In this document: one piece after another, positions 1 through 64,000 of the stretch
Layout: every line of letters begins with the position of its first letter
How positions within the stretch are numbered: position 1 is the stretch's first letter
Source: Euglena gracilis
Taxonomy: Eukaryota
Assembly: GCA_039621445.1 (NCBI GenBank)
Contig: CP154954.1
Coordinates: forward strand, 42,902,632-42,966,631
Direction of reading: 5' to 3'
Length of the DNA stretch: 64,000 bases
The notes under the pieces: generated by a model
What the model was told of the DNA's origin: nothing
Seen by the model: the letters and a program-made list of their open reading frames with translations, nothing else
Database searches by the model: none
Program-made: the position numbers and the translations under genes

Positions 1-149
1 TTTATTTCCATAATACGCAATAAAACGTCATTCTTTAAAAAAAAAAGCAAAACGAAAATGCAACTCCCCCAATGAAATGAAGCGGACAGGACACGCCGCG
101 ACGCGAACGTGGATCGGTTAACGTGGTGTTCGGCGAGGGACCCCCTGGG

Positions 150-3100
150 AGAGGTGCGGGTTCCGGGTCACGATGTGCACGTTGGGGTGGGCGCAGCAGA
201 GCGCCACCAGCAGCGGGTCCACCGTGTGCTGCCCGGCGAGGGGGTCCCCGCCAGACGTGCGCAGGCCGGCTGGGCCCGGGCGTTGGGGCAGCAGGTGGGG
301 GAGGCCACAAGAGGGCGAACCTTGGAGGTGATGCCGAAGGCGACGGAGGCACCACTGAAGAATGCGCACTCCCATAATCTTGCAACTGACCACAGTTTGC
401 GCAAAGTGTGGGGGGATGTGTCAAACCACCGATCCAAGACGTGACAACAAGCAGGGCAGTCATTTTGCAAAAGAAATTTTCCAATCCAATGAATCCAGGG
501 GAAATGGCCAAAAAAATAATATGGTCATAATATTGCCAAAAAAAAAAACGGTTCGACCCGGGAGGAAAAAAATGATTTCTGGCATCCTAGGACCATCCTC
601 CATCCACCCAAAACATAAAAAAAATAGCTTTCCACTTGGTTAGTTTTCGACCTTCTGGCCCTTGGGCCAACCCCCTTGGGGGGGGGGGGTCGGTGGTTGA
701 GTTTTTTCCCGTCCAAAAGGGAAAAAAATCCAGAAAGGAGGTTAAAAAAAACCGCCATTTTTTCAAACCCAAAACCGTCAATTTTTCTGGTGCTTTGAGC
801 CGAAAAAAATTGCATTTGTGACAAAAATTTACCTAAAATGGCCGACTTTGGGAGGAGAATTCTTCAGCCCGGAGCTCCGCACAAAACTGAAAATCTGGCC
901 AAACTTCTGAAAAGGTGTCCTCCGACCGGGGGTAGAGGTCATTGGGGGGGTGACGGCGGTCCTTAAGGGGTCCTTTACAAAAAAAGAATCTGTTCCCTCA
1001 AGGACCACCCTGACAACGAGGCAGTCGCCTGGTTCGCGTGGAGGCGACCGTGCGATCGAAGTCCAGGAAGACGGCCCCTGGGCGAAGTTGCTCCACCAGC
1101 TCCATCCTGGACAAGCCCCTGCAGTCCATCACCCCCCCCCCCAGGCATCGTATTAACCCTGGTGCGCTCGCCCTCCAGTGCCGGTGTCGGTGCCGCATGC
1201 TGCCGCTTGCCACATGGCGGAGGGAGGGGCTTGGGCACCAGCTCGCCGTCCCCACGCCACAGGGCGCAGGCCTCGCAGCTCCACAGGTCGCACACGAAGC
1301 ACTTGGCGGCGTGCGGGCAGAAGGCCCGGCGGTCGCAGCTGCTGCGGAAGGGGCATCCCCTGCGGGGCCCAGCACTGGCACGGCTCTCGGAAAGAAAAAG
1401 CGAAGGGCACGAGCGTGAGGGGGTGGCAGTTTTGCAATGTTTTTGAGTGAGGATCAGCCACTTGTAGCCTGACGGCGTGACCGTGAAGACAATATAAAGC
1501 AAGAACTGTGGGACCACAGCACCTGGATGATGTTAATCACGCATCAATTCGGGCAAACATCTTTCAACATCAAGAAAGGTTGGTTTCCTTCAAAACGTGG
1601 TTGCTGAGGTGAAAAACCAATCAAGCTGGAAGGAACACCTATGCAGCCACTGGTGGTCACGAACTGTACCAAAAACCTGGAGGCACACTGAACCAACCCT
1701 CCGCCAACATGAACACAGACCGATATTGGAGGAAGGAAAGAGGGGGATTTTGGCTGAGACCCGGTTGTCCCTCAGCTCGGGCGGTGGTCTCACACCGCAG
1801 GCACACGCCGCGGTTCACCCAAACCTTGTTGATGGGGCGGGCGCACACCGTGCACGGCGTGGAGCCGGAGAGGTGGCGCTGCGGCAGACATTGGTCGGGG
1901 GCACAGCCCTTTCCGATTTTGTGGTGCTATTTTTTTTGTGGTGGCAGGGTTGATCGATGTTCGGCCCAGCTTGGAGCGCTAGGCCGAACATCAGCCAACA
2001 CGCCATTCTTCACAGCAGCTGTTTTGCCTCTCCATCAAAAAAGGATGGAAGGGGGTGGGGCAGAGAAGCGCCGTGGGCACCGTGATCGCTGAAGGCGGCC
2101 ACCATATTGTCCCACAGCGGCGCCACCGCCTGCCGCACCTCTGCCAATAGCTGCGGCAGCTGGAAGTCCTGCGGCAGGAAATCCGCCGAGTGGTGACGGC
2201 CGAGGCCCGTCCGCCCGCTAACCCCAGTGTCGCAGCACCCTGAACGTTGGTGTTGACAGGCATGCACCCTTTGCTGGACTATGTGGTCCAGTTGCACTCC
2301 CGTTGCGGGTGTTTGATGCAAGCTCGAGATACGTACGTGCCTGGCGGGCCCCGGGGCTGGCGGGGCCGGGGTCACCGATGCGAAACGCAGGGCGGTGCGG
2401 GCCCTGCCCCGGGGAGCGCAGCGGCCGCTGGATGACGGCCAGCCAGCGGAGCACTTCGCGGGTCACGTCGGTGATGCCCTCCAGGGTGTGGAGGCAGCCA
2501 CCCCGCTCGCAGTGCTTAGCCAGTGCTTCGCCATCAAACACCACACAACCCATCCAGTTTGGTGTATGGGTTACTTGCACTGGGAGGGTCACCCTCCCCT
2601 TGGACAAAAAGAAACTGGGGGGCTTCAAAAAAAGGAAAAAGTTTTCACACCCACATGTTTCTTGAAAAATCGGCCAAAAACAAAAAATTGTCTTCCCTGC
2701 AGGGGATTTCTTAAGGACCCCCGCCCCCCGGGGGGTCCAGCCTCCGGCTGGCAAAAAGGCTGCTGGCTGGATTTGAGCTGGCTGGCTGGACCCCCCCCCC
2801 CGGGGGGGGGGGGGGGGGGGGGGGGGTGGGGGGTGGGGGGTCCGGGGCGGGAGGGGGCTGGGCTGGGCTGGGTCGGTGAAAAACAAGGATTTCTAAAACA
2901 TTTTTGCCTTCTCGACATTTTGATGGATGGAGCTAGATTAAGGCTGGGGGGCTGTGATGGGGGAAGCTGTGTGAGTGGAAAAAATGCAGGGATAGGTGAC
3001 CTGGGCAGCCCGTTTGGCTGGCCGGCCTGCGGTCGGCCGGTGCTCTGGCCTCCGGCCGGGCTGGACCCGACTTTATTTCACTCCACCCGGGGGGGGGGGG

Positions 3101-6100
3101 GGCTCCCAGCCCGAATTTGGGCTGCTGGCTGGATTTGAGCTGGCTGGCTGGCTGGACCCCCCCTGGGGGGTGGGGTACCCTCCGGCTTAAGAAATCCCCT
3201 GCTTCCCTGGCAGTAAGTGCCAAGGCTTTTTCTTCGTTCCGGGGGTCCCAAATCCCACCTCGGGTCTGAAGAGGGGGGGGTGCAAAAGCAACCCCCAAAG
3301 CAAAACCAACGTTCACTTGACACCCTGTCCGATTGTGTACAACCACTGAGGTCAACGGCAAACGGAGCCAAACCCCCAACCTGCAATCAGAGCCCAGGGG
3401 GCAAGTGGGTTTCAAACAAAAGAAATACATAAATTTGCGGTCAAGGACTGGGGCAGCCTTTTTTTTACCAACCCGGGTTGGCTTTGGACCCCAGTGCCTG
3501 CCGACCCAGGCAAATTTCCCTTAAAAATGGCCATTTTCGGGCCCCCAGCGCCTTGGGTCTAGGGGATCTACCCCCCCCAACCCCCCCAGGGTTGAAAGTT
3601 CACAGACAAAAGGGCCAGAAGCGAAAAACAGCGCCAGGCCAGAAGAAGGGATAAGGGGCACCAAATAAACAGCCACAGTGCAGGGGAAAGTGCCCTACTC
3701 CCCTGCCCGAAAATAGCACTCCCCCCCCGCTTAAAGGAAGGGCACTTCCTTTAAAAGAAGCCTAGACCGGGGGGAGTGCCCCACCTCTCAAACTGCAGTC
3801 AATGGCCGTGGGATGGTCGTTCGTCACATGAGTGGTCATAGGGCGAGAGGGGGATACAAACCAAAACGCCAAAGGCCAATGGTTGCGGCGACGGGTCTGC
3901 GGAGACGCTGGGCGGAGGTGCATGGCGTGGTGGATGCGGTCGCTCAGCACGCCCGGGGCCGGCTGGAACGCCCGCAGCGCAGTGAGGGCCGCCGGTAGCC
4001 GGGCCCCGACCCATTCCAGGCTGGCCTCCAGGCGGGCCACCAGGTCCACGATGCGGAGCACCTTTGGCAGCAGCGCCCGGCCCGGGGAACGCGCCGCACG
4101 GGACGCCTTGCTGACCCCGACCCCCGACTCACTAAGTGGGTCTTTGAGCTAAGCCCTCCCCCCCCCTGTGGGGGTTGGGCCAAGTGGTTGCCCCACCAGA
4201 GGCGGGGTTTTCCTCTATTTTTTTTGGGACCCTAGAATTGGCCCCCCCAAAAGGGCCCCCCAGTGCCCCCCCCCCCCCCCCAGGGGGTGGGTGGACAAGT
4301 CTGGACCCCCCCCCTCAGGGGATTAACGAAAAAAGGGGGAAACCTGTTACTATTATTAACTGTTATTTCCTCCCAGGAGGAAAGATCGAGCACTTTGCTG
4401 GGAGCGAATGAAAGTTTCCTCCGCCCTGAAAAAGCACCAATCAACACAGGGCAGGGATCCAGGCTCCAAATGAGCCACTGACCCCCCTCCCCGTAAAAAA
4501 AAGACACGCAGCCAAATGGCCTTCATCGCTACACACACTCTTTGCTTTCAAGCCATTGTGAAACGCCATCTGCAAACAGGCGTCCTTCGGCAGACAAATG
4601 CTTTTGTTTTGTTCCACAGGGAAGGGGAGGAAACCCTTGCGGTGAAATGCATCGCAAATCCCGGAGATAATCCGATGGGGTACCCGGCGGGATCCTCACA
4701 GCACGGCGCTGGGTGAGACCCCCCGGGCGATGAAGACCTTCTCGGTGTAGGCAAGGATGTGGGCTGCCGGAAGACGGAAGCCTGAGAACACCCACCCCGA
4801 AAGCTTCCCTGCCTTGGCGGGACTTGAGCTTTGAAGGGGGCGAGGATGGCGGCGGTGGTGTTGGGGGGCGGGCACCCCGTCCAGTATCGTGAGGAGGAGG
4901 AGGAGGAGGAGGAGGAGGAGGAGGAGGAGGAGGAGGAGGAGGAGGAGGAGGAGGAGGAGGAGGAGGAGGAGGAGGAGGAGGAGGAAGCTCCGTCGAGCTG
5001 CCACATAGACTTATTGGAGAAATGGGGCACAAAACAATGGGTCCAGTCAAAAAACACCAACCTGGTGGTTGGGATCATTGTCATCACCATCATCATCCTC
5101 CTCTTCCTCCTCTGACAGACTAAAATGGTGCCGAGGTTGGCAAAGAAGACAAAATCAAAATCAAATCCTGCAGATGACCCAGAACCTTAAATCTTCTTTG
5201 AGTACTGTTCTTTGACATCAACTTCTGAAAACACATCAATGATACCACAAATTTACAGAGGTGCAGGCAGAAAAAAATTTTTGATGGAAATCTGCTGGGA
5301 ACGATGCATTGTGCTATGCTGTGGCCACTTTGATACATGAGTGTGGAGCGTCCGCGGAGGTGTGATCCTGTGAGGGAATGATGCTTGGTGTCACACCATT
5401 GTTGGCCACGCCCAGTGAAGGGATGATCAATCGCCCGCCCCATAAACTGCGCGGTAAAGACGCGCGCATGCGCACATGCATTCACACACAGACAGACAAA
5501 CCCAGAGAGTATGCACACTGTATCTGGAAACCGTCAAGCAGTTGCGTTGGACCCAAAAAAGGGGTATCCTTCTGATCAAGAACGGCGTGATTGGAAGGGA
5601 GGTCGTGGCAACCGCACCACTCTCGCCCGTGTGGGACCGAATCCACGCTTCCGCCCGCTCCAGGGCTCGCGCGACGCCCAGGCTGTGGGGCAAAGCCACG
5701 GTCTGGCTCAACGAAGGCAGCAAAGACCGATCAAATGTGGGGCAAGGGGGGGGCCACCGGTCGACGCCAGCCCTTGGGCAGGGCACGCAAGGGCTCGGGG
5801 ACCGCTGGGTCCGCAGCTGCTGGGGGTGTACGAGGAGAGCCAGGGATGCGACTTACTGGGGGGGGGGGGGGTTGGCCCTTTCCATTAGAACAAAATTGGC
5901 CCTTTCCATTAGAACAAAAATCTGTCCCACCGCGTTCTGTGAAAAATCTGCAGGAATAATGAATGGAATAATGAATTGAAATTGGTCAACAACGGGAAAA
6001 TAACGATTTCTGGAGTCCCTGGAAAAAGCGTCCATCCGCCCAAAACACCAATGATGTCGACCGTTAGAGGCCCCAACCAGGCCGTTACCTGCTACTCAGA

Positions 6101-9100
6101 TCTACAGGCCATGTAAAGGTGTAAAGGCCAAAGAGAAAGGGTTCAACGGTCTTTAAAGGTCCTTAGTTAATTTAAAAAAAAAATCCCGTCCCCACCTGGC
6201 GTTGGGGGGGGGGGGTCGGATGCTACCCCCCCCAGAATGGAGGTGGTTGAACTCCCCCACCACTCAAAGGGGTTCGGGGATTCCATACAGCCCTGAAATG
6301 AGAGTGGTGCAGCTAGCCCACGAAGGACGACCTCTGAGCACATCCCTGGCCAGAGACGGGGTCACTTGCTTCGCGGTTTGATGCCGGGGGCACATACACT
6401 GCGTGGCTCTCGAATTCTGCTTCACCGTCTGAAGAAGGAAAAAAAGGTGACTGGTGGTTAAAGACAAATCCGCAGCATACGTGCTTGTAAGGCCGGGGAG
6501 TGCGGCGCTGCGCTCCACTCGGCCCGGGACCCACGAGCCCCCAGCATCCCCTTCGGGGTGCCTCGGGACGGAGCAGATCCACTTCGTGAACGTCCGGGCG
6601 TCCGTCACGGCCAGCAGCATCCCCTTCAGGCGGGAGAGGAGGCACGAGAGGTGGACGTACCGCTGGTGCTCGGGGGCCTCCGCCGGGGTGCGCAGCAGGT
6701 CCAGGGCGTTGCCTAAGGATCCTCCCTCCCTGTGGGGGTCCAGCTCGGAGGCTGAAAAATTTGGGATGGCTGGATAACGGCTGCTCGCTGACCCCCCTCC
6801 TGAGGGGTCCCGGGCGGGAGCTAGGCCCGGTCTGGGGTCAAACCGCATACTAAAAAAATCAAAATCACAAAAATGTCAAAAAAAACTGCCAACTGTGCAA
6901 AAAAAAAATCGATTTTTTGACCCCAAAAATGTCCTGGCTTTTTTTTTTGATTATTGCACCCATTGCATCCCCGAAAGGGAAAAATCGGTCACTGTCCAGC
7001 CGCCCCAAGAGCGGCTGGAAATTAATAAATCTCGATGATGGGGGGGTCCGGAGCTGGAAAACGGCTGTTGGCGGGAAAAAAGGCTGCTGGCTGGCTGGAT
7101 CCCCCCCCGGCGGTGTGGGGTCAAGTTTTCTCAAGCAACGCCCTGAGCAGGTCACAGTAGTGAAAGACGCACAGCCGTTTCAGCTGGCGTTCGACATTTG
7201 AGCAGAGGGCTTTGGTACCAGGCGGAGGCCACCCCCCCCAAAAAATTAAACACGACACTGAAATGGTGGGGGTAGGAAACTTTGCACCGTCAATGAGCAC
7301 CTTGAAGTATTTCAAGAGTTTGCCCAGCCCCGTCCAATGTGGAAACCTGACCTCACAATGTATCCTGCATGTTTCAGGCAGCAGCATTTTCCAGTGAGCA
7401 GCATCTTCCCAGCTGTGGACCACCACGTTTCTCCCCCTTGGATTTTGAATTGTAACTGAGAGGCATGAATTTACCTCTCTGGGCTGCAGCACCCCCGGCT
7501 CTGGCCAAACAATGACGAAGCACCCATGGTCATCCAGATTTCCAGACCCAGTCACGCTCAGTCACGCCAAGTCACGTTCGGTCACTCACAACCAGACCAG
7601 TCCTAACACAGAAAAAAAAGGGTCAAAATTGGTAAACGTGGAGGGGTGTCATTTATGACGGGGATGGGCAATGCCTCCCTGGCGGCAAACAACCACCCCA
7701 GGCACCATCAAATTCAGCCTCCAGTTTGAACCTGGCTCTCCAGTTTGAACCAGGAATGTTTCACATCAAAAATGCACATGTCAAATGAGATATACGTAAT
7801 GGAGTGGCCCAAAGGTCGGTGGCAGAAAGACACTGATGGAAACACAAAGCGACCTCTGGAAGGGCAGCCTCCTGAGCTGAGCGCAGGCTGCCCAGAAATG
7901 TTTCGACGGCAGCAACCTAAAGGTTGGGGGTCTGGGGTGGGGGTAGGTGGGGGCGGATTGGACTTGAGACATTCAAATCAGAGGATGGGTAGGGGGCAGG
8001 TTTGGAGCGTTGGCAGGACAGTGTGGGTTTCTGGGGGACCCCCCTTTACAGATGTCCATTTTTGGACCCCTTCCAATCCCCCCGAGATAGATGAAAACTT
8101 TGACACAACTAAGTGGCCATTTTAGGCCCCCCAAAAAGGCCTCAAAATTCTTCCGGCACCTTCCGTGCCAGTTCTTGGTCATTTTGGGGGGGTTTGCAAT
8201 ACAGTTGGGACACTGGGACCAGGCTTCTTTTTAAGTCAGGAGACCCCCCCTTGGGGGAGGGGGGTGGGGGTGGGGGTGTGGGTCCGGGCCGGACCCCCCC
8301 CGGGGGGGGGGGGTCCCGCGCCGGAGGCGCTGGGTATACCTTTTCGGCGCGGAGCGCCGAAAATTTTTGAAAATTGCCTTTAACGGGCCCGATTTTGGGG
8401 GGGGGGGGCCCCACCCCCCCCCCCCCCCCCCCGGGGGGGGGGGGGTCCCGCGCCCCCCTGGGGGGGTGGGGGGGGGACCCCCCCCCGGGGGGTCTTAAAA
8501 AGAAGCCTGACTGGGACGCTCCCCCCCATCCCAGCACAGTAAAGCAAATAGTGCTATTTTTAGAACTTTTTGGAACCTCGGGACCCCTCTCCCTCCCAAT
8601 GTTCCTTGGGGTTCACGGCCAGGTCACGGGGGGGGGGGGAGGGATCGGGAACCAATCCAGAACTAAATAAATAGGTATTCAAATTTTAAGCATCTCAAAA
8701 TATTAAAGAGATTTAGCAGCAAAACAAGAATCACCAACCCAAATTAAAAAGTTCAAGCATTAAACTTGGGAAATCCACCAAAAATTTTCATCAAATTCCA
8801 AATCACAAAATTGCAGATCACCAGAGAAAAAACTCAGAGAAAAAGGTTGCCAGGGCTGCTAGTTCAGGTTTCGGGGGACTCCAGTTTGGGGACCACCCGA
8901 ATGCGGAGGCCGTGTCTGCAGAAAGCATTACCTCTAGAACGTTCTACCTACAGGAGGTGAAGCCTGGTAAAGATGAGAAACATCTTCTTGAGCTGCACGA
9001 GCTCCTGCCGGACCATGAACGCCTCCGGTGGGGCCGCCTCCTTCTGGCGGCAGCCCCAAAAAGAAAGCCAAAGGGCATCGCACTGCCTCAGGGGTGCGAC

Positions 9101-9240
9101 AGTTTCAACACAGAAGGGGAGGGGGCGAAGGAGAAGGCGGAGCACGGCCAGCTGCCGGCAACGCTCCAGGATGCAGCCCACCACAGCGGCGGGCAGTGAA
9201 CCCTCGAGGTCACGCTGGGCCGCTTCGAGGGAGTAGAAGC
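150..9240 (-). CDS. Multi-exon hypothetical protein with a Cys-rich segment (CPHAAKCFVCDLWSCEAC) followed by a HAD-superfamily-like motif (VFLDFDRT); both ends unresolved
   Basis: GC-rich coding-like pieces at ~9135-9235, ~8969-9045, 7149-7213, ~6570-6696, ~5620-5700, ~3915-4075, ~2410-2520, ~2080-2190, 1237-~1360, 1035-1106 and ~150-256. In-frame joins across paired-end introns 6697-7148 (YCDL/LRTP), 1107-1236 (GDGELV/MELVEQ) and 257-1034 (ASTR/SGGDP). Other junctions are not resolved. Confidence 0.7.
257..1034 (-). other. Nonconventional (non-GT-AG) intron
   Basis: Minus strand AAC-CAGGC...GCCTG-CGCAC; CAG at +4, CTG at -8; removal gives in-frame DRTVASTRSGGDP. Confidence 0.8.
1107..1236 (-). 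other. Intermediate-type intron (GC-AG ends plus terminal stem)
   Basis: GCC-CAAGCCCCT...AGGGGCTTG-TCCAG; 9-bp stem at +4/-8; in-frame join RGDGELVMELVEQ. Confidence 0.8.
2700..3201. mobile_element. hAT-type MITE, 16-bp TIR, 8-bp TSD
   Basis: TIR CAGGGGATTTCTTAAG / CTTAAGAAATCCCCTG; TSD CTTCCCTG at 2692-2699 and 3202-3209. Confidence 0.9.
4891..4983. repeat. (GAG)31 microsatellite
   Basis: Pure GAG run. Confidence 0.95.
6697..7148 (-). other. Nonconventional intron with perfect 11-bp TIR and perfect 8-bp TSD
   Basis: Minus strand GACCTGCT[CAGGGCGTTGC...GCAACGCCCTG]GACCTGCT; removal gives HYCDLLRTP. Confidence 0.88.
8220..8509. mobile_element. hAT-type MITE (CAGGCTTCTTTTTAAG family), 8-bp TSD
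   Basis: 16-bp perfect TIR; TSD ACTGGGAC at 8212-8219 and 8510-8517. Confidence 0.9.
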
Positions 9241-11977
9241 CAGAGCATTGCAAGATGTTGGGGCAGGGAGTGCCAACTTCAGCGACCATGGCCTCCCCCC
9301 CCCTGCAGCTCAAAAACAAACTGCGAGCTGGGGAAATCGGTGAAATCTCTTGCAGTGTCCTTCTCAAGATGGGCCATGAGGACAAGTTTGAATGAGTGTG
9401 GCATAGACAATCGCTGGTTTTGGCCACTTTTTGTTTCATTGTGGCAACTTTTCCACCCATTTTTCTTTATTTGGGGTGGTTTTCACTCATTTTCTCCATA
9501 TTGGGTCATCATTCCATTTCTAGTATTTTGGGTCAATTTTGGAACACAAATATCTTTTTGATATCTTGCTTTTGTAGTCCTTTGGGCTTGACACAGACAC
9601 CTACAACATCCTTCAAAAAATCATTTTTTGCAAAAAAAGGACATTCTGCATTTTTTCACAAAGTCCTGCAAAATGCAACAAAATACTGCAAAATTGTGTT
9701 TTATTGTGATTGTTTATTGGAATACCTAATGACTAGGTAATGCAAAGGTATCGAGGAAGAGTGAAAAAATGGACGCCTTTTTGTAGCACGAATATTCACG
9801 AGCAATCACTAATAATCACAAAGTTTGTTGAAATACCATTTTTTCAATCACATTTCGCCCCAAATATGTTTGCATTTCATGTCAAATTGCGTGCATTTTG
9901 ATCTCAAAAGGTTTGCACTTGGCACCAATGCCTGCATGTTGTCTCAAAAATGTGTGCACACTCTACCAAAATACCATAGGGAACCGCAAGGGGGATCGGA
10001 GGGGGGGAGGCTGCCCCCCTGTGATTTTGGGGTGAAAAATTTTTCACCCCTGGACCCGCCCCCCCGAACCCTATTCTGAACTCAATTGGGCTTCCAATAT
10101 TCACAAAAAAATACACACTGACTAGGAAAATCTGCAATTCCAAAAAAAAATTCATCGGGAATAAAACACAATGGCTCTGATGATGAAAATAGACAAAGGT
10201 AGCACAGGAGAGAGGATGGCAGAGCAAAGGCCTCTCGCCATGCTTGTTTTCCTTAAATCAGAGGGACAATTTCAGTGATGAGATAAATTTTGATTCATAA
10301 ATACTCATAATTGTTTGTGGTTATTTGTGATTATATTTGCGATTATTCGTGATTATTCGTGATTTGGAGAACCCCAAAGTTTGTGCTGGTTCGTGATTAT
10401 TTGTGATTACTCTCACCCCCCCCCTCAAACTGGCCGCCCCTTAGGCACCTTGGACCCCCAAACGGTCAACCTCGAGGGGGGGGGGGGGCAATGTGGGGAG
10501 TACCATTTAACCATTTTTGACTGAAATAACCAATTTGGGGGGGATTCTTTTTCCAGACCGGATGGCCAATTGGGGGGGGGGGTGGAAAACCGGCCAACTT
10601 TGGAATGGTGAATTTCTGAAAACCGAGCGCCAATCTGGCCTGGGTTATCTCCCAAAACCCAAACGGTCAATCTGGGAGGGGGGGGGGTGAGAGCATACGT
10701 GGCATGGATTTGGGGAATCCCTGCACAAAAAAAAACACTGCCACACATATCTTTCAAAAATCCCGAATGTTTGGTAAAAAATGGAAAAATTTGGCACAAA
10801 AAACCAACAGGAAAAACACAAATTGATTTCTATCCCACAAAACATGGCTTCTTGATATCTTTGCTACTTCTGCAACTTCTTTGCAATTATTAAGCTTTGT
10901 CAAGGAGAAGGTTTTCATTCACTCCCTGAAAATGGGGCTCCACATCAAGAGGACATAGCCCAAGAATGCCTCTGCTGATGTGAGCTGCTTGGGCATGACT
11001 TATGAATTGTGTTGCATCTGCCCATGGCGGCCCTGCAAGAACATCCATTGTGATGTTCCCTGAGCAGGATCCAATACAATAAGACAGCATTGCAAACAAA
11101 AATGGCAGACGACTCTAAAACCCTAGCCTTCGTCTGGGACACAGTTCAATTAATGAGGAGGTGTAGGTTAACCCGAAAAAAGGTCGCCTTGTGGTATCTT
11201 GCAAGCACTTGTGTACAAACAATTGATAAAACATATTGACGGTCTTTGCCAATGAAAAAAAAAAGACGAAGAATAACAAAATTTTAGTGGTCGAATATTT
11301 GTCGACTCTTTGCTAGAATATTTTTGCAATATTCGAATGTTCGAATATTTTGAAGTAATCGAATATTCGTCGAATATTCGAATGTTCGAAGCAGCCTTAT
11401 GCGGGCCAGGCGGGGAGTTGCGGGGAAATCAAAATGCCGTTGAACAGGGCATTTTGAGGGCTTCAGTACCACCCCCCCCCCCTTATTGTCCCACCGACCT
11501 CCCCCCGGGAGGCCCGACCGGACAATATGGGGGGGGGTACCAAAGGAATTTCATTGGCCGAGCCAAAAAAACCCCCCGTCGGCCGGGGCCGAGGGACAAT
11601 ATGGGGGGGGGGGGGGACAAGGACTTTTTCTGTTGATTTTGTTTTATTTCCAAAATAGTTTGGAAACGTCGATTTTTTGACCCGAAAACAGCCAAAAGTG
11701 GCCCCAGAAATGGTCCAAAATTGGCTGAAAAATGGCCGTAACTCAGGCCGCACGAAGAGTTTGGGGAAAAGTAAATCATGGCTGGATAGGGCATTCAAAG
11801 GCTTCATTTTTGGTTGTGCAGGGCTTCATTTTTTTTTGATGATGGTGATACAGGGGGGGGGGTTGTTGATAAAAAGTCAACTAGTCGGTCGACTAACTTT
11901 TGAGTCGACCGACAAGTCGACCAATTTCACCCCCCCCCCATTTGGCTAATGGCCAGGCTCCTTTGGACCCCAATTAG

Positions 11978-12464
11978 CACGGGGAGGGAAATGCACTTGG
12001 CCCTTCAAATTATGCAAGTCAAAAAAAAATCCAAAAAAATGCAAAAAAAATGCAACTTGCATAAAACCCCTGAGAAAAGGCTAGAATACAGCAGAATTTT
12101 GTTGCCTAAAATCTGTAAACATGTGACAATGCCGGTGTGCCTGTCAATGATTCACAAAGAAGACCTCCTGGAAGACGACGGCAAGCACTGACGCTTTGAA
12201 AATCAACACGAATGGCACCTGCACGTTCAGTCTAAGCAAATCGTCCCTCCAGGTCACCATTGAACATCAGTAAAGCGGACATTTAGGACATTTACGAAAA
12301 TGGAGTGCATACCAGATGCTAGGAATGCAGCACAAAGGTCATTTTCTTGCATAAAAAATTTTTTTGCATAAATTTTTTCCAGGGCAAAAAAATTGCAAAT
12401 TTCAGAAAAACCTGATTATGCAAAAAAAATGCAAATTATGCAAGTTGCATTCCCCCCCCCCCTG
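11978..12464. mobile_element. MITE of the CAG(G)nAAATGC type, ~7-bp TSD
   Basis: Ends CACGGGGAGGGAAATGCA / TGCATTCCCCC...CTG; flanks CAATTAG / CAATCAG. Confidence 0.6.
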
Positions 12465-12629
12465 CAATCAGCCAATTATGGGGGGGGGGGGGCAAATGGG
12501 GGGGGTACCAAGACCATTACTAGGCTGACTCCCCCTGATTGACTTATGGACCGTCCTTTGGGACACCCAACTAGCTAATTAGGGGGGGGGCAATTAAGGG
12601 GGGTGAGGATAATGTAGTTTTGAAGGGTG

Positions 12630-12988
12630 TACCATGCCCCCCCCCCCCCGAGCTATTCCCGTCCCCGGGACCCTTTACGGCCCAATGGGAACAGTACGGG
12701 GGGGGAACAGCTCGGGGGGGGGGACCTAGTCCCCCCCCCGAGCTATTCCCATACCCGACCCTCGGGCAACCCAAAAGGGGGTCATTTTGGCAACTTTTTC
12801 TGGCTGGTCGCAAAAAATGGTCAAATTTAGGCACTTTTGCCAGAAATAAATTTTTGAAAACGTCCCAAAAACGTCGATTTTTGAGTACTTTTTTGGGAAG
12901 TTCTTTGTAAAAAGTGCTATGACAGTGAGCTATTCCCGTCCTCCCAATGGGAATAGCTGGGGGGGGACAGCTCGGGGGGGGGATGGTA
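12630..12988. mobile_element. TA-flanked MITE (pogo/Tc1-mariner type), TACCATG(C)n...(G)nATGGTA
   Basis: Inverted ends TACCATGCCCCC..GAGC / GCTCGGGG..GATGGTA; related ends near 16718, 26639, 32597, 32970-33080 and 36301-36374. Confidence 0.65.
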
Positions 12989-15900
12989 TTTGCAACAGCA
13001 AAGGGTATTCTTGGGGCATGTTGAGAGCTGAAAAATATCAAACCCCTTGGGCTCCAAAGACGTTTCAGGAGGCCAAATCCTTTTGCTTCTCGACTGTAAA
13101 CCCTTTGTCAATAACAAAACCCCTCATGCCACCGATACGTTTTGGGGGGCCAATGGCTTTTGTTTCTCAACTTCTTGACGGCCCCAAAATAACAAAACCC
13201 CTTGTCACGCCGATGCGTTTTGGGGGGGCACTCCTTTTTGTTTCTCAATTGTCCAAGGGCTTTTTGACGGCCCCAAAACAACAACTCCCCTTGTGCCACT
13301 GATACGTTTTGGGGGGCCAATACCTTTTGTTTCTCAATTGTGCGAGGGCCCCAAAATAACAAAACCCCTTTTGCTACCGATGCGTTTTGGGGGGCCAATC
13401 CCAAAAACCCCTTGTGCCACCGTTTGGCCCCAACCCCCCATCAGGTCCGAATTATTCAGCCACGAAGAATTCCAAACTGGGTGGGAATTGCCCGCCCCCC
13501 CCCCTCTTCCGACTCTGCCATTTTGCCGGGGTCCAAAAATCAATTTTTCGAAAATATCTCGAGAAAACGTACATTCTTTTTTCCAGAAATGTCGGTCTGC
13601 CGAAATGCACAAGGCCCTCTATCACCCCCGTTCGCCGTTTTGGCTGCCGACACGCAACGTGCTTTTGCAGCCCAAAACGGCAATTTTGGGGAGTTTTTCA
13701 AAATCGATTTACCCAAAATATCTCGACAATGAAGCAAAATCAAAGGAAAAGTCCGGTGAGCAAAAATGAAGCCCTTGGAATGCCCTATCCAACCATGGTT
13801 TACTTTCCCCCCAACTCTTCGTGCAGCCCAAGTTACGGCCATTTTTCAGTGAGGACAACCGGAAAGGAGAAGTGTATGTTGACCAGTTTTTTCTTGCACG
13901 CCAGCATGAGGTTGGACGATTTTGGCGGGCTTGTTTCGGTTCGCAAAGAATGCCCTGTGATCATCTTCAAGGGCAGTGCCGAGGGACCCGTGGCACGTTC
14001 CGCTGCTGAATTGGCAGGTCCTTGTGCAGGTTTGTCACGCTGGAATTTTCAAAGAAACAAACGATCATTTCGCTCAGTGACGTTCACCACAGCCCTCCCC
14101 CAATCGAAGGTACCCCCCCCCCTAACTGACAGCACCCCCCCCCCTAATTGAACCCCCCCTTTTTGACCAAAAGGGTGGTCCCGTGGAGAGGTCCCACGGT
14201 CAATTGGGGGGGGGGGTATGATTGCCACATGTCTACAAACCGTTTTCAACACTTTTTGGCACTTTTATTTTGGGTCCCCAGACGCCGGGTTCACGCCCCA
14301 GCCGGCTTTCTGAACGCCGGTTCGGGCGGGAAATTTCCTGCCCGAACTGGCGTTCTGAATGCTGGTTCGGGCGTGAAGCCAGAGCCCGAATACACAGTTT
14401 AACATAAATTCTGGGATGGCAGAGCTTAAAATTGCTTGGGGGGCAAATGTGGTCGACTGGACCAGTTGGCGGTGACCACCAATGGCGAGGTCACACTGGT
14501 CACACGTGACCCGTCAAAACTGCCCCGCGACTGCCAGCCTCTGTCTTGAACATTGGGATGTGGGGTATTGGTTCATCATGTGGTGAGACGTTATCCTCCT
14601 ATTTTGTGGATTGAATACCACTACCCCCCCCAAATAACCCCCCTTTCGTCCTTTGGCCAGGACCCCAAAGGGCCACTTAGGGGGGAGGGGTCACTCAGGG
14701 GGGGGTCAGGAGACAAAATCTTGATGTCACCCCCACTATTTTTGGGTGGATTTTTGTGTGAAATTTGTGATCTACACCATTTTTTCTGTCAGGTCAAAAA
14801 AAATTGCAGAAAATTTTCAAAAAAATCAGGTGTTTTATGACCATTTTTACTTACAAAAAAAATTGTCCATGATCCAGCCGGACCTTCCGGCGAACCCCGC
14901 AGGGCCACTTAGGGGGGGGGGTCGTTCAGGGGGGGGTAATGTAATCTCCCCCACCGGACGATTTGAATAATTGGCGGCCACACCGGCGGCTGAGGAATCA
15001 CGGCTCAGCGATCTAAAAATTGGCGGTTGCATTTTCTGACCCTTTTGCAAATTCGAAATTCTACATTTCAGCTGCCATGTTGCCCATCGATCGAGCTTCA
15101 GTGCGTTCAGCAGTGGCCATAATTTCACCCATGTTGCATGGTATTCTGTTTCAGAAATTGCCCAAAATTGGCCAGATGAAAATTATTGCACAAAAAACCC
15201 CAATTCTACTACAAAAAAGGGGTGGCGGACGCCGGTTCTGTCCTGAACCCGGCGTCCGGGGACGCCGGGTTCAGGACAGAACCGGCGTCCGCCACCCCTT
15301 GTTTAAAGCGGCGTTTTAGAGACGCCGGGTTCAGGACAGAACCGGCGTTCACCCCCTTCGGGCCAGGGAGCACTTAGAAGTACGTTCACTAGCGTTCCCC
15401 TTTAGTCCCATGGGGGAACAGCCAAAACGTCCCAGAGCAAATTCTGAAAAAAAACTAGAGGATTCAAACATAAAATCTCTTAAACTCTAAAAAAGCCATG
15501 GGGGTTCCAGCCGTATTCCCCAACCGTATTTCTGACAGAAAAAAACCCAGCAGGTCCAGCCAAAATTTCCCAACCGTGATAATAAACCCAGCGAGGTCCA
15601 ACCATAGTTTCCCCTCCGTATGTCTGAAACAACCCAGGGGCTCCAGCCAACATTTACCAGCCGCAATTCTGAAAAACGCACGGGGGGTTCCAGCCAGCAT
15701 TTAACAACCGTATTTTTAAAAAACCCAGGGGGGTCCAGCCAACATTTCCTAACCGTAATTCTAAGAAAAAACCCAGGGGTGGGCAGTCAACATTAAACCG
15801 AATTTTTGAAATAACCCAGGGCGGGTCCAGACAAAATTTCCCTGCCGTATGTCTGAAAAAACCCAGGGGGGGGTCCACCCAAAAATCCCAACCGTACGTC

Positions 15901-16933
15901 TGAAAAAACCCAGTGGGTCCAGCCAAAATTTCTGTAATGTGTCTCCTTGCCGGCAATATGTTTTGCCCTGTAATCAGTGCAGCTGTAGCAGCTGCAGCTG
16001 TGTATGCCTAGCAATCCTCCCCCCCCCACCTCAGAAACTGCAAAACGCTTGCCGTCAGTCATCCATGATATTTTGCACTCAGCAATTGTGCCTTTTATCC
16101 CCTTTCATCCAAGGAGATTTTTGTTTTTGGGGTCACATTGGCACATTTTTTTACACAAAATACAGTCCCAAACCGGACGCCGGGTTTTGGACAGAACCGG
16201 CGTTCCTAACGCCGGGTTTTAGGACAGAACCGGCGTCCGGAAAACCCGTGGGGGGGGGGGACGCCGGTTCTGTCCTGAACCCGGCGTCTCAAACGCCGGT
16301 TTAATGTCAAATACCTCCCAAAAACTGCTCGGATATGATTACAGCATGTCCATAAACCCTTTTGGACACTTTTTGGCACTTTTTATTTTGGGTCCCCCAG
16401 ACGCCGGGTTCCCGCCCAAACCGGCATCTGGATCTGGGCATCATCATCATCATCATCATCACCCGGAGCCCCCAGACACGGTTTCAAAAGTATTTTTTGT
16501 CAACCTTGGCGACAACCATTCAGGTGTTCAACATATGTTGGCACGAGTCAAGATGTTCAGAGAGTCAGGATGTGCTGGGGGTCCTGGGGAGGTCGTGGGA
16601 GCCCTGCGTGGGGTTCTGGGTCTTGGGAGGGTCCTGGGGGTCTTGGGGGTCCTGGGGGGTCCTTGGGGGGTGTTAGAATATTTCATATTTGTTTGAAGAC
16701 CCCCAGATTATTTTGTATACCATGCCCTACTCTTCCCTCCTTAGGCGCCTTCTGAGCCCCATGGGAAGAATACGGGAGGGAATAGTACGGGGGGGGGGGG
16801 ACCCGGACCCCCCCCCCGTACTGTTCCCATGGGACCTCAAAGGAACACCCAGGGTCAACCCTTCGGTGGCAAGGCAAAAGAAGCGGACACAACTCTCTCT
16901 TGCGGCACCATCCTTGCGCTTGTTTGCTTGTTC

Positions 16934-17390
16934 TCAGGGACAAAAATAGCATTTACCTTTAGATTTCACAGACATGCACCTCAGGTGAAGGAAAATTGCA
17001 CACAATTGGCATTGCACACGATGGCCAGGCTCCAAAGGGTCATCACACTTCACACAAATGTCGGGCGCCTCGCCTTGGGAAGGATCATTTGGGGATTCTC
17101 CTCCAGCCGGTGTATCTTGGCCATCCATGTCCATTGCATCATCTTGGCGTTGCTCTTCTTCCCCAGCATTGAATAAGGCCAAATTTCAGAGTGTTGCCAA
17201 TACCTCGTCTATTTTGGATGGTGCAGGTGGCAGGGGAACGTCATCAGGTGCAGGCTGGTTGGGGTTAGTGGTGACTGGGACAAGGACATGCTTCGTCATG
17301 CCTTTCTCCAATACGTTTACGGGCAGTTGTTCCCAAGCATCTAACACCCACGAGACAACGTCACATCGAGAAGGGGCGACCCACAGTGGA
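16934..17390 (-). pseudogene. C-terminal remnant of a pogo/Tigger-like DDE transposase with a terminal PHD-like finger
   Basis: PSRCDVVSWVLDAWEQLP resembles the pogo DDE_1 C-terminal W..AW motif; followed by C-x2-C...C-x2-C-x4-H-x2-C...C-x2-C; in-frame stop at 17186-17188; TACCATG-type end at ~16718. Confidence 0.65.
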
Positions 17391-17984
17391 GGCGTGAGGA
17401 CGGACGGACGGACGGACGGACGGACGGACGGACGGCTAGAGAAAATTCCTTTCATCTGGACGGACGGCTGGACAGGGTGCATTTTGGTCTGGACGGACGG
17501 AGGTCTCAAAATCGCGATAGTGAACTTATTCCTAATTACTGTATCTTTTCTGCTTGTTTTTTTTCGATGTCATGGCTGAGACCCCTGGCGGGGTTCTAGT
17601 TACAAGCTGGGATTATCAAGTACAATTTGTCAAGTTTCAAGTTTAAGTACAACTTGTAAGTCGAAGTACAGGACCAAGGTGAAGTGGAGGACTATTTGCA
17701 AGGGTATGTTCCCTGGTGGACAATGCTGGTGCAAGAGTATGTATACATTCCCTGGTGGACAATGCCTCTAGCCTTATTGCTGGGGCTTATTTGGCCTTAT
17801 GCTGCTGACTGCTGCAGAACTGACTTTAAGTCGGTCTGTTTCTGTGAACTGTGTTTGGTTTCTTGCCTTTTCTTTTTGTTTCTGTTTACAAAATAGCCGC
17901 AGAATAAAGGAAACCGAGGAACTTTTTGTGCCAATGTGCCAAATGTGAAGGGATTTTGAAGATTCCGAAGATTTTGGCGATTTT

Positions 17985-18125
17985 TGGGCCAGATGGTAGC
18001 CAGTTTTTGGACCACATGTGTTGGCCAGTTTTGGGCCAGATGTGGTGGCCAGTTTTTGGACCACATGTGTTGGCCAGTTTTGGGCCAGATGTGGTGGCCA
18101 GTTTTGGGCCAGATGGTGCCAGATT
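17985..18125. repeat. Minisatellite of ~23-24 bp units (TTTTGGGCCAGATGTGGTGGCCAG-like)
   Basis: About six degenerate tandem copies. Confidence 0.85.
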
Positions 18126-19221
18126 TTGACCAGAAACGTTTTATCATGAGATGCTTGTTTTCTTCTGAAACTTGTTTTTTTTTGTTTCTTACAGTGTTTT
18201 TTTTGCTGTGGAACAAGTCCACTTTGCACACGAAAGCTAAAAAAAATTGGGGAGGTGCAGTTTCTGAGTATGGCAAATGGGTCAGTTTTGGAGGGTTTGT
18301 GGTGGCCATTTTTGGAACCGATGAGTGGCCAGGTTTTGGGCCAGTTTTATTGGCGATATTTTTTCAAGGAAGGGAACCAAGGGCCGCAAGTTTTTTTGGG
18401 GCCGGGTCGCCTTGTCCGGACGTATTTTCGGTCCGAACATCACCTGTGCGACCTTCGGCCCGGACGAACGTGGTCACCCTCCGGTGAAAACACTGACTTC
18501 TTATCCGGCCATCACTGCGTGCGGCGTGCGAACTGATTGGTCTGGATAGCCAGGCGGCTAGCGACAGTGGCTTTCATCTGGACGGACGGCTGGACAGCCG
18601 GTATGTTGGTCGGCTAGGTTGGTCTGCCAGCCGGCTAGGTTGGTCTGCCGGCCGGCTAGGTTGGTCCGGCCAAACGCCCCCAGTTTGTTCAAAGCGATTT
18701 GGTTTCCTCGCCAAGAAACATAAAAGTTTCTCATAGCCAGAAATACCCTCGCGATCGCCGGAATTTGGTGAAATGCAAAGTGGCGTGACATTGTAGATCA
18801 GTGGTGGGAGATTGGTCCTGGGAGTGTCCTTTGACCGAAGGGTGGGGACGCCGGTTCTGTCCTGAACCCGGCGTCTCTAAAACGCCGCTTTAAACAAGGG
18901 GTGGCGGACGCCGGTTCTGTCCAAAGCCCGGCGTTCCGGACGCCGGTTCCGTCCGAAGGACGGAACTAGGATTGTTTTTTTCGGAAAAATATAAAAAATA
19001 TTTTTCTTTCGGAAAAATTTCGGAAAAATATTTTTTGATGATGAAAAAGGTACCTCACGGTTGAGCGCACTCGGGAACTGCCCCCAAGGCCCTGCCCGTG
19101 CCCTCTTTTTGCCCCATAGGGCGCGGCGAGGAGTTAGTTCCGCCAAACAATTGTTCATCATTGGGTGTCAGATGACAAAAGGCCAATAAATGGATGGGAG
19201 TTAGGAACATCAAAGGCAAAC

Positions 19222-19400
19222 TCAAGCACTTAGTGCCATGTGATTGTAGCGGATGTACACCTCACGGGCAAGTTTGTCGAACTCAATGCGAGTCCGGCCA
19301 TCGGACTGAAAATCAGCGAAGCTGAACACACGTTTAACGGAAGCCTGTGCGGCCGCAATGGCTCCCAAAACGCGGCCAAGGGAAGAAATGGTGGGTGAAG
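19222..19400 (-). pseudogene. hAT transposase C-terminal dimerisation-domain remnant
   Basis: LGRVLGAIAAAQASVKRVFSFADFQSDGRTRIEFDKLAREVYIRYN resembles the hATC SxxxERxFS...R motif; lies among GACGCCGGTTC subterminal repeat clusters. Confidence 0.7.
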
Positions 19401-21919
19401 CATCCGTCTCAACTGGCTCAACAATGAAATGAATGAATGAAGGTGGATACTTTGTAAAAAAAAAAACACAAACTACGATTGAAACCGTGTATTGGGGCTC
19501 TGGCCTCACGCCCGAACCGGCGTCCAGAACGCCGGTTCGGGCGGGAAGCTAGAGCCCCTAATCCACGGTTTCAACAACTGTGTCCAGAACGCCGGTTCGG
19601 GCAGGAAGCTATGTTCCAGAACGCCGGTTCGGGCTGCCGCCCGAACCGGCGTTTTGGAACACGGCTTCACGCCCGAACCGGCGTTCTGGACACAGTTTTC
19701 GTATCAGAGTGTTGTCTGCAGGGTTTTTTCATGACCCGGGAGGAGGGGGGGGTCCGGACCCACCCACCCACCCCCCAGGGGGGGAGGGGCGGGGTGCTCG
19801 GGGGGACCCACGTTTGGGGGTCGATTTTGGGTCCAAAAAAAACTGGTCCCTAGGCATGGTGTAGGAGGTTAACATGTGGAATTGTCCCAAAACTGCCCCC
19901 CCCCCCAGGGGTGCCACAAGGGGGTGTCGGGGGGGGGGGTCGCCCCCCCGCGATTTTGGGTGAAAATTTTTTTCGAATCTGGTTGGAACTCTTTATGGCT
20001 CCCAGAATTGTTTTTAAATTGAAACCCCCAAAACTCTGTCAACTTTATTGCAAAGGTGTTTATTTCTGCCCATTTTCACACTTTTCTTTCAACGCAACCC
20101 GTTACCGTCTCGCTGCCGTTCGGGCCACAATGGGTTTTTGTTCACAAACTACCCCGAAGAAGCAGTTTTTGCACTGAAACTTGTGTCCTAGGCACAGGTT
20201 TCACGCCGTATCAAACGAGACAATTTTTCTTGGCCAATGATAATTCCTCCCTCCATTTTCAGCGCAAAATCAGACCCTGCATTTTGCAGATGTGCATTAG
20301 GTCCTACGCTTTTCCCAATGTGGCCCACTTGTGCAGTTCAGGACTCTTCAAGGGGGGTCTGGGGACTGGTCAGACTCGTCAAAAAACGACCAAATGGCCA
20401 ATTTTGGCCAAAAAAATGGGTAAAGTTGGCCTGATTTTTTTAAAAAAGTTTCGACGCTTTGCACCGAAATTTTTTCCCCTGTCCAGTTTAGTTCGCCTTA
20501 TTCTTCAAGGGGGGGGGGACCCAGCGTTAAAAACCTTAAATCCGTGACCTCCCCCCTCCGGACTCAGGACAAAGCCGGTGACCCCCTACGATGGACTCAG
20601 GGTTACCCCCCCCCCATATTGTCCCAACCACCTTCCCACTGGGACCCCAAATGGACAATATGGGGGGGGCAATATGGGGGTTCCAAAGGAAATTTCATTG
20701 GCCGAGCCAAAAAAAACCCGTCGGCCGGGCCGAGGGACAATATGGGGGGGGACAATATGGGGGGGGGGGGGTGGTACAAAGCCGGTGAGGGGGGGTCATG
20801 GTCATGGTTTTGGGCAAAAAAAAATTCGGTTTTTTCGAGTTTTTTGGCCCAGAACTGACCCAAAACGCAAGGGTTTCGGGCCCAAAACGGGGGGCCGGGG
20901 GTCGAAAAACGCTCTTTTTCGGCTCGAAAACACTTTTTCCGGGTCCGGGAGGCCAAAAAAACATGGTTTTGGGCAAAAAAAAAAATCGAGGTTTTTCCAG
21001 TTTTTTTGGCCCAGAACTGACCCAAATGCAAGTATACCGGGATCATTTGTCATCTGTTGTGAGTCAATGTGCATCATCAATGTTTAAGGAGTAAATTTTC
21101 ATCGGTCAAATGGTCAAGTGGTATATGACCCAGCTATGAATGCTGCCTTTCCGGAGCATAGCACATGGTCGTATTTGTGTCATGGTTCGGCATGCCGTGC
21201 CGAGGGGGTCGGCCGACCGGGGGGGGGGGGTACCCATTTTGCCGTGCCGAGGGGGGGGGGGCACGCCGAACGTCCATTATCTTGCCGCCCTTCGGGCGGC
21301 AGAATGGATGCAAGAAGTTGACTTTCCATGGAATGTTCGCCCCCCCCCCCGAGAAAAAAATGATCCGGCACCTATGCCCCCCCCAAACAACAAAACATTG
21401 TTCAATTGCCTACCAACATCACAACCATGCCACAAAACATCCCCAAGAGTTTGTCGAATGAGGGGCGTGCTTCACAGTATCAGGGTACAGGACAGACCAG
21501 AAACTACAATGCAACTCTCATCCCTGGAAAACAACAAATTTTATTCCGACTACTTTAGATTAGATAACCTGACTCTAGGTCTTGAAGCCTGGAATGTATC
21601 TTGGCACGTGACAGGGGAACATAATCAGAACGAAGTGCATGAACAAAATCCAAAGTCCATGGTTGATCCAAAGAATTGTCAACAAGGCGGGAGAATTTTC
21701 AGCCGTTTTGCAATGAAAGGAAAACTCTACTACAAAAAAAAGGGGTGGCGGACGCCGGTTCTGTCCAAAACGCGGCGTCCGGAACGCCAGGTTTTGGACA
21801 GAACCGGCGTCCGCCACCCCTTTTTTGTAGTAAAACCGGCGTTTGAGACGCCTGCAAAATCACCAGGTTTGATGAAATTTCATGACCCCCTCCCATGACC
21901 AAAAACCCCAACAATCCTG

Positions 21920-23090
21920 GAACGGACAAATTCTTCAGACCGTTGACCGAGCCAGCACAACACTGCAAGGGATACAACTACATTTTGCAGAGGCGCGCGA
22001 GATCATTTTGGTTGTCAGGTCATCATTGCATGATTTGATTGATGCAAAACGCATTGACGTATTTTGGGAGGCAGTGGAAGTTGCGTCGTGCAAAAGTGGA
22101 GTTGACGACCCAGTTCTCCCAAATACAAAGAAAGTTCAAGGTGGGGCGACTACTATGAAAGAGCATTTCCAAGCAAAGTATGTCTCCTACATTCAATCAA
22201 TTGTTAAGAATTTGTCGGAACGGTTTGTCGACTCAGAAGTTGCACACAGGCTGTTTCTTTTTTGTTTTGTTTCTTCACTTCAAAATGGTTGTTTTTTGGC
22301 GTGATTGTTTTGTTGGCGTGTTTGCTTTTTTGGCATGGTTATTTGGGAAGGCAATAAACGTAAGCAGCATGGCGGCAAACCACATTTTGGCCATTGAAAA
22401 CTTCTTGGTTCATGGTGACACAGGGTTGATCAATTAACTGACTGTTTTGGGTCAACCGATTAAATTAACTGCCCCCCTCGGTTAACCGATTAACCGATCT
22501 CCTGCAAGAGAAAGAAACTCAAACAGCATTTGAACAAAATTCCTCCAAATTTTTTTCTAGCGAGAAGAAAAGGTATGTCACCTGTCCAGATATTCAAAGC
22601 CTTTAACCGATTGGTTAACTGACCTCCCCCTCGACTAGTCGATTAACTGGGGGGGGTCGTAGTCGATTAACCGAACTTTGGTTAACCATACAACCCTGGG
22701 TGACAAGGAGAACTTCACGAAGCTGCTGGCATTCTATGGGGACGATTTGGAGCAACCCACTTCCTTGGAATTCGAGCAACAGATGCTTCACCCAAGGCCT
22801 CACTTCAAAATGAGATCAAGGGGGGTGTCGGGAAGGTGTATTCCTCGAGGATTTTGTTGTCCAAGTCTACCAGTCCGGTCACAGGTTCTGTTTCCTGCGC
22901 ACCCCTGTAACTTACCTGGACAAGGGAGGGGGGTCCAACTGAACTGGACTACCTGGATGTATGTGGGGATGCAAAACATAAGGATTGCCTTGTTGGCAAC
23001 ATATTTGCAAGGACAAGAAGATGCAGCTTCGAAACTTTGCAGACATTGTGGACTTCCTCCGCAGTGCCCCTGGAGCCAGAGCCTTTTTTA
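21920..23090 (+). pseudogene. Truncated hAT-superfamily (ZMYM1-like) transposase split by nonconventional introns
   Basis: QILQTVDRASTTLQG...DVFWEAV...YIQSIVKNLSERF, LLAFYGDDL and DIVDFLR segments join in frame across 22244-22376, the 22421-22698 insertion and 22790-22997; no terminal ERSFS motif found. Confidence 0.7.
22421..22698. mobile_element. CAG...CTG MITE with 7-bp TSD inserted in the transposase frame
   Basis: TIR CAGGGTTG / CAACCCTG; TSD GGTGACA at 22414-22420 and 22699-22705; internal TTAACCGA repeats. Confidence 0.85.
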
Positions 23091-26000
23091 TGACTCCAAC
23101 TTCTTGTGGTGACACCTTCCATTTTTGCCTTGCGGTAAACAGCGGATTTTCACCCTCTCCCCTCTTCAAATTGACCATGTCACTGAGGTTCCAAATAGCA
23201 CCCAATTTAACTTTTTTTTTGCCTGTACACTTTGTGCTCTAACACATGACCCAAACAATGTTCTGGATGGCAATCCGCGCCATATTACCATTGGTGGTTG
23301 CGATGGTGAGGTTGTGTCTGACCATTCCGATCTCTTCCGCAACCGCCGAGCGTTCATTCTCCACCCTGCGGCGTTTGAAAACTTACCTTCGCTCCCAAGT
23401 TGGACAAGCACGCCTTGGATAGCATGGAAAAGTGGTTGACAAAATTTCCTTCAAAGATGCAATCCGCCCCAATTTTTTTTTGAGGATAAGGAAGATTTGT
23501 ATAGACACCTTACTTGATGAATTCATCTTGAAAAACACAGCACGCTCTTCGACCTTTGCACTGTCCCACTGGTTGCGTCCCAGCTTGCCTCCCATCAGTT
23601 GCTCGTGGCAATCCATGCCCTTTAGTGGAGGAGAATAGTTTGACAGTTAGAATTTTTTTTTACCGTGGCTGGAAAAATTTTTCAGAAGTCTCGCCCCCCC
23701 CCCCTGAGAAAAATTTGTTTCTACACCAATGCCCGTGATCCAAGTTGAGAGTAATGATGAGGCAGCCACCAATACCGATGCTTGCAAGGACAATGGCTTT
23801 GGGATTACGCCCAAGGGATAGACGATAAGGCACACTCCAGGGCTGGATAGAGGTAGAGGTAGAGGTCAAAGTCCTCTACCTCTATCTGACCCACCTCAAC
23901 CTCTACCTCTACCTCTATGTCACCTCTATGTCCATAAAATGTCATAAACTGGCACCAATGAGGGCCACAAAACGCTCCAAATGCCTCAAATTTGGCAAAT
24001 TAGCATCTCAACCCATCATATTTAGGTTAGGAATGAGAAAAAATATCTGGATGGGTGGTTTCAAAAATTGCCATAAGAGATTTGTGACAAGAATGGCCAA
24101 TTTCGGATTTTTTCCCATAAAATTGCCTTCGTTCGGCATAAATTTTCTTTGATAAGCCACTTTCCTTTTAAGTTTGACATTGAGGTGACATGTAGAGGTG
24201 GAGGTGACCTCTACCTCTACCTCAACCTCTACCTCTGCCTCTATCCCTCTACCTCTATCCAGCCCTGCACACTCAGACACATCCCCTTCCTCAAAGAACA
24301 ATCTGACTCCCGGCAAAAGGTCCCAGACGAGGCATGGGCGTAAAGAGACGTTTTCAATGCCGATGACAAAGGGACAAAAAAATAAAGAGCCCAAAGACCT
24401 GGACCGGCAGGCCATGCGGTGAAGAGCCCGCATGAATTGAAGAAAGCATGGTTTTGGCCAGGGTCGGTCGGCATGGGTATTTCCTACTCAGTTTTTTTTT
24501 TTGCATTGTAGCGCCGTAGGCAACTGTTCGGCGGCCCTAAAATAATTCAAAAAAAACAAAAGTGTGCAACTCATTTTGTGTATGTTGTGCTAATTTTGTA
24601 TGTCGCGCACTTTTTGACAACTACCGACCCACGACCGAGGGCAACCAAGGGTGACCGAGGCGACTGTGGGACGACCATGGTCGACCCCCACAACCCCCCC
24701 CCCCAGGCCAAAGTTACCCCGCCCCCCGGTCCCCCCAAAGCCCCCACGATGCTTGGCCACAAGGCGATTTTCGGTTTAGAGCCTAAGGGTGTGGATGCCC
24801 ATTTTTTACCATACCATTTTACCATGTTGCAGTCTATTTCTTCGTACAATGGCCAAGAAGGCAGCACACACTATGGACAGAATGTTGCCCCATCCCCCAA
24901 AAGTTGCTGAATTTTTAGCCACACTAAAACAGGGATGGACTAAAAACTTGAACCCTGTTCAGGATCCCTTGCATGGTAGCCTGGCAGAGGCAACCAAAAA
25001 GAAAGCATCCGGAACGGAAGGAACGGGGCAAGCCGCATATGCACACCTTCTCAGGTTTGAGGATGTGTGCATTGCGCTTCTATGACGAATTGCATCCTTT
25101 CCTTTGTGCATGAGGTGCTTGGGTGATTGATCCCCCACTGTTGTTTGATGGGCAAGCGGTCATGTCCCCCCTCGCTCCCCTTGCCGTGATATGAATGGTG
25201 GGTGAAAAAAAAAGCCCCAAAATGGTGGAACTCTCAGTTCGCTACTGCAAGGCAAGCAAAGCCGAGCAAGACCCTGCCACCGATGGAACAAGTGAGGTTT
25301 CAAAGTCAGTGCCCACATGCAATGGCTTGGGCATCGGCAGTAACCCTTACCAGCCGTGTCATCGCGCAGCAGCTGAACCACAGACGGCAGGCCTCACCAT
25401 GCAGCAGGTTGAGCATTGGGCATGAGGAGGGGCGGGGGGCTGCGCGATCATCGGTCTCCCACCGGCAGAGGGCGAGAGGGTGGGGACGGTGGGCTGGTGT
25501 GAGGCGGGGGGTGAGAAAGATAGTGACGGTTTTTGGCCAGCGAAAAGCGCGTGCTTTTTCGCACTTGGAATTAGAATGTTGGGAAATCTTTGGATTTCTC
25601 CAGCACTCAAAAAAAAAAGCCCTCAATGAGCCAAAGACCTCAACTTCACGATTCAAGCTGACTTGAAGAAAAATAGAAGGGTTTTTCTTCCACTTCAAGG
25701 ATGTTTTGCAACGGAGTTTTTTTTTGGGTGCCTGTTGATATGCTTGGATCACTTGGGTGCCGCTCTCTCTTCACAATGGCGGTTCACGGCAGCATTTCCT
25801 TTTCCAAGACTTTTTCTTCATTCTTAGGTCCCCATTCGAATGATTTGTGAGATGATTCGGAAAAATTTGTTGTCATAAAAAAAGAGACTTCAAATGATTC
25901 AATCCCAAAACATATTTCCCATTAAATATCAACACTGCTAATAAAAAATAACAATACACCTGTGAAATAAAATAACAATAAAGCATAGGAGTGGTACACA

Positions 26001-38700: not shown

Positions 38701-41700
38701 AAGTTTTGTCCGGTTGGGGCAATTATTTTTGCCAGCTGTGGGCAAACATTTCAGACGCTAGGTGTAAGAGCTGTTTCTTTGTTTGAAAAATAATTAAAAG
38801 CTATTATTTCATTTCAAAAGCTGTTTCTTTGGTCGTTTGCAATTTGTGTGGTGGCAGTTTTTTTTCCCCTGATACTCCCAATTTTTCACGGTTTTTTCCC
38901 CTTCCTTTCAGTTTTTCAACTCTGCAATACACTTGGGCTGGAAAATGCAATGAGTTCTGGCCATTTGCAGAATGAGTTGATTTCTTGATGAACCTGTATT
39001 AAAGACTGAAGACATTGTTCAAAAGGAACCATTCTTTCTCATGAGCTTTTGCACATACTTGATACCATTTTTTTTTTCTTCAGCAATGCTGTTATTTTTA
39101 TTCCAGGTTTTTTTGCAGTTCTTGTATCCTCTGACACTAATCCCCCTGTCTTTTTTTGTTCCTTTTGTACCTTTCAACATGCAAAACACACCCCATTCTG
39201 ACACGTACCATTACGGTGGGGATTGGGGCTGTGGTGGTGGTTCCTTCGCCCACGACGTCCACATCAACCCCGGCGCCTACTCTGAGACTGAATATCCCTA
39301 CGTGAGCCACATGGGGTGGACTGGGCAGGCAAAAAAAATATGGAAACATTCATCCCTGCCTTTAATTGGGGAGCCCAGCCCTGACCTTTCCATCATCAGG
39401 TTTTCTCAACGGTTTGTTGGGTTATTATTTTGAGAATTTCCATATCTTCTCATCGGTTTGTTCGGCTATTATTTTGAGAATTTCAACATTTCACCCCAAA
39501 ATGTCCCAAAAATGGCTCAGTCAAAACAGGCCAAAATGCAACAAGGCCAGGCCAATACAGGGTGATGGAGGGCCCCTGGGCCCTTATTTTAGGTCCCCTG
39601 ATTTCCTTTGGTTGGCCACCATTTTGGAAATACTTCAAAATTTCGATTTTCTGACCCCCGAAATGGCCCAAAAACAAATGAGTCGAAACCGGTCAAATGT
39701 ACAATACAGGCTTCGTTTCAAGGAAGTGGACACCCCCGGGGGGGTGCTATGGGCAGGTGGGGGGGGGGGGCAGGACACCTTCGACCCCCCTAGTTGTTTT
39801 GACCCTAGGCTTTTGGGGTATGTAGTGCTGCAGCACACCCCCCGGCACCCAAGATGCCAGGGGCCTGAAAATGGCCATTTCCAATGGAATATCGGCTTGG
39901 TTGGCAGGCACCGTGGTCCAAAACCGACCCCCCCCCCAGGGGGTGTGCCTGCTATGGGGCACCCATAGCAGGCACCCTTCCTGCCGGGGTTGGTAAAATG
40001 AAGCCTGGTACAGTGTTTGTCAGAAGCTGCTTCATTTTTGCCCGAAGAGTCTCTTTTGCTGTTCTGTCCCGCTGTCCCCATGGCAGGCCAAGACTCAAGT
40101 GCATACCCCTAGCCCTGGATGAAAGCCTCCTGGGGCGCACAAGGGCATTCCCATTTTGGGGTTTTCCCTTCCCCTTGTCCACACGCTCCCTTTGCACCTT
40201 GCCCAACAACCCACCTCATGGTCTCCCAACCGACCCCGCCGGCGAGACACCGAGTGCGACACGGGCCGCGCCACCGTCGTGGCGAAGCTCACCCGGTGGC
40301 AGTTTGTACCCCTGCCGGACCGGCCGGAGGAACAGGTGACGGCCATCAAGACCGCGCTGTGGACGGGGGGCCCCGTGGCGGTCGGCGTGGCGGCCGGCCC
40401 CCAGTTCCAGGCGTACACTGGGCCAGGGAACCCCAGCAGGTCCCCCCCCACGGGTTGGGGGGCGGTCGGACACCTTAACCCCTGCCGCTCCTCCTCCATG
40501 CCCTGCCTAGGGTTGCAGGGGTTAGCTTGGCTGCTGGCTCTTTCCCCCAAATGACTTTGCCCCTGGACGGATCTTTTTAGCCCCTACCCCCTGCAAAGTT
40601 ATGTGAGCCAAAACCAACGTGGCCCATTGGCCACTTTTCCTAAAAGAAGTTTGCTGTCACATGACGTTTTTTAATAAATAATTCCGACATAATTCTCTGC
40701 TTCTCATGACACCCCCCCCCCCGGTCGGAGGACACCTTTTCGGAGGTTTGACCAAATTTTTGGTCCCGGCGCGAAGCGCCGGGACGAAAAATTTTGCCCA
40801 AAAATTGGCCAAAAATTTGGCCAAAATGCCATTTTTGACACTTTTTGGACAAAAATTTGTCAAAATTGCCCAAAATTTTTGGCGCGAAGCGCCGGAAGGG
40901 AAAATTGGGGCATTTTTGGGTGGTTAGGGACCCGGGTGCCCACCAACTTTTTTTTGACCCCATGTCCAACGACCACCCCCCCGGTCAGAGGACACCTTTT
41001 TGGTCACTACCCTATGTCCAACGACCACCCCCCCGGTCGGAGGACAGAGGTTACTGGTCGTTGGACATAGGGGGGGGGTAATTCCGACATAATTCTCTGC
41101 TTCTCTTCGTTGGACAACAGAACACAACGATGTTTCAGACCATTTTTGCTCTTACCACCATCTGATTTTCAAAAATGATCATATTTCGTCACGTTTTTTT
41201 TTCTCCACCAAAGTTATTTGGCGGTTATCTGTGGAGGATTGATGCAAATCCTTGAGGTTCCGTGTTGGTATTACACAGATGCTGGAATTGAAATGCCTTT
41301 TGTCAATAGTGTACTTTGTGGACCGGAACTTATGATGAAAAGAGTATCCTGTCGGTGGGCATGCTCTCTCTCCATTGCTCAGCCCACCGCCAAATTGCGT
41401 GTTCCAGTGCCCAAGGTTTTTTTCCTTTTCCCCCCCAAAGTTTTCCAAATGTGAATCACAATCATATAGTCAAGCAAACACCCTCCCCTTGAAAATATGC
41501 TTCTGCAACGTCCCTGCATCCGAGGCATCTTCAATTACATGGACCCAGGAGAGGTTGCTCGGCGTCGTGTTACACAACAATAAAAAATATTTTCACAGTT
41601 CCATTGGAGGAAAGTGGTAGGGAAATTGGTCGATTTTTCTCACCACGGGTCCTGAAAAAAATCAAACTTGCAAAAATGCGGAAACGGCTGAAGAAAGCAG

Positions 41701-43070
41701 AGATTGGGAAACGCCCCGCATACACAAGCAAAAACGATTTTTTAACTCATATTTGCCAATGATCCAGAAGTTTGACAACCCTGGAGGGTATGTTTTGTAT
41801 AGCTGAGAGTCCATAATATCAACTCCCACCAGAAATCAACCTGTTGTCAGTAACGTTGCCAGACGACGCTGCCGACAACCACGCAGTGCTCCTGGTGGGA
41901 TGGGGATCTGAGGGCGGCGTGGGCTATTGGCTGCTGCGCAATTCCTGCACAGGGAGGATTCAGGCCGGTGCCGATGGGAATTTTCCAGGATGTTCAGGAA
42001 CAGATGGGAAGCCGTTTGGCTTTGAGGTTGGTGGTTGAGGAGGCCCGGACCACCCCCTCCCCCCTCCTGGGGAGGTGAGGTGGTAGGGGTCCGGACCCCA
42101 GATGTTGATGGGGTTGTCCACCCCCTCCATCCCTCCTCCTTGACAGGTTCCAAAAAGAGCAAATCTTTCCTCTGGCGCTGCGCACCGGAAAATGAACAAA
42201 TAATCAAATAACAACAAGTTATAAAAAAAATAACAGATGACGCCCTTTCACTTCACTTTTGAGCAATTCTGCATTTTTTTTTTATATGTTGGTGTTTTCC
42301 GCATAAAATGTCTTCAGATTTTTTTTAATTGAGCTTATTTGGATTTATTATTCAAGGAATTAAGGAGTTTGGCCTGGTATTTGGGCTGGTATGGACGCCC
42401 TTTGCCGTCCATGAAACCGAAAAATTTCCTGGCCCCCTGCAGTTTCAAGGTAGGAGGGGGGTCCGACCCCCCCTCTCGGTGTTGGGCGGGGGGTTCTGGA
42501 CCTGGATTTAATTTGGCAACCATTCCTGTTTTTGATTTGTTAGCACTGTTCTAAGTTTTAAAAATGGATGCAACCCGGGACACAGGGGGGGGGGACGCGG
42601 GGGGGGATACGGGGAGAAAACCCCCAGGAGCATGGCGGGGTAATGCCTCAGGTCAGAGGGCAAAAATAACAAGGGCACTGAGGTACGGAACGATGAAATG
42701 GGCAAGTAACAGTAACAAGATATGACAAAGGAAGCCAAAATTTGTGATCAACCCAAAAACCTCCGAATATTCCCCCCCCTCAAATTTCAGGTGCTGTCAT
42801 CTACGTTGCTTCTCACAGGAATTTGCTTTTTTCAAAAAAAAGAAAACCCCTTCTCTGGCACCACAGCCCATCAATTTCTCAAAACGGCAGCCTGGCAGCT
42901 GTCCCGGCATTGGGGTCGTCCCTCACCCAAGGTTTCCGCCACCCTCTCCCCCTGCATCTCCCTCCACCTGCCCCTTCCTGGCGTTGGGGCAAGGGGTGGG
43001 GGGAAGCGGGCTACATGCGGATCAAGTACGGCTGCAGCCAGGTCGGCGCATTTGCCAACTACGTGGTGGA
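32790..43070 (+). CDS. Papain-family (peptidase C1A) cysteine protease, multi-exon, catalytic triad intact
   Basis: Exons ~32790-32874 ([23 protein letters not shown], prodomain), 36396-36488 (LPDQFDWR), 38118-~38273 ([23 protein letters not shown]), ~39215-39305 (GCGGG, EYPY), ~40243-40420 (GPVAVGV, FQAYTG), 41522-41542 (GIFNYM), ~41850-41946 ([17 protein letters not shown]), 42986-~43070 ([13 protein letters not shown]). Possible start ATG at 30106 (MALRLVLW) and possible C-terminal exons to ~53740 are tentative. Confidence 0.92.
33147..34211. mobile_element. CAG(G)nAAATGCG MITE with TGCGCATTTTT repeats, 6-bp TSD, nested inserts
   Basis: TSD GTTGGT at 33141-33146 and 34212-34217. Confidence 0.7.
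35477..35775. mobile_element. hAT-type MITE, 8-bp TSD
   Basis: TIR CAGGCTTGTGCTTA / TAAGCACAAGCATG; TSD GATGCAAC at 35469-35476 and 35776-35783. Confidence 0.88.
36301..36372. mobile_element. 72-bp hairpin MITE of the CCATG...CATGG (TA-target) family
   Basis: CCATGCCCCCCCATATAAGAC / GTCTTATATGGGAGGGGCATGG followed by TA. Confidence 0.7.
39707..40007. mobile_element. hAT-type MITE, degenerate 8-bp TSD
   Basis: CAGGCTTCGTTT / AAATGAAGCCTG; flanks GTACAATA / GTACAGTG. Confidence 0.7.
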
Positions 43071-43239
43071 TCCGCATGGTGTGCCCCCTCCACCCCACCT
43101 CACCCCGCTTGTTCCGCTTGTTAAATACGAAAGAAACTTGGGGATGTTCCATTGTTCCAATGTCCCATTGCTCGATGCGAGTGGATGGACTTCAGCACAT
43201 AGCACAGTAAATATATTCATATTTGTATTCATATTCATA

Positions 43240-43705
43240 TTGTTTTGTATTGTATTGTACTGTATTGTATTGCATTGCATTGCATTGATACCATATTATA
43301 CATTCACATATGTATTATGTTGTATTATGTTATATTCATATTACATTACATTATACTATATGTAACAAATTTATATTGTATTGCATTGCATTGCATTGCA
43401 TTATATTATATTTATATTACATTATATTATATCATAGTGTATTACATTATATTGTATTGTGTTATCTTATTTTGTCTTATCTTATCTTATCTTATCTTAT
43501 CAAATCTTATCTTATATTACATTATATCATATTGTATTGTATTATATTATGTTATGTTTATCATATCATATCATATCATATCATATCATATCATACCATA
43601 TCACATCATATCATATCATATTGTGTTGTATTGTATTGTATTGTATTGTATTGTACTGTATTGTATTGTATCGTATTGTATTGTATTGTATTGTTTTGCA
43701 TTGTA
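43240..43705. repeat. AT-rich pentamer satellite (TATTG/ATCTT/ATATC)n
   Basis: Consecutive blocks of related 5-mers. Confidence 0.92.
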
Positions 43706-45334
43706 TCGGTGTGGATGCATCCTTCAGGTCAATATTTCCCTCTGGCGCAGAAGGAATTTTGTGCTGTGGTGAGGTGTAGGGGGTCCGAAACCCCCCCCCC
43801 CCCAGGTGCTCTCATCCTGCCCTGCCTGACCCCCCAGTTCCTCCTCCCCTGCAGTTGTCCGAGGGTCCACGCCACGCCGATGCCCCGGAGGCCACTGCCC
43901 CATTGGGCGGGGATGCCCTCTGTCTGAGCCCGCCCCTCCCCTCCTGGCCCCTCCCGCGTCGCCCTCCCCCGTCCTGCAACCTGCTCTGCTGGGTTGGGGT
44001 GGGGGCTGGGCCGCTGACCAGTTGCCCCCCCCCCACCCCGGCCAGTGTTGCCGGCTGGCCACCCCGCCCAGGGCCCCCCCGGCACCGTGGACAGCGTGGA
44101 GAGCAGTTCCAGCAGTTCCAGCAGCTCCAGCAGCGAGGACGGTCCACAGCAGCCTGTGAGGAGCGTACCAAGCGGTGTTGTTGTTGTACCAAGGGGTGTT
44201 GTTGCCCCCTCTTCCCTGTTTCCGGGGGGGGGTCTGACCGAGAACAATTGCCAACGGTAAAATTTCTGTGAGGGAACAAATTAGACGAATCCTTAAAATG
44301 CCGGGAGAAATTCTGAACGCTCGCTTAAAACGGCTGGGAAAGAATTCTGGATGAAAATATCTCGTAAACCCATTTTCTCAGGAAAAATACAAATGAATTT
44401 AGCCCAAATCCCGATGTTTTCCAAAATTCAAAAATTGGTAAAAATCCCAAGTTTCAAATTGTATAATAAAAGCAAAGAAATGACATTTTGAAGGATCAAT
44501 GCTCTGAACGAATGATTTGGAATAATGATGCATTCCAGCGAAGCTCCAGAGAAAATTTCTGGGCGGTAATTGGAGGCAATTGGAGTTGCTTAAATTTGCG
44601 GGGAAAAATCCTGGACAGATCCTTAAAATGGCAGGAAACATCCTGGACAAGATTTTGTCCAGAATTTTCCCCACCACAATTTTTCCCGTTCAAGTCCCCC
44701 TGGCACTTGCCAGTTCCCCGTCGCTTTTTCATGGCCCAACTTCGTGAGGTCAAGAGTCAGATAATTTCTTCAGTCAATCTGCAGTTAGTTTTTGTGTTCC
44801 TGGCCATGTGACGAGGCTTCTTTTGACTCAGAAGACCCCCCTCCCCAGGGGTGTAGGGGTGTGGGCCGCAGGTCCGGGTATGGGTTTCGGCGCGAAGTGC
44901 TGAAAAAAAAATATTCAAAAATACCTTTAGACGGTCCGGTTTTCCGTGCGGTCAGTGTCGACCGCTCCCCGGGGGGTCCCATGCTGGGTTGGGTGGGTGG
45001 GAGGGGACATCCGGGGATGCAACACCCCTTTTCCCCAGGAGAGGCCCAAACCCACCACTCTTCAAAACCAGCCCACCATTCTCCCCGAGGTTTGGTGGTG
45101 GGGTCTCGGACAGGTATTTTTTCATGTTTTTGTATTTTTTTAAGTTTGGGTCAGCACAGTCATTCAGGTTGTTTTGTTGGTGGTTCTGGGCTGGTTGAAT
45201 TGGTCGGTGGACCTCCAGTGGCAAGGGGCAGTGTGGTGGGCAGATTTCAAACAAATGGGTCGTTTGGTGTGGGAAATCATGCCCATCCCCCATCCTCTGG
45301 GGTCACCGAGTGGTTCAATGTTTCCAGTGCACAG

Positions 45335-45600
<266 letters not shown>

Positions 45601-46033
45601 GCGACCCCAAAATGTTCTCCATCGGTTTCTTTGTCATCATTATCAATCATGACTGACTCCGTTTGGTCCCTCCCGGCCCAGCGACCACAGCTCTCCCCGT
45701 TTTTCCGGACCAGAGCTCAGGTCTGCCGGATGTGGAGGGGATGCGGTCGGCCACCGGTGCCTGCACCCCGCCACGCCATTCTCAGGCTTTCCCCAACGGC
45801 GACTCGGGGCTCAGACCGCTGCCGCCAGCCCCGAAGGCGATGACGCGGAAGACAGTTCCCCAGGCAGCGGCAGCCGCCAGGCAGCAATTCCAGCCCGAGT
45901 TTTTTTTTTCCATGGAGGTGGGGGCTTCTCACAGACACCGTTGCAAACGATGTTGAAAGCAGGACAAGGTTTAACCTCCAAATATAAGCAACCCCTCTCT
46001 CTTTGCAACCCCAAAATGCAAGCAAACCCTTTG

Positions 46034-46459
46034 CAGGGGGGGAATGCGTTTCGCATTTTTTCGCATTTTTCCGCATTTTTTGTGCAATTTTAAATTTTCC
46101 AGAAATGCACATTGTTGCACAATTTTTTTTTGCATTTTTGCGTGGTTTTTTTCCCAGCGCCTTTTTTACTGTTCAGCACATTTTTTCTTGATTCAACAAT
46201 TTTTTTTCGCATTTTTTTGACATTTTCTAAAAAATTTGAAACTTGCACTTTCCACGTATTTCCATTTAATTGTTGTAAATCTGATTCAGTTTGTGCATGT
46301 GTTTGGGCAATTTTTCATTTTCGTGATTTTTGCGATTTTTTTCCACTCAAAGTTTGCACATTTTTGACAGAAGGCGCGCATTTTTGTGCATGTTTTGCGC
46401 ATTTTTTTTACGCATTTTTGCGCATTTTTTCGAGGCAGGTTATCGCGTTTCCCCCCTTG
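46034..46459. mobile_element. CAG(G)nAATGCG MITE, 6-bp TSD
   Basis: TSD CCTTTG at 46028-46033 and 46460-46465. Confidence 0.75.
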
Positions 46460-49400
46460 CCTTTGGCCAATTTTCGGCCGACACCCAAACATGGCAACCC
46501 TCAAATATGATCAGCCCCTGACTGCTGGAATTTTCTTTAAAGCGACATGGAAACTGCAGGAATCAGCGATACTCCAAACATATTAACTCCTGAGGCCTAT
46601 TTTTGGAAACCCAAATATTAGGCAACTGGCTGCGTATAGTGTATGGTGTTTTTTTGACATTTTTCCGGTGAATTTTTTAATTGAATGTGATGGGATGGCT
46701 GCCTGCTGTGGCATCATGCTTTTGACAAGCCTGTTGTTTACTCAAATTAATGCTTTTACAGATGCATTTTTTCCGGATGTTTTCTTTTCTCCTGTGACAG
46801 CACTTCAGCACAGGGGATGAACCACTGCGCTTTGAAGGAGCAAAGCACCCTGCACAGGTTGCATTAGGGAATAAAACATGTGATTGATGTACAGCTAGCG
46901 GACACCCGAGTTGGGAGTTTCGGACAAAATGAAGATCCCTTTTGGACAAATTTTGTTGTCTGTCGCGGACACCTCCCCAAGAACCCCCGTGGACACCATT
47001 ATTGGTCCCCAATGGACAAGAGGTTTAGGCCCCCATGGACATTTTCGTTGAGCCCGCATGGACACTCTGTGCGGGAATCGTGATTTTTCCCCCCCCTTCT
47101 TTCAGTTTTTGTGTGAAGCCGGAGTTTACTACAGAAAAGGTGGCACGGACAGAACCGGCGTTCCCCCCCCTTTGGTTCTGTCTTGAACCCGGCGGCCCCA
47201 ACGCCGGTAAAAAAAACACATTGAGGTTTTTTTGGTTTTACACACCATTTACCCCCCCCCCCCCCCCTGTTTGGCCGCCCTCCGGGCGGGCTGGACCCCC
47301 CCTTTTTTGGCCAATTGGGGGGACAATTAGGTTTCCAGTTGTGAAGCCCCAACTGGAAAGACATTTTTTGTTTTAAGGCATTTTCGTTTGAAATGAGTAC
47401 CCCCGCCGCCCCCTGATTGGCCAATTGGGCTCAGGCCAATTGGAGGGTCGCGTTATTTAAGAATGGTCAAATCAATTTAACCTTGATACAAATGAACCAG
47501 AAAGCGTTTTTTTTTCAGTGAGTGGAGAAAAACAACCAGGGAGGACATCTTGATTTTGAAGAATTTGAAACCCACACTGAGAAGGTGCCCGTTGTGGACA
47601 TGCTGGGTCCATACTATTGTGATATGCGTGAGTGGATGGAGAAGGCTGGGAGGAGCAGGCCAGACCTTTACAAAATGCTTTTTTTTTTTCACACTGCAGC
47701 AGTTTTAGGATTCGCACAACAGAAAGGTCTAAAACAACCCCTTTGAGTGAACGATATTGGACATTCGCCAACCTGATCGGTTTGTCTGTAATTCCTAAAA
47801 GCACATCATATCATTCAGCCTGTGTCCCAGCTCACCTGGTGATGGACCAAACAGCTTTTTGAGAAACATTTGTGAAAAGATGGTGACATTTGTAAAAGTG
47901 GAGAGAGTGTTTTGGATGTTGGTTGGCAAAGAGACCACCTGTTCTGTTAAATGACCAATAAAAAGCTGTACATTGTATCATGATCTAAATTAAGGTGAGT
48001 TTAGTGCTTTTGAAAAGGTGTGTACAAACATGGACACAAACCACAGTTGCTATGTTTAGGGAATGTTTATTGCTACCAAGAAAGGTTGCTTCAGAAAAAT
48101 TTAATTTATGGACAGAAAGTTTGGTCATCAATGTGAACGTGCGGCATTGTAATGAGAAACCGTGTGGAACAGCTTCGGAGAATTTACTGGATGATCCCTC
48201 TGCTTCCCACATTTGTGACACGTTGGGAGTTGCAGCTTGGCCCCACCTTTTGGGTGGAAGATGATCAAATACACAGACTCTCAAAGACATTCCACCTAAT
48301 TTCATTTGAATTGCAGCGTTTGCCGTGGAATTTTCAGTTCCAGGTTTCAGACGGGTTTCCCTGCAAAAAGTGTCCATCGGGGCCTGAACTTCATGGGCCA
48401 GGGGGTTTTCTATTTGTGTCCCCGGGGGCCCTACAGAAAAGTCCCCCAGTCTCCCATTTCCTGCCCAGCGGGGGCCAACGAAAATGTCCAGCGGGGTCCA
48501 ACAATTGTGTCTGCCGGCTGTAAAACAAACACCCCCAAATGGTGAAAACAGGTCGAGAGTGTATTTCTGGATCCCTTGGACCATCGCCTATCCGCCCAAA
48601 ACATAAATGGATAAAATGCTTTTTCGGATTTGAGTTTTCGACCCCATTCAACGCTGGGACCATACACTGCTTTCTGTCGGACCCCACTCCCCCCCCCAAG
48701 CAGGGCTGTACTCCGCAACCCCATGGGTGGTTGGTGGGGGGGGGTCGACCCCGCCTACCAGGCCACTAGTATTTCCAGGGGCGCAAATTTCTAGGTCAAA
48801 AATTTTTTTTCTTTCGGCGCCAAAGGAAATTTCCTTGCACGGATGCTGTGATGCCGCCATTGGCTGCTGTGCGTGTGGCATCCACATCCGCACCTAAAAT
48901 AAAACAATGCACACCGGCCCTGAGGGGCCCTGGAAATCTGCCTGAGCTGCTGAGTCGACCACCGACGGTTCTGCCGATCCCTTTCAGGGATGTGTTCCAA
49001 CCAAGTGAAGTGAAGCAGTGTGAAACTCCCCAGGAACTGTCAGTCTTTTGCCTGCATGTTTTCTTGTGTTAGCATCAGCATTGTATTCATCGCCGTCCAA
49101 AAAGTTTCGCAGTTTTTGTTTTCCCCGTTTCTTTCCTCAAATGAATCGCAAAGAAACTCACGTCGCAGAACCCGTCCTCGTGGGTTTCCCATTGGGTGGT
49201 GCTGTCCCACGCCTCCTCACAACGCCTGGCCCGCAGCCGCTGACTTCTTCGGAGGTCCCCCCCCCCGAGGGGACACACCCGAGGTCGATAAATATTCTCA
49301 CCCGTCTCTGCCTTTGACGGATCGAGTAGCAGTGGCTCGGACAGCACTGATGCCCCCACTGCGGCCCCTGCCACAGAGCGTCGCTCGGGCGGAATGGGAC

Positions 49401-49686
49401 CCCACTCTGGAGGGGATCCGCCCTGCATTCAATCTCGGCCTTCTGTCAAGTTTTAATTAGCAGCTTTCACCTGAGTGATGACATGGGGTGGAGCCCCCAC
49501 AGTGCCCCCCACGGTGCCCCCCCCTACACCCCCTCCCAGTGATTTGACACAGAGGAGGTTCATTTTTTTTAAATGCAAATTGATGTCCTCCCTCAACAAG
49601 TAATCCAGACAAAACTGCAGCACTGCATGCCCGCCCATGCTGGAAGGTTAGGGTTGGTGACCAATTGAAGAGGTTGGGTTAGGGTT

Positions 49687-50189
49687 GGATACCCGCCCCC
49701 CCCCCCGGGCAATTGACGCCCCCGGGCAATTGACGCCCCCGGGCAATTGACGCCCCCGGGCAATTGTCACCCCTGGCTGTGCCGGCCAATTTGTCACCCC
49801 GGGAAATTGTCACCCCCCTCTGTGCTGCCCGATTTGTCACCCCCCCCACAGAAGATGTTTGTGAACTTTCTTTTCGCCGACACGACTCGATTGATCCTCT
49901 ATTTCGCTACAACGTGCTGAGAAATGTCACATACCAAATGCTCTGCACAATATCACAACCATAGCTGCATTTTTGCGTGTTCACTGGTGTTTCAGATGGT
50001 GTTCTTGGTCATTTGGATTTAATGTGGCCTACATGGGTGGGCAATTGACGCCCCCGGGCAATTGACGCCCCCGGGCAATTGTCACCCCCCTCTGTGCTGG
50101 CCAAATTGTCACCCCGGGAAATTGTCACCCCCCTCCGTGCTGCCCGATTTGTCACGCGACAATTGCCCGGGGGGGGGCGGGTAGGTCCA
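49687..50189. mobile_element. Fold-back element with 18-bp tandem repeats (CGGGCAATTGACGCCCCC-like)
   Basis: Inverted ends TACCCGCCCCC..CGGGCAATTG / CAATTGCCCG..GGGGCGGGTA; internal tandem copies; TSD unclear. Confidence 0.65.
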
Positions 50190-50510
50190 GGTTGACGCTG
50201 AAACCAGGCCCAAATTAGGCCAAAATTTAGGACCATCTGTGGCCTATCTTCCCAACTTTATCCTCACCCTAACCCTGATCCTCTTCCGAAGCAGAACCGT
50301 GCTCTAGCCCTATTCCGACAAAAAGCAAACACCCAAAAAATGAGTGTGGAAAACATGGGGATACTTGGCTTTCAGGCTCTCTTGCTGAACGCAGGGGCCT
50401 GTCGCACTTTTTTTTTTGAAAATTGACATTTTTTTTAATTGAAAAAAGCACATATTTATCGAGTCGGAAAAATTCCCGGTGTCTTTCCACAAATTTGGGG
50501 GAATCAGTGG

Positions 50511-53241
50511 CTTAGGCGGCCTAACTCGCACTTAAGGTTTTCATTTTTAGCTTGCGCTTTGGCGCAAATTTTCGATTTCGTTGAGACCCGGCGGTAGAAC
50601 CCACCCTTTTGACCCTCTGGTTCCGCGGAGACCCTCCACGGTGGCGTGTGCATCATTTTCCGATGTCGGAACCCGGGGAACAGGCCCAATTTTGGTGTTT
50701 TTCGGCCTGTGCACCATTTTTTAAAAGGTCCAAAACCCTGGGTTTGACCGCTGAGACACGTGAATTTTCCCAAAAATGGGCCAAAACCCCCGGTGTGAGT
50801 CCCTCGTTTTTGAAGCCTTGACAGTGTTCCCCGGATGGTGCCACACAGTCCGGGTGACAATTGGCCCTTTTTGTTGCTTTTTTGGCTCTGTGATATGTCC
50901 GTGAAGAGTTTGGTTGCTGAGGCATCCAGAGGGTGGACTCTACATGCACGTTGTGAAAAGTTGGAAAAAACGGCGTGTCACAGAGTTGTGATCCCTGGGT
51001 GCTTGAAGCGTGAGGAGCGGTACAGCGGGAACCACTCTGGTGGGGGGGGTTGGGGGGACTGAGGACAAGCCTAGGGACCTCTCCCAACGTCTGGTGAGCA
51101 ACGCCAGGCCCCACACTGCCGGGCACAGAAGGCAATGGTTAAGGACATTTGCGCTTAAGCGCAAATTTTTAGCTTGCGCTTAAGCGCAAGTTAAAAAATT
51201 TGCGCTTAAGCGCAAGCTAAAACAGAAGCCGCTGAGTTTATGGGAGTCCCTCTGATGTGTTACGGTGTGTCGGGGGCCCCTCTCTGAACGGCCAGAGTGC
51301 AGGCTTGGTGAGGAAATACCTTGCGCCGAAGCGCAAAGGACATGCCTACATAATGCACTGCTTGTTCATCCACATTACACGTCAGCCGCGTGTTTGCACT
51401 TCTCAGTTTTTTGTATGATGGTTTGCGCTTCGGCGCAAGGTATTTCCTCACCAAGCCTGCACTCTGGCCGTTCAGAGAGGGGCCCCCGACACACCGTAAC
51501 ACATCAGAGGGACTCCCATAAACTCAGCGGCTTCTGTTTTAGCTTGCGCTTAAGCGCAAATTTTTTAACTTGCGCTTAAGCGCAAGCTAAAAATTTGCGC
51601 TTAAGCGCAAATGTCCTTTTAAATGGCAGATGTATTTGAATGCCTTCGTGCTGTGTGAGAAGGTGGGGGATAGAGGAGAATGGTGAGGGGGGTTTGTGTG
51701 CTGCTGTGCCAGAAGCTGGGTTGGTGCTTTTGAACTATTCAGGTGCTGGGGAGGAAGTGGTTGTTACAATAAGACGAATGGTGGGCGGTAGGCTGTGGTG
51801 CCTCAGTGACCTTGCACTCGGTGCACAAAGTGGGGTTTTTGGGGATGTTGACAGAAAGGCTTTTTCTGCTGAACAATGCCTCCATCTGCCTGGTGGCATG
51901 TGGCTGTCTGGTGGGTTGCAAAATACCGAAAAAAGGCGTGTCAGCATGTCTTCCCTTCTCCGCCGCTGTTGATGGGCCCTTTCAATTTCTCAATTCCATT
52001 CGCTCATCCCCAAAGTTCTGTGCTTCAAATCCTGGGCGAGGAAAGGGGGGTGACGAGCTTCTTTAAAACACCCTTTCGACGCCTAAAACTGTTTCCTCGG
52101 CTGTGGTTCCCAGGGTTTATCTGGTACCTGTTCTTTTCCACACAGGTATTTTCCGACTTTTAAAAGTCGGCCAAAGAGAAGGGCCCCTCAGGCACGCTTA
52201 AGTGCGAGGCAAGTGGGAGGAACCTCCGGCACTGGAAGTTGGGTTTACAACGCATAGGACAAGGCACGTCTGGCTGTCAAGAAGTTGGTGGTTGTTTTCA
52301 CAGACCAGGGGGTTGGCTTCCTGTCCCAGGCAAGGCTTCCCTCCATCTGAGCTCTGTCCGCTCTGGTGATGAGATGCTTCCAGGACTGCTCTCTCCACCC
52401 GCAGTGATAAAAATGGAAAATACAACTTGATGGCTGTTGCGCCAAAGCGCAATGGGTAGGCTCATGAAGAATGGAAATTTAAGAGTTATATTGCGCCAAA
52501 GCGCAAGTAGAAATGCACTTTTAAAATTGTCAAAGCAACGTGGCTCTTGCGCCGACGCGCAATGTTGACCAGTTTTAAGTCAACGTGACTGAGAGTAGGC
52601 TTCCGTCCCCCTGTTCTACATTTTTGTGCTCCATCCCCTCTGGTGGTCTTACTCTACCAGGGCCGTTCTCTCCCTGCGTTGTGAGATAAGTTTTAACCAG
52701 TTATATTTGCGCTTCGGCGCAAGCCATGTTGCTTTTGCAATTTTAAAAATTGTATTTCTATTTGCGCTTTGGCGCAAGGTAACTCGTAAATTTCCATTCT
52801 TCATGAGCCCACCCCTTGCGCTTTGGCGCAAATGGAAACACACGTTGACTCAAAAGTTGTTATCATTGTTCAAATGCGGCAATGGTCACCCACGTGTTTA
52901 ATCACAAAAAAGTCAAAAATTTGCGCCAAAGCGCAAATGGTTTTATTTTTTGTAATTTCAAAAATTTGCGCCAAAGTGCAAATGAGTAATGGAGTCCCCT
53001 CGTTTCATCACCCGCCGCCTTGTGTTCATGCACACTGGGACTCGGGAGCGCTGTGCCTGTGGACCGTGGAGTTCCTAGTCGTTGCTTTCGTCCTCAGGCC
53101 CTGGGGTGCAGGGAGACACTATTTTCAGACTGTCTCGAGTCTCAGGCCACGGTGGTCGAAAACCAAACTTTTTTTGGGATTTGCGCGTCGGCGCAAATTT
53201 ACAGTCACTTTCAAAGCTAAGTGCGAGTTAGGCCGCCTAAG
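50511..53241. mobile_element. 2.7-kb non-autonomous TIR element, copy 1, 5-bp TSD
   Basis: TIR CTTAGGCGGCCTAACTCGCACTTA; TSD AGTGG at 50506-50510 and 53242-53246; colinear with 56152-58631. Confidence 0.9.
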
Positions 53242-53399
53242 AGTGGCCGTACTTTTGGGTTGGCCAGGGTTTAGAAAATGCCGACTTTTCCTCCTCCGCC
53301 ACCCACCCCCTGGAAACCACCCACTTGTCCTCGCGGTGACCGGGCGTTGCCCCACCACCTATTCCGCCCAGACACTGTTTCCCGGAGCGGGATTGCCCG

Positions 53400-53740
53400 G
53401 CGCCGCCCTGCCCTGCCAACCTCCCCCTCCGCCCCGGCGCCGTCCTCGCCGCGGCGCCGCCCCGCCCCCCGCCCCCCGCCGCGGCCGACGCCTTCGACGC
53501 GGCCGCCGGGGCCGCCCAGACTACCACCCCGGGCGCCACGCAGGGACCACCGGCGGCGGCGGGGGCGGCGGTGGCAGCGGCGGCGCTCGTCCTGTTGGCG
53601 GCGGGCTACGTCGGGGTGGGGCGGCGGCCGACCCGCCCGGCGGCGGGGCCGTGGCTGCGGGAGGAGGAGGAGGGGGGGAATGGCACTGGCGTCCGGGTGT
53701 CCCCGGCGCACGGGGGGCCCGATCGCTGGCGTGGCAGAGA
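53400..53740 (+). CDS. Probable exon encoding an Ala/Pro-rich linker, a transmembrane segment and a charged tail
   Basis: GC-rich open frame ...AAAGAAVAAAALVLLAAGYVGVGRRPTRP...REEEEGG; gene assignment uncertain. Confidence 0.45.
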
Positions 53741-54237
53741 ATTGTGCATATTGGTGTGCGGATGCTCTTGGCTCTGAGGCTCTTCCAGCCCATGTCCTCT
53801 GACAGGTCAACCACCTCTGGGGACCCCTGATAGTTTCAATGGGGGTCAACAAACGACAGTGCATGCAGGAGGTTCGAGGGGTCTTCCTTCAAAGGTACTG
53901 GAGGCCCCCGGCGTGACGCCAAGAGGAGGGGTTGGCAGAAAGGCTGCGCCAGCCCCAGGTCTCTGGACCCTCCCATCGCAGAATGAGCTAAACTGCGGCC
54001 CCATTCTGTCTGTGGGTGGCGGACTCGATCGGTGCCCTGAGGTTGTGTGCCCACCGGACCGCCGAAGGCACCCGCAGGGGACTGCGGGGCCCGCTGTGAG
54101 CCCGTCGGCCCCCGCGACCAGGACCGGCCTCCCAAGCCATACCCTTTGGCAACACTCTGAGCCAGGACGAAGCTCGCAGTTGGCAGAAGACGATCCAAGG
54201 CGGAGGAAGCAAGAGCCTGGTCGTTCCACATTGGGGG

Positions 54238-54405
54238 CAGGCTTCTTTTTAAGTCAGAAGACCCCCCCCCCCGCCGAAATTTTTTTGAAAATTGTTTTTA
54301 ACGGGCCCGATTTTAGCCCCCCCCCCCCAGGGGGGTCCTGCGCCACCTGGGTGGGTGGGGGGGGGACCCCCCCTCCCCCCCCCCGGGGTCTTAAAAAGAA
54401 GCCTG
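54238..54405. mobile_element. hAT-type MITE (CAGGCTTCTTTTTAAG family), 8-bp TSD
   Basis: Same TIR as 8220-8509; TSD ATTGGGGG at 54230-54237 and 54406-54413. Confidence 0.9.
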
Positions 54406-54849
54406 ATTGGGGGTGGCCACTGAGCGCGTGCCCCCCCCCCAATGGTGCACTGCATGCACCAGAACTCACCACAGCCCCCCTCCAATCGCAGCGGGGGGAG
54501 GCGGCAAGGCCCAGGCCGCCCTGCCCGCAGCCAGTGAGCTGCAGTGCACTCACATGACCCCGGTGGGCCGCACCGCCCGCCGCACCACGCCGCGCCTTCC
54601 CGCCGGGCGGTCGCCGGTGGCGGTGCCCCAGCCCCCAGGCGAGGATGTAGGGGGCATGCCCTTGCGTGGGGTGGTCCGACCCCCCCCCCAGGGGTGACTG
54701 ACTGGTTTTTGGCTCCGGATCCAGCCCCAGAAGTGGCACACCAGAATCAATTCAAAAAAAAAAAACTTCACCAGGGTCTTCTGGATTTGGGCCATTTTTG
54801 CTTGAGCACCAGAGTGATCGGTTGGCTTCTATTCTTGACTGAGAGAGAG

Positions 54850-55305
54850 CAGGGGGGGGGAAATGCGTTTCGCATTTTTTCGCATTTTTGCGCATTTTTT
54901 GCGCATTTTTTCAAATTTTCCAAAAATGCGCATTTTTGCGCATTTTTTGCGCATTTTTTCGTTTTTTTCAGCACATTTTTTTGCTTTTTGGCACATTTTT
55001 TCGTGATTTTCCAAAATTTTCGCATTTTTTGACCATTTTTGCAATTTTTTGCAAAAATTTGAAATTTTTTGACTTTTTTTGAAACGTACATTTTCCTCAT
55101 TATTCTACATAATTTCTTCAAATTTAGTGCCATTTTTGCATGTTTTTGGGTAATTTTTGCATTTTCGTGATTTTTGCACATTTTTTCTCGGATTTTGCAC
55201 ATTTTTGCGCATTTTTTCCAAAAATGCGCATTTTTTGCGCATTTTTTTTGCGCATTTTTGCGCATTTTTTCCGAGGCCGGGCGAGCGCATTTCCCCCCCC
55301 CCCTG
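54850..55305. mobile_element. CAG(G)nAAATGCG MITE inserted in a (GA)n tract
   Basis: Same ends as the 33147 and 46034 copies; flanks GAGAGAG on both sides. Confidence 0.75.
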
Positions 55306-56151
55306 GAGAGAGAAAGGCCGAGTTGTGTTCCTCACTCTTGTCATGTGTCCCCTCCGTTGTGGAAGCTTTGAGACCTCCACGGACCGGATTTCCCCATCCC
55401 TCACCACAGGCAGGCCCCAATGCATTCGGGGGAGGGGTTGCATGGCCGTCGCCTGCGCCTGTCCCTCCGCCGCGGTCCCATCCACATCCCCGTCCGCCGT
55501 CCCGCGGGTGTTTGCATTCGGCCCGCGGCGACCCCCTGCCGACCTATGCCCCGCCCCGCCCCGCCCACCCCTGCGGTGGTCCGGGGCCGGGGCAGGCCCG
55601 CATCGCCCAACTCCCCCCCCCCCCGCCGCCTGCCCACTCGGATCCTCCTGGTTGCCGCAAGCAACTGCTCCCCTGGGGCCTGCCTTTGGGGGCCGGGCGG
55701 AAGCATGAGCGCTGTGCCGAAGGCCCTTGTGCACCGCTGAGGGGGATTCGGAACGGGGACTAGGCCGGGGTTGGGGGGCACCTTCCTGGCCAGAGGTCCT
55801 GTGACTGGGATTTCATTTTCAGAAGCCCCATAACCACAGAAGAGGCCAAATCGTGACACACGTTGAAATTGGGGGAAATCGAAGATGGTGCAATTACCCG
55901 AGATGTGATGCCGCATGGGTCAGGGCAGGGAAGATTGCTATCGAAGGAGTTGAAAGGTTGCATTGGCACCAGGCTTCTTTTTTAAGTCAGAAGACCATCC
56001 CTGGGGGGGGTCTGGGCTAGACCTCCCCCCTGGGGAGGGGGTCCCGGGTCGGAGGCCCAGGTGGGAGTTTCAACGCGAAGCGGCGATAATGATTTGGGAA
56101 TGTCCTCAGACGGTCCCCCAGGGAGTCCTGCGCCTGGCTGGGTGGGTGGGG

Positions 56152-58631
56152 CTTAGGCGGCCTAACTCGCACTTAAGGTTTTCATTTTTAGCTTGCGCTT
56201 TCGCGCAAATTTTCGATTTCTTTGAGACCCAGCGGTAGAACCCACCCTTTTGACCCTCTGGTTCCACGGAGACCCTCCACAGTGGCGTGCATCATTTTCC
56301 GATGTTGGAACCTGGGGAACAGGCCCAATTTTGGTGTTTTTTTGGCCTGTGCACCATTTTGAAAAAGGTCCAAAACCCTGGGTTTGACCGCCGAGACACG
56401 TGAATTTTCCCAAAATGGGCCAAAACCCCCGGTGTGAGTCCCTCGTTTTTGAAGCCTTGACTGTATTCCCCGGATGGTGCCACACAGTCCAGGTGACAAT
56501 TGGCCCTTTTTGTTTTTTTTTTTGGCTCTGTGATATGTCCGTGAAGAGTTGGCAGCTGAGGCATCCAGAAGGTGGACTCTATGCACACGTCGTGAAAAGT
56601 TGGAAAAAACGGCGTGTCACAGAGTTGTGATTCTTGTGTGCTTGAAGCGCGAGGAGCGGTACAGGGGGAACCACCCAGGTGGGGGGGTTTGGGGGGACTG
56701 AGGGCAAGCCCAGAGACCTGTCCCAACGTCTGGTGAACAACGCCAGGCCCCACGCTGCCGGGAACAGAAGGCAATGTTTATGGACATTTGCGCTTAAGCG
56801 CAAATGTTTTAGCTTTAGCTTCGGCGCAATGTATTTCCTCACCAAGCCCGCACACTGGCCGTTCAGAGAGGGGCCCCCAACACACCGTACCACATCAGAG
56901 GGACTCCCGCAAACTCAGGGGCTTCTGTTTTAGCTTGCGCTTAAGCGCAAATTTTTAATTTGCGCTTAAGCGCAAGCTAAAACATTTGCGCTTAAGCGCA
57001 AATGTCCTTTCAAATGGCAGATGCATTTGAATGCGCTCGTGCTGTGTGAGAAGGTGGGGGATAGAGGAGTATAATGAGGAGGGTTTGAGTGCTGCTGTGC
57101 CAGAAGCTTGGTTGGTGCTTTTGAACTATTCAGGTGCTGGGGAGGAAGTGGTTGTTACAATAAGACGAATCGTGGGCGGTATTCTGTGGTGCCTCAGTGA
57201 CCTTGCACTCAGTGCACAAAGTAGGGTTTTTGGGGATGTTGACAGAAAGACTTTTTCTGCTGAACAATGCCCTCCATTCTCCTGGTGGCATGTGGCTGTC
57301 TGGTGGGTTGCAAATTACTGGAAAAAGGTGTGTCAGCATGTCTTCCCTTCTCCGCCGTTGTTGATGGGCCCTTTCAATTTCTCAATTCCATTCGCTCATC
57401 CCCAAAGTTGTGTGCTTCGAATCCTGGGCGAGGAAAGGGGGGTGACGAGCTTCTTTAAAACACCCTTTCGACGCCTATAACTGTTTCCTCGGCTGCGATT
57501 CCCAGGGTTCATCTGGTACCTGTTCTTTTCCAAACAGAAATTTTCCGACTTTCAAAAGTCGGCCAAAGAGAAGGGCCCCTGAGGCACGCTTAAGTGCGAG
57601 GCAAGTGGGAGGAACCTCCGGCACTGGCAGTTGGGTTTACAACGCATAGGACAAGACACGTCTGGATATCAAGTAGCTGGTGGTTGCTTTCAGACTCCAG
57701 GGGGTTGGCTTCCTGTCCCAGGCAAGGCTTCCCTCCACCTGAGCTCTGTTCGCTCTGGCGATGAGATGCTTCCAGGACTGCTCTCTCCGCCGGCAGTGAT
57801 AAAAATAGAAAATTAAAATTGATGGCTGTTGCTCCACAGGCAAGGGGTAGGCTCATGAAGAATGGAAATTTAAGAGTTATTTTGCGCCAAAGCGCAAGTA
57901 GAAATACATTTTTAAAATTGTAAAAGCAACGTGGCTCTTGCGCCGACGCGCAATGTTGACCAATTTTAAGTCAACGTGACTGAGAGTAGGCTTCCGTCCA
58001 CCTGTACTACATTTTTGTGCTCTATCTCCTCTGGTGTTCGTACTCTACCAGGGCCGTTCTCTCCCTGCGTTGTGAGATAAGTTTTAAACAGTTATATTTG
58101 CGCTTCGGCGCAAGCCATGTTGCTTTTGCAATTTTAAAAATTGTATTCTATTTGCGCTTTGGCGCAACATAACTTTTAAATTTCCATTCTTCATGAGCCT
58201 ACCCCTTGCGCTTTGGCGCAAATGGAAACGCACGTTGACACAAAAGTTGTTATCATTGTCCAAGTGCGGCAGTGGTCACCCACATGTTGAATCACAAAAA
58301 AGTCAAAAATTTGCGCCAAAGCGCAAATGGTTTTATTTTTTGTAATTTCAAAAATTTGCGCCAAAGCGCAAATGAGTAGTGGAGTCCCCTCGTTTCATCA
58401 CCCACCGCTTTGTGTTCCTGCACACTGGGACCCGGGAGCGCTGTGCCCGTAGACCGTGGAGTTCCTAGTCGTTGTTTTCGTCCCCAGGCCCTGGGGTGCA
58501 GGGAGACACTTTTTTCAGACTGTCTTGAGTCTCAGGCCACGGTGGTCGAAAACCAAACTTTTTTTGGGATTTGCGCGTCGGCGCAAATTTACAGTCACTT
58601 TCAAAGCTAAGTGCGAGTTAGGCCGCCTAAG
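56152..58631. mobile_element. 2.5-kb non-autonomous TIR element, copy 2, 5-bp TSD, nested in a CAGGCTTC MITE (55970-58669)
   Basis: Same TIR as copy 1; TSD TGGGG at 56147-56151 and 58632-58636. Confidence 0.9.
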
Positions 58632-58904
58632 TGGGGGGACCCCCCATGGGGGGGTCTTAAAGTCGCCTGCGGCCTGTGTGTCTTGGCTCGGAAAGTCAAG
58701 CAAAAAGTATGCCTTGACCTAACCATCTTCCTTTTTTTCTGATCCAGCCAACCCCTCCCCCTCCCCCCGCACCCAGACGCAACGAAGCGTAATGACGCAA
58801 AAAAAGGTCTTTTAATGCTTGAAATGCTTCAGCTCCAGGGTTTGCAGTGCAGGGCCACGCTTCCATGCCCCCCCCCAGCCCTCCGCCGGCTCCTCCCTCC
58901 TCGC

Positions 58905-58932
58905 CGGCCGCAGCCTCGCCTGTCTCTGCCAG
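58905..58932 (+). promoter_or_regulatory. Putative spliced-leader trans-splice acceptor
   Basis: Pyrimidine-rich tract ending CTGTCTCTGCCAG, 16 nt upstream of ATG 58949 that starts a signal peptide. Confidence 0.45.
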
Positions 58933-58948
58933 GCACCCCCCACTCCAA

Positions 58949-61441
58949 ATGGCCGGGGGGCACTGGCTGCTCGCCACCGCCCTGCTCGCCCTCTGCAGCC
59001 CCGCGGTGGCAGACCACGCTGCTGTATTTGTCATTTCTAAGGCCCATCCGGGGACGGTCTGCAGGGACCCACCCCCCACTCCCTGGAGGTTTGGCGGCAA
59101 GGCCTGCGCCCGCCAGCCTGGCCGCATTGGGAGTGACTCCCTCTCCACCCGTCATCTTGGCCCTCCCGAATTTTTTTGGCGGTTCCCAAAATTCCGCAAA
59201 AAAAAAACCGCCCGGTGTTTTCCCTCCGCCCCGCTTTTCTACCAAGTATTTTTTTTGAACAAAATAGTGTGGCAGGTTTGCGGTTGTGATTGTGGACGCT
59301 GATGTGTATTCACTAACCGCAGTTGACCTTGGGAGACAAGAGACCCTTCCCCCCCAGGGGGCCCCCCAGCGGTGGACGCCCTGGCTTTATGGCCCCGTCC
59401 CGCTTCCGAGTGTCCGGCAAACCGTAAATCAACGGCGGCGTGGGGCAGACCCCCTCACAGCGGCGGACCTCGCCGCGCTGCGGGCGCGGGCCGCGCCAGA
59501 GGGCTGGACGTTCGCCGTGGGGCGGGGCGTCGCTTACGCCACAGGGCCCCCATCCCCCGGGGTCCCGCCAGCCGGCCAGCCGGCCCCCTTTCTCCCGCCA
59601 GCCCAACTTCGCCCGCCTCTGAGCCGGACTCCCCCGGGGACCGCTACGCGACGCCCCGCCGTGGGTCGCAACGCCGCCACCGGCCGCCGCCTCGCGGACC
59701 TCACCGGCCTCGCCCCGCCGCCGGACTTTGTGGAGGCCGCCGCGCCCAGGGCGGCGATGGGGGAGGGGGGGAATGGCAGGGGGCGGCGTTGCTCTTCCTT
59801 CCCCCCTTCGGCTGCCCCGGGCGATGCCGCCTGCGGATGCCCCCCACAAGGATCCCACCCACTCAAGTGTCCTGCGGGTTCGATCCATTTTTGGGCGACT
59901 TTCTCTTGGTACCTGAAAGATTATAAAACTTGAGACAATCCAGAAGATAAATGGAATTGGCGAAAAATGCCCCCTGTTTTTGAAAGTGGACGTACCCCTT
60001 CCCTTCCGGCCCCCCCAATGTTGTTGAACATGGGGAGGGCACAAAAGATGTTCCAAAAAAAGCTCAATATTTGGGGGTTTCCTGGCTTATTTTGGAATAT
60101 GTTGCCTGACGTATTTTTTCCCATTTCAAACTTGAGCAAGTTGAAATACGGATTGCAAATACTGCAAACAAAAGATACCAAAGTCCTGAATGGTATAGTT
60201 TATAATATTAAGCACTGCGAACATGGCAATCTTCGTGTTGAGGAAAACCCCTTCACAAAAAACACAGAACCCTCCTCCCTGAGGGTCTTGATATTCCACC
60301 CCAACGTAGAACCAGGGTTGTTTTCAGGGGGCTGGGGTTGGTTTTGTTCCAGAATGTCCCAAGCACTCAAATTGCATCAATATTTTGGATCTCCAGTTCC
60401 CCCCTATTTTTTTCCCGATTACTTTCCTGGGCAGGGGTTTTTTTAGTCGTGGACCCCCGGGGGGGGGGTAGGGTGGATGGGTCCGGCCGAGCCCCCCCCC
60501 CCCCTGGGGGGTGTCCCCCCGGAGGGGGGTGGGATATACTTTTTGGCGCCGCAGGCGCCGAAAAAATTCTAGTTTTAGCACTTTTCGCGATTTTTCGGCC
60601 ATTTTTTTTGTGGGTCCCCCGGGACCCCTCCCTGGGGGGGGGGTGGGTGGGTGGGGGGGACCCCCCCTCCCCCCGGTCTTAAAAAAACCCCTGTTCCTGG
60701 GAGTGCAATCCAAATGAATGCATCTCCAGGTGTATTGCACTGCAAATGTTTCCTAGAACCTGGAGGCCTCCCAACCCCCCACACACCATAACCTGGGAGG
60801 TGCCCCCCCCCCCAGAGGGTGTCCCAGATGTCCCCCTGAAAGCGACGCTGCCCGCCACAGAGACGACGGATCTGGCCAGCCCGCTGCCGGAGGAGTTTGA
60901 CTGGCTGGTCTTTGTGCAGCAGTGGTACGGGGTCCTGGGGCAGCCTGACCAGACGGCAATTGTCCCGCCTTCCGTCTGGCAGAGCATCCCGTCAATGAGT
61001 TGCCAATTTCCCGTTGTGTGGTTGGCTTGTGTTGTTCTCCATCGTTCTGAAGTTGACAGCATGAGGTTAACTAAAAGTTGTTGACCCGCCCCCCACAATG
61101 GAGAGTCTGTGGAATGGAGTGGACAACCCCCCCAGAGGAGGGGTTCCTCCATTTTCGCCTGAAAGGTTTTTGGGTTGGGTTAGTGAGTGAGTGGGTGGAG
61201 GCTCAGAAAGAAACTTTGGCATGTGTATGCGTAGTGTGTGTGCATTGTGTTGTGTGTGTGTGTGTGTGTGTGTTGTGTGGTGTATGTTGTGCTGTGCTGT
61301 GTTGCTCTGCACTGTGCTGCGTTTGGATGAGTTGAGCTTAGTGGTGAATGTGCATGATGTGAGTTGTGTGAATGTGCACATTTTGTGGGGGGTGTGAGTG
61401 TGTGAGTGAGTGAGTGAGTGAGTGTGTGTGTGTGTGTTGTG

Positions 61442-61518
<77 letters not shown>

Positions 61519-63811
61519 CACTCGTATATCTTATAGAATGTGTCAGTTTACCCCTGTCGGCAGCGACATCCCTGTGAGAGACCAGGGACAATGCGCCGCC
61601 AGCTGGGCTTTCGCCACTGTGGGGATGATGGAGTGGGTGCTGAAGATCAACACCGGTGTCACAAACAGCCAGGGATGCCACAGAAATTTGGGTGCCACCG
61701 CTGTTTCGTGTCTTTTCTCTTCCGGATGGAATTTGCTCCAGGGGGCATTTCTAAGTGAACAATGACGTGTCGGGATTGTTGGATGTTGGACCTCAATCAG
61801 TCACAGACACACGCATAAAACACACACACACACATACACACACACACACACACACTTAAAACACACACACACACACACACGTGCACACACTCACACAAGT
61901 GCAGACAGCATACATCTCTCTAAGGTTTTGCGAACCCCCCGGGGGGGGGGCGGCTGCAGCCAGCCCCAATTTGGGCCCAGCCCAGCCGCAGCAGCCCCCT
62001 CCCCCCGGGGGGGGGGGGTGCTGCCAGCCCTAGCTAGCCAGCCCCTTTTTTGGGGGGTCCAGCCCAATTTTTTTTTGAAAAACTGTGTTCAAAAGTGGCC
62101 AAAAATGGGGTTTGGGGGGCGTTTGGGCCATTTTTGGGGGGTTTCAGATGCATCATTTTTTCAAACCTGTGTTCTGCAGGACATTTTTGGGCATTTTTTC
62201 CGATTTCAGTCCAGCTCGCCTTGGTTCGGGTCCAGCTGGGGTCCACCCCCCCCCTGGGGGGGCGGGCTAGCCAGCCCAAATTTCTAGCCCTAGCCCAGCA
62301 ACCCCCCCCCCCCGGGTCCTTAAAGAGGTGTATGGCGGACAGAAGGCAGGCAAACCTGATCTGGGCCTCCCTGTGGTTGATCTGTCCGTGCAGCACCTCC
62401 TGTCTTGCCGGCCCAACCGAAAGCAGACGGCCCAAGGCAGTCCCGGAATTGTCGGGCGCAGCCTGGCCGATGAGTGCGCCCCCGATCACCCGGGGATGCG
62501 ACCCGGGGCCCCTTGCCGGGGACGGCTGCCGCGGGGGCTGGTTCACCCCGCAGATGCTGCTGCAGCCCGGGGCCATCGAGGACCGGCGCTTCCCGTACGC
62601 CGGCCGGGACGTCGACTGCGTGACCACCGACCTCTGCCCGGGTGGAGGGGACGCGGCGCTTGGGGAGTGTCTGTCCCTGGGGGAGAGGAGCCGGTCTGAA
62701 TGGACCCTCCGAGAAGTTTCAGCCGATGCCGAGCAACGTCTTGTTGCCCAGCAAAAAGAACCGCAAGTGAGCCAGCCATCCCCCCCAGGGTGTCAAGTGG
62801 GGGAGGGGAGGGGGGTCAGACCCCCTCCCCCCCTTCGGACCGAGGGGGGGGTCCAGGACCCCCCAGGAACCCCGGAGAGGCAGGGATAGATGGGAAGCCT
62901 TGAAGGGGGGGTCGGACACCCTCCCCCCTACCTCGAAACTGAAGGGGGCTGGGAAAGTTTTCGGTTTTGTGAACAGGCAAAGGCCCGAAACGCAGGCCAA
63001 AATTGGGCAAAAATCCCTGATTTTTTATTGAAACTAATTCCAAAAATGCCCATTTTTTGAAAAATTTTACCCACTTTTTTTCACGTAGAAAACACCAAAA
63101 CATCAAAGAATGCAATGGCAGGGGGGCCCAGACCCCCCCCTACCACCCACCTCAAAACCGAAGGGCTTCCCATCTCTCCCTGGGGAGGGGGTCCAGGCCC
63201 TCTCTCGGGGGGAGGGAGGGAGTCCAGGCCCCCCCTCCTCCCCGTTCACCTGATGCCCTGCCCCCCACCCCCTGCAACCCTCCCCCCGGCCCTGCCCGGT
63301 GGCCAAGGCGTTCGGCCACGAGTACATCCCCCTGCCCCCGCAGGAGGAGGGGCGGGTGCATGCCATCAAGCGCATCATTTGGAACGAGGGCCCGGTGGCG
63401 GCCGCAGTCCAGGGTTCGATACAAGGGGGGTGTATGGGGTTTAGGCTGCCCCCCACCCCCCCTCCTCTTGGACCGAGGTGTCCAGCCCCCCCCCCCCCCG
63501 CCTTGCAAGGGGTCCAGATTGACCGTGGAGGGTATCCGGGTCCCCCAAAAGGTCAATTTTCTCCTTCTGGCACTTTGCGCCCTTTTTTTTTGGAATTTGC
63601 CCAAAACGTGCCAAAATGGCACTTTTGGCTGACTTTGGGTGGCAAAATTTTCCGCCTGGCGTTTTGTGCCGGGCCAAAAATCGGTCACCCGGGCCATGCC
63701 ACTGTTTCGATGGGGGGGGTCCCTTCCCGTTCCATGAAGAGGGCTCCCCACCTGCCCTTATATTGAGCCCTGCCGCAGTCGCAGTGAACCGCGCCTTTCA
63801 GGCCTACACTG
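58949..63811 (+). CDS. Papain-family (C1A) paralogue with catalytic Cys replaced by Ser; runs off the window end
   Basis: Exons 58949-59011 (signal peptide MAGGHWLLATALLALCSPAVA), 59448-59519, 59664-59743, 60844-~60930 (LPEEFDW), 61562-61666 (VRDQGQCAASWAF), 62379-62429 (DLSVQHLLSC), 62521-62635 (GCRGGWF, FPY), 63294-63406 (GPVAAA), 63778-63811 (FQAYTG); aligns colinearly with the upstream protease. Confidence 0.92.
59520..59663 (+). other. 144-nt nonconventional intron with 11-bp TIR and 7/8 TSD
   Basis: CCGTGGGG[CGGGGCGTCGC...GCGACGCCCCG]CCGTGGGT; removal gives WTFAVGRNAAT, matching paralogue [11 protein letters not shown]. Confidence 0.88.
60432..60693. mobile_element. hAT-type MITE, 8-bp TSD
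   Basis: CAGGGGTTTTTTT / AAAAAAACCCCTG; TSD TTCCTGGG at 60424-60431 and 60694-60701. Confidence 0.88.
61230..61515. repeat. (TG)n-rich microsatellite
   Basis: Interrupted TG runs; a (CA)n tract follows at ~61820-61895. Confidence 0.9.
63407..63777 (+). other. Nonconventional intron with 18-bp imperfect TIR and perfect 8-bp TSD
   Basis: CCGCAGTC[CAGGGTTCGATACAAGGG...CCCTTATATTGAGCCCTG]CCGCAGTC; removal gives GPVAAAVAVNRAFQAYTG. Confidence 0.9.
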
Positions 63812-64000
63812 GCACAGAAGCTTCTTGCCCACACCGAAAACAAACTCGCGCGCACACACACATGCACAGGCAAAGTCTATCAGGTAAAACCCCCCAAGTG
63901 TAAAATCAGTTTCATATTTGGGCGGAAATTTCAAGACCCCCACGGGGGGTTTAATCATCTGTCCTTTTCCATTTTGTGCCTAGTAGTCCTCTTGTGTTGC

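Follow-up and report, generated by a model that had tools for sequence, protein, structure and literature searches.

The window, the whole stretch of 64,000 nucleotides of Euglena gracilis DNA that was analysed, carries on its minus strand a gene whose coding sequence is interrupted at 6694-7153 by a small element with inverted ends. The core of this element, which is MITE-like and 444 bp long (6702-7145, strand "."), was located by the searches for repeats and inverted pairs and contains runs of G/C and of A/T homopolymer. On either side is a copy of the 8-bp sequence GACCTGCT, the upstream copy, in the sense of the gene, at 7146-7153 and the downstream copy at 6694-6701 (minus strand; direct repeat D15, 100% identity). 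The terminal inverted repeats (TIRs), which read on the minus strand are CAGGGCGTTGC at the 5' end (7135-7145) and GCAACGCCCTG at the 3' end (6702-6712), belong to a 16 nt inverted pair (I3, 6702-6717 with 7130-7145, 88%), in which 14/16 positions match over the extended length and the outermost 11 nt are perfect. The perfect 11-bp TIR and 8-bp direct repeat claimed here by the sequence-only reading are therefore borne out by the repeat search in the minus-strand reading, and the hallmark of a MITE, a TIR with a target site duplication (TSD) of fixed length, is present, with 8/8 bases of the TSD identical.

In the predicted RNA fold, the ends of the element form a terminal stem of ~17 bp, the minimum free energy (MFE) and centroid structures both pairing the first and last ~17-19 nt. 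The fold has an MFE of -170.3 and a z of -2.8, and 0/100 shuffles were equally low.

There are 7 places in the window where non-palindromic 8-bp direct repeats, 80-3000 bp apart, flank a perfect TIR of at least 9 bp. In 100 dinucleotide-preserving shuffles of the window the mean number of such structures is 0.08 and the maximum 1, with one structure in 8/100 shuffles. The terminal 11-mer CAGGGCGTTGC is not itself enriched in the window (4 matches with at most 1 mismatch, 1.7 expected), and there is no second full copy of the 444-bp element in the window, where BLAST gives only pieces of 23-40 nt. An internal module of the element is common to at least 15 RNA contigs; those matching the module at ~7077-7110 share only that sub-terminal part and diverge before the TIR. 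No long open reading frame of the window resembles a transposase, on inspection of the list of reading frames, and there are no Rfam families in the window at the gathering threshold.

The end pattern CAGGnnnnTnnnTAAG, together with perfect 8-bp TSDs, is found in four further elements of the window. The first, at 8212-8517 (TSD ACTGGGAC, 16-bp TIR CAGGCTTCTTTTTAAG), is nested in intron C1 of the same gene and is itself no intron. The second, at 2692-3209 (TSD CTTCCCTG, 16-bp TIR CAGGGGATTTCTTAAG), is nested in the intron between exons 3915-4064 and 2347-2493, also of this gene. The remaining two are at 54230-54413 (TSD ATTGGGGG), of the same family as the element at 8212-8517, and at 60424-60701 (TSD TTCCTGGG, TIR CAGGGGTTTTTTTA(A/G)). 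That two of these siblings are nested inside larger introns indicates that they are true transposons. It had been proposed from the sequence that several element families feed the same splicing route. That holds in part only, since the five intact elements, all with 8/8 TSDs, have the 16-bp end pattern in common and resemble sub-families of one superfamily. The TIR and TSD ascribed in the same proposal to the introns of a protease gene (37.8-43.4 kb) were not recovered, three scans having found no 8-bp repeat structure there. A search of that gene for CA..TG ends with a flank identity of at least 5/8, and another for any TIR of at least 10 bp with a direct repeat of 3-11 bp, gave weak candidates, none of them 8/8.

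The host gene and its orthologue

Upstream of the element is an exon of 49 nt (7149-7197, minus strand) encoding ...HVERQLKRLCVFHYCDL, and downstream one of 210 nt (6487-6696, minus strand) encoding LRTPAEAPEHQRY..., both defined by RNA contigs and by the orthologue. The upstream exon had been predicted to cover 7149-7213. In fact only 7149-7197 is exonic and 7198-7213 is the end of the preceding intron C2, the RNA joints showing that the predicted limit at 7213 rested on an AG that splicing does not use. Intron C2 (7861-7198) and intron C1 (8969-7879) are both nonconventional introns of the minus strand, and between them RNA places a micro-exon of 17 nt (7862-7878, minus strand). The joint 7197|8970 spans this micro-exon, and the corresponding residues AQEGA are present in the orthologue.

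The spliced frame is 311 codons long with 0 stops, and is collinear with the Euglena longa protein P0003. This transcript protein is the only homologue found, with 78% identity over the exon, and no Pfam domains are found in the exons of the gene or in P0003. At the insertion point P0003 has HYCDLLHTP, compared to HYCDLLRTP here; the in-frame join HYCDLLRTP, foreseen from the sequence, is correct by translation and present in RNA. P0003 reads CVFHYCDLLHTP, and both copies of the TSD align to its residues 122-124. The orthologous mRNA of Euglena longa, the sequence of which is RNA-derived, has a single DLL at this site.

Removal of the element from the RNA

Two RNA contigs, one of 1130 nt at depth 71 (X15) and one of 748 nt at depth 106 (X16), skip 452 nt at the joint 6693|7146, each with 8 ambiguous letters; they come from contig sets for which the RNA type is a guess. 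The same joint has thin support in raw reads, with one from each of the RNA-seq runs X21 and X24, the first mate being on the minus strand in one of them. The junction reads proposed as a check on the prediction thus exist, all four molecules skipping exactly 452 nt. One copy of the repeat is kept in the spliced RNA, where retention of both copies had been named as the outcome that would speak against splicing. Together with the single DLL of the orthologue, the 452 nt skip supports the claim that the element is an intron in a gene of the minus strand, and coding as well as the orthologue support this strand as the sense strand. What is removed exactly from the mRNA here, by splicing that is not GT-AG, is a small transposon whose ends are inverted and whose target duplication is 8 bases long.

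Because of the direct repeats, the junction of this intron (intron D) can be slid over 8 nt with the same mRNA resulting, and the mRNA does not reveal the exact cut. GT/GC..AG ends on the minus strand are absent from all 9 equivalent placements. Nomura et al. 2025 (PMC12501133) defined the noncanonical splicing code of Euglena experimentally as 5'-N3CDG-/-CH'GN5-6|R. When the N3-CAG...CTG-N5|R form of this code is used for the placement, intron D (6697-7148, minus strand, 452 nt) agrees with it exactly, reading GCT-CAG...CTG-GACCT from 7148 to 6697 with the purine G following at 6696. The intron likewise fits the consensus CCAGG/CCTG given for E. gracilis (PMC11170887). The CAG of the 5' TIR is then at intron positions +4..+6 and the CTG of the 3' TIR at -8..-6. 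With this placement the GACCT of the upstream TSD copy is retained in the mRNA and its GCT serves as the intron's 3-nt 5' spacer, while the GACCT of the downstream copy serves as the 5-nt 3' spacer and the next exon begins with G.

There are nine further joints on the contigs that carry the joint of intron D. None of the gene's RNA-supported introns (0/10) is GT/GC-AG in the sense direction. With placements picked within the slide ranges to fit N3, positions +4..+6 pair with -8..-6 in 10/10 introns (with -7..-5 in A and B, the two introns whose 3' spacer is 4 nt), CA..TG is found at +4,+5 and -7,-6 in 8/10 (-6,-5 in intron A, with its 4-nt 3' spacer), and a purine follows the intron in 9/10. 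These CA-TG positions are those of the euglenid nonconventional introns (Milanowski et al. 2014, PMC3935182). The strict published code is matched by 3/10 introns only (C1, C2, and D), and in the nine introns besides D the termini diverge beyond CA(G). In-register identity of the TSD type amounts to 39/80 positions across the ten introns, or 31/72 without intron D, against ~18-20 for random partners, and 31 was reached in 1/2000 controls, for which the partners were random window positions not matched for composition.

Origin of the element and alternative explanations

The reading we consider most probable, at roughly 85%, is that this is a MITE in a coding exon, whose RNA is mended by the euglenid nonconventional intron pathway. 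A non-autonomous 444-bp DNA transposon with the ends CAGG....T...TAAG would have entered the coding exon, duplicating an 8-bp target. In the RNA, the inverted ends would pair to form a terminal stem that draws the junctions together, and cuts would be made 3 nt before the 5' CAG and 5 nt past the 3' CTG, beside a purine. Excision would then take the element and exactly one copy of the duplication, returning the frame as it was before insertion. The spacers of 3 and 5 nt add up to 8, and therefore one TSD copy leaves with the element and the frame is exactly restored. The mode of insertion and the chemistry of excision are both inferred, insertion by a hAT-like transposase making 8-bp staggered cuts being favoured.

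The joined RNA might instead have arisen with no splicing at all, being transcribed from another allele or another copy of the gene that either never had the insertion or has lost it at the DNA level, leaving the occupied copy as a disrupted allele. An unoccupied allele would be expected to give the identical RNA joint with one repeat copy, and the insertion may be young, and possibly polymorphic, given its perfect TIR and TSD. However, transposase excision of hAT elements usually leaves a footprint, which counts against such a loss. Also against it, nine other introns, whose repeats are absent or decayed, leave the same molecule with the same geometry, and the words that make up the occupied stretch are present in the 14 DNA-type runs to a fraction of 0.86-0.92. 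Intron D furthermore has every element of the experimentally defined Euglena code (PMC12501133), and an empty allele is accordingly an improbable source of this joint.

It is just as improbable that the ends and the 8-nt repeat are requirements of splicing, or the result of RNA-mediated spread by reinserted intron circles, rather than of DNA transposition. Two published accounts lend themselves to this explanation, in that the stem is functionally required for splicing and 84.4% of the introns of E. agilis, conventional introns among them, are reported to have direct repeats (PMC12501133), while excised introns are circular (PMC11282704), which would fit reinsertion. Against this, the same ends and perfect 8-bp TSDs are present in the non-introns at 8212-8517 and 2692-3209, both nested in introns, and although ~3 paired bases suffice for splicing the ends of the element conserve 11-16 bp. 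A duplication fixed at 8 bp is the mark left by a staggered cut in DNA, which also counts against a requirement of splicing as its cause.

Conventional splicing on either strand is far less credible. On the minus strand a spliceosomal intron of 443 nt, like the introners of algae, could be drawn from the GT at 7155-7154 to the AG at 6714-6713, both of which are present and would give the product HYCNALDLLRTP in frame. Yet the 443-nt joint is in no contig or read, all of which show the 452-nt skip, and the orthologue does not have the NAL insertion of the resulting HYCNALDLL. In the antisense direction, the plus-strand form of the repeat, AGCAG|GTC, would provide perfect CAG|GT...CAG|GT borders and hence GT..AG ends, with the cut shifted by 5, but this antisense intron is refuted for the observed transcript: read on the plus strand, the nine other joints of the same contig include no GT-AG, both the open frame and the orthologue agree with the minus strand, and the stranded reads that span joints have the first mate on the plus strand in 12 cases and on the minus strand in 2, so that 12/14 indicate minus-strand RNA.

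The splicing of the MITE follows the known euglenid nonconventional pathway and not the spliceosomal route of introners. Nonconventional introns of euglenids are excised as circular RNAs and removed after the conventional introns, as described in a review (PMC11282704). That they originate from MITEs is a published hypothesis (Milanowski et al. 2014, PMC3935182), from a paper that described euglenids as having no known transposons; the locus is therefore an addition to a known kind, a very fresh member of this intron type, and no new kind of system. What the intact copy offers is a concrete element with which questions of the origin and cutting of nonconventional introns can be approached, since it is exactly spliced, the orthologue is without the duplicated residues, and its siblings lie outside exon junctions. 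The equality of 3+5 with the length of the duplication would provide a simple rationale for the 3/5 spacer rule that was found experimentally. This rationale predicts that slide lengths are capped at 8, that orientation does not matter, and that restoration of the frame is lost with a duplication of 7 or 9.

A broader proposal, for and against which we lean equally, is that the cut geometry of 3 nt on the 5' side and 5 nt on the 3' side is tuned to the 8-bp TSD of one still-active superfamily with 16-bp TIRs that start with CAGG. Euglena's 70% nonconventional introns would then be its decaying insertions, and the splicing machinery would have co-evolved with, or been derived from, the recognition of transposon ends. 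Given the symmetry of the ends, any new exonic insertion would under this proposal be erased exactly, whatever its orientation, if a purine follows, and the remnants of 8/8, 6/8, 4/8 and so on in this gene would form an age series.

Comparison with known systems

The insertion into an exon is tolerated, as for maize Ds, because the RNA is spliced. Giroux et al. in 1994 reportedly found that maize Ds is spliced as a de novo intron. In that case the spliceosome uses cryptic GT-AG sites and the removal is imprecise, whereas the element here is removed exactly and without GT-AG. Spliceosomal introns derived from MITEs, the introners of Micromonas/Aureococcus, are said to have been described by Huff et al. 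in 2016. As in the spliceosomal introners, the insertion of an element with TIRs and a TSD creates an intron, and the message is restored with the help of the duplication. Introners, however, depend on the spliceosome, which is sometimes relaxed, with sites that come from the element or are co-opted from the duplication. Here the GT(7155)-AG(6713) pair is ignored, and the cut appears to be measured from the structure, 3 nt beyond the stem on one side and 5 nt beyond it on the other. Further MITE-derived introns are listed for Amoebophrya, Polarella, and Fritillaria in the review PMC11282704.

With hAT MITEs the element has in common the 8-bp target duplication, a small non-coding body, and short TIRs. 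The CAG(G) with which the TIR starts resembles what we take to be the hAT end motif. The Merlin elements, DNA transposons of E. gracilis, likewise make 8-bp duplications, and their TIRs end in 5'-GG and are at least 24 bp long according to PMC8101967. The element does not fit Merlin, the ends here being CAGG and the TIR 11-16 bp against the 5'-GG and at least 24 bp given there. In the main texts of the literature searched, nothing was found that ties euglenid nonconventional introns to hAT or to an 8-bp duplication, that matches the 3+5 spacers to the length of the duplication, or that names a superfamily.

The closest likeness is to the euglenid nonconventional introns. Like these, intron D has no GT-AG in the sense direction, carries CAG (+4..+6) and CTG (-8..-6) next to spacers of 3 and 5 nt, and is followed by an exon that begins with a purine. 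It also has a predicted terminal stem, junctions made slidable by direct repeats, and is removed from mRNA, and the protein nearest to that of its gene comes from Euglena longa. The 11-16 bp TIR is shared with siblings that are not introns, and this, together with the intact duplication, shows the transposon state directly. There is no difference in kind from the typical introns of this type, of which this copy, with 8/8 bases of its duplication, is an unusually intact one.

RNA joints and the host gene

The element at 6694-7153 lies in a minus-strand gene, where, by direct reading and repeat search, an upstream 8-nt repeat copy, GACCTGCT (7153-7146), is followed by a 5' terminal inverted repeat (TIR), CAGGGCGTTGC (7145-7135), and, at the other end of a 444-bp core, by a 3' TIR, GCAACGCCCTG (6712-6702), and a downstream copy of GACCTGCT (6701-6694). 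The perfect TIR and 8-bp direct repeat described in the sequence-only reading are therefore confirmed; in the repeat search the inverted pair covers 16 nt at 88%, of which the outer 11 nt are perfect.

The sequence sets matching the window were 14 of DNA type, six contig sets of small share marked 'RNA?', and four raw RNA-seq runs. Mapping over 5200-9700 used two contig sets taken as RNA (X15 and X16) and two raw read runs (X21 and X24). A minus-strand contig in X15 (1130 nt, depth 71) and another in X16 (748 nt, depth 106) join 6693 to 7146, as does one raw read in each of X21 and X24. This joint skips 452 nt, with 8 letters compatible with both sides, which equals the element and one repeat copy. 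The earlier proposal that the element and its target site duplication are spliced as an intron, one copy being kept, is borne out, and the RNA junction put forward as its check is present in these two contigs and two reads, although the upstream exon, guessed to be 7149-7213, is in fact 7149-7197.

The same contigs carry the joints 5384|5591, 5687|5776, 5835|6352, 6385|6487, 9029|9144, and 7197|8970, the last with 17 letters in between, and their loose ends place at 10932 and 4862. In the stranded reads that span joints, the first mate is + in 12 and - in 2, which for the usual library type indicates minus-strand RNA. It is very unlikely that the joined RNA came from an empty-site allele without the insertion: intron D, the 6694-7153 intron, fits the functional splicing code in full and its nine neighbouring introns are co-spliced.

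The protein of exon 6482-6710 has a single homologue among the proteins searched, P0003 (626 aa, 78% identity; source name GGOE01042270), from an accession series assigned to the Euglena longa transcriptome in a passage of bioRxiv 10.1101/573709. By tblastn with P0003 the minus-strand gene extends from 11048 to 151 or further. The RNA-supported exons, joined by coordinates, give 311 codons with no stops, in a frame collinear with P0003 at every joint. At the intron D junction the product reads CVFHYCDLLRTP against CVFHYCDLLHTP in P0003, of which residues 122-124 are matched by both repeat copies (tblastn), so that the orthologue, known from a transcript, probably displays the pre-duplication state. 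Neither the exons nor P0003 matched a Pfam family.

The minus-strand micro-exon 7862-7878, of 17 nt, is part of this collinear frame, is carried by both RNA contigs, and has matching residues in the E. longa orthologue; it is flanked by nonconventional introns C1 (8969-7879) and C2 (7861-7198). The minus-strand nonconventional intron 9030-9143 (114 nt, CCG...CGG, 4-nt 3' spacer) preserves the reading frame and has no stop codon, such that a gene caller would translate through it as 38 extra residues; these are absent from the orthologue, and the RNA skips the intron. Intron I of this gene (5358-4863) contains a (GAG)n tract at 4891-4985, perfect over 31.7 copies.

Intron type

In gene sense, 0 of the 10 RNA-supported introns have GT/GC-AG borders in any equivalent placement. 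When placed with a 3-nt 5' spacer, eight have CA at +4,+5 with TG at -7,-6 (-6,-5 in intron A, which has a 4-nt 3' spacer), in all ten the three bases at +4..+6 are complementary to those at -8..-6 (-7..-5 in the two with a 4-nt 3' spacer), and nine are directly followed by a purine. Parts of PMC12501133 describe the Euglena code 5'-N3CDG-/-CH'GN5-6|R, defined in Euglena gracilis by knock-in mutagenesis that used E. agilis introns, and report that 71.8% of E. agilis introns are nonconventional and 84.4% 'slidable'; an E. gracilis consensus of CCAGG at +3..+7 and CCTG at -9..-6 appears in a section of PMC11170887. Three of the ten (C1, C2, and D) fit this strict published code, and D reads GCT-CAGGG...CCCTG-GACCT|G. 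In the folded RNA the first ~17-19 nt of the element are predicted to pair with the last ~17-19; the MFE is -170.3 kcal/mol (z -2.8), an energy as low being reached by 0/100 shuffles. Given the code fit, the lack of GT-AG borders, and the terminal fold, the 'splicing route' of the sequence-only reading is the euglenid nonconventional pathway, whose products are reported as circular RNAs in part of a review (PMC11282704).

Two conventional readings were rejected. A minus-strand GT(7155)...AG(6713) intron, in frame and adding NAL, has no contig or read with its joint, and the orthologue is without NAL; a plus-strand GT-AG reading of 6694-7153 is ruled out by the RNA. In plus-strand sense the duplication, AGCAG|GTC, does place perfect conventional borders, CAG|GT...CAG|GT, around the element, at the same points as the N3/N5 cut that the nonconventional code makes, and the same insertion in the opposite orientation would be a 'both-codes' intron.

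Sibling elements and repeat remnants

There are seven non-palindromic 8-bp repeats flanking a perfect TIR of at least 9 bp in the whole window, against a mean of 0.08 and a maximum of 1 in 100 dinucleotide-preserving shuffles, and the structure at 6694-7153 is therefore not due to chance. By itself the 11-mer of the TIR ends is not enriched in the window, and BLAST against the window found no second full copy of the core. Five of the seven start with CAGG: 2692-3209, 6694-7153, 8212-8517, 54230-54413, and 60424-60701; their ten ends fit CAGGnnnnTnnnTAAG, exactly in seven cases. That 2692-3209 and 8212-8517 are nested inside larger introns of the gene that holds intron D shows that the architecture is independent of being an intron. 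These siblings that are not introns, and a duplication fixed at 8 bp, make it very improbable that the ends and repeat are a splicing structure or a product of RNA-mediated spread.

The elements 8212-8517 and 54230-54413 belong to a single MITE family and have the identical 16-bp TIR CAGGCTTCTTTTTAAG; their 8-bp duplications differ, and their interiors are mostly long stretches of G and of C. Across 8220-8370 the RNA contigs reach a very high depth, 170-460, and the family is therefore abundant in transcripts. A sub-terminal module at 7077-7110, common to different elements, recurs in 15-17 other RNA contigs, which diverge before reaching the TIR, and partly at 2746-2799 and 3139-3176; position 7100 is T in the 6694-7153 copy and C in nearly all the other contigs.

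For repeat remnants, the 8 nt preceding the 5' helix were compared in register with the 8 nt that follow the 3' helix. Identity in the nine introns other than D was 6/8, 4/8, 4/8, 4/8, 3/8, 3/8, 3/8, 2/8, and 2/8, a sum of 31/72; random partners give about 18, and 31 was reached by 1/2000 controls, with partners that were not composition-matched and placements picked within slide ranges to fit N3. From sequence, the values of the ten introns look like an age series in which D would be the youngest.

Elsewhere in the window, the plus-strand gene at 37833-43365 encodes a papain-family cysteine protease, its first exon ORF matching Peptidase_C1 at E 5e-15. It is interrupted by introns of ~1 kb and ~3.5 kb, and scans of its exon borders found no 8/8 duplication with TIR. 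Two palindromes, one near-perfect and ~450 bp long with arms up to 177 bp (51153-51606), the other smaller (56792-56997), are both centred on or flanked by GCTTAAGC. The similarity between ORF products of the 50.5-51.1 kb and the 56.3-56.8 kb stretch would suggest a duplicated segment.

Spacer arithmetic and known systems

As the code removes 3 nt and 5 nt besides the core, an element ending CAG...CTG with an 8-bp duplication would be excised along with exactly one duplicate, restoring the pre-insertion message regardless of target sequence and, because the ends are symmetric, in either orientation. The sole extra requirement would be a purine as sixth base of the duplication, which at intron D is G, in GACCT|GCT. 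The literature search found no text with this 3+5 = 8 match, and supplements, outside the search, may give the slide-length distribution; in main texts it found no superfamily named for the transposon of nonconventional introns.

By analogy, the 8-bp duplication together with short CAG-initial TIRs, the hAT end motif, would point to hAT. The elements share the 8-bp duplication with Merlin but differ from it in their TIRs, those of E. gracilis Merlin elements being longer and ending in GG in a portion of PMC8101967.

A transposon origin of such introns is already a published hypothesis: MITE origin was proposed in PMC3935182 and is restated in a passage of the discussion of PMC12501133, and part of PMC11282704 applies the term TIR to the CAG/CTG pair and 'TSD-like' to the junction repeats. 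Intron D is a member of a known exotic class, the euglenid nonconventional introns, to which this locus adds an unusually fresh copy that shows the transposon state next to exact repair in the RNA and to sibling elements, and a simple arithmetic linking the length of the duplication to the spacer rule.

What the first reader, a model, noticed from the sequence alone, without database searches (positions are those of the whole stretch)
58949..63811. Nonconventional introns look like hAT-MITE insertions: the +4/-8 splice geometry removes the element plus exactly one 8-bp TSD
Seen: four introns of this gene have an inverted repeat starting at +4 and ending at -6, bracketed by 8-bp direct repeats. 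These are 59012-59447 (TGGCAGAC/GGGCAGAC), 59520-59663 (CCGTGGGG/CCGTGGGT), 62636-63293 (CCTCTGCC/GCCCTGCC) and 63407-63777 (CCGCAGTC, perfect); a fifth is at 6697-7148. Three nt precede the stem and five follow it, 3+5=8. Established: hAT transposons have CAG/TAG-starting TIRs and 8-bp TSDs, and euglenid nonconventional introns have CAG at +4..6 pairing with CTG at -8..-6. A transposon origin for these introns has been suggested before. Inference: the splicing system reads transposon ends as splice signals and restores the pre-insertion mRNA, making hAT MITEs harmless intron generators. Older introns keep the stem but lose the TSD.
Basis: partly seen in the sequence, partly recalled or inferred. 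Interest (0 to 1): 0.93.

Follow-up and report, generated by a model that had tools for sequence, protein, structure and literature searches.

The report
Euglenid introns that are 8-bp-TSD MITEs
Several unusual (non-GT-AG) introns of a Euglena-type protease gene are small transposon insertions, and the known cutting rule for these introns removes the transposon plus exactly one copy of its 8-bp target duplication, so the original coding sequence is restored.

Summary
Introns 59012-59447, 59520-59663, 62636-63293 and 63407-63777 each have an inverted repeat from +4 to -6. In-register 8-nt direct repeats flank it (7/8, 7/8, 6/8, 8/8). The fifth is real but lies at 6699-7150, 2 nt off, in a minus-strand gene.

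The repeat register peaks sharply at 8 nt. Shuffled sequence gives none. The same structure, with a shared ~16-nt terminal consensus (CAGG...TTAAG), occurs in at least eight further elements nested in other introns; six have perfect 8-bp duplications.

An RNA-derived contig confirms the 658-nt splice of intron 3 and three other exon boundaries. A paralogue in the window is uninterrupted at four of these intron sites, and a homologous protein is uninterrupted at the fifth.

The MITE origin, TSD-like repeats and the N3-CAG...CTG-N5 rule are already published. I found no paper that links 3+5=8 to the duplication length or names hAT.

The hAT assignment is unproven. No transposase was found, and Merlin elements with 8-bp duplications are reported in Euglena gracilis.

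Verdict: real, mostly confirming a known hypothesis, with one new and testable quantitative link.

The parts
58949..63811 (+). Papain-family (cathepsin-B-like) gene, incomplete at the 3' end. Exons: 58949-59011, 59448-59519, 59664-59773, 60844-60916, 61562-61666, 62379-62429, 62521-62635, 63294-63406, 63778-63811.
   Evidence: Pfam Peptidase_C1 on exon 61562-61666, E=1e-6. The joined exons give an open frame. RNA-derived contig X17 record 22 lies on 61562-61666, 62520-62633 and 63292-63405.
59012..59447 (+). Intron 1. Element 59015-59442, stem CACGCUGCUGU/ACGGCGGCGUG. TSD copies 59007-59014 and 59443-59450 (7/8).
   Evidence: Removal keeps the frame. The junction itself is not shown by RNA.
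59520..59663 (+). Intron 2. Element 59523-59658, TIR CGGGGCGTCGC (11/11). TSD copies 59515-59522 and 59659-59666 (7/8).
   Evidence: The minimum-energy fold closes with the TIR stem. The paralogue is uninterrupted here and has CAGTGGGG once at this site.
59774..60843 (+). Intron A. CAGGGGG...CCCCCTG stem of 7 bp, no flanking repeat (0/8). Holds the nested MITE 60432-60693.
   Evidence: frame.
60432..60693 (.). Nested MITE. TIR CAGGGGTTTTTTTA (14/14), TSD TTCCTGGG (8/8).
   Evidence: Its 3' part is about 80% identical to 8460-8509 and 54349-54405. Summed DNA word depth in its bin is 291,780, against about 99 in unique bins.
60917..61561 (+). Intron B. CAGTGGTA/TACCCCTG stem, no in-register repeat (2/8).
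   Evidence: The 3' boundary is fixed by the RNA contig. The 5' boundary comes from frame and stem.
61667..62378 (+). Intron C. CAGGGATGCC/GGCCTCCCTG stem, no repeat (0/8). Holds the nested MITE 61909-62334.
   Evidence: The 5' boundary is fixed by the RNA contig. The paralogue is uninterrupted here.
61909..62334 (.). Nested MITE. TIR CATACATCTCTCTAAGG, TSD GCAGACAG/GCGGACAG (7/8).
62430..62520 (+). Intron D, 91 nt. CAAGG/CCTTG stem, no in-register repeat (3/8).
   Evidence: The RNA contig resumes at 62520 after 50 unlisted bases.
62636..63293 (+). Intron 3. Element 62639-63288, TIR CGGGNGGAGGG. TSD copies 62631-62638 and 63289-63296 (6/8). Holds the nested element 62881-63182.
   Evidence: The RNA contig joins 62633 to 63292. 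That skips 658 nt, which is the same splice within the GC slide.. The paralogue is uninterrupted here.
63407..63777 (+). Intron 4. Element 63410-63772, TIR CAGGGTTCGATA/CAGGGCTCAATA with two G.U positions. TSD CCGCAGTC at 63402-63409 and 63773-63780 (8/8).
   Evidence: The fold closes with the TIR stem, z = -3.6. The paralogue is uninterrupted here.
6699..7150 (-). Fifth intron, in a minus-strand gene. Element 6702-7145, TIR CAGGGCGTTGC (11/11). TSD AGCAGGTC at 6694-6701 and 7146-7153 (8/8).
   Evidence: Homologue P0001 reads straight through the site: its residues 101-124 align to 7201-7130 and 117-166 to 6701-6552.
2700..3201 (.). MITE. TIR CAGGGGATTTCTTAAG (16/16), TSD CTTCCCTG (8/8).
8220..8509 (.). 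MITE. TIR CAGGCTTCTTTTTAAG, TSD ACTGGGAC (8/8). Lies in an intron of the minus-strand gene.
54238..54405 (.). MITE of the same family as 8220-8509 (identical 16-nt TIR). TSD ATTGGGGG (8/8).
35477..35775 (.). MITE. TIR CAGGCTTGTGCTTA/CATGCTTGTGCTTA, TSD GATGCAAC (8/8). Lies within an intron of the paralogue.
39707..40007 (.). MITE. TIR CAGGCTTCGTTTCA, TSD GTACAATA/GTACAGTG (6/8). Lies within an intron of the paralogue.
32788..40419 (+). Paralogous papain-family gene. Aligned exon pieces: 32788-32886, 36375-36479, 38127-38267, 39227-39301, 40243-40419. It is uninterrupted at the sites of introns 2, C, 3 and 4.
   Evidence: tblastn of the modelled protein against the window. Codon-level view of the four sites.

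Best explanation
The window is nuclear DNA of a euglenid. That is inferred from the intron code; no name was given.

The protease gene at 58949-63811 is split by eight complete nonconventional introns. At least four of them, plus a fifth in another gene, are insertions of small non-autonomous cut-and-paste DNA transposons (MITEs). These MITEs have terminal inverted repeats of about 11-17 nt that begin CAGG or CGGG, and they duplicate 8 bp of target on insertion.

In the pre-mRNA the two inverted repeats pair into a stem. The euglenid nonconventional splicing activity, whose enzymes are unknown, cuts 3 nt upstream of the stem and 5 nt downstream. This rule was established experimentally by others.

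Since 3+5=8, the cut removes the element plus one copy of the duplication. The transcript is returned to its pre-insertion sequence, whichever way round the element inserted, because CAG...CTG reads the same on both strands. Over time the duplication and the outer stem decay, leaving only what splicing needs.

Shown here: the anatomy, the 8-nt register, the shared end consensus, one exact splice, and empty sites in a paralogue and a homologue.

Inferred: that insertion was by a transposase, and that the 3+5 spacing is matched to the duplication length rather than coincident with it.
For: (1) Geometry and repeats are as described. The register peaks at 8 nt only.

(2) The same TIR-plus-8-bp-TSD structure occurs in non-exonic elements. 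Perfect TSDs: 2700-3201, 8220-8509, 35477-35775, 54238-54405 and 60432-60693. Weaker: 61909-62334 (7/8), 39707-40007 and 62881-63182 (6/8).

(3) Over 30 ends of 15 elements, positions 1-4 are C, A, G, G in 29, 25, 24 and 28 ends, and positions 13-14 are T, A in 21 each. TAAGG or CAAGG at positions 13-17 is shared by intron elements 4 and 5 and by nested MITEs. The published splicing code does not need these positions.

(4) 8220-8509, 54238-54405 and 60432-60693 are related in sequence. They lie in bins whose summed DNA word depth is a hundred- to a thousand-fold that of unique bins.

(5) RNA-derived contig X17 record 22 joins 62633 to 63292, skipping 658 nt. It also fixes exon 61562-61666 and the start of the exon at 62520. 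DNA-run contigs hold the unspliced form: X1 records 6 and 8.

(6) The paralogue is colinear without gaps across the sites of introns 2, C, 3 and 4. Homologue P0001 is colinear across the fifth site.

(7) All 8 introns are followed by a purine, and 6 of 8 carry CAG/CTG or CGG/CCG, as the published code requires.

(8) All 6 stem mismatches in introns 1, 4 and 5 are G.U-compatible on the sense strand of the host gene. That is 1/64 by chance if the two kinds of transition mismatch are equally likely.

(9) Passages of Milanowski et al. 2016 report eight-nucleotide direct repeats at an intron recently gained in one E. agilis strain.
Against: - Intron elements 1, 2, 4 and 5 have no second copy in the 64-kb window. 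The DNA word depth over introns 1 and 2 is near that of unique sequence. So membership of a multicopy family is not shown for the introns themselves.
- Four of the eight introns (A, B, C, D) have no in-register repeat.
- Introns 1 and D have CAC/GTG and CAA/TTG, which the published code does not list.
- Junctions of introns 1, 2 and 4 rest on frame, geometry and the paralogue, not on a listed RNA joint.
- No transposase was found.
- One element, 23838-24267, has a 7-bp rather than an 8-bp repeat.
Confidence: 0.75

Rival explanations
1. Same mechanism, and the elements specifically belong to the hAT superfamily.
For: - 8-bp TSD.
- Ends CAGGG in introns 4, 5, A and C, and in 2700-3201, 60432-60693 and 62881-63182. 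These fit the hAT end consensus YARNG, which is recalled from textbook knowledge and not from a call.
Against: - Ends CAGGC (8220 family), CGGGG (introns 2 and 3), CACGC (intron 1) and CATAC (61909) depart from YARNG.
- The recalled hAT target consensus nTnnnnAn is absent: T at position 2 in 4 of 13 TSDs, A at position 7 in 4 of 13, both in 0 of 13 (counted).
- No hAT domain in 170 of 201 ORFs of at least 110 aa.
- No paper in the library links hAT with Euglena introns.
Confidence: 0.4
2. Same mechanism, but the elements belong to another superfamily that makes 8-bp duplications, such as Merlin.
For: - Passages of PMC8101967 report two Merlin families with a conserved DDE motif and 8-bp TSDs in the E. 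gracilis assembly.
- Merlin TSDs are 8 or 9 bp. That would match the published spacers of 3 plus 5-6 nt.
Against: - Merlin ends are described as a conserved terminal GG. Here the ends are CA or CG, with GG only at positions 3-4.
- No 9-nt repeat was found in the window.
- The TIR sequences of the E. gracilis Merlin families are in a figure I could not see.
Confidence: 0.25
3. The flanking repeats are footprints of double-strand-break repair that captured filler DNA, not transposase-made duplications. This is how Milanowski et al. 2016 read their 8-nt repeat.
For: The authors propose this for the recently gained gapC intron (passages).
Against: - The repeat length is constant at 8 nt in 13 of 14 elements.
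- The repeat always abuts a terminal inverted repeat with a shared ~16-nt consensus.
- Related copies with their own 8-bp repeats lie at other sites.
- Repair filler would give neither a fixed length nor shared ends.
Confidence: 0.04
4. The inverted and direct repeats are splicing signals that arose in place by selection, and the likeness to transposons is convergent.
For: - Stems are needed for splicing.
- Stem mismatches are G.U-compatible on the sense strand, which shows selection acting on the RNA.
Against: - The published code has arbitrary spacers, and introns without repeats are spliced. So direct repeats are not required.
- Positions 13-17 of the ends are conserved although the code does not need them.
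- Elements nested inside other introns carry perfect 8-bp repeats where selection for splicing is not expected.
Confidence: 0.04

Closest known systems
Euglenid nonconventional introns: the code 5'-N3-CDG...CHG-N5-6|R of Nomura et al. 2025 (PMC12501133), and the MITE hypothesis of Milanowski et al. 2014 (PMC3935182) and the 2024 Mobile DNA review (PMC11282704)
   Same: - No GT-AG borders, CAG at +4 to +6 pairing with CTG at -8 to -6, and a terminal stem.
- Purine at the first exon base after the intron.
- Direct repeats that make the junction slidable.
- A MITE origin and TSD-like repeats are already proposed.
   Different: - In the texts I read, none gives the repeat length as a rule, relates 3+5 to it, names a superfamily, or shows non-exonic elements with the same ends.
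- 'hAT', '8 bp' and '8-bp' do not occur in the review, and 'hAT' and 'duplication' do not occur in the PNAS text.
- Figures and supplements were not visible. Fig. 1B of the PNAS paper, the sliding-distance histogram, could already show an 8-nt peak.
Recently gained gapC intron 4 of E. agilis ACOI 323 (Milanowski et al. 2016, PMC4770533)
   Same: A nonconventional intron absent from other strains and flanked by eight-nucleotide direct repeats (passages).
   Different: A single case, read by the authors as double-strand-break repair. Here the 8-nt repeat recurs and is tied to shared transposon ends.
Introner elements of Micromonas and Aureococcus (Huff et al. 2016, as described in the review passages)
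   Same: MITE-like elements with TIRs and TSDs that become introns on insertion. The TSD is part of what makes removal exact.
   Different: Those are removed by the spliceosome at GT/GC-AG sites partly supplied by a 3-nt TSD. Here there are no such sites, and the cut positions are measured from a stem.
Introner elements among the non-canonical introns of Amoebophrya (PMC7789003)
   Same: Non-canonical introns with 8-20-nt inverted repeats forming a hairpin, and direct repeats across the exon-intron borders.
   Different: The direct repeats there are 3-5 nt and variable. Here they are 8 nt at a fixed distance from the cut sites.
Merlin transposons of Euglena gracilis (PMC8101967)
   Same: 8-bp TSDs in a euglenid genome.
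   Different: Terminal GG rather than CAGG. No link to introns was made.
Bulge-helix-bulge introns cut by the tRNA splicing endonuclease (recalled; cited as a possibility in the reference list of PMC3935182)
   Same: Works alike in outline: the cut sites are set by distance from a helix, and the published product of euglenid nonconventional splicing is a circular intron.
   Different: No bulge-helix-bulge motif was tested here, and the enzyme is unknown. This is a lead, not a membership claim.

Membership tests
Euglenid nonconventional intron | Borders are not GT/GC-AG | tested here: met
   Introns 1-4 begin GA, GG, GC, GT and end CA, TG, CT, CA.
Euglenid nonconventional intron | CDG at +4 to +6 pairing with CHG at -8 to -6 | tested here: inconclusive
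   Met in 6 of 8 introns: CAG/CTG in A, B, C and 4, and CGG/CCG in 2 and 3. Intron 1 has CAC/GTG and D has CAA/TTG. Code.
Euglenid nonconventional intron | Terminal stem bringing the two junctions together | tested here: met
   Stems of 5-16 bp in all 8 introns. The minimum-energy folds of introns 2 and 4 close with the TIR stem.
Euglenid nonconventional intron | Purine at the first base of the downstream exon | tested here: met
   8 of 8.
Euglenid nonconventional intron | Removed from the transcript | tested here: inconclusive
   An exact joint is seen for intron 3. One boundary each is fixed for B, C and D by contig X17 record 22. Introns 1, 2 and 4 are inferred from frame, paralogue and contig length.
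MITE (non-autonomous TIR DNA transposon) | Terminal inverted repeats | tested here: met
MITE (non-autonomous TIR DNA transposon) | Target site duplication of constant length abutting the TIRs | tested here: met
   8 bp in 13 of 14 elements. None at 9-13 nt, and shuffles give 0. One further element has 7 bp.
MITE (non-autonomous TIR DNA transposon) | Small and non-coding | tested here: met
   136-650 bp. No Pfam family other than Peptidase_C1 in the ORFs scanned.
MITE (non-autonomous TIR DNA transposon) | Many related copies in the genome | tested here: inconclusive
   Met for the 8220/54238/60432 group (high summed depth). Not met within the window for intron elements 1, 2, 4 and 5. No whole genome is held.
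MITE (non-autonomous TIR DNA transposon) | Empty sites | tested here: met
   The paralogue is uninterrupted at the sites of introns 2, C, 3 and 4, and the homologous protein at the fifth. Presence or absence between strains was not tested.
hAT superfamily | 8-bp TSD | tested here: met
hAT superfamily | TIR ends fit YARNG (recalled consensus) | tested here: inconclusive
   CAGGG in seven elements. CAGGC, CGGGG, CACGC and CATAC in the others.
hAT superfamily | Target consensus nTnnnnAn (recalled) | tested here: not met
   T at position 2 in 4 of 13 TSDs, A at position 7 in 4 of 13, both in 0 of 13.
hAT superfamily | Autonomous partner with a hAT transposase and the same ends | not testable with these tools
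   No genome is held. There is no transposase domain in the window's ORFs.
Merlin superfamily | 8- or 9-bp TSD | tested here: met
   8 bp. Definition.
Merlin superfamily | Conserved terminal GG | tested here: not met
   The ends are CA or CG. Definition.
Spliceosomal introner elements | GT/GC-AG splice sites supplied by the element and its TSD | tested here: not met
   Borders.

The most novel reading that the evidence does not exclude
Euglenid nonconventional splicing is in effect an RNA-level excision system matched to one lineage of 8-bp-TSD cut-and-paste transposons. The fixed 3-nt and 5-nt offsets from the terminal stem exist because they add up to the target duplication. Any new insertion into an exon, in either orientation, is then silent at once. 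This would explain why about 70% of Euglena introns are nonconventional and why most are 'slidable'. On this reading most nonconventional introns descend from such insertions, and the autonomous partner, hAT-like or other, can be found from the CAGG...TTAAG ends.
Probability: 0.45. Interest if true: 0.85.

Novelty: new variant of a known kind. Interest (0 to 1): 0.62.

Why it matters
The origin of euglenid nonconventional introns has been open since the 1990s. A MITE origin was proposed in 2014 and was still described as unclear in 2025. The 2014 paper states that no transposable elements had then been identified in euglenid genomes.

This window gives concrete elements. It holds a shared transposon-end consensus, a fixed 8-bp duplication, nested non-exonic copies, and empty sites in a paralogue.

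It also gives a simple reason for the experimentally measured 3-nt and 5-nt spacers. That turns the hypothesis into a counting exercise on existing genome and RNA-seq data, and into a knock-in test with duplications of 7, 8 or 9 bp.

It would also place Euglena beside Micromonas, Aureococcus and Amoebophrya as a case of transposons making introns on a genomic scale, but through a non-spliceosomal route.

Tried and rejected
- No whole genome is held for the window, so genome-wide family and register tests could not be run.
- The look-up of sequencing runs: no RNA holder listed. Runs X15-X20 are only guessed to be RNA.
The output was swamped by repeats. Only 15 of 539 joints and 24 of about 89,000 pieces were listed, so joints for introns 1, 2 and 4, and any DNA-level empty sites, could not be seen either way. 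Raw-read depth over the gene in X21 was too low to use.
- The test of open frames across each excision site did not discriminate in this GC-rich DNA.
- Pfam found no transposase in 170 of 201 ORFs of at least 110 aa. The 31 shortest were not scanned.
- A metagenome scan with the 20-nt end of the 8220/54238 family gave one hit in an unrelated AT-rich contig, which is a chance match.
- The search of earlier findings returned nothing in three look-ups.
- Exact borders could not be fixed without RNA for the paralogue's own introns or for the other introns of the minus-strand gene.
- The second copy of the element nested in intron 3 (41995-42474) is truncated at its 5' end, so it gives no TSD.
- The motif GGGTCCRG is about fourfold enriched in the elements: 16 of 37 hits fall in 10% of the window. 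I do not lean on it.

Full report
**What is there**

The stretch 58949-63811 is the 5' part of a papain-family gene on the + strand.
- Exon 61562-61666 matches Pfam Peptidase_C1 at E=1e-6.
- Joining the exons I modelled gives one open frame. It has a signal-peptide-like start and the usual papain-family blocks.
- All eight complete introns follow one plan: three nucleotides, then one arm of an inverted repeat, the body, the other arm, five nucleotides, then a purine as the first exon base.
- The introns are 59012-59447, 59520-59663, 59774-60843, 60917-61561, 61667-62378, 62430-62520, 62636-63293 and 63407-63777. A ninth seems to start at 63812.
- This plan identifies the source as a euglenid.

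**Check of the observation**

- The fifth is real but shifted by 2 nt. The element is 6702-7145 with an 11/11 inverted repeat, flanked by AGCAGGTC twice.
- The flank match is specific to a register of 8 nt. For 13 of 14 elements it is 6-8 of 8 at t=8 and at most 5 at t=6, 7, 9 or 10.
- Of 1036 CRG...CYG inverted-repeat candidates in the window, ten have a perfect abutting 8-nt repeat and none has one of 9-13 nt. Ten dinucleotide shuffles gave none at 7 nt or longer.
- Four of the ten come from a palindromic satellite at 27.7-31 kb and must be set aside. Six are true elements.
- Within the gene, 4 of 8 introns reach 6/8 or better, where the empirical chance per pair is 0.009.

**Are they introns?**

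- The single read-laying run was largely swamped by repeats, but it lists one 690-nt contig of run X17. The run's RNA label is a guess.
- The contig lies on 61562-61666, 62520-62633 and 63292-63405, with adjacent record positions 576 and 577 across the last gap.
- That is a 658-nt skip, identical to intron 3 within its two-base slide. It also fixes the 3' end of intron B, the 5' end of intron C and the 3' end of intron D.
- The same contig, at depth 5.23, covers position 60876 in exon 4.
- It has 307 bases upstream of exon 5, against 318 predicted by my model. This fits a contig that starts 11 nt into the coding sequence. It is a consistency, not a proof.
- DNA-run contigs (X1 records 6 and 8) carry the unspliced form.
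- Junctions of introns 1, 2 and 4 are therefore inferred from frame, geometry and the paralogue.

**Are they transposons?**

Three lines of evidence converge.
- The same architecture occurs where no exon is split:
  - 60432-60693, 61909-62334 and 62881-63182 are nested inside introns A, C and 3;
  - 8220-8509 lies inside an intron of a minus-strand gene;
  - 35477-35775 and 39707-40007 lie inside introns of the paralogue;
  - 2700-3201 and 54238-54405 are of unknown context;
  - five of these eight have perfect 8-bp repeats.
- The ends share more than splicing needs. Over 30 ends, C-A-G-G at positions 1-4 and T-A at 13-14 dominate. TAAGG or CAAGG at 13-17 is common to intron elements 4 and 5 and to nested elements. 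The published code requires only the first three paired bases and the spacers.
- Elements 8220, 54238 and 60432 are related in sequence. They sit in bins with summed DNA word depth of 5e4 to 3e5, against about 99 over introns 1 and 2. The tool warns that this depth is not a copy number, so I read it only as 'highly repeated'.

Against this, the bodies of intron elements 1, 2, 4 and 5 have no second copy in the window.

**Empty sites**

- The window holds a paralogue on the + strand at about 32.8-40.4 kb, with the catalytic CGSCW intact.
- Its coding sequence aligns without gaps across the sites of introns 2, C, 3 and 4. At the site of intron 2 it reads CAGTGGGG once, where our gene has CCGTGGGG on the left flank of the element and CCGTGGGT on the right.
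- The paralogue is interrupted at or within three codons of introns B and D, and somewhere in the region of intron A.
- So the three TSD-bearing introns that can be judged are private to this gene. Three of the four TSD-less introns sit where both copies are interrupted.
- TSD-less introns also have shorter stems (5-10 bp against 11-16 bp).
- For the fifth intron, a homologue found by the search of protein representatives (P0001, 908 aa) is colinear across the site. Its ...LKRLCVYFFCDLVRTRREAPEH... matches ...LKRLCVFHYCDLL | RTPAEAPEH....
- That host gene is on the minus strand, so the element is removed in either orientation. This is expected, because CAG...CTG reads the same on both strands.

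**Selection on the RNA**

The stem mismatches in introns 1, 4 and 5 are all transitions that keep a G.U pair on the sense strand of the host gene: 6 of 6. Nested elements show both kinds. The sample is small, but it argues that the stems are used in the transcript.

**What is already known**

I read the abstract and sections 5, 8 and 11 of Nomura et al. 2025, plus passages.
- They report that 71.8% of E. agilis introns are nonconventional and that 84.4% of introns carry short direct repeats.
- By knock-in they established the signature N3-CDG...CHG-N5-6|R. The 5' spacer is fixed at 3 nt and the 3' spacer is best at 5 nt.
- Their discussion suggests a MITE-like origin.

Passages of other papers add the following.
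- The 2024 Mobile DNA review describes TIRs at +4 to +6 and -8 to -6, and 'TSD-like' repeats.
- Milanowski et al. 2014 proposed the MITE hypothesis and stated that no transposable elements were then known in euglenids.
- Milanowski et al. 2016 describe an intron gained in one E. agilis strain, flanked by eight-nucleotide repeats, which they attribute to break repair.

Searches:
- hAT with Euglena, intron and target site duplication gave 0 papers.
- hAT with Euglena, transposable elements and genome assembly gave 1 paper, the Merlin paper.
- Euglena gracilis with hAT and RepeatMasker gave 0 papers.
- 'hAT' and '8 bp' are absent from the review and 'hAT' from the PNAS text.

So the parts are in print, but I found no statement that 3+5 equals the duplication length. 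The sliding-distance histogram of the PNAS paper may bear on this.

**Which superfamily?**

- An 8-bp duplication and CAGGG ends fit hAT (textbook knowledge, recalled).
- Several ends do not fit, and the recalled hAT target consensus is absent.
- No transposase domain was found in 170 of the 201 ORFs of at least 110 aa.
- Merlin families with 8-bp duplications are reported for E. gracilis, with terminal GG. That does not match the CA/CG ends here.
- I therefore hold the MITE reading at about 0.75 and the hAT label at about 0.4.

**Mechanism and what stays inferred**

- Shown: the anatomy, the register, one exact splice and the empty sites.
- Taken from the literature: the cut offsets and the circular intron product.
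- Inferred: that a transposase made the duplications.
- Also inferred: that the offsets are matched to the duplication length. The alternative is that only elements which happen to fit the offsets survive in exons. Both give the same pattern in one window.

**Verdict**

The finding mostly substantiates a published hypothesis, but it adds a simple quantitative link and concrete elements that make the question directly testable.

Noticed in passing
window 61585-61605, compared with 38142-38162: The protease gene reads QGQCAASWAF where the paralogue reads [10 protein letters not shown]. The catalytic cysteine of the papain family is replaced by serine, so this copy may be an inactive or altered protease.
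   Followed up: partly
window 32788-40419: There is a paralogous papain-family gene on the same strand about 20 kb upstream. It has a different intron set and two MITEs nested in its introns.
   Followed up: partly
window 5610-9259, minus strand: A gene of unknown function (no Pfam hit) has homologues in the protein library, best P0001 (908 aa, 52-64% identity over two exons). It hosts the fifth intron and the nested MITE at 8220-8509.
   Followed up: partly
window 23838-24267: This element has a perfect TIR of at least 17 nt (CAGGGCTGGATAGAGGT). It is flanked by a 7-bp repeat (CACACTC), not an 8-bp one.
   Followed up: partly
window 27700-31000: A satellite-like array of palindromic units (CGGGCCGACCATGGTCGGCCCG and variants) produces spurious TIR and TSD hits.
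   Followed up: no
window 49337-53338, 54673-55339, 56007-58674: These blocks have very high summed DNA word depth (1e5 to 7e5). DNA-contig joints at a constant offset of about 5.39 kb (52120 to 57520, 53039 to 58431) suggest that 51-53 kb and 56.6-58.6 kb are copies of one repeat.
   Followed up: no
window 61200-61520 and 61800-61900: There are long (GT)n and (AC)n microsatellites inside introns B and C. The read-laying tool skipped them as repeats.
   Followed up: no
window 59520-59663: Intron 2 is 144 nt long and open in frame with exons 2 and 3. If retained, it would add 48 residues rather than break the frame.
   Followed up: no
window 60876 and 61624: Run X15 shows C>A and G>A in exons 4 and 5, in one contig of depth 12.1. 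This points to an allele or strain difference in the transcript.
   Followed up: no

Follow-up and report, generated by a model that had tools for sequence, protein, structure and literature searches.

Nonconventional introns of euglenids, their CAG/CTG motifs, the repeats at their junctions and the hypothesis that they descend from MITEs have all been treated in print (PMC3935182, PMC11282704, PMC12501133, PMC12621601). According to the portions of these papers that address the matter, the proposal of a MITE origin dates back to 2014, when no transposon was known in euglenids, and a study from 2025 still describes the origin of these introns as unclear, with MITEs as a hypothesis only (PMC12501133). 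In the main texts covered by the literature search, no transposon family is shown to be the source of euglenid nonconventional introns, and hAT elements or a duplication of 8 bp were not found to be linked with such introns; the supplementary direct-repeat figures of PMC12501133 may bear on this point. The same 2025 PNAS study on Euglena used knock-in mutagenesis to define the nonconventional code, 5'-N3-CDG...CH'G-N5-6|purine, in which the donor spacer of 3 nt is described as strict, while the acceptor spacer measures 5 nt, with 6 nt being tolerated. As set out in the relevant part of PMC11282704, removal of the conventional introns precedes that of the nonconventional ones, which occur as full-length RNA circles and not as lariats; the responsible machinery is given there as unknown.

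Two further systems have to be considered. The introners of Micromonas, Aureococcus and dinoflagellates are portrayed in PMC11282704 as short DNA transposons that have TSDs and inverted repeats at their ends and become introns on insertion. They are spliceosomal, with GY-AG sites contributed by the element or the TSD, and the element is removed together with one TSD copy. For hAT elements, 8-bp duplications and YARNG ends are listed as features (PMC3014272), and the ends given for Ac/Ds are C/TAGGGATGAAA, likewise with 8-bp duplications (PMC3260210).

The intron described here is placed by the published code at 63407-63777 (+ strand) of a 64-kb stretch of Euglena gracilis DNA, the whole of which was analyzed and is referred to as the window. 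It is an unusually clean case of the MITE origin already proposed for euglenid nonconventional introns. Very probably, a hAT-like MITE inserted into an exon of a papain-family protease gene, and nonconventional splicing of the Euglena type now removes the element along with one TSD copy. A single locus unites an intact TSD, inverted ends that coincide with the CAG/CTG core and scarless removal in transcript-like contigs; the same protease locus (63402-63780) also offers an empty paralogous site and nearby siblings with 8-bp TSDs.

With the nonconventional introns as characterized in PMC12501133, this intron shares the lack of GT-AG ends, CAG at +4 to +6, CTG at -8 to -6 and a purine as first base of the following exon, as well as a terminal helix (here a 12-bp stem) and a direct repeat at the junction. 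Unlike the introns described there, it keeps a perfect 8-bp TSD, 18-nt inverted repeats and TSD-flanked relatives nearby. The introners of PMC11282704 are matched in all the properties named above except for their splicing: the Euglena intron has no conventional site pair, and constant distances to the terminal helix determine where it is cut. Finally, hAT MITEs such as maize Ds1 (PMC3260210, PMC3014272, as far as the features given there extend) have in common with the element the 8-bp TSD, the CAGGG-type (YARNG) ends, a length of a few hundred bp and a non-coding body. In contrast to these, removal takes place on the RNA level by a lineage-specific system, and two families of sibling elements end in CAGGC.

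Two papain-family paralogues

Self-tblastx, Pfam and tblastn revealed two papain-family (Peptidase_C1) paralogues on the + strand of the window. Exons of paralogue A lie at 38127-38267, about 39245-39301 and 40243-40419, and those of paralogue B begin at 61541 and continue until the window ends. The introns of B are numbered in order, i4 being the element-bearing one. It separates an upstream exon piece at 63294-63406 (+; 63292-63400 in the contig alignment), whose start follows from fitting the preceding intron to the code at offset 2, from a downstream piece at 63778-63811 (+; 63772-63812 in the contig alignment), which is followed by the next nonconventional intron, beginning gca CAG. When five exon pieces of B are joined, they form a single open frame of 146 codons, and the active-site exon matches Peptidase_C1. 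With the element retained, the frame hits a stop at 63764-63766 (ORF 63254-63766). A protein search with the exon at 63287-63409 gave 13 candidates, none of them with E <= 10.

In paralogue A, the exon at 40243-40419 is colinear with B and reads 17 residues unbroken across the insertion site, from 40369 onward. An earlier note on this DNA, made from the letters alone, had claimed that the upstream protease encodes the equivalent peptide without interruption at about 40370-40397, and the ten-residue stretch is indeed encoded at 40369-40398 (+), inside this exon. Not only i4 but also i1 and i3 of B are missing from A. Near residue 86, A carries an intron that B does not have; an intron at the position of i5, following YTG, is common to both genes. 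The insertion-bearing exon is 46% identical over 59 aa between A and B. Since the paralogues are thus old, the empty site in A does not by itself tell whether an intron was gained or lost; it is the intact TSD together with the sibling elements that speaks in favor of intron gain.

At the position of the catalytic Cys of A (38157-38159), paralogue B has a Ser codon (61601-61603, in QGQCAASWAF). Judging from this substitution, B may be a serine-type or an inactive papain homologue. The Ser-bearing paralogue is still present in transcript-like contigs.

Anatomy of the element

The sequence CCGCAGTC occurs twice, at 63402-63409 and at 63773-63780 (both +), bracketing a MITE-like element of 363 bp at 63410-63772 (+) that makes up the body of the intron. 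Both copies agree in 8 of 8 positions, which bears out the perfect 8-bp TSD noticed earlier. The repeat extends by one more base (G at 63401 and 63772); as the G at 63772 is the last base of the element and belongs to it, the duplication proper measures 8 bp. Under the published code, CCGCA of the 5' copy is exonic and its GTC represents the 3-nt donor spacer, while CCGCA of the 3' copy represents the 5-nt acceptor spacer and its GTC is exonic, beginning with the required purine.

The element starts with CAGGGTTCGATACAAGGG and ends with CCCTTATATTGAGCCCTG. These 18-nt ends (63410-63427 and 63755-63772, +) are inverted repeats that match in 15 of 18 positions, the first three bases of the 5' arm being the CAG and the last three bases of the 3' arm the CTG of the splice code. 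A search for the 18-mer CAGGGTTCGATACAAGGG with at most three mismatches hit exactly two places in the 64-kb window, namely 63410-63427 (+, 0 mismatches) and 63755-63772 (-, 3 mismatches), compared to an expectation of 0.04; two matches were obtained in 0 of 100 shuffles. On the RNA level, the three differences between the arms become U-G, G-U and C-A, so that two of three are wobble-compatible, as had been stated beforehand. When 63392-63792 was folded as RNA, the first 12 bases of the element paired with the last 12 in a single unbroken stem, both in the MFE and in the centroid structure. The terminal stem in the MFE structure includes both G-U pairs (z = -3.95), and an equally good fold was reached by none of 100 shuffles.

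CAGGG at both tips of 63410-63772 corresponds to the YARNG terminal motif, and the combination of an 8-bp TSD with YARNG ends is the signature of hAT elements; the element is therefore called hAT-like, an affiliation that these two features suggest. The duplications found here seem not to follow the nTnnnnAn preference of some hAT elements, which would count against a hAT origin.

A second copy of 63410-63772 was not found in the 64-kb window, where merely 99 bp at 40756-40853 resemble the AT-rich interior at 72%. Rfam returned no matches for the whole window. A metagenome scan with a degenerate 18-mer covering both arms yielded 59 stretches with one match each; since none of the 59 was hit when the whole element was compared with them by blastn, these 18-mer matches are attributed to chance.

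Summed over the element, depth in the DNA sequencing run X1 amounts to 10-30x that of unique contigs, a value that is not a copy number. In one DNA contig of X1, sequence from near the 3' end of the element (63766) is connected with sequence from its 5' region (63428), with 40 letters containing a TIR-like CAGGATTCGAATATAAAGA in between, as if two related copies were adjacent elsewhere in the genome.

Removal from transcript-like contigs

Four sequencing runs (of 24, all from one organism) were aligned on 61950-64000: X1, which is DNA, X15 and X16, which stem from two different studies and are guessed to be RNA, and X21, which is RNA. Record 19 of X16 (717 nt, 0 other letters, 0 gaps) consists of 62379-62428, 62520-62633, 63292-63400 and 63772-63812 in direct succession, and its loose ends run on into the exon ending at 61666 and into the next exon past the window. 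Record 12 of X15 comprises the first three of these pieces. For record 14 of X15, the listed piece stops at 63400 and a second piece is absent from the listing; as the X15 depth of 2.85 in the bin 63744-63812 equals 4.8 x 41/69, we infer that X15 makes the same jump from 63400 to 63772. X21, which is certain to be RNA and of which about 5% was read, contributed only 38 aligned reads and gave no joint at the listing threshold, too little to speak for or against removal. Contigs 5-8 of the DNA run X1 form a tiling path across 63278-63936 and contain the element.

The transcript-like contigs are hence short by 371 nt, i. e. the element (363) plus 8, as seen directly in X16 and indirectly in X15. 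At the predicted spliced junction, ...GCCGCAGTC is joined to GCAGTGAAC, and the reading GCC GCA GTC GCA GTG AAC that had been predicted for the cDNA is found in these contigs (X16 directly, X15 consistent with it). With X15 and X16 being RNA by guess, these data support the element at 63410-63772 as the body of an intron that is removed from RNA.

This guess invites the objection that the joined contigs are DNA from an intron-less allele or a processed gene copy instead of spliced RNA, and DNA can occur in such runs. Yet, the contig skips at least three introns together, one of them without a junction repeat, and a fourth is implied by the upstream loose end. Moreover, there are 0 differences between contig and exons, X15 and X16 lack any coverage of the unique intron DNA (62640-62846), which is covered in X1, and a processed copy would itself require prior splicing. 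A DNA origin of the joined contigs is therefore scarcely credible.

Splice boundaries and the nonconventional code

Due to the junction repeat, the spliced sequence agrees with any of ten equivalent cut positions, from 63401-63771 to 63410-63780. None of the ten has GT-AG, GC-AG or AT-AC ends, and there is no offset at which GY-AG would be compatible with a removal of 371 nt. Offset 6, in contrast to the conventional pairs, fits N3-CAG...CTG-N5|purine exactly, with GTC|CAG...CTG|CCGCA|G. The intron according to the published code thus spans 63407-63777 (+, 371 nt). Among the ten equivalents, the cuts are accordingly expected at 63406|63407 and 63777|63778, and a circular intron generated by these cuts would join ...CTGCCGCA to GTCCAG (63777 to 63407).

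At this code-fitting offset the intron begins with GT, and intermediate introns of euglenids are discussed in PMC3935182 in the portion bearing on them. It could thus be argued that the spliceosome removes the sequence as a conventional or 'intermediate' intron via the GT at 63407. However, a 5' GT combined with the removal of 371 nt forces a 3' CA, and a cut from the GT (63407) to the AG (63778) would take out 372 nt and break the frame, whereas the contigs are short by 371 nt. In addition, i1 of the same gene follows the same code with AG..TT ends. Measured by the usual consensus, GTCCAG is also a poor donor. Spliceosomal removal is consequently regarded as highly unlikely. The reasoning of the earlier note, in which GT-AG excision would shift the frame and a nonconventional cut would be needed to restore it, agrees with both the 371-nt deficit and the exact fit of offset 6.

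In nonconventional splicing at this offset, the spacers of 3 and 5 nt add up to the 8-bp TSD, and the inverted repeats begin with this CAG and end with this CTG. It follows that splicing removes the element plus exactly one TSD copy and leaves no scar.

Other introns of the same gene

Intron i1 (61667-62378) has boundaries that cannot be slid and an exact code fit (AGC CAG ... CTG TGGTT | G). As these fixed boundaries match N3-CAG...CTG-N5|G exactly, the code holds in the present organism. The borders of i1 are AG..TT, its ends are CAGGGATGCC and GGCCTCCCTG (9/10), no TSD is left (0/8), and it is missing from paralogue A. Intron i2 (62429-62519, 91 nt) lacks conventional ends as well as the CAG/CTG code and shows only a short CAAGG/CCTTG pairing; a TSD comparison is not applicable to it. 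Intron i3, also missing from A, is placed at 62636-63293 (offset 2), where it displays a CGG/CCG variant of the code (GCC CGG ... CCG GCCCT | G), inverted ends matching in 10 of 12 positions and a duplication of 6/8. An 8-nt junction repeat, CTGCCCGG, is associated with i3 (62634-63299); its interpretation as a TSD was discarded in favor of the code-fitting CGG...CCG reading with the 6/8 duplication.

Together with i4 (exact code fit at offset 6), the TSDs of the three code-fitting introns that are specific to B thus score 8/8 (i4), 6/8 (i3) and 0/8 (i1), which makes i4 the youngest of them. The earlier description of i4 as a young intron holds in this relative sense, as a rank and not as a date.

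Sibling elements in the window

The arrangement X8-CAG...CTG-X8 occurs 18 times in the window, compared to a mean of 1.66 (max 5) in 100 Markov shuffles. Six of the 18 cases have inverted repeats with at least 14 of 18 matches; in the shuffles, there was none even at a threshold of 13/18. Flank identity is bimodal among the 655 CAG...CTG pairs with at least 12/18, with six pairs at 8/8, one at 7 and five at 6, and the bulk at 1-3 around a background peak of 2/8.

Besides the element in i4, five siblings with inverted ends of 14-17/18 and a perfect 8-bp TSD were located, at 2700-3201, 6702-7145, 8220-8509, 54238-54405 and 60432-60693. In all six elements, the TSD is exactly 8 bp long. Their ends follow the pattern CAGG(G/C)..TT..TTTAAG, then G/C palindromes, the tips of the siblings reading CAGG...CCTG, with CAGGC in the two sibling families mentioned above. 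The resemblance of the five to 63410-63772 lies in the type of end, not in the body. Two related elements are nested in introns of the protease genes: one at 62881-63182 inside i3 of B (inverted repeats 17/18, duplication 6/8), the other at 39707-40007 inside an intron of A (13/18 and 6/8). The ends of 8220-8509 and 54238-54405 are identical. With regard to a transposase in the window, no Pfam family was found in 10 ORFs scanned, out of 14 ORFs of at least 220 aa.

These elements bear on the question whether i4 could be a nonconventional intron without transposon origin, whose 8-nt repeat and inverted ends arose, for example, by staggered-break repair or by selection for the splice helix. Short direct repeats are reported, in the part of PMC12501133 concerned with them, to flank 84.4% of all E. 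agilis introns including conventional ones; the code itself needs inverted ends functionally, so that selection could maintain them; and 63410-63772 is present in a single copy in the window. Against this, the 64 kb contain five more elements with ends of the same type, each flanked by a perfect duplication that measures exactly 8 bp; another intron harbors at least one related element (62881-63182), in a place where splicing does not require it; and in the X1 contig, two related ends from another part of the genome are adjacent. An origin without a transposon therefore appears improbable, and the insertion of a hAT-like MITE remains the preferred explanation.

Proposed insertion and splicing mechanism

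Following the preferred explanation, a short non-autonomous hAT-like DNA transposon (CAGGG...CCCTG, 8-bp TSD) would have entered the codons GCC GCA GTC of a B exon and thereby duplicated its target CCGCAGTC. The 8/8 TSD, the inverted-repeat ends and the five siblings all point to such an insertion event at 63402-63409. In the transcript, the splicing system may then recognize the helix formed by the inverted ends of the element, with CAG:CTG at its base, and cut on both sides of it, 3 nt ahead of CAG and 5 nt past CTG, before a purine. This would excise the element together with one TSD copy and bring back the original reading frame. Since 3 + 5 = 8 restores the frame, the insertion would have become an intron immediately.

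Conceivably, these steps are carried out by a structure-measuring endonuclease and a ligase rather than by the spliceosome. Such an enzyme pair, to which we assign roughly an even chance, is suggested by analogy, from the fixed distances to the helix and from circular products; it is the circular full-length introns reported for the nonconventional class that favor it.

On a more general level, the nonconventional code of Euglena could be an RNA-level mirror of the insertion of a hAT-type MITE, with CAG and CTG representing the tips of the transposon and the spacers of 3 and 5 nt its TSD. This idea is put forward tentatively, as one that we consider slightly less probable than its opposite. 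If it is true, any exon-landing element with a purine at position 6 of its TSD would be removed without a scar, and one still-active transposon superfamily would be the ancestor of most nonconventional introns that bear the code (in E. agilis, 61% of them). The splicing machinery would, in this case, have evolved or been recruited to measure from the terminal helix of a transposon. The relation 3 + 5 = 8 further predicts that, genome-wide, the lengths of the direct repeats at CAG/CTG intron junctions have their maximum at 8 bp, with an offset of 3/5, and it supplies a reason for the spacer lengths derived by mutagenesis.

Other repeats in the window

A 430-bp element at 23838-24267 has perfect inverted ends (18/18, CAGGGCTGGATAGAGGTA), and a 7-bp direct repeat, CACACTC, abuts both of them. 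Near-perfect long palindromes at 15272-16277, 19525-19688 and 51223-51536 contain several 18/18 CAG...CTG pairs without a TSD and probably belong to another class of repeat. Inside or beside introns of the protease genes, there are long tracts of (TG)n/(CA)n, at 45300-45620, 61180-61530 and 61790-61905.
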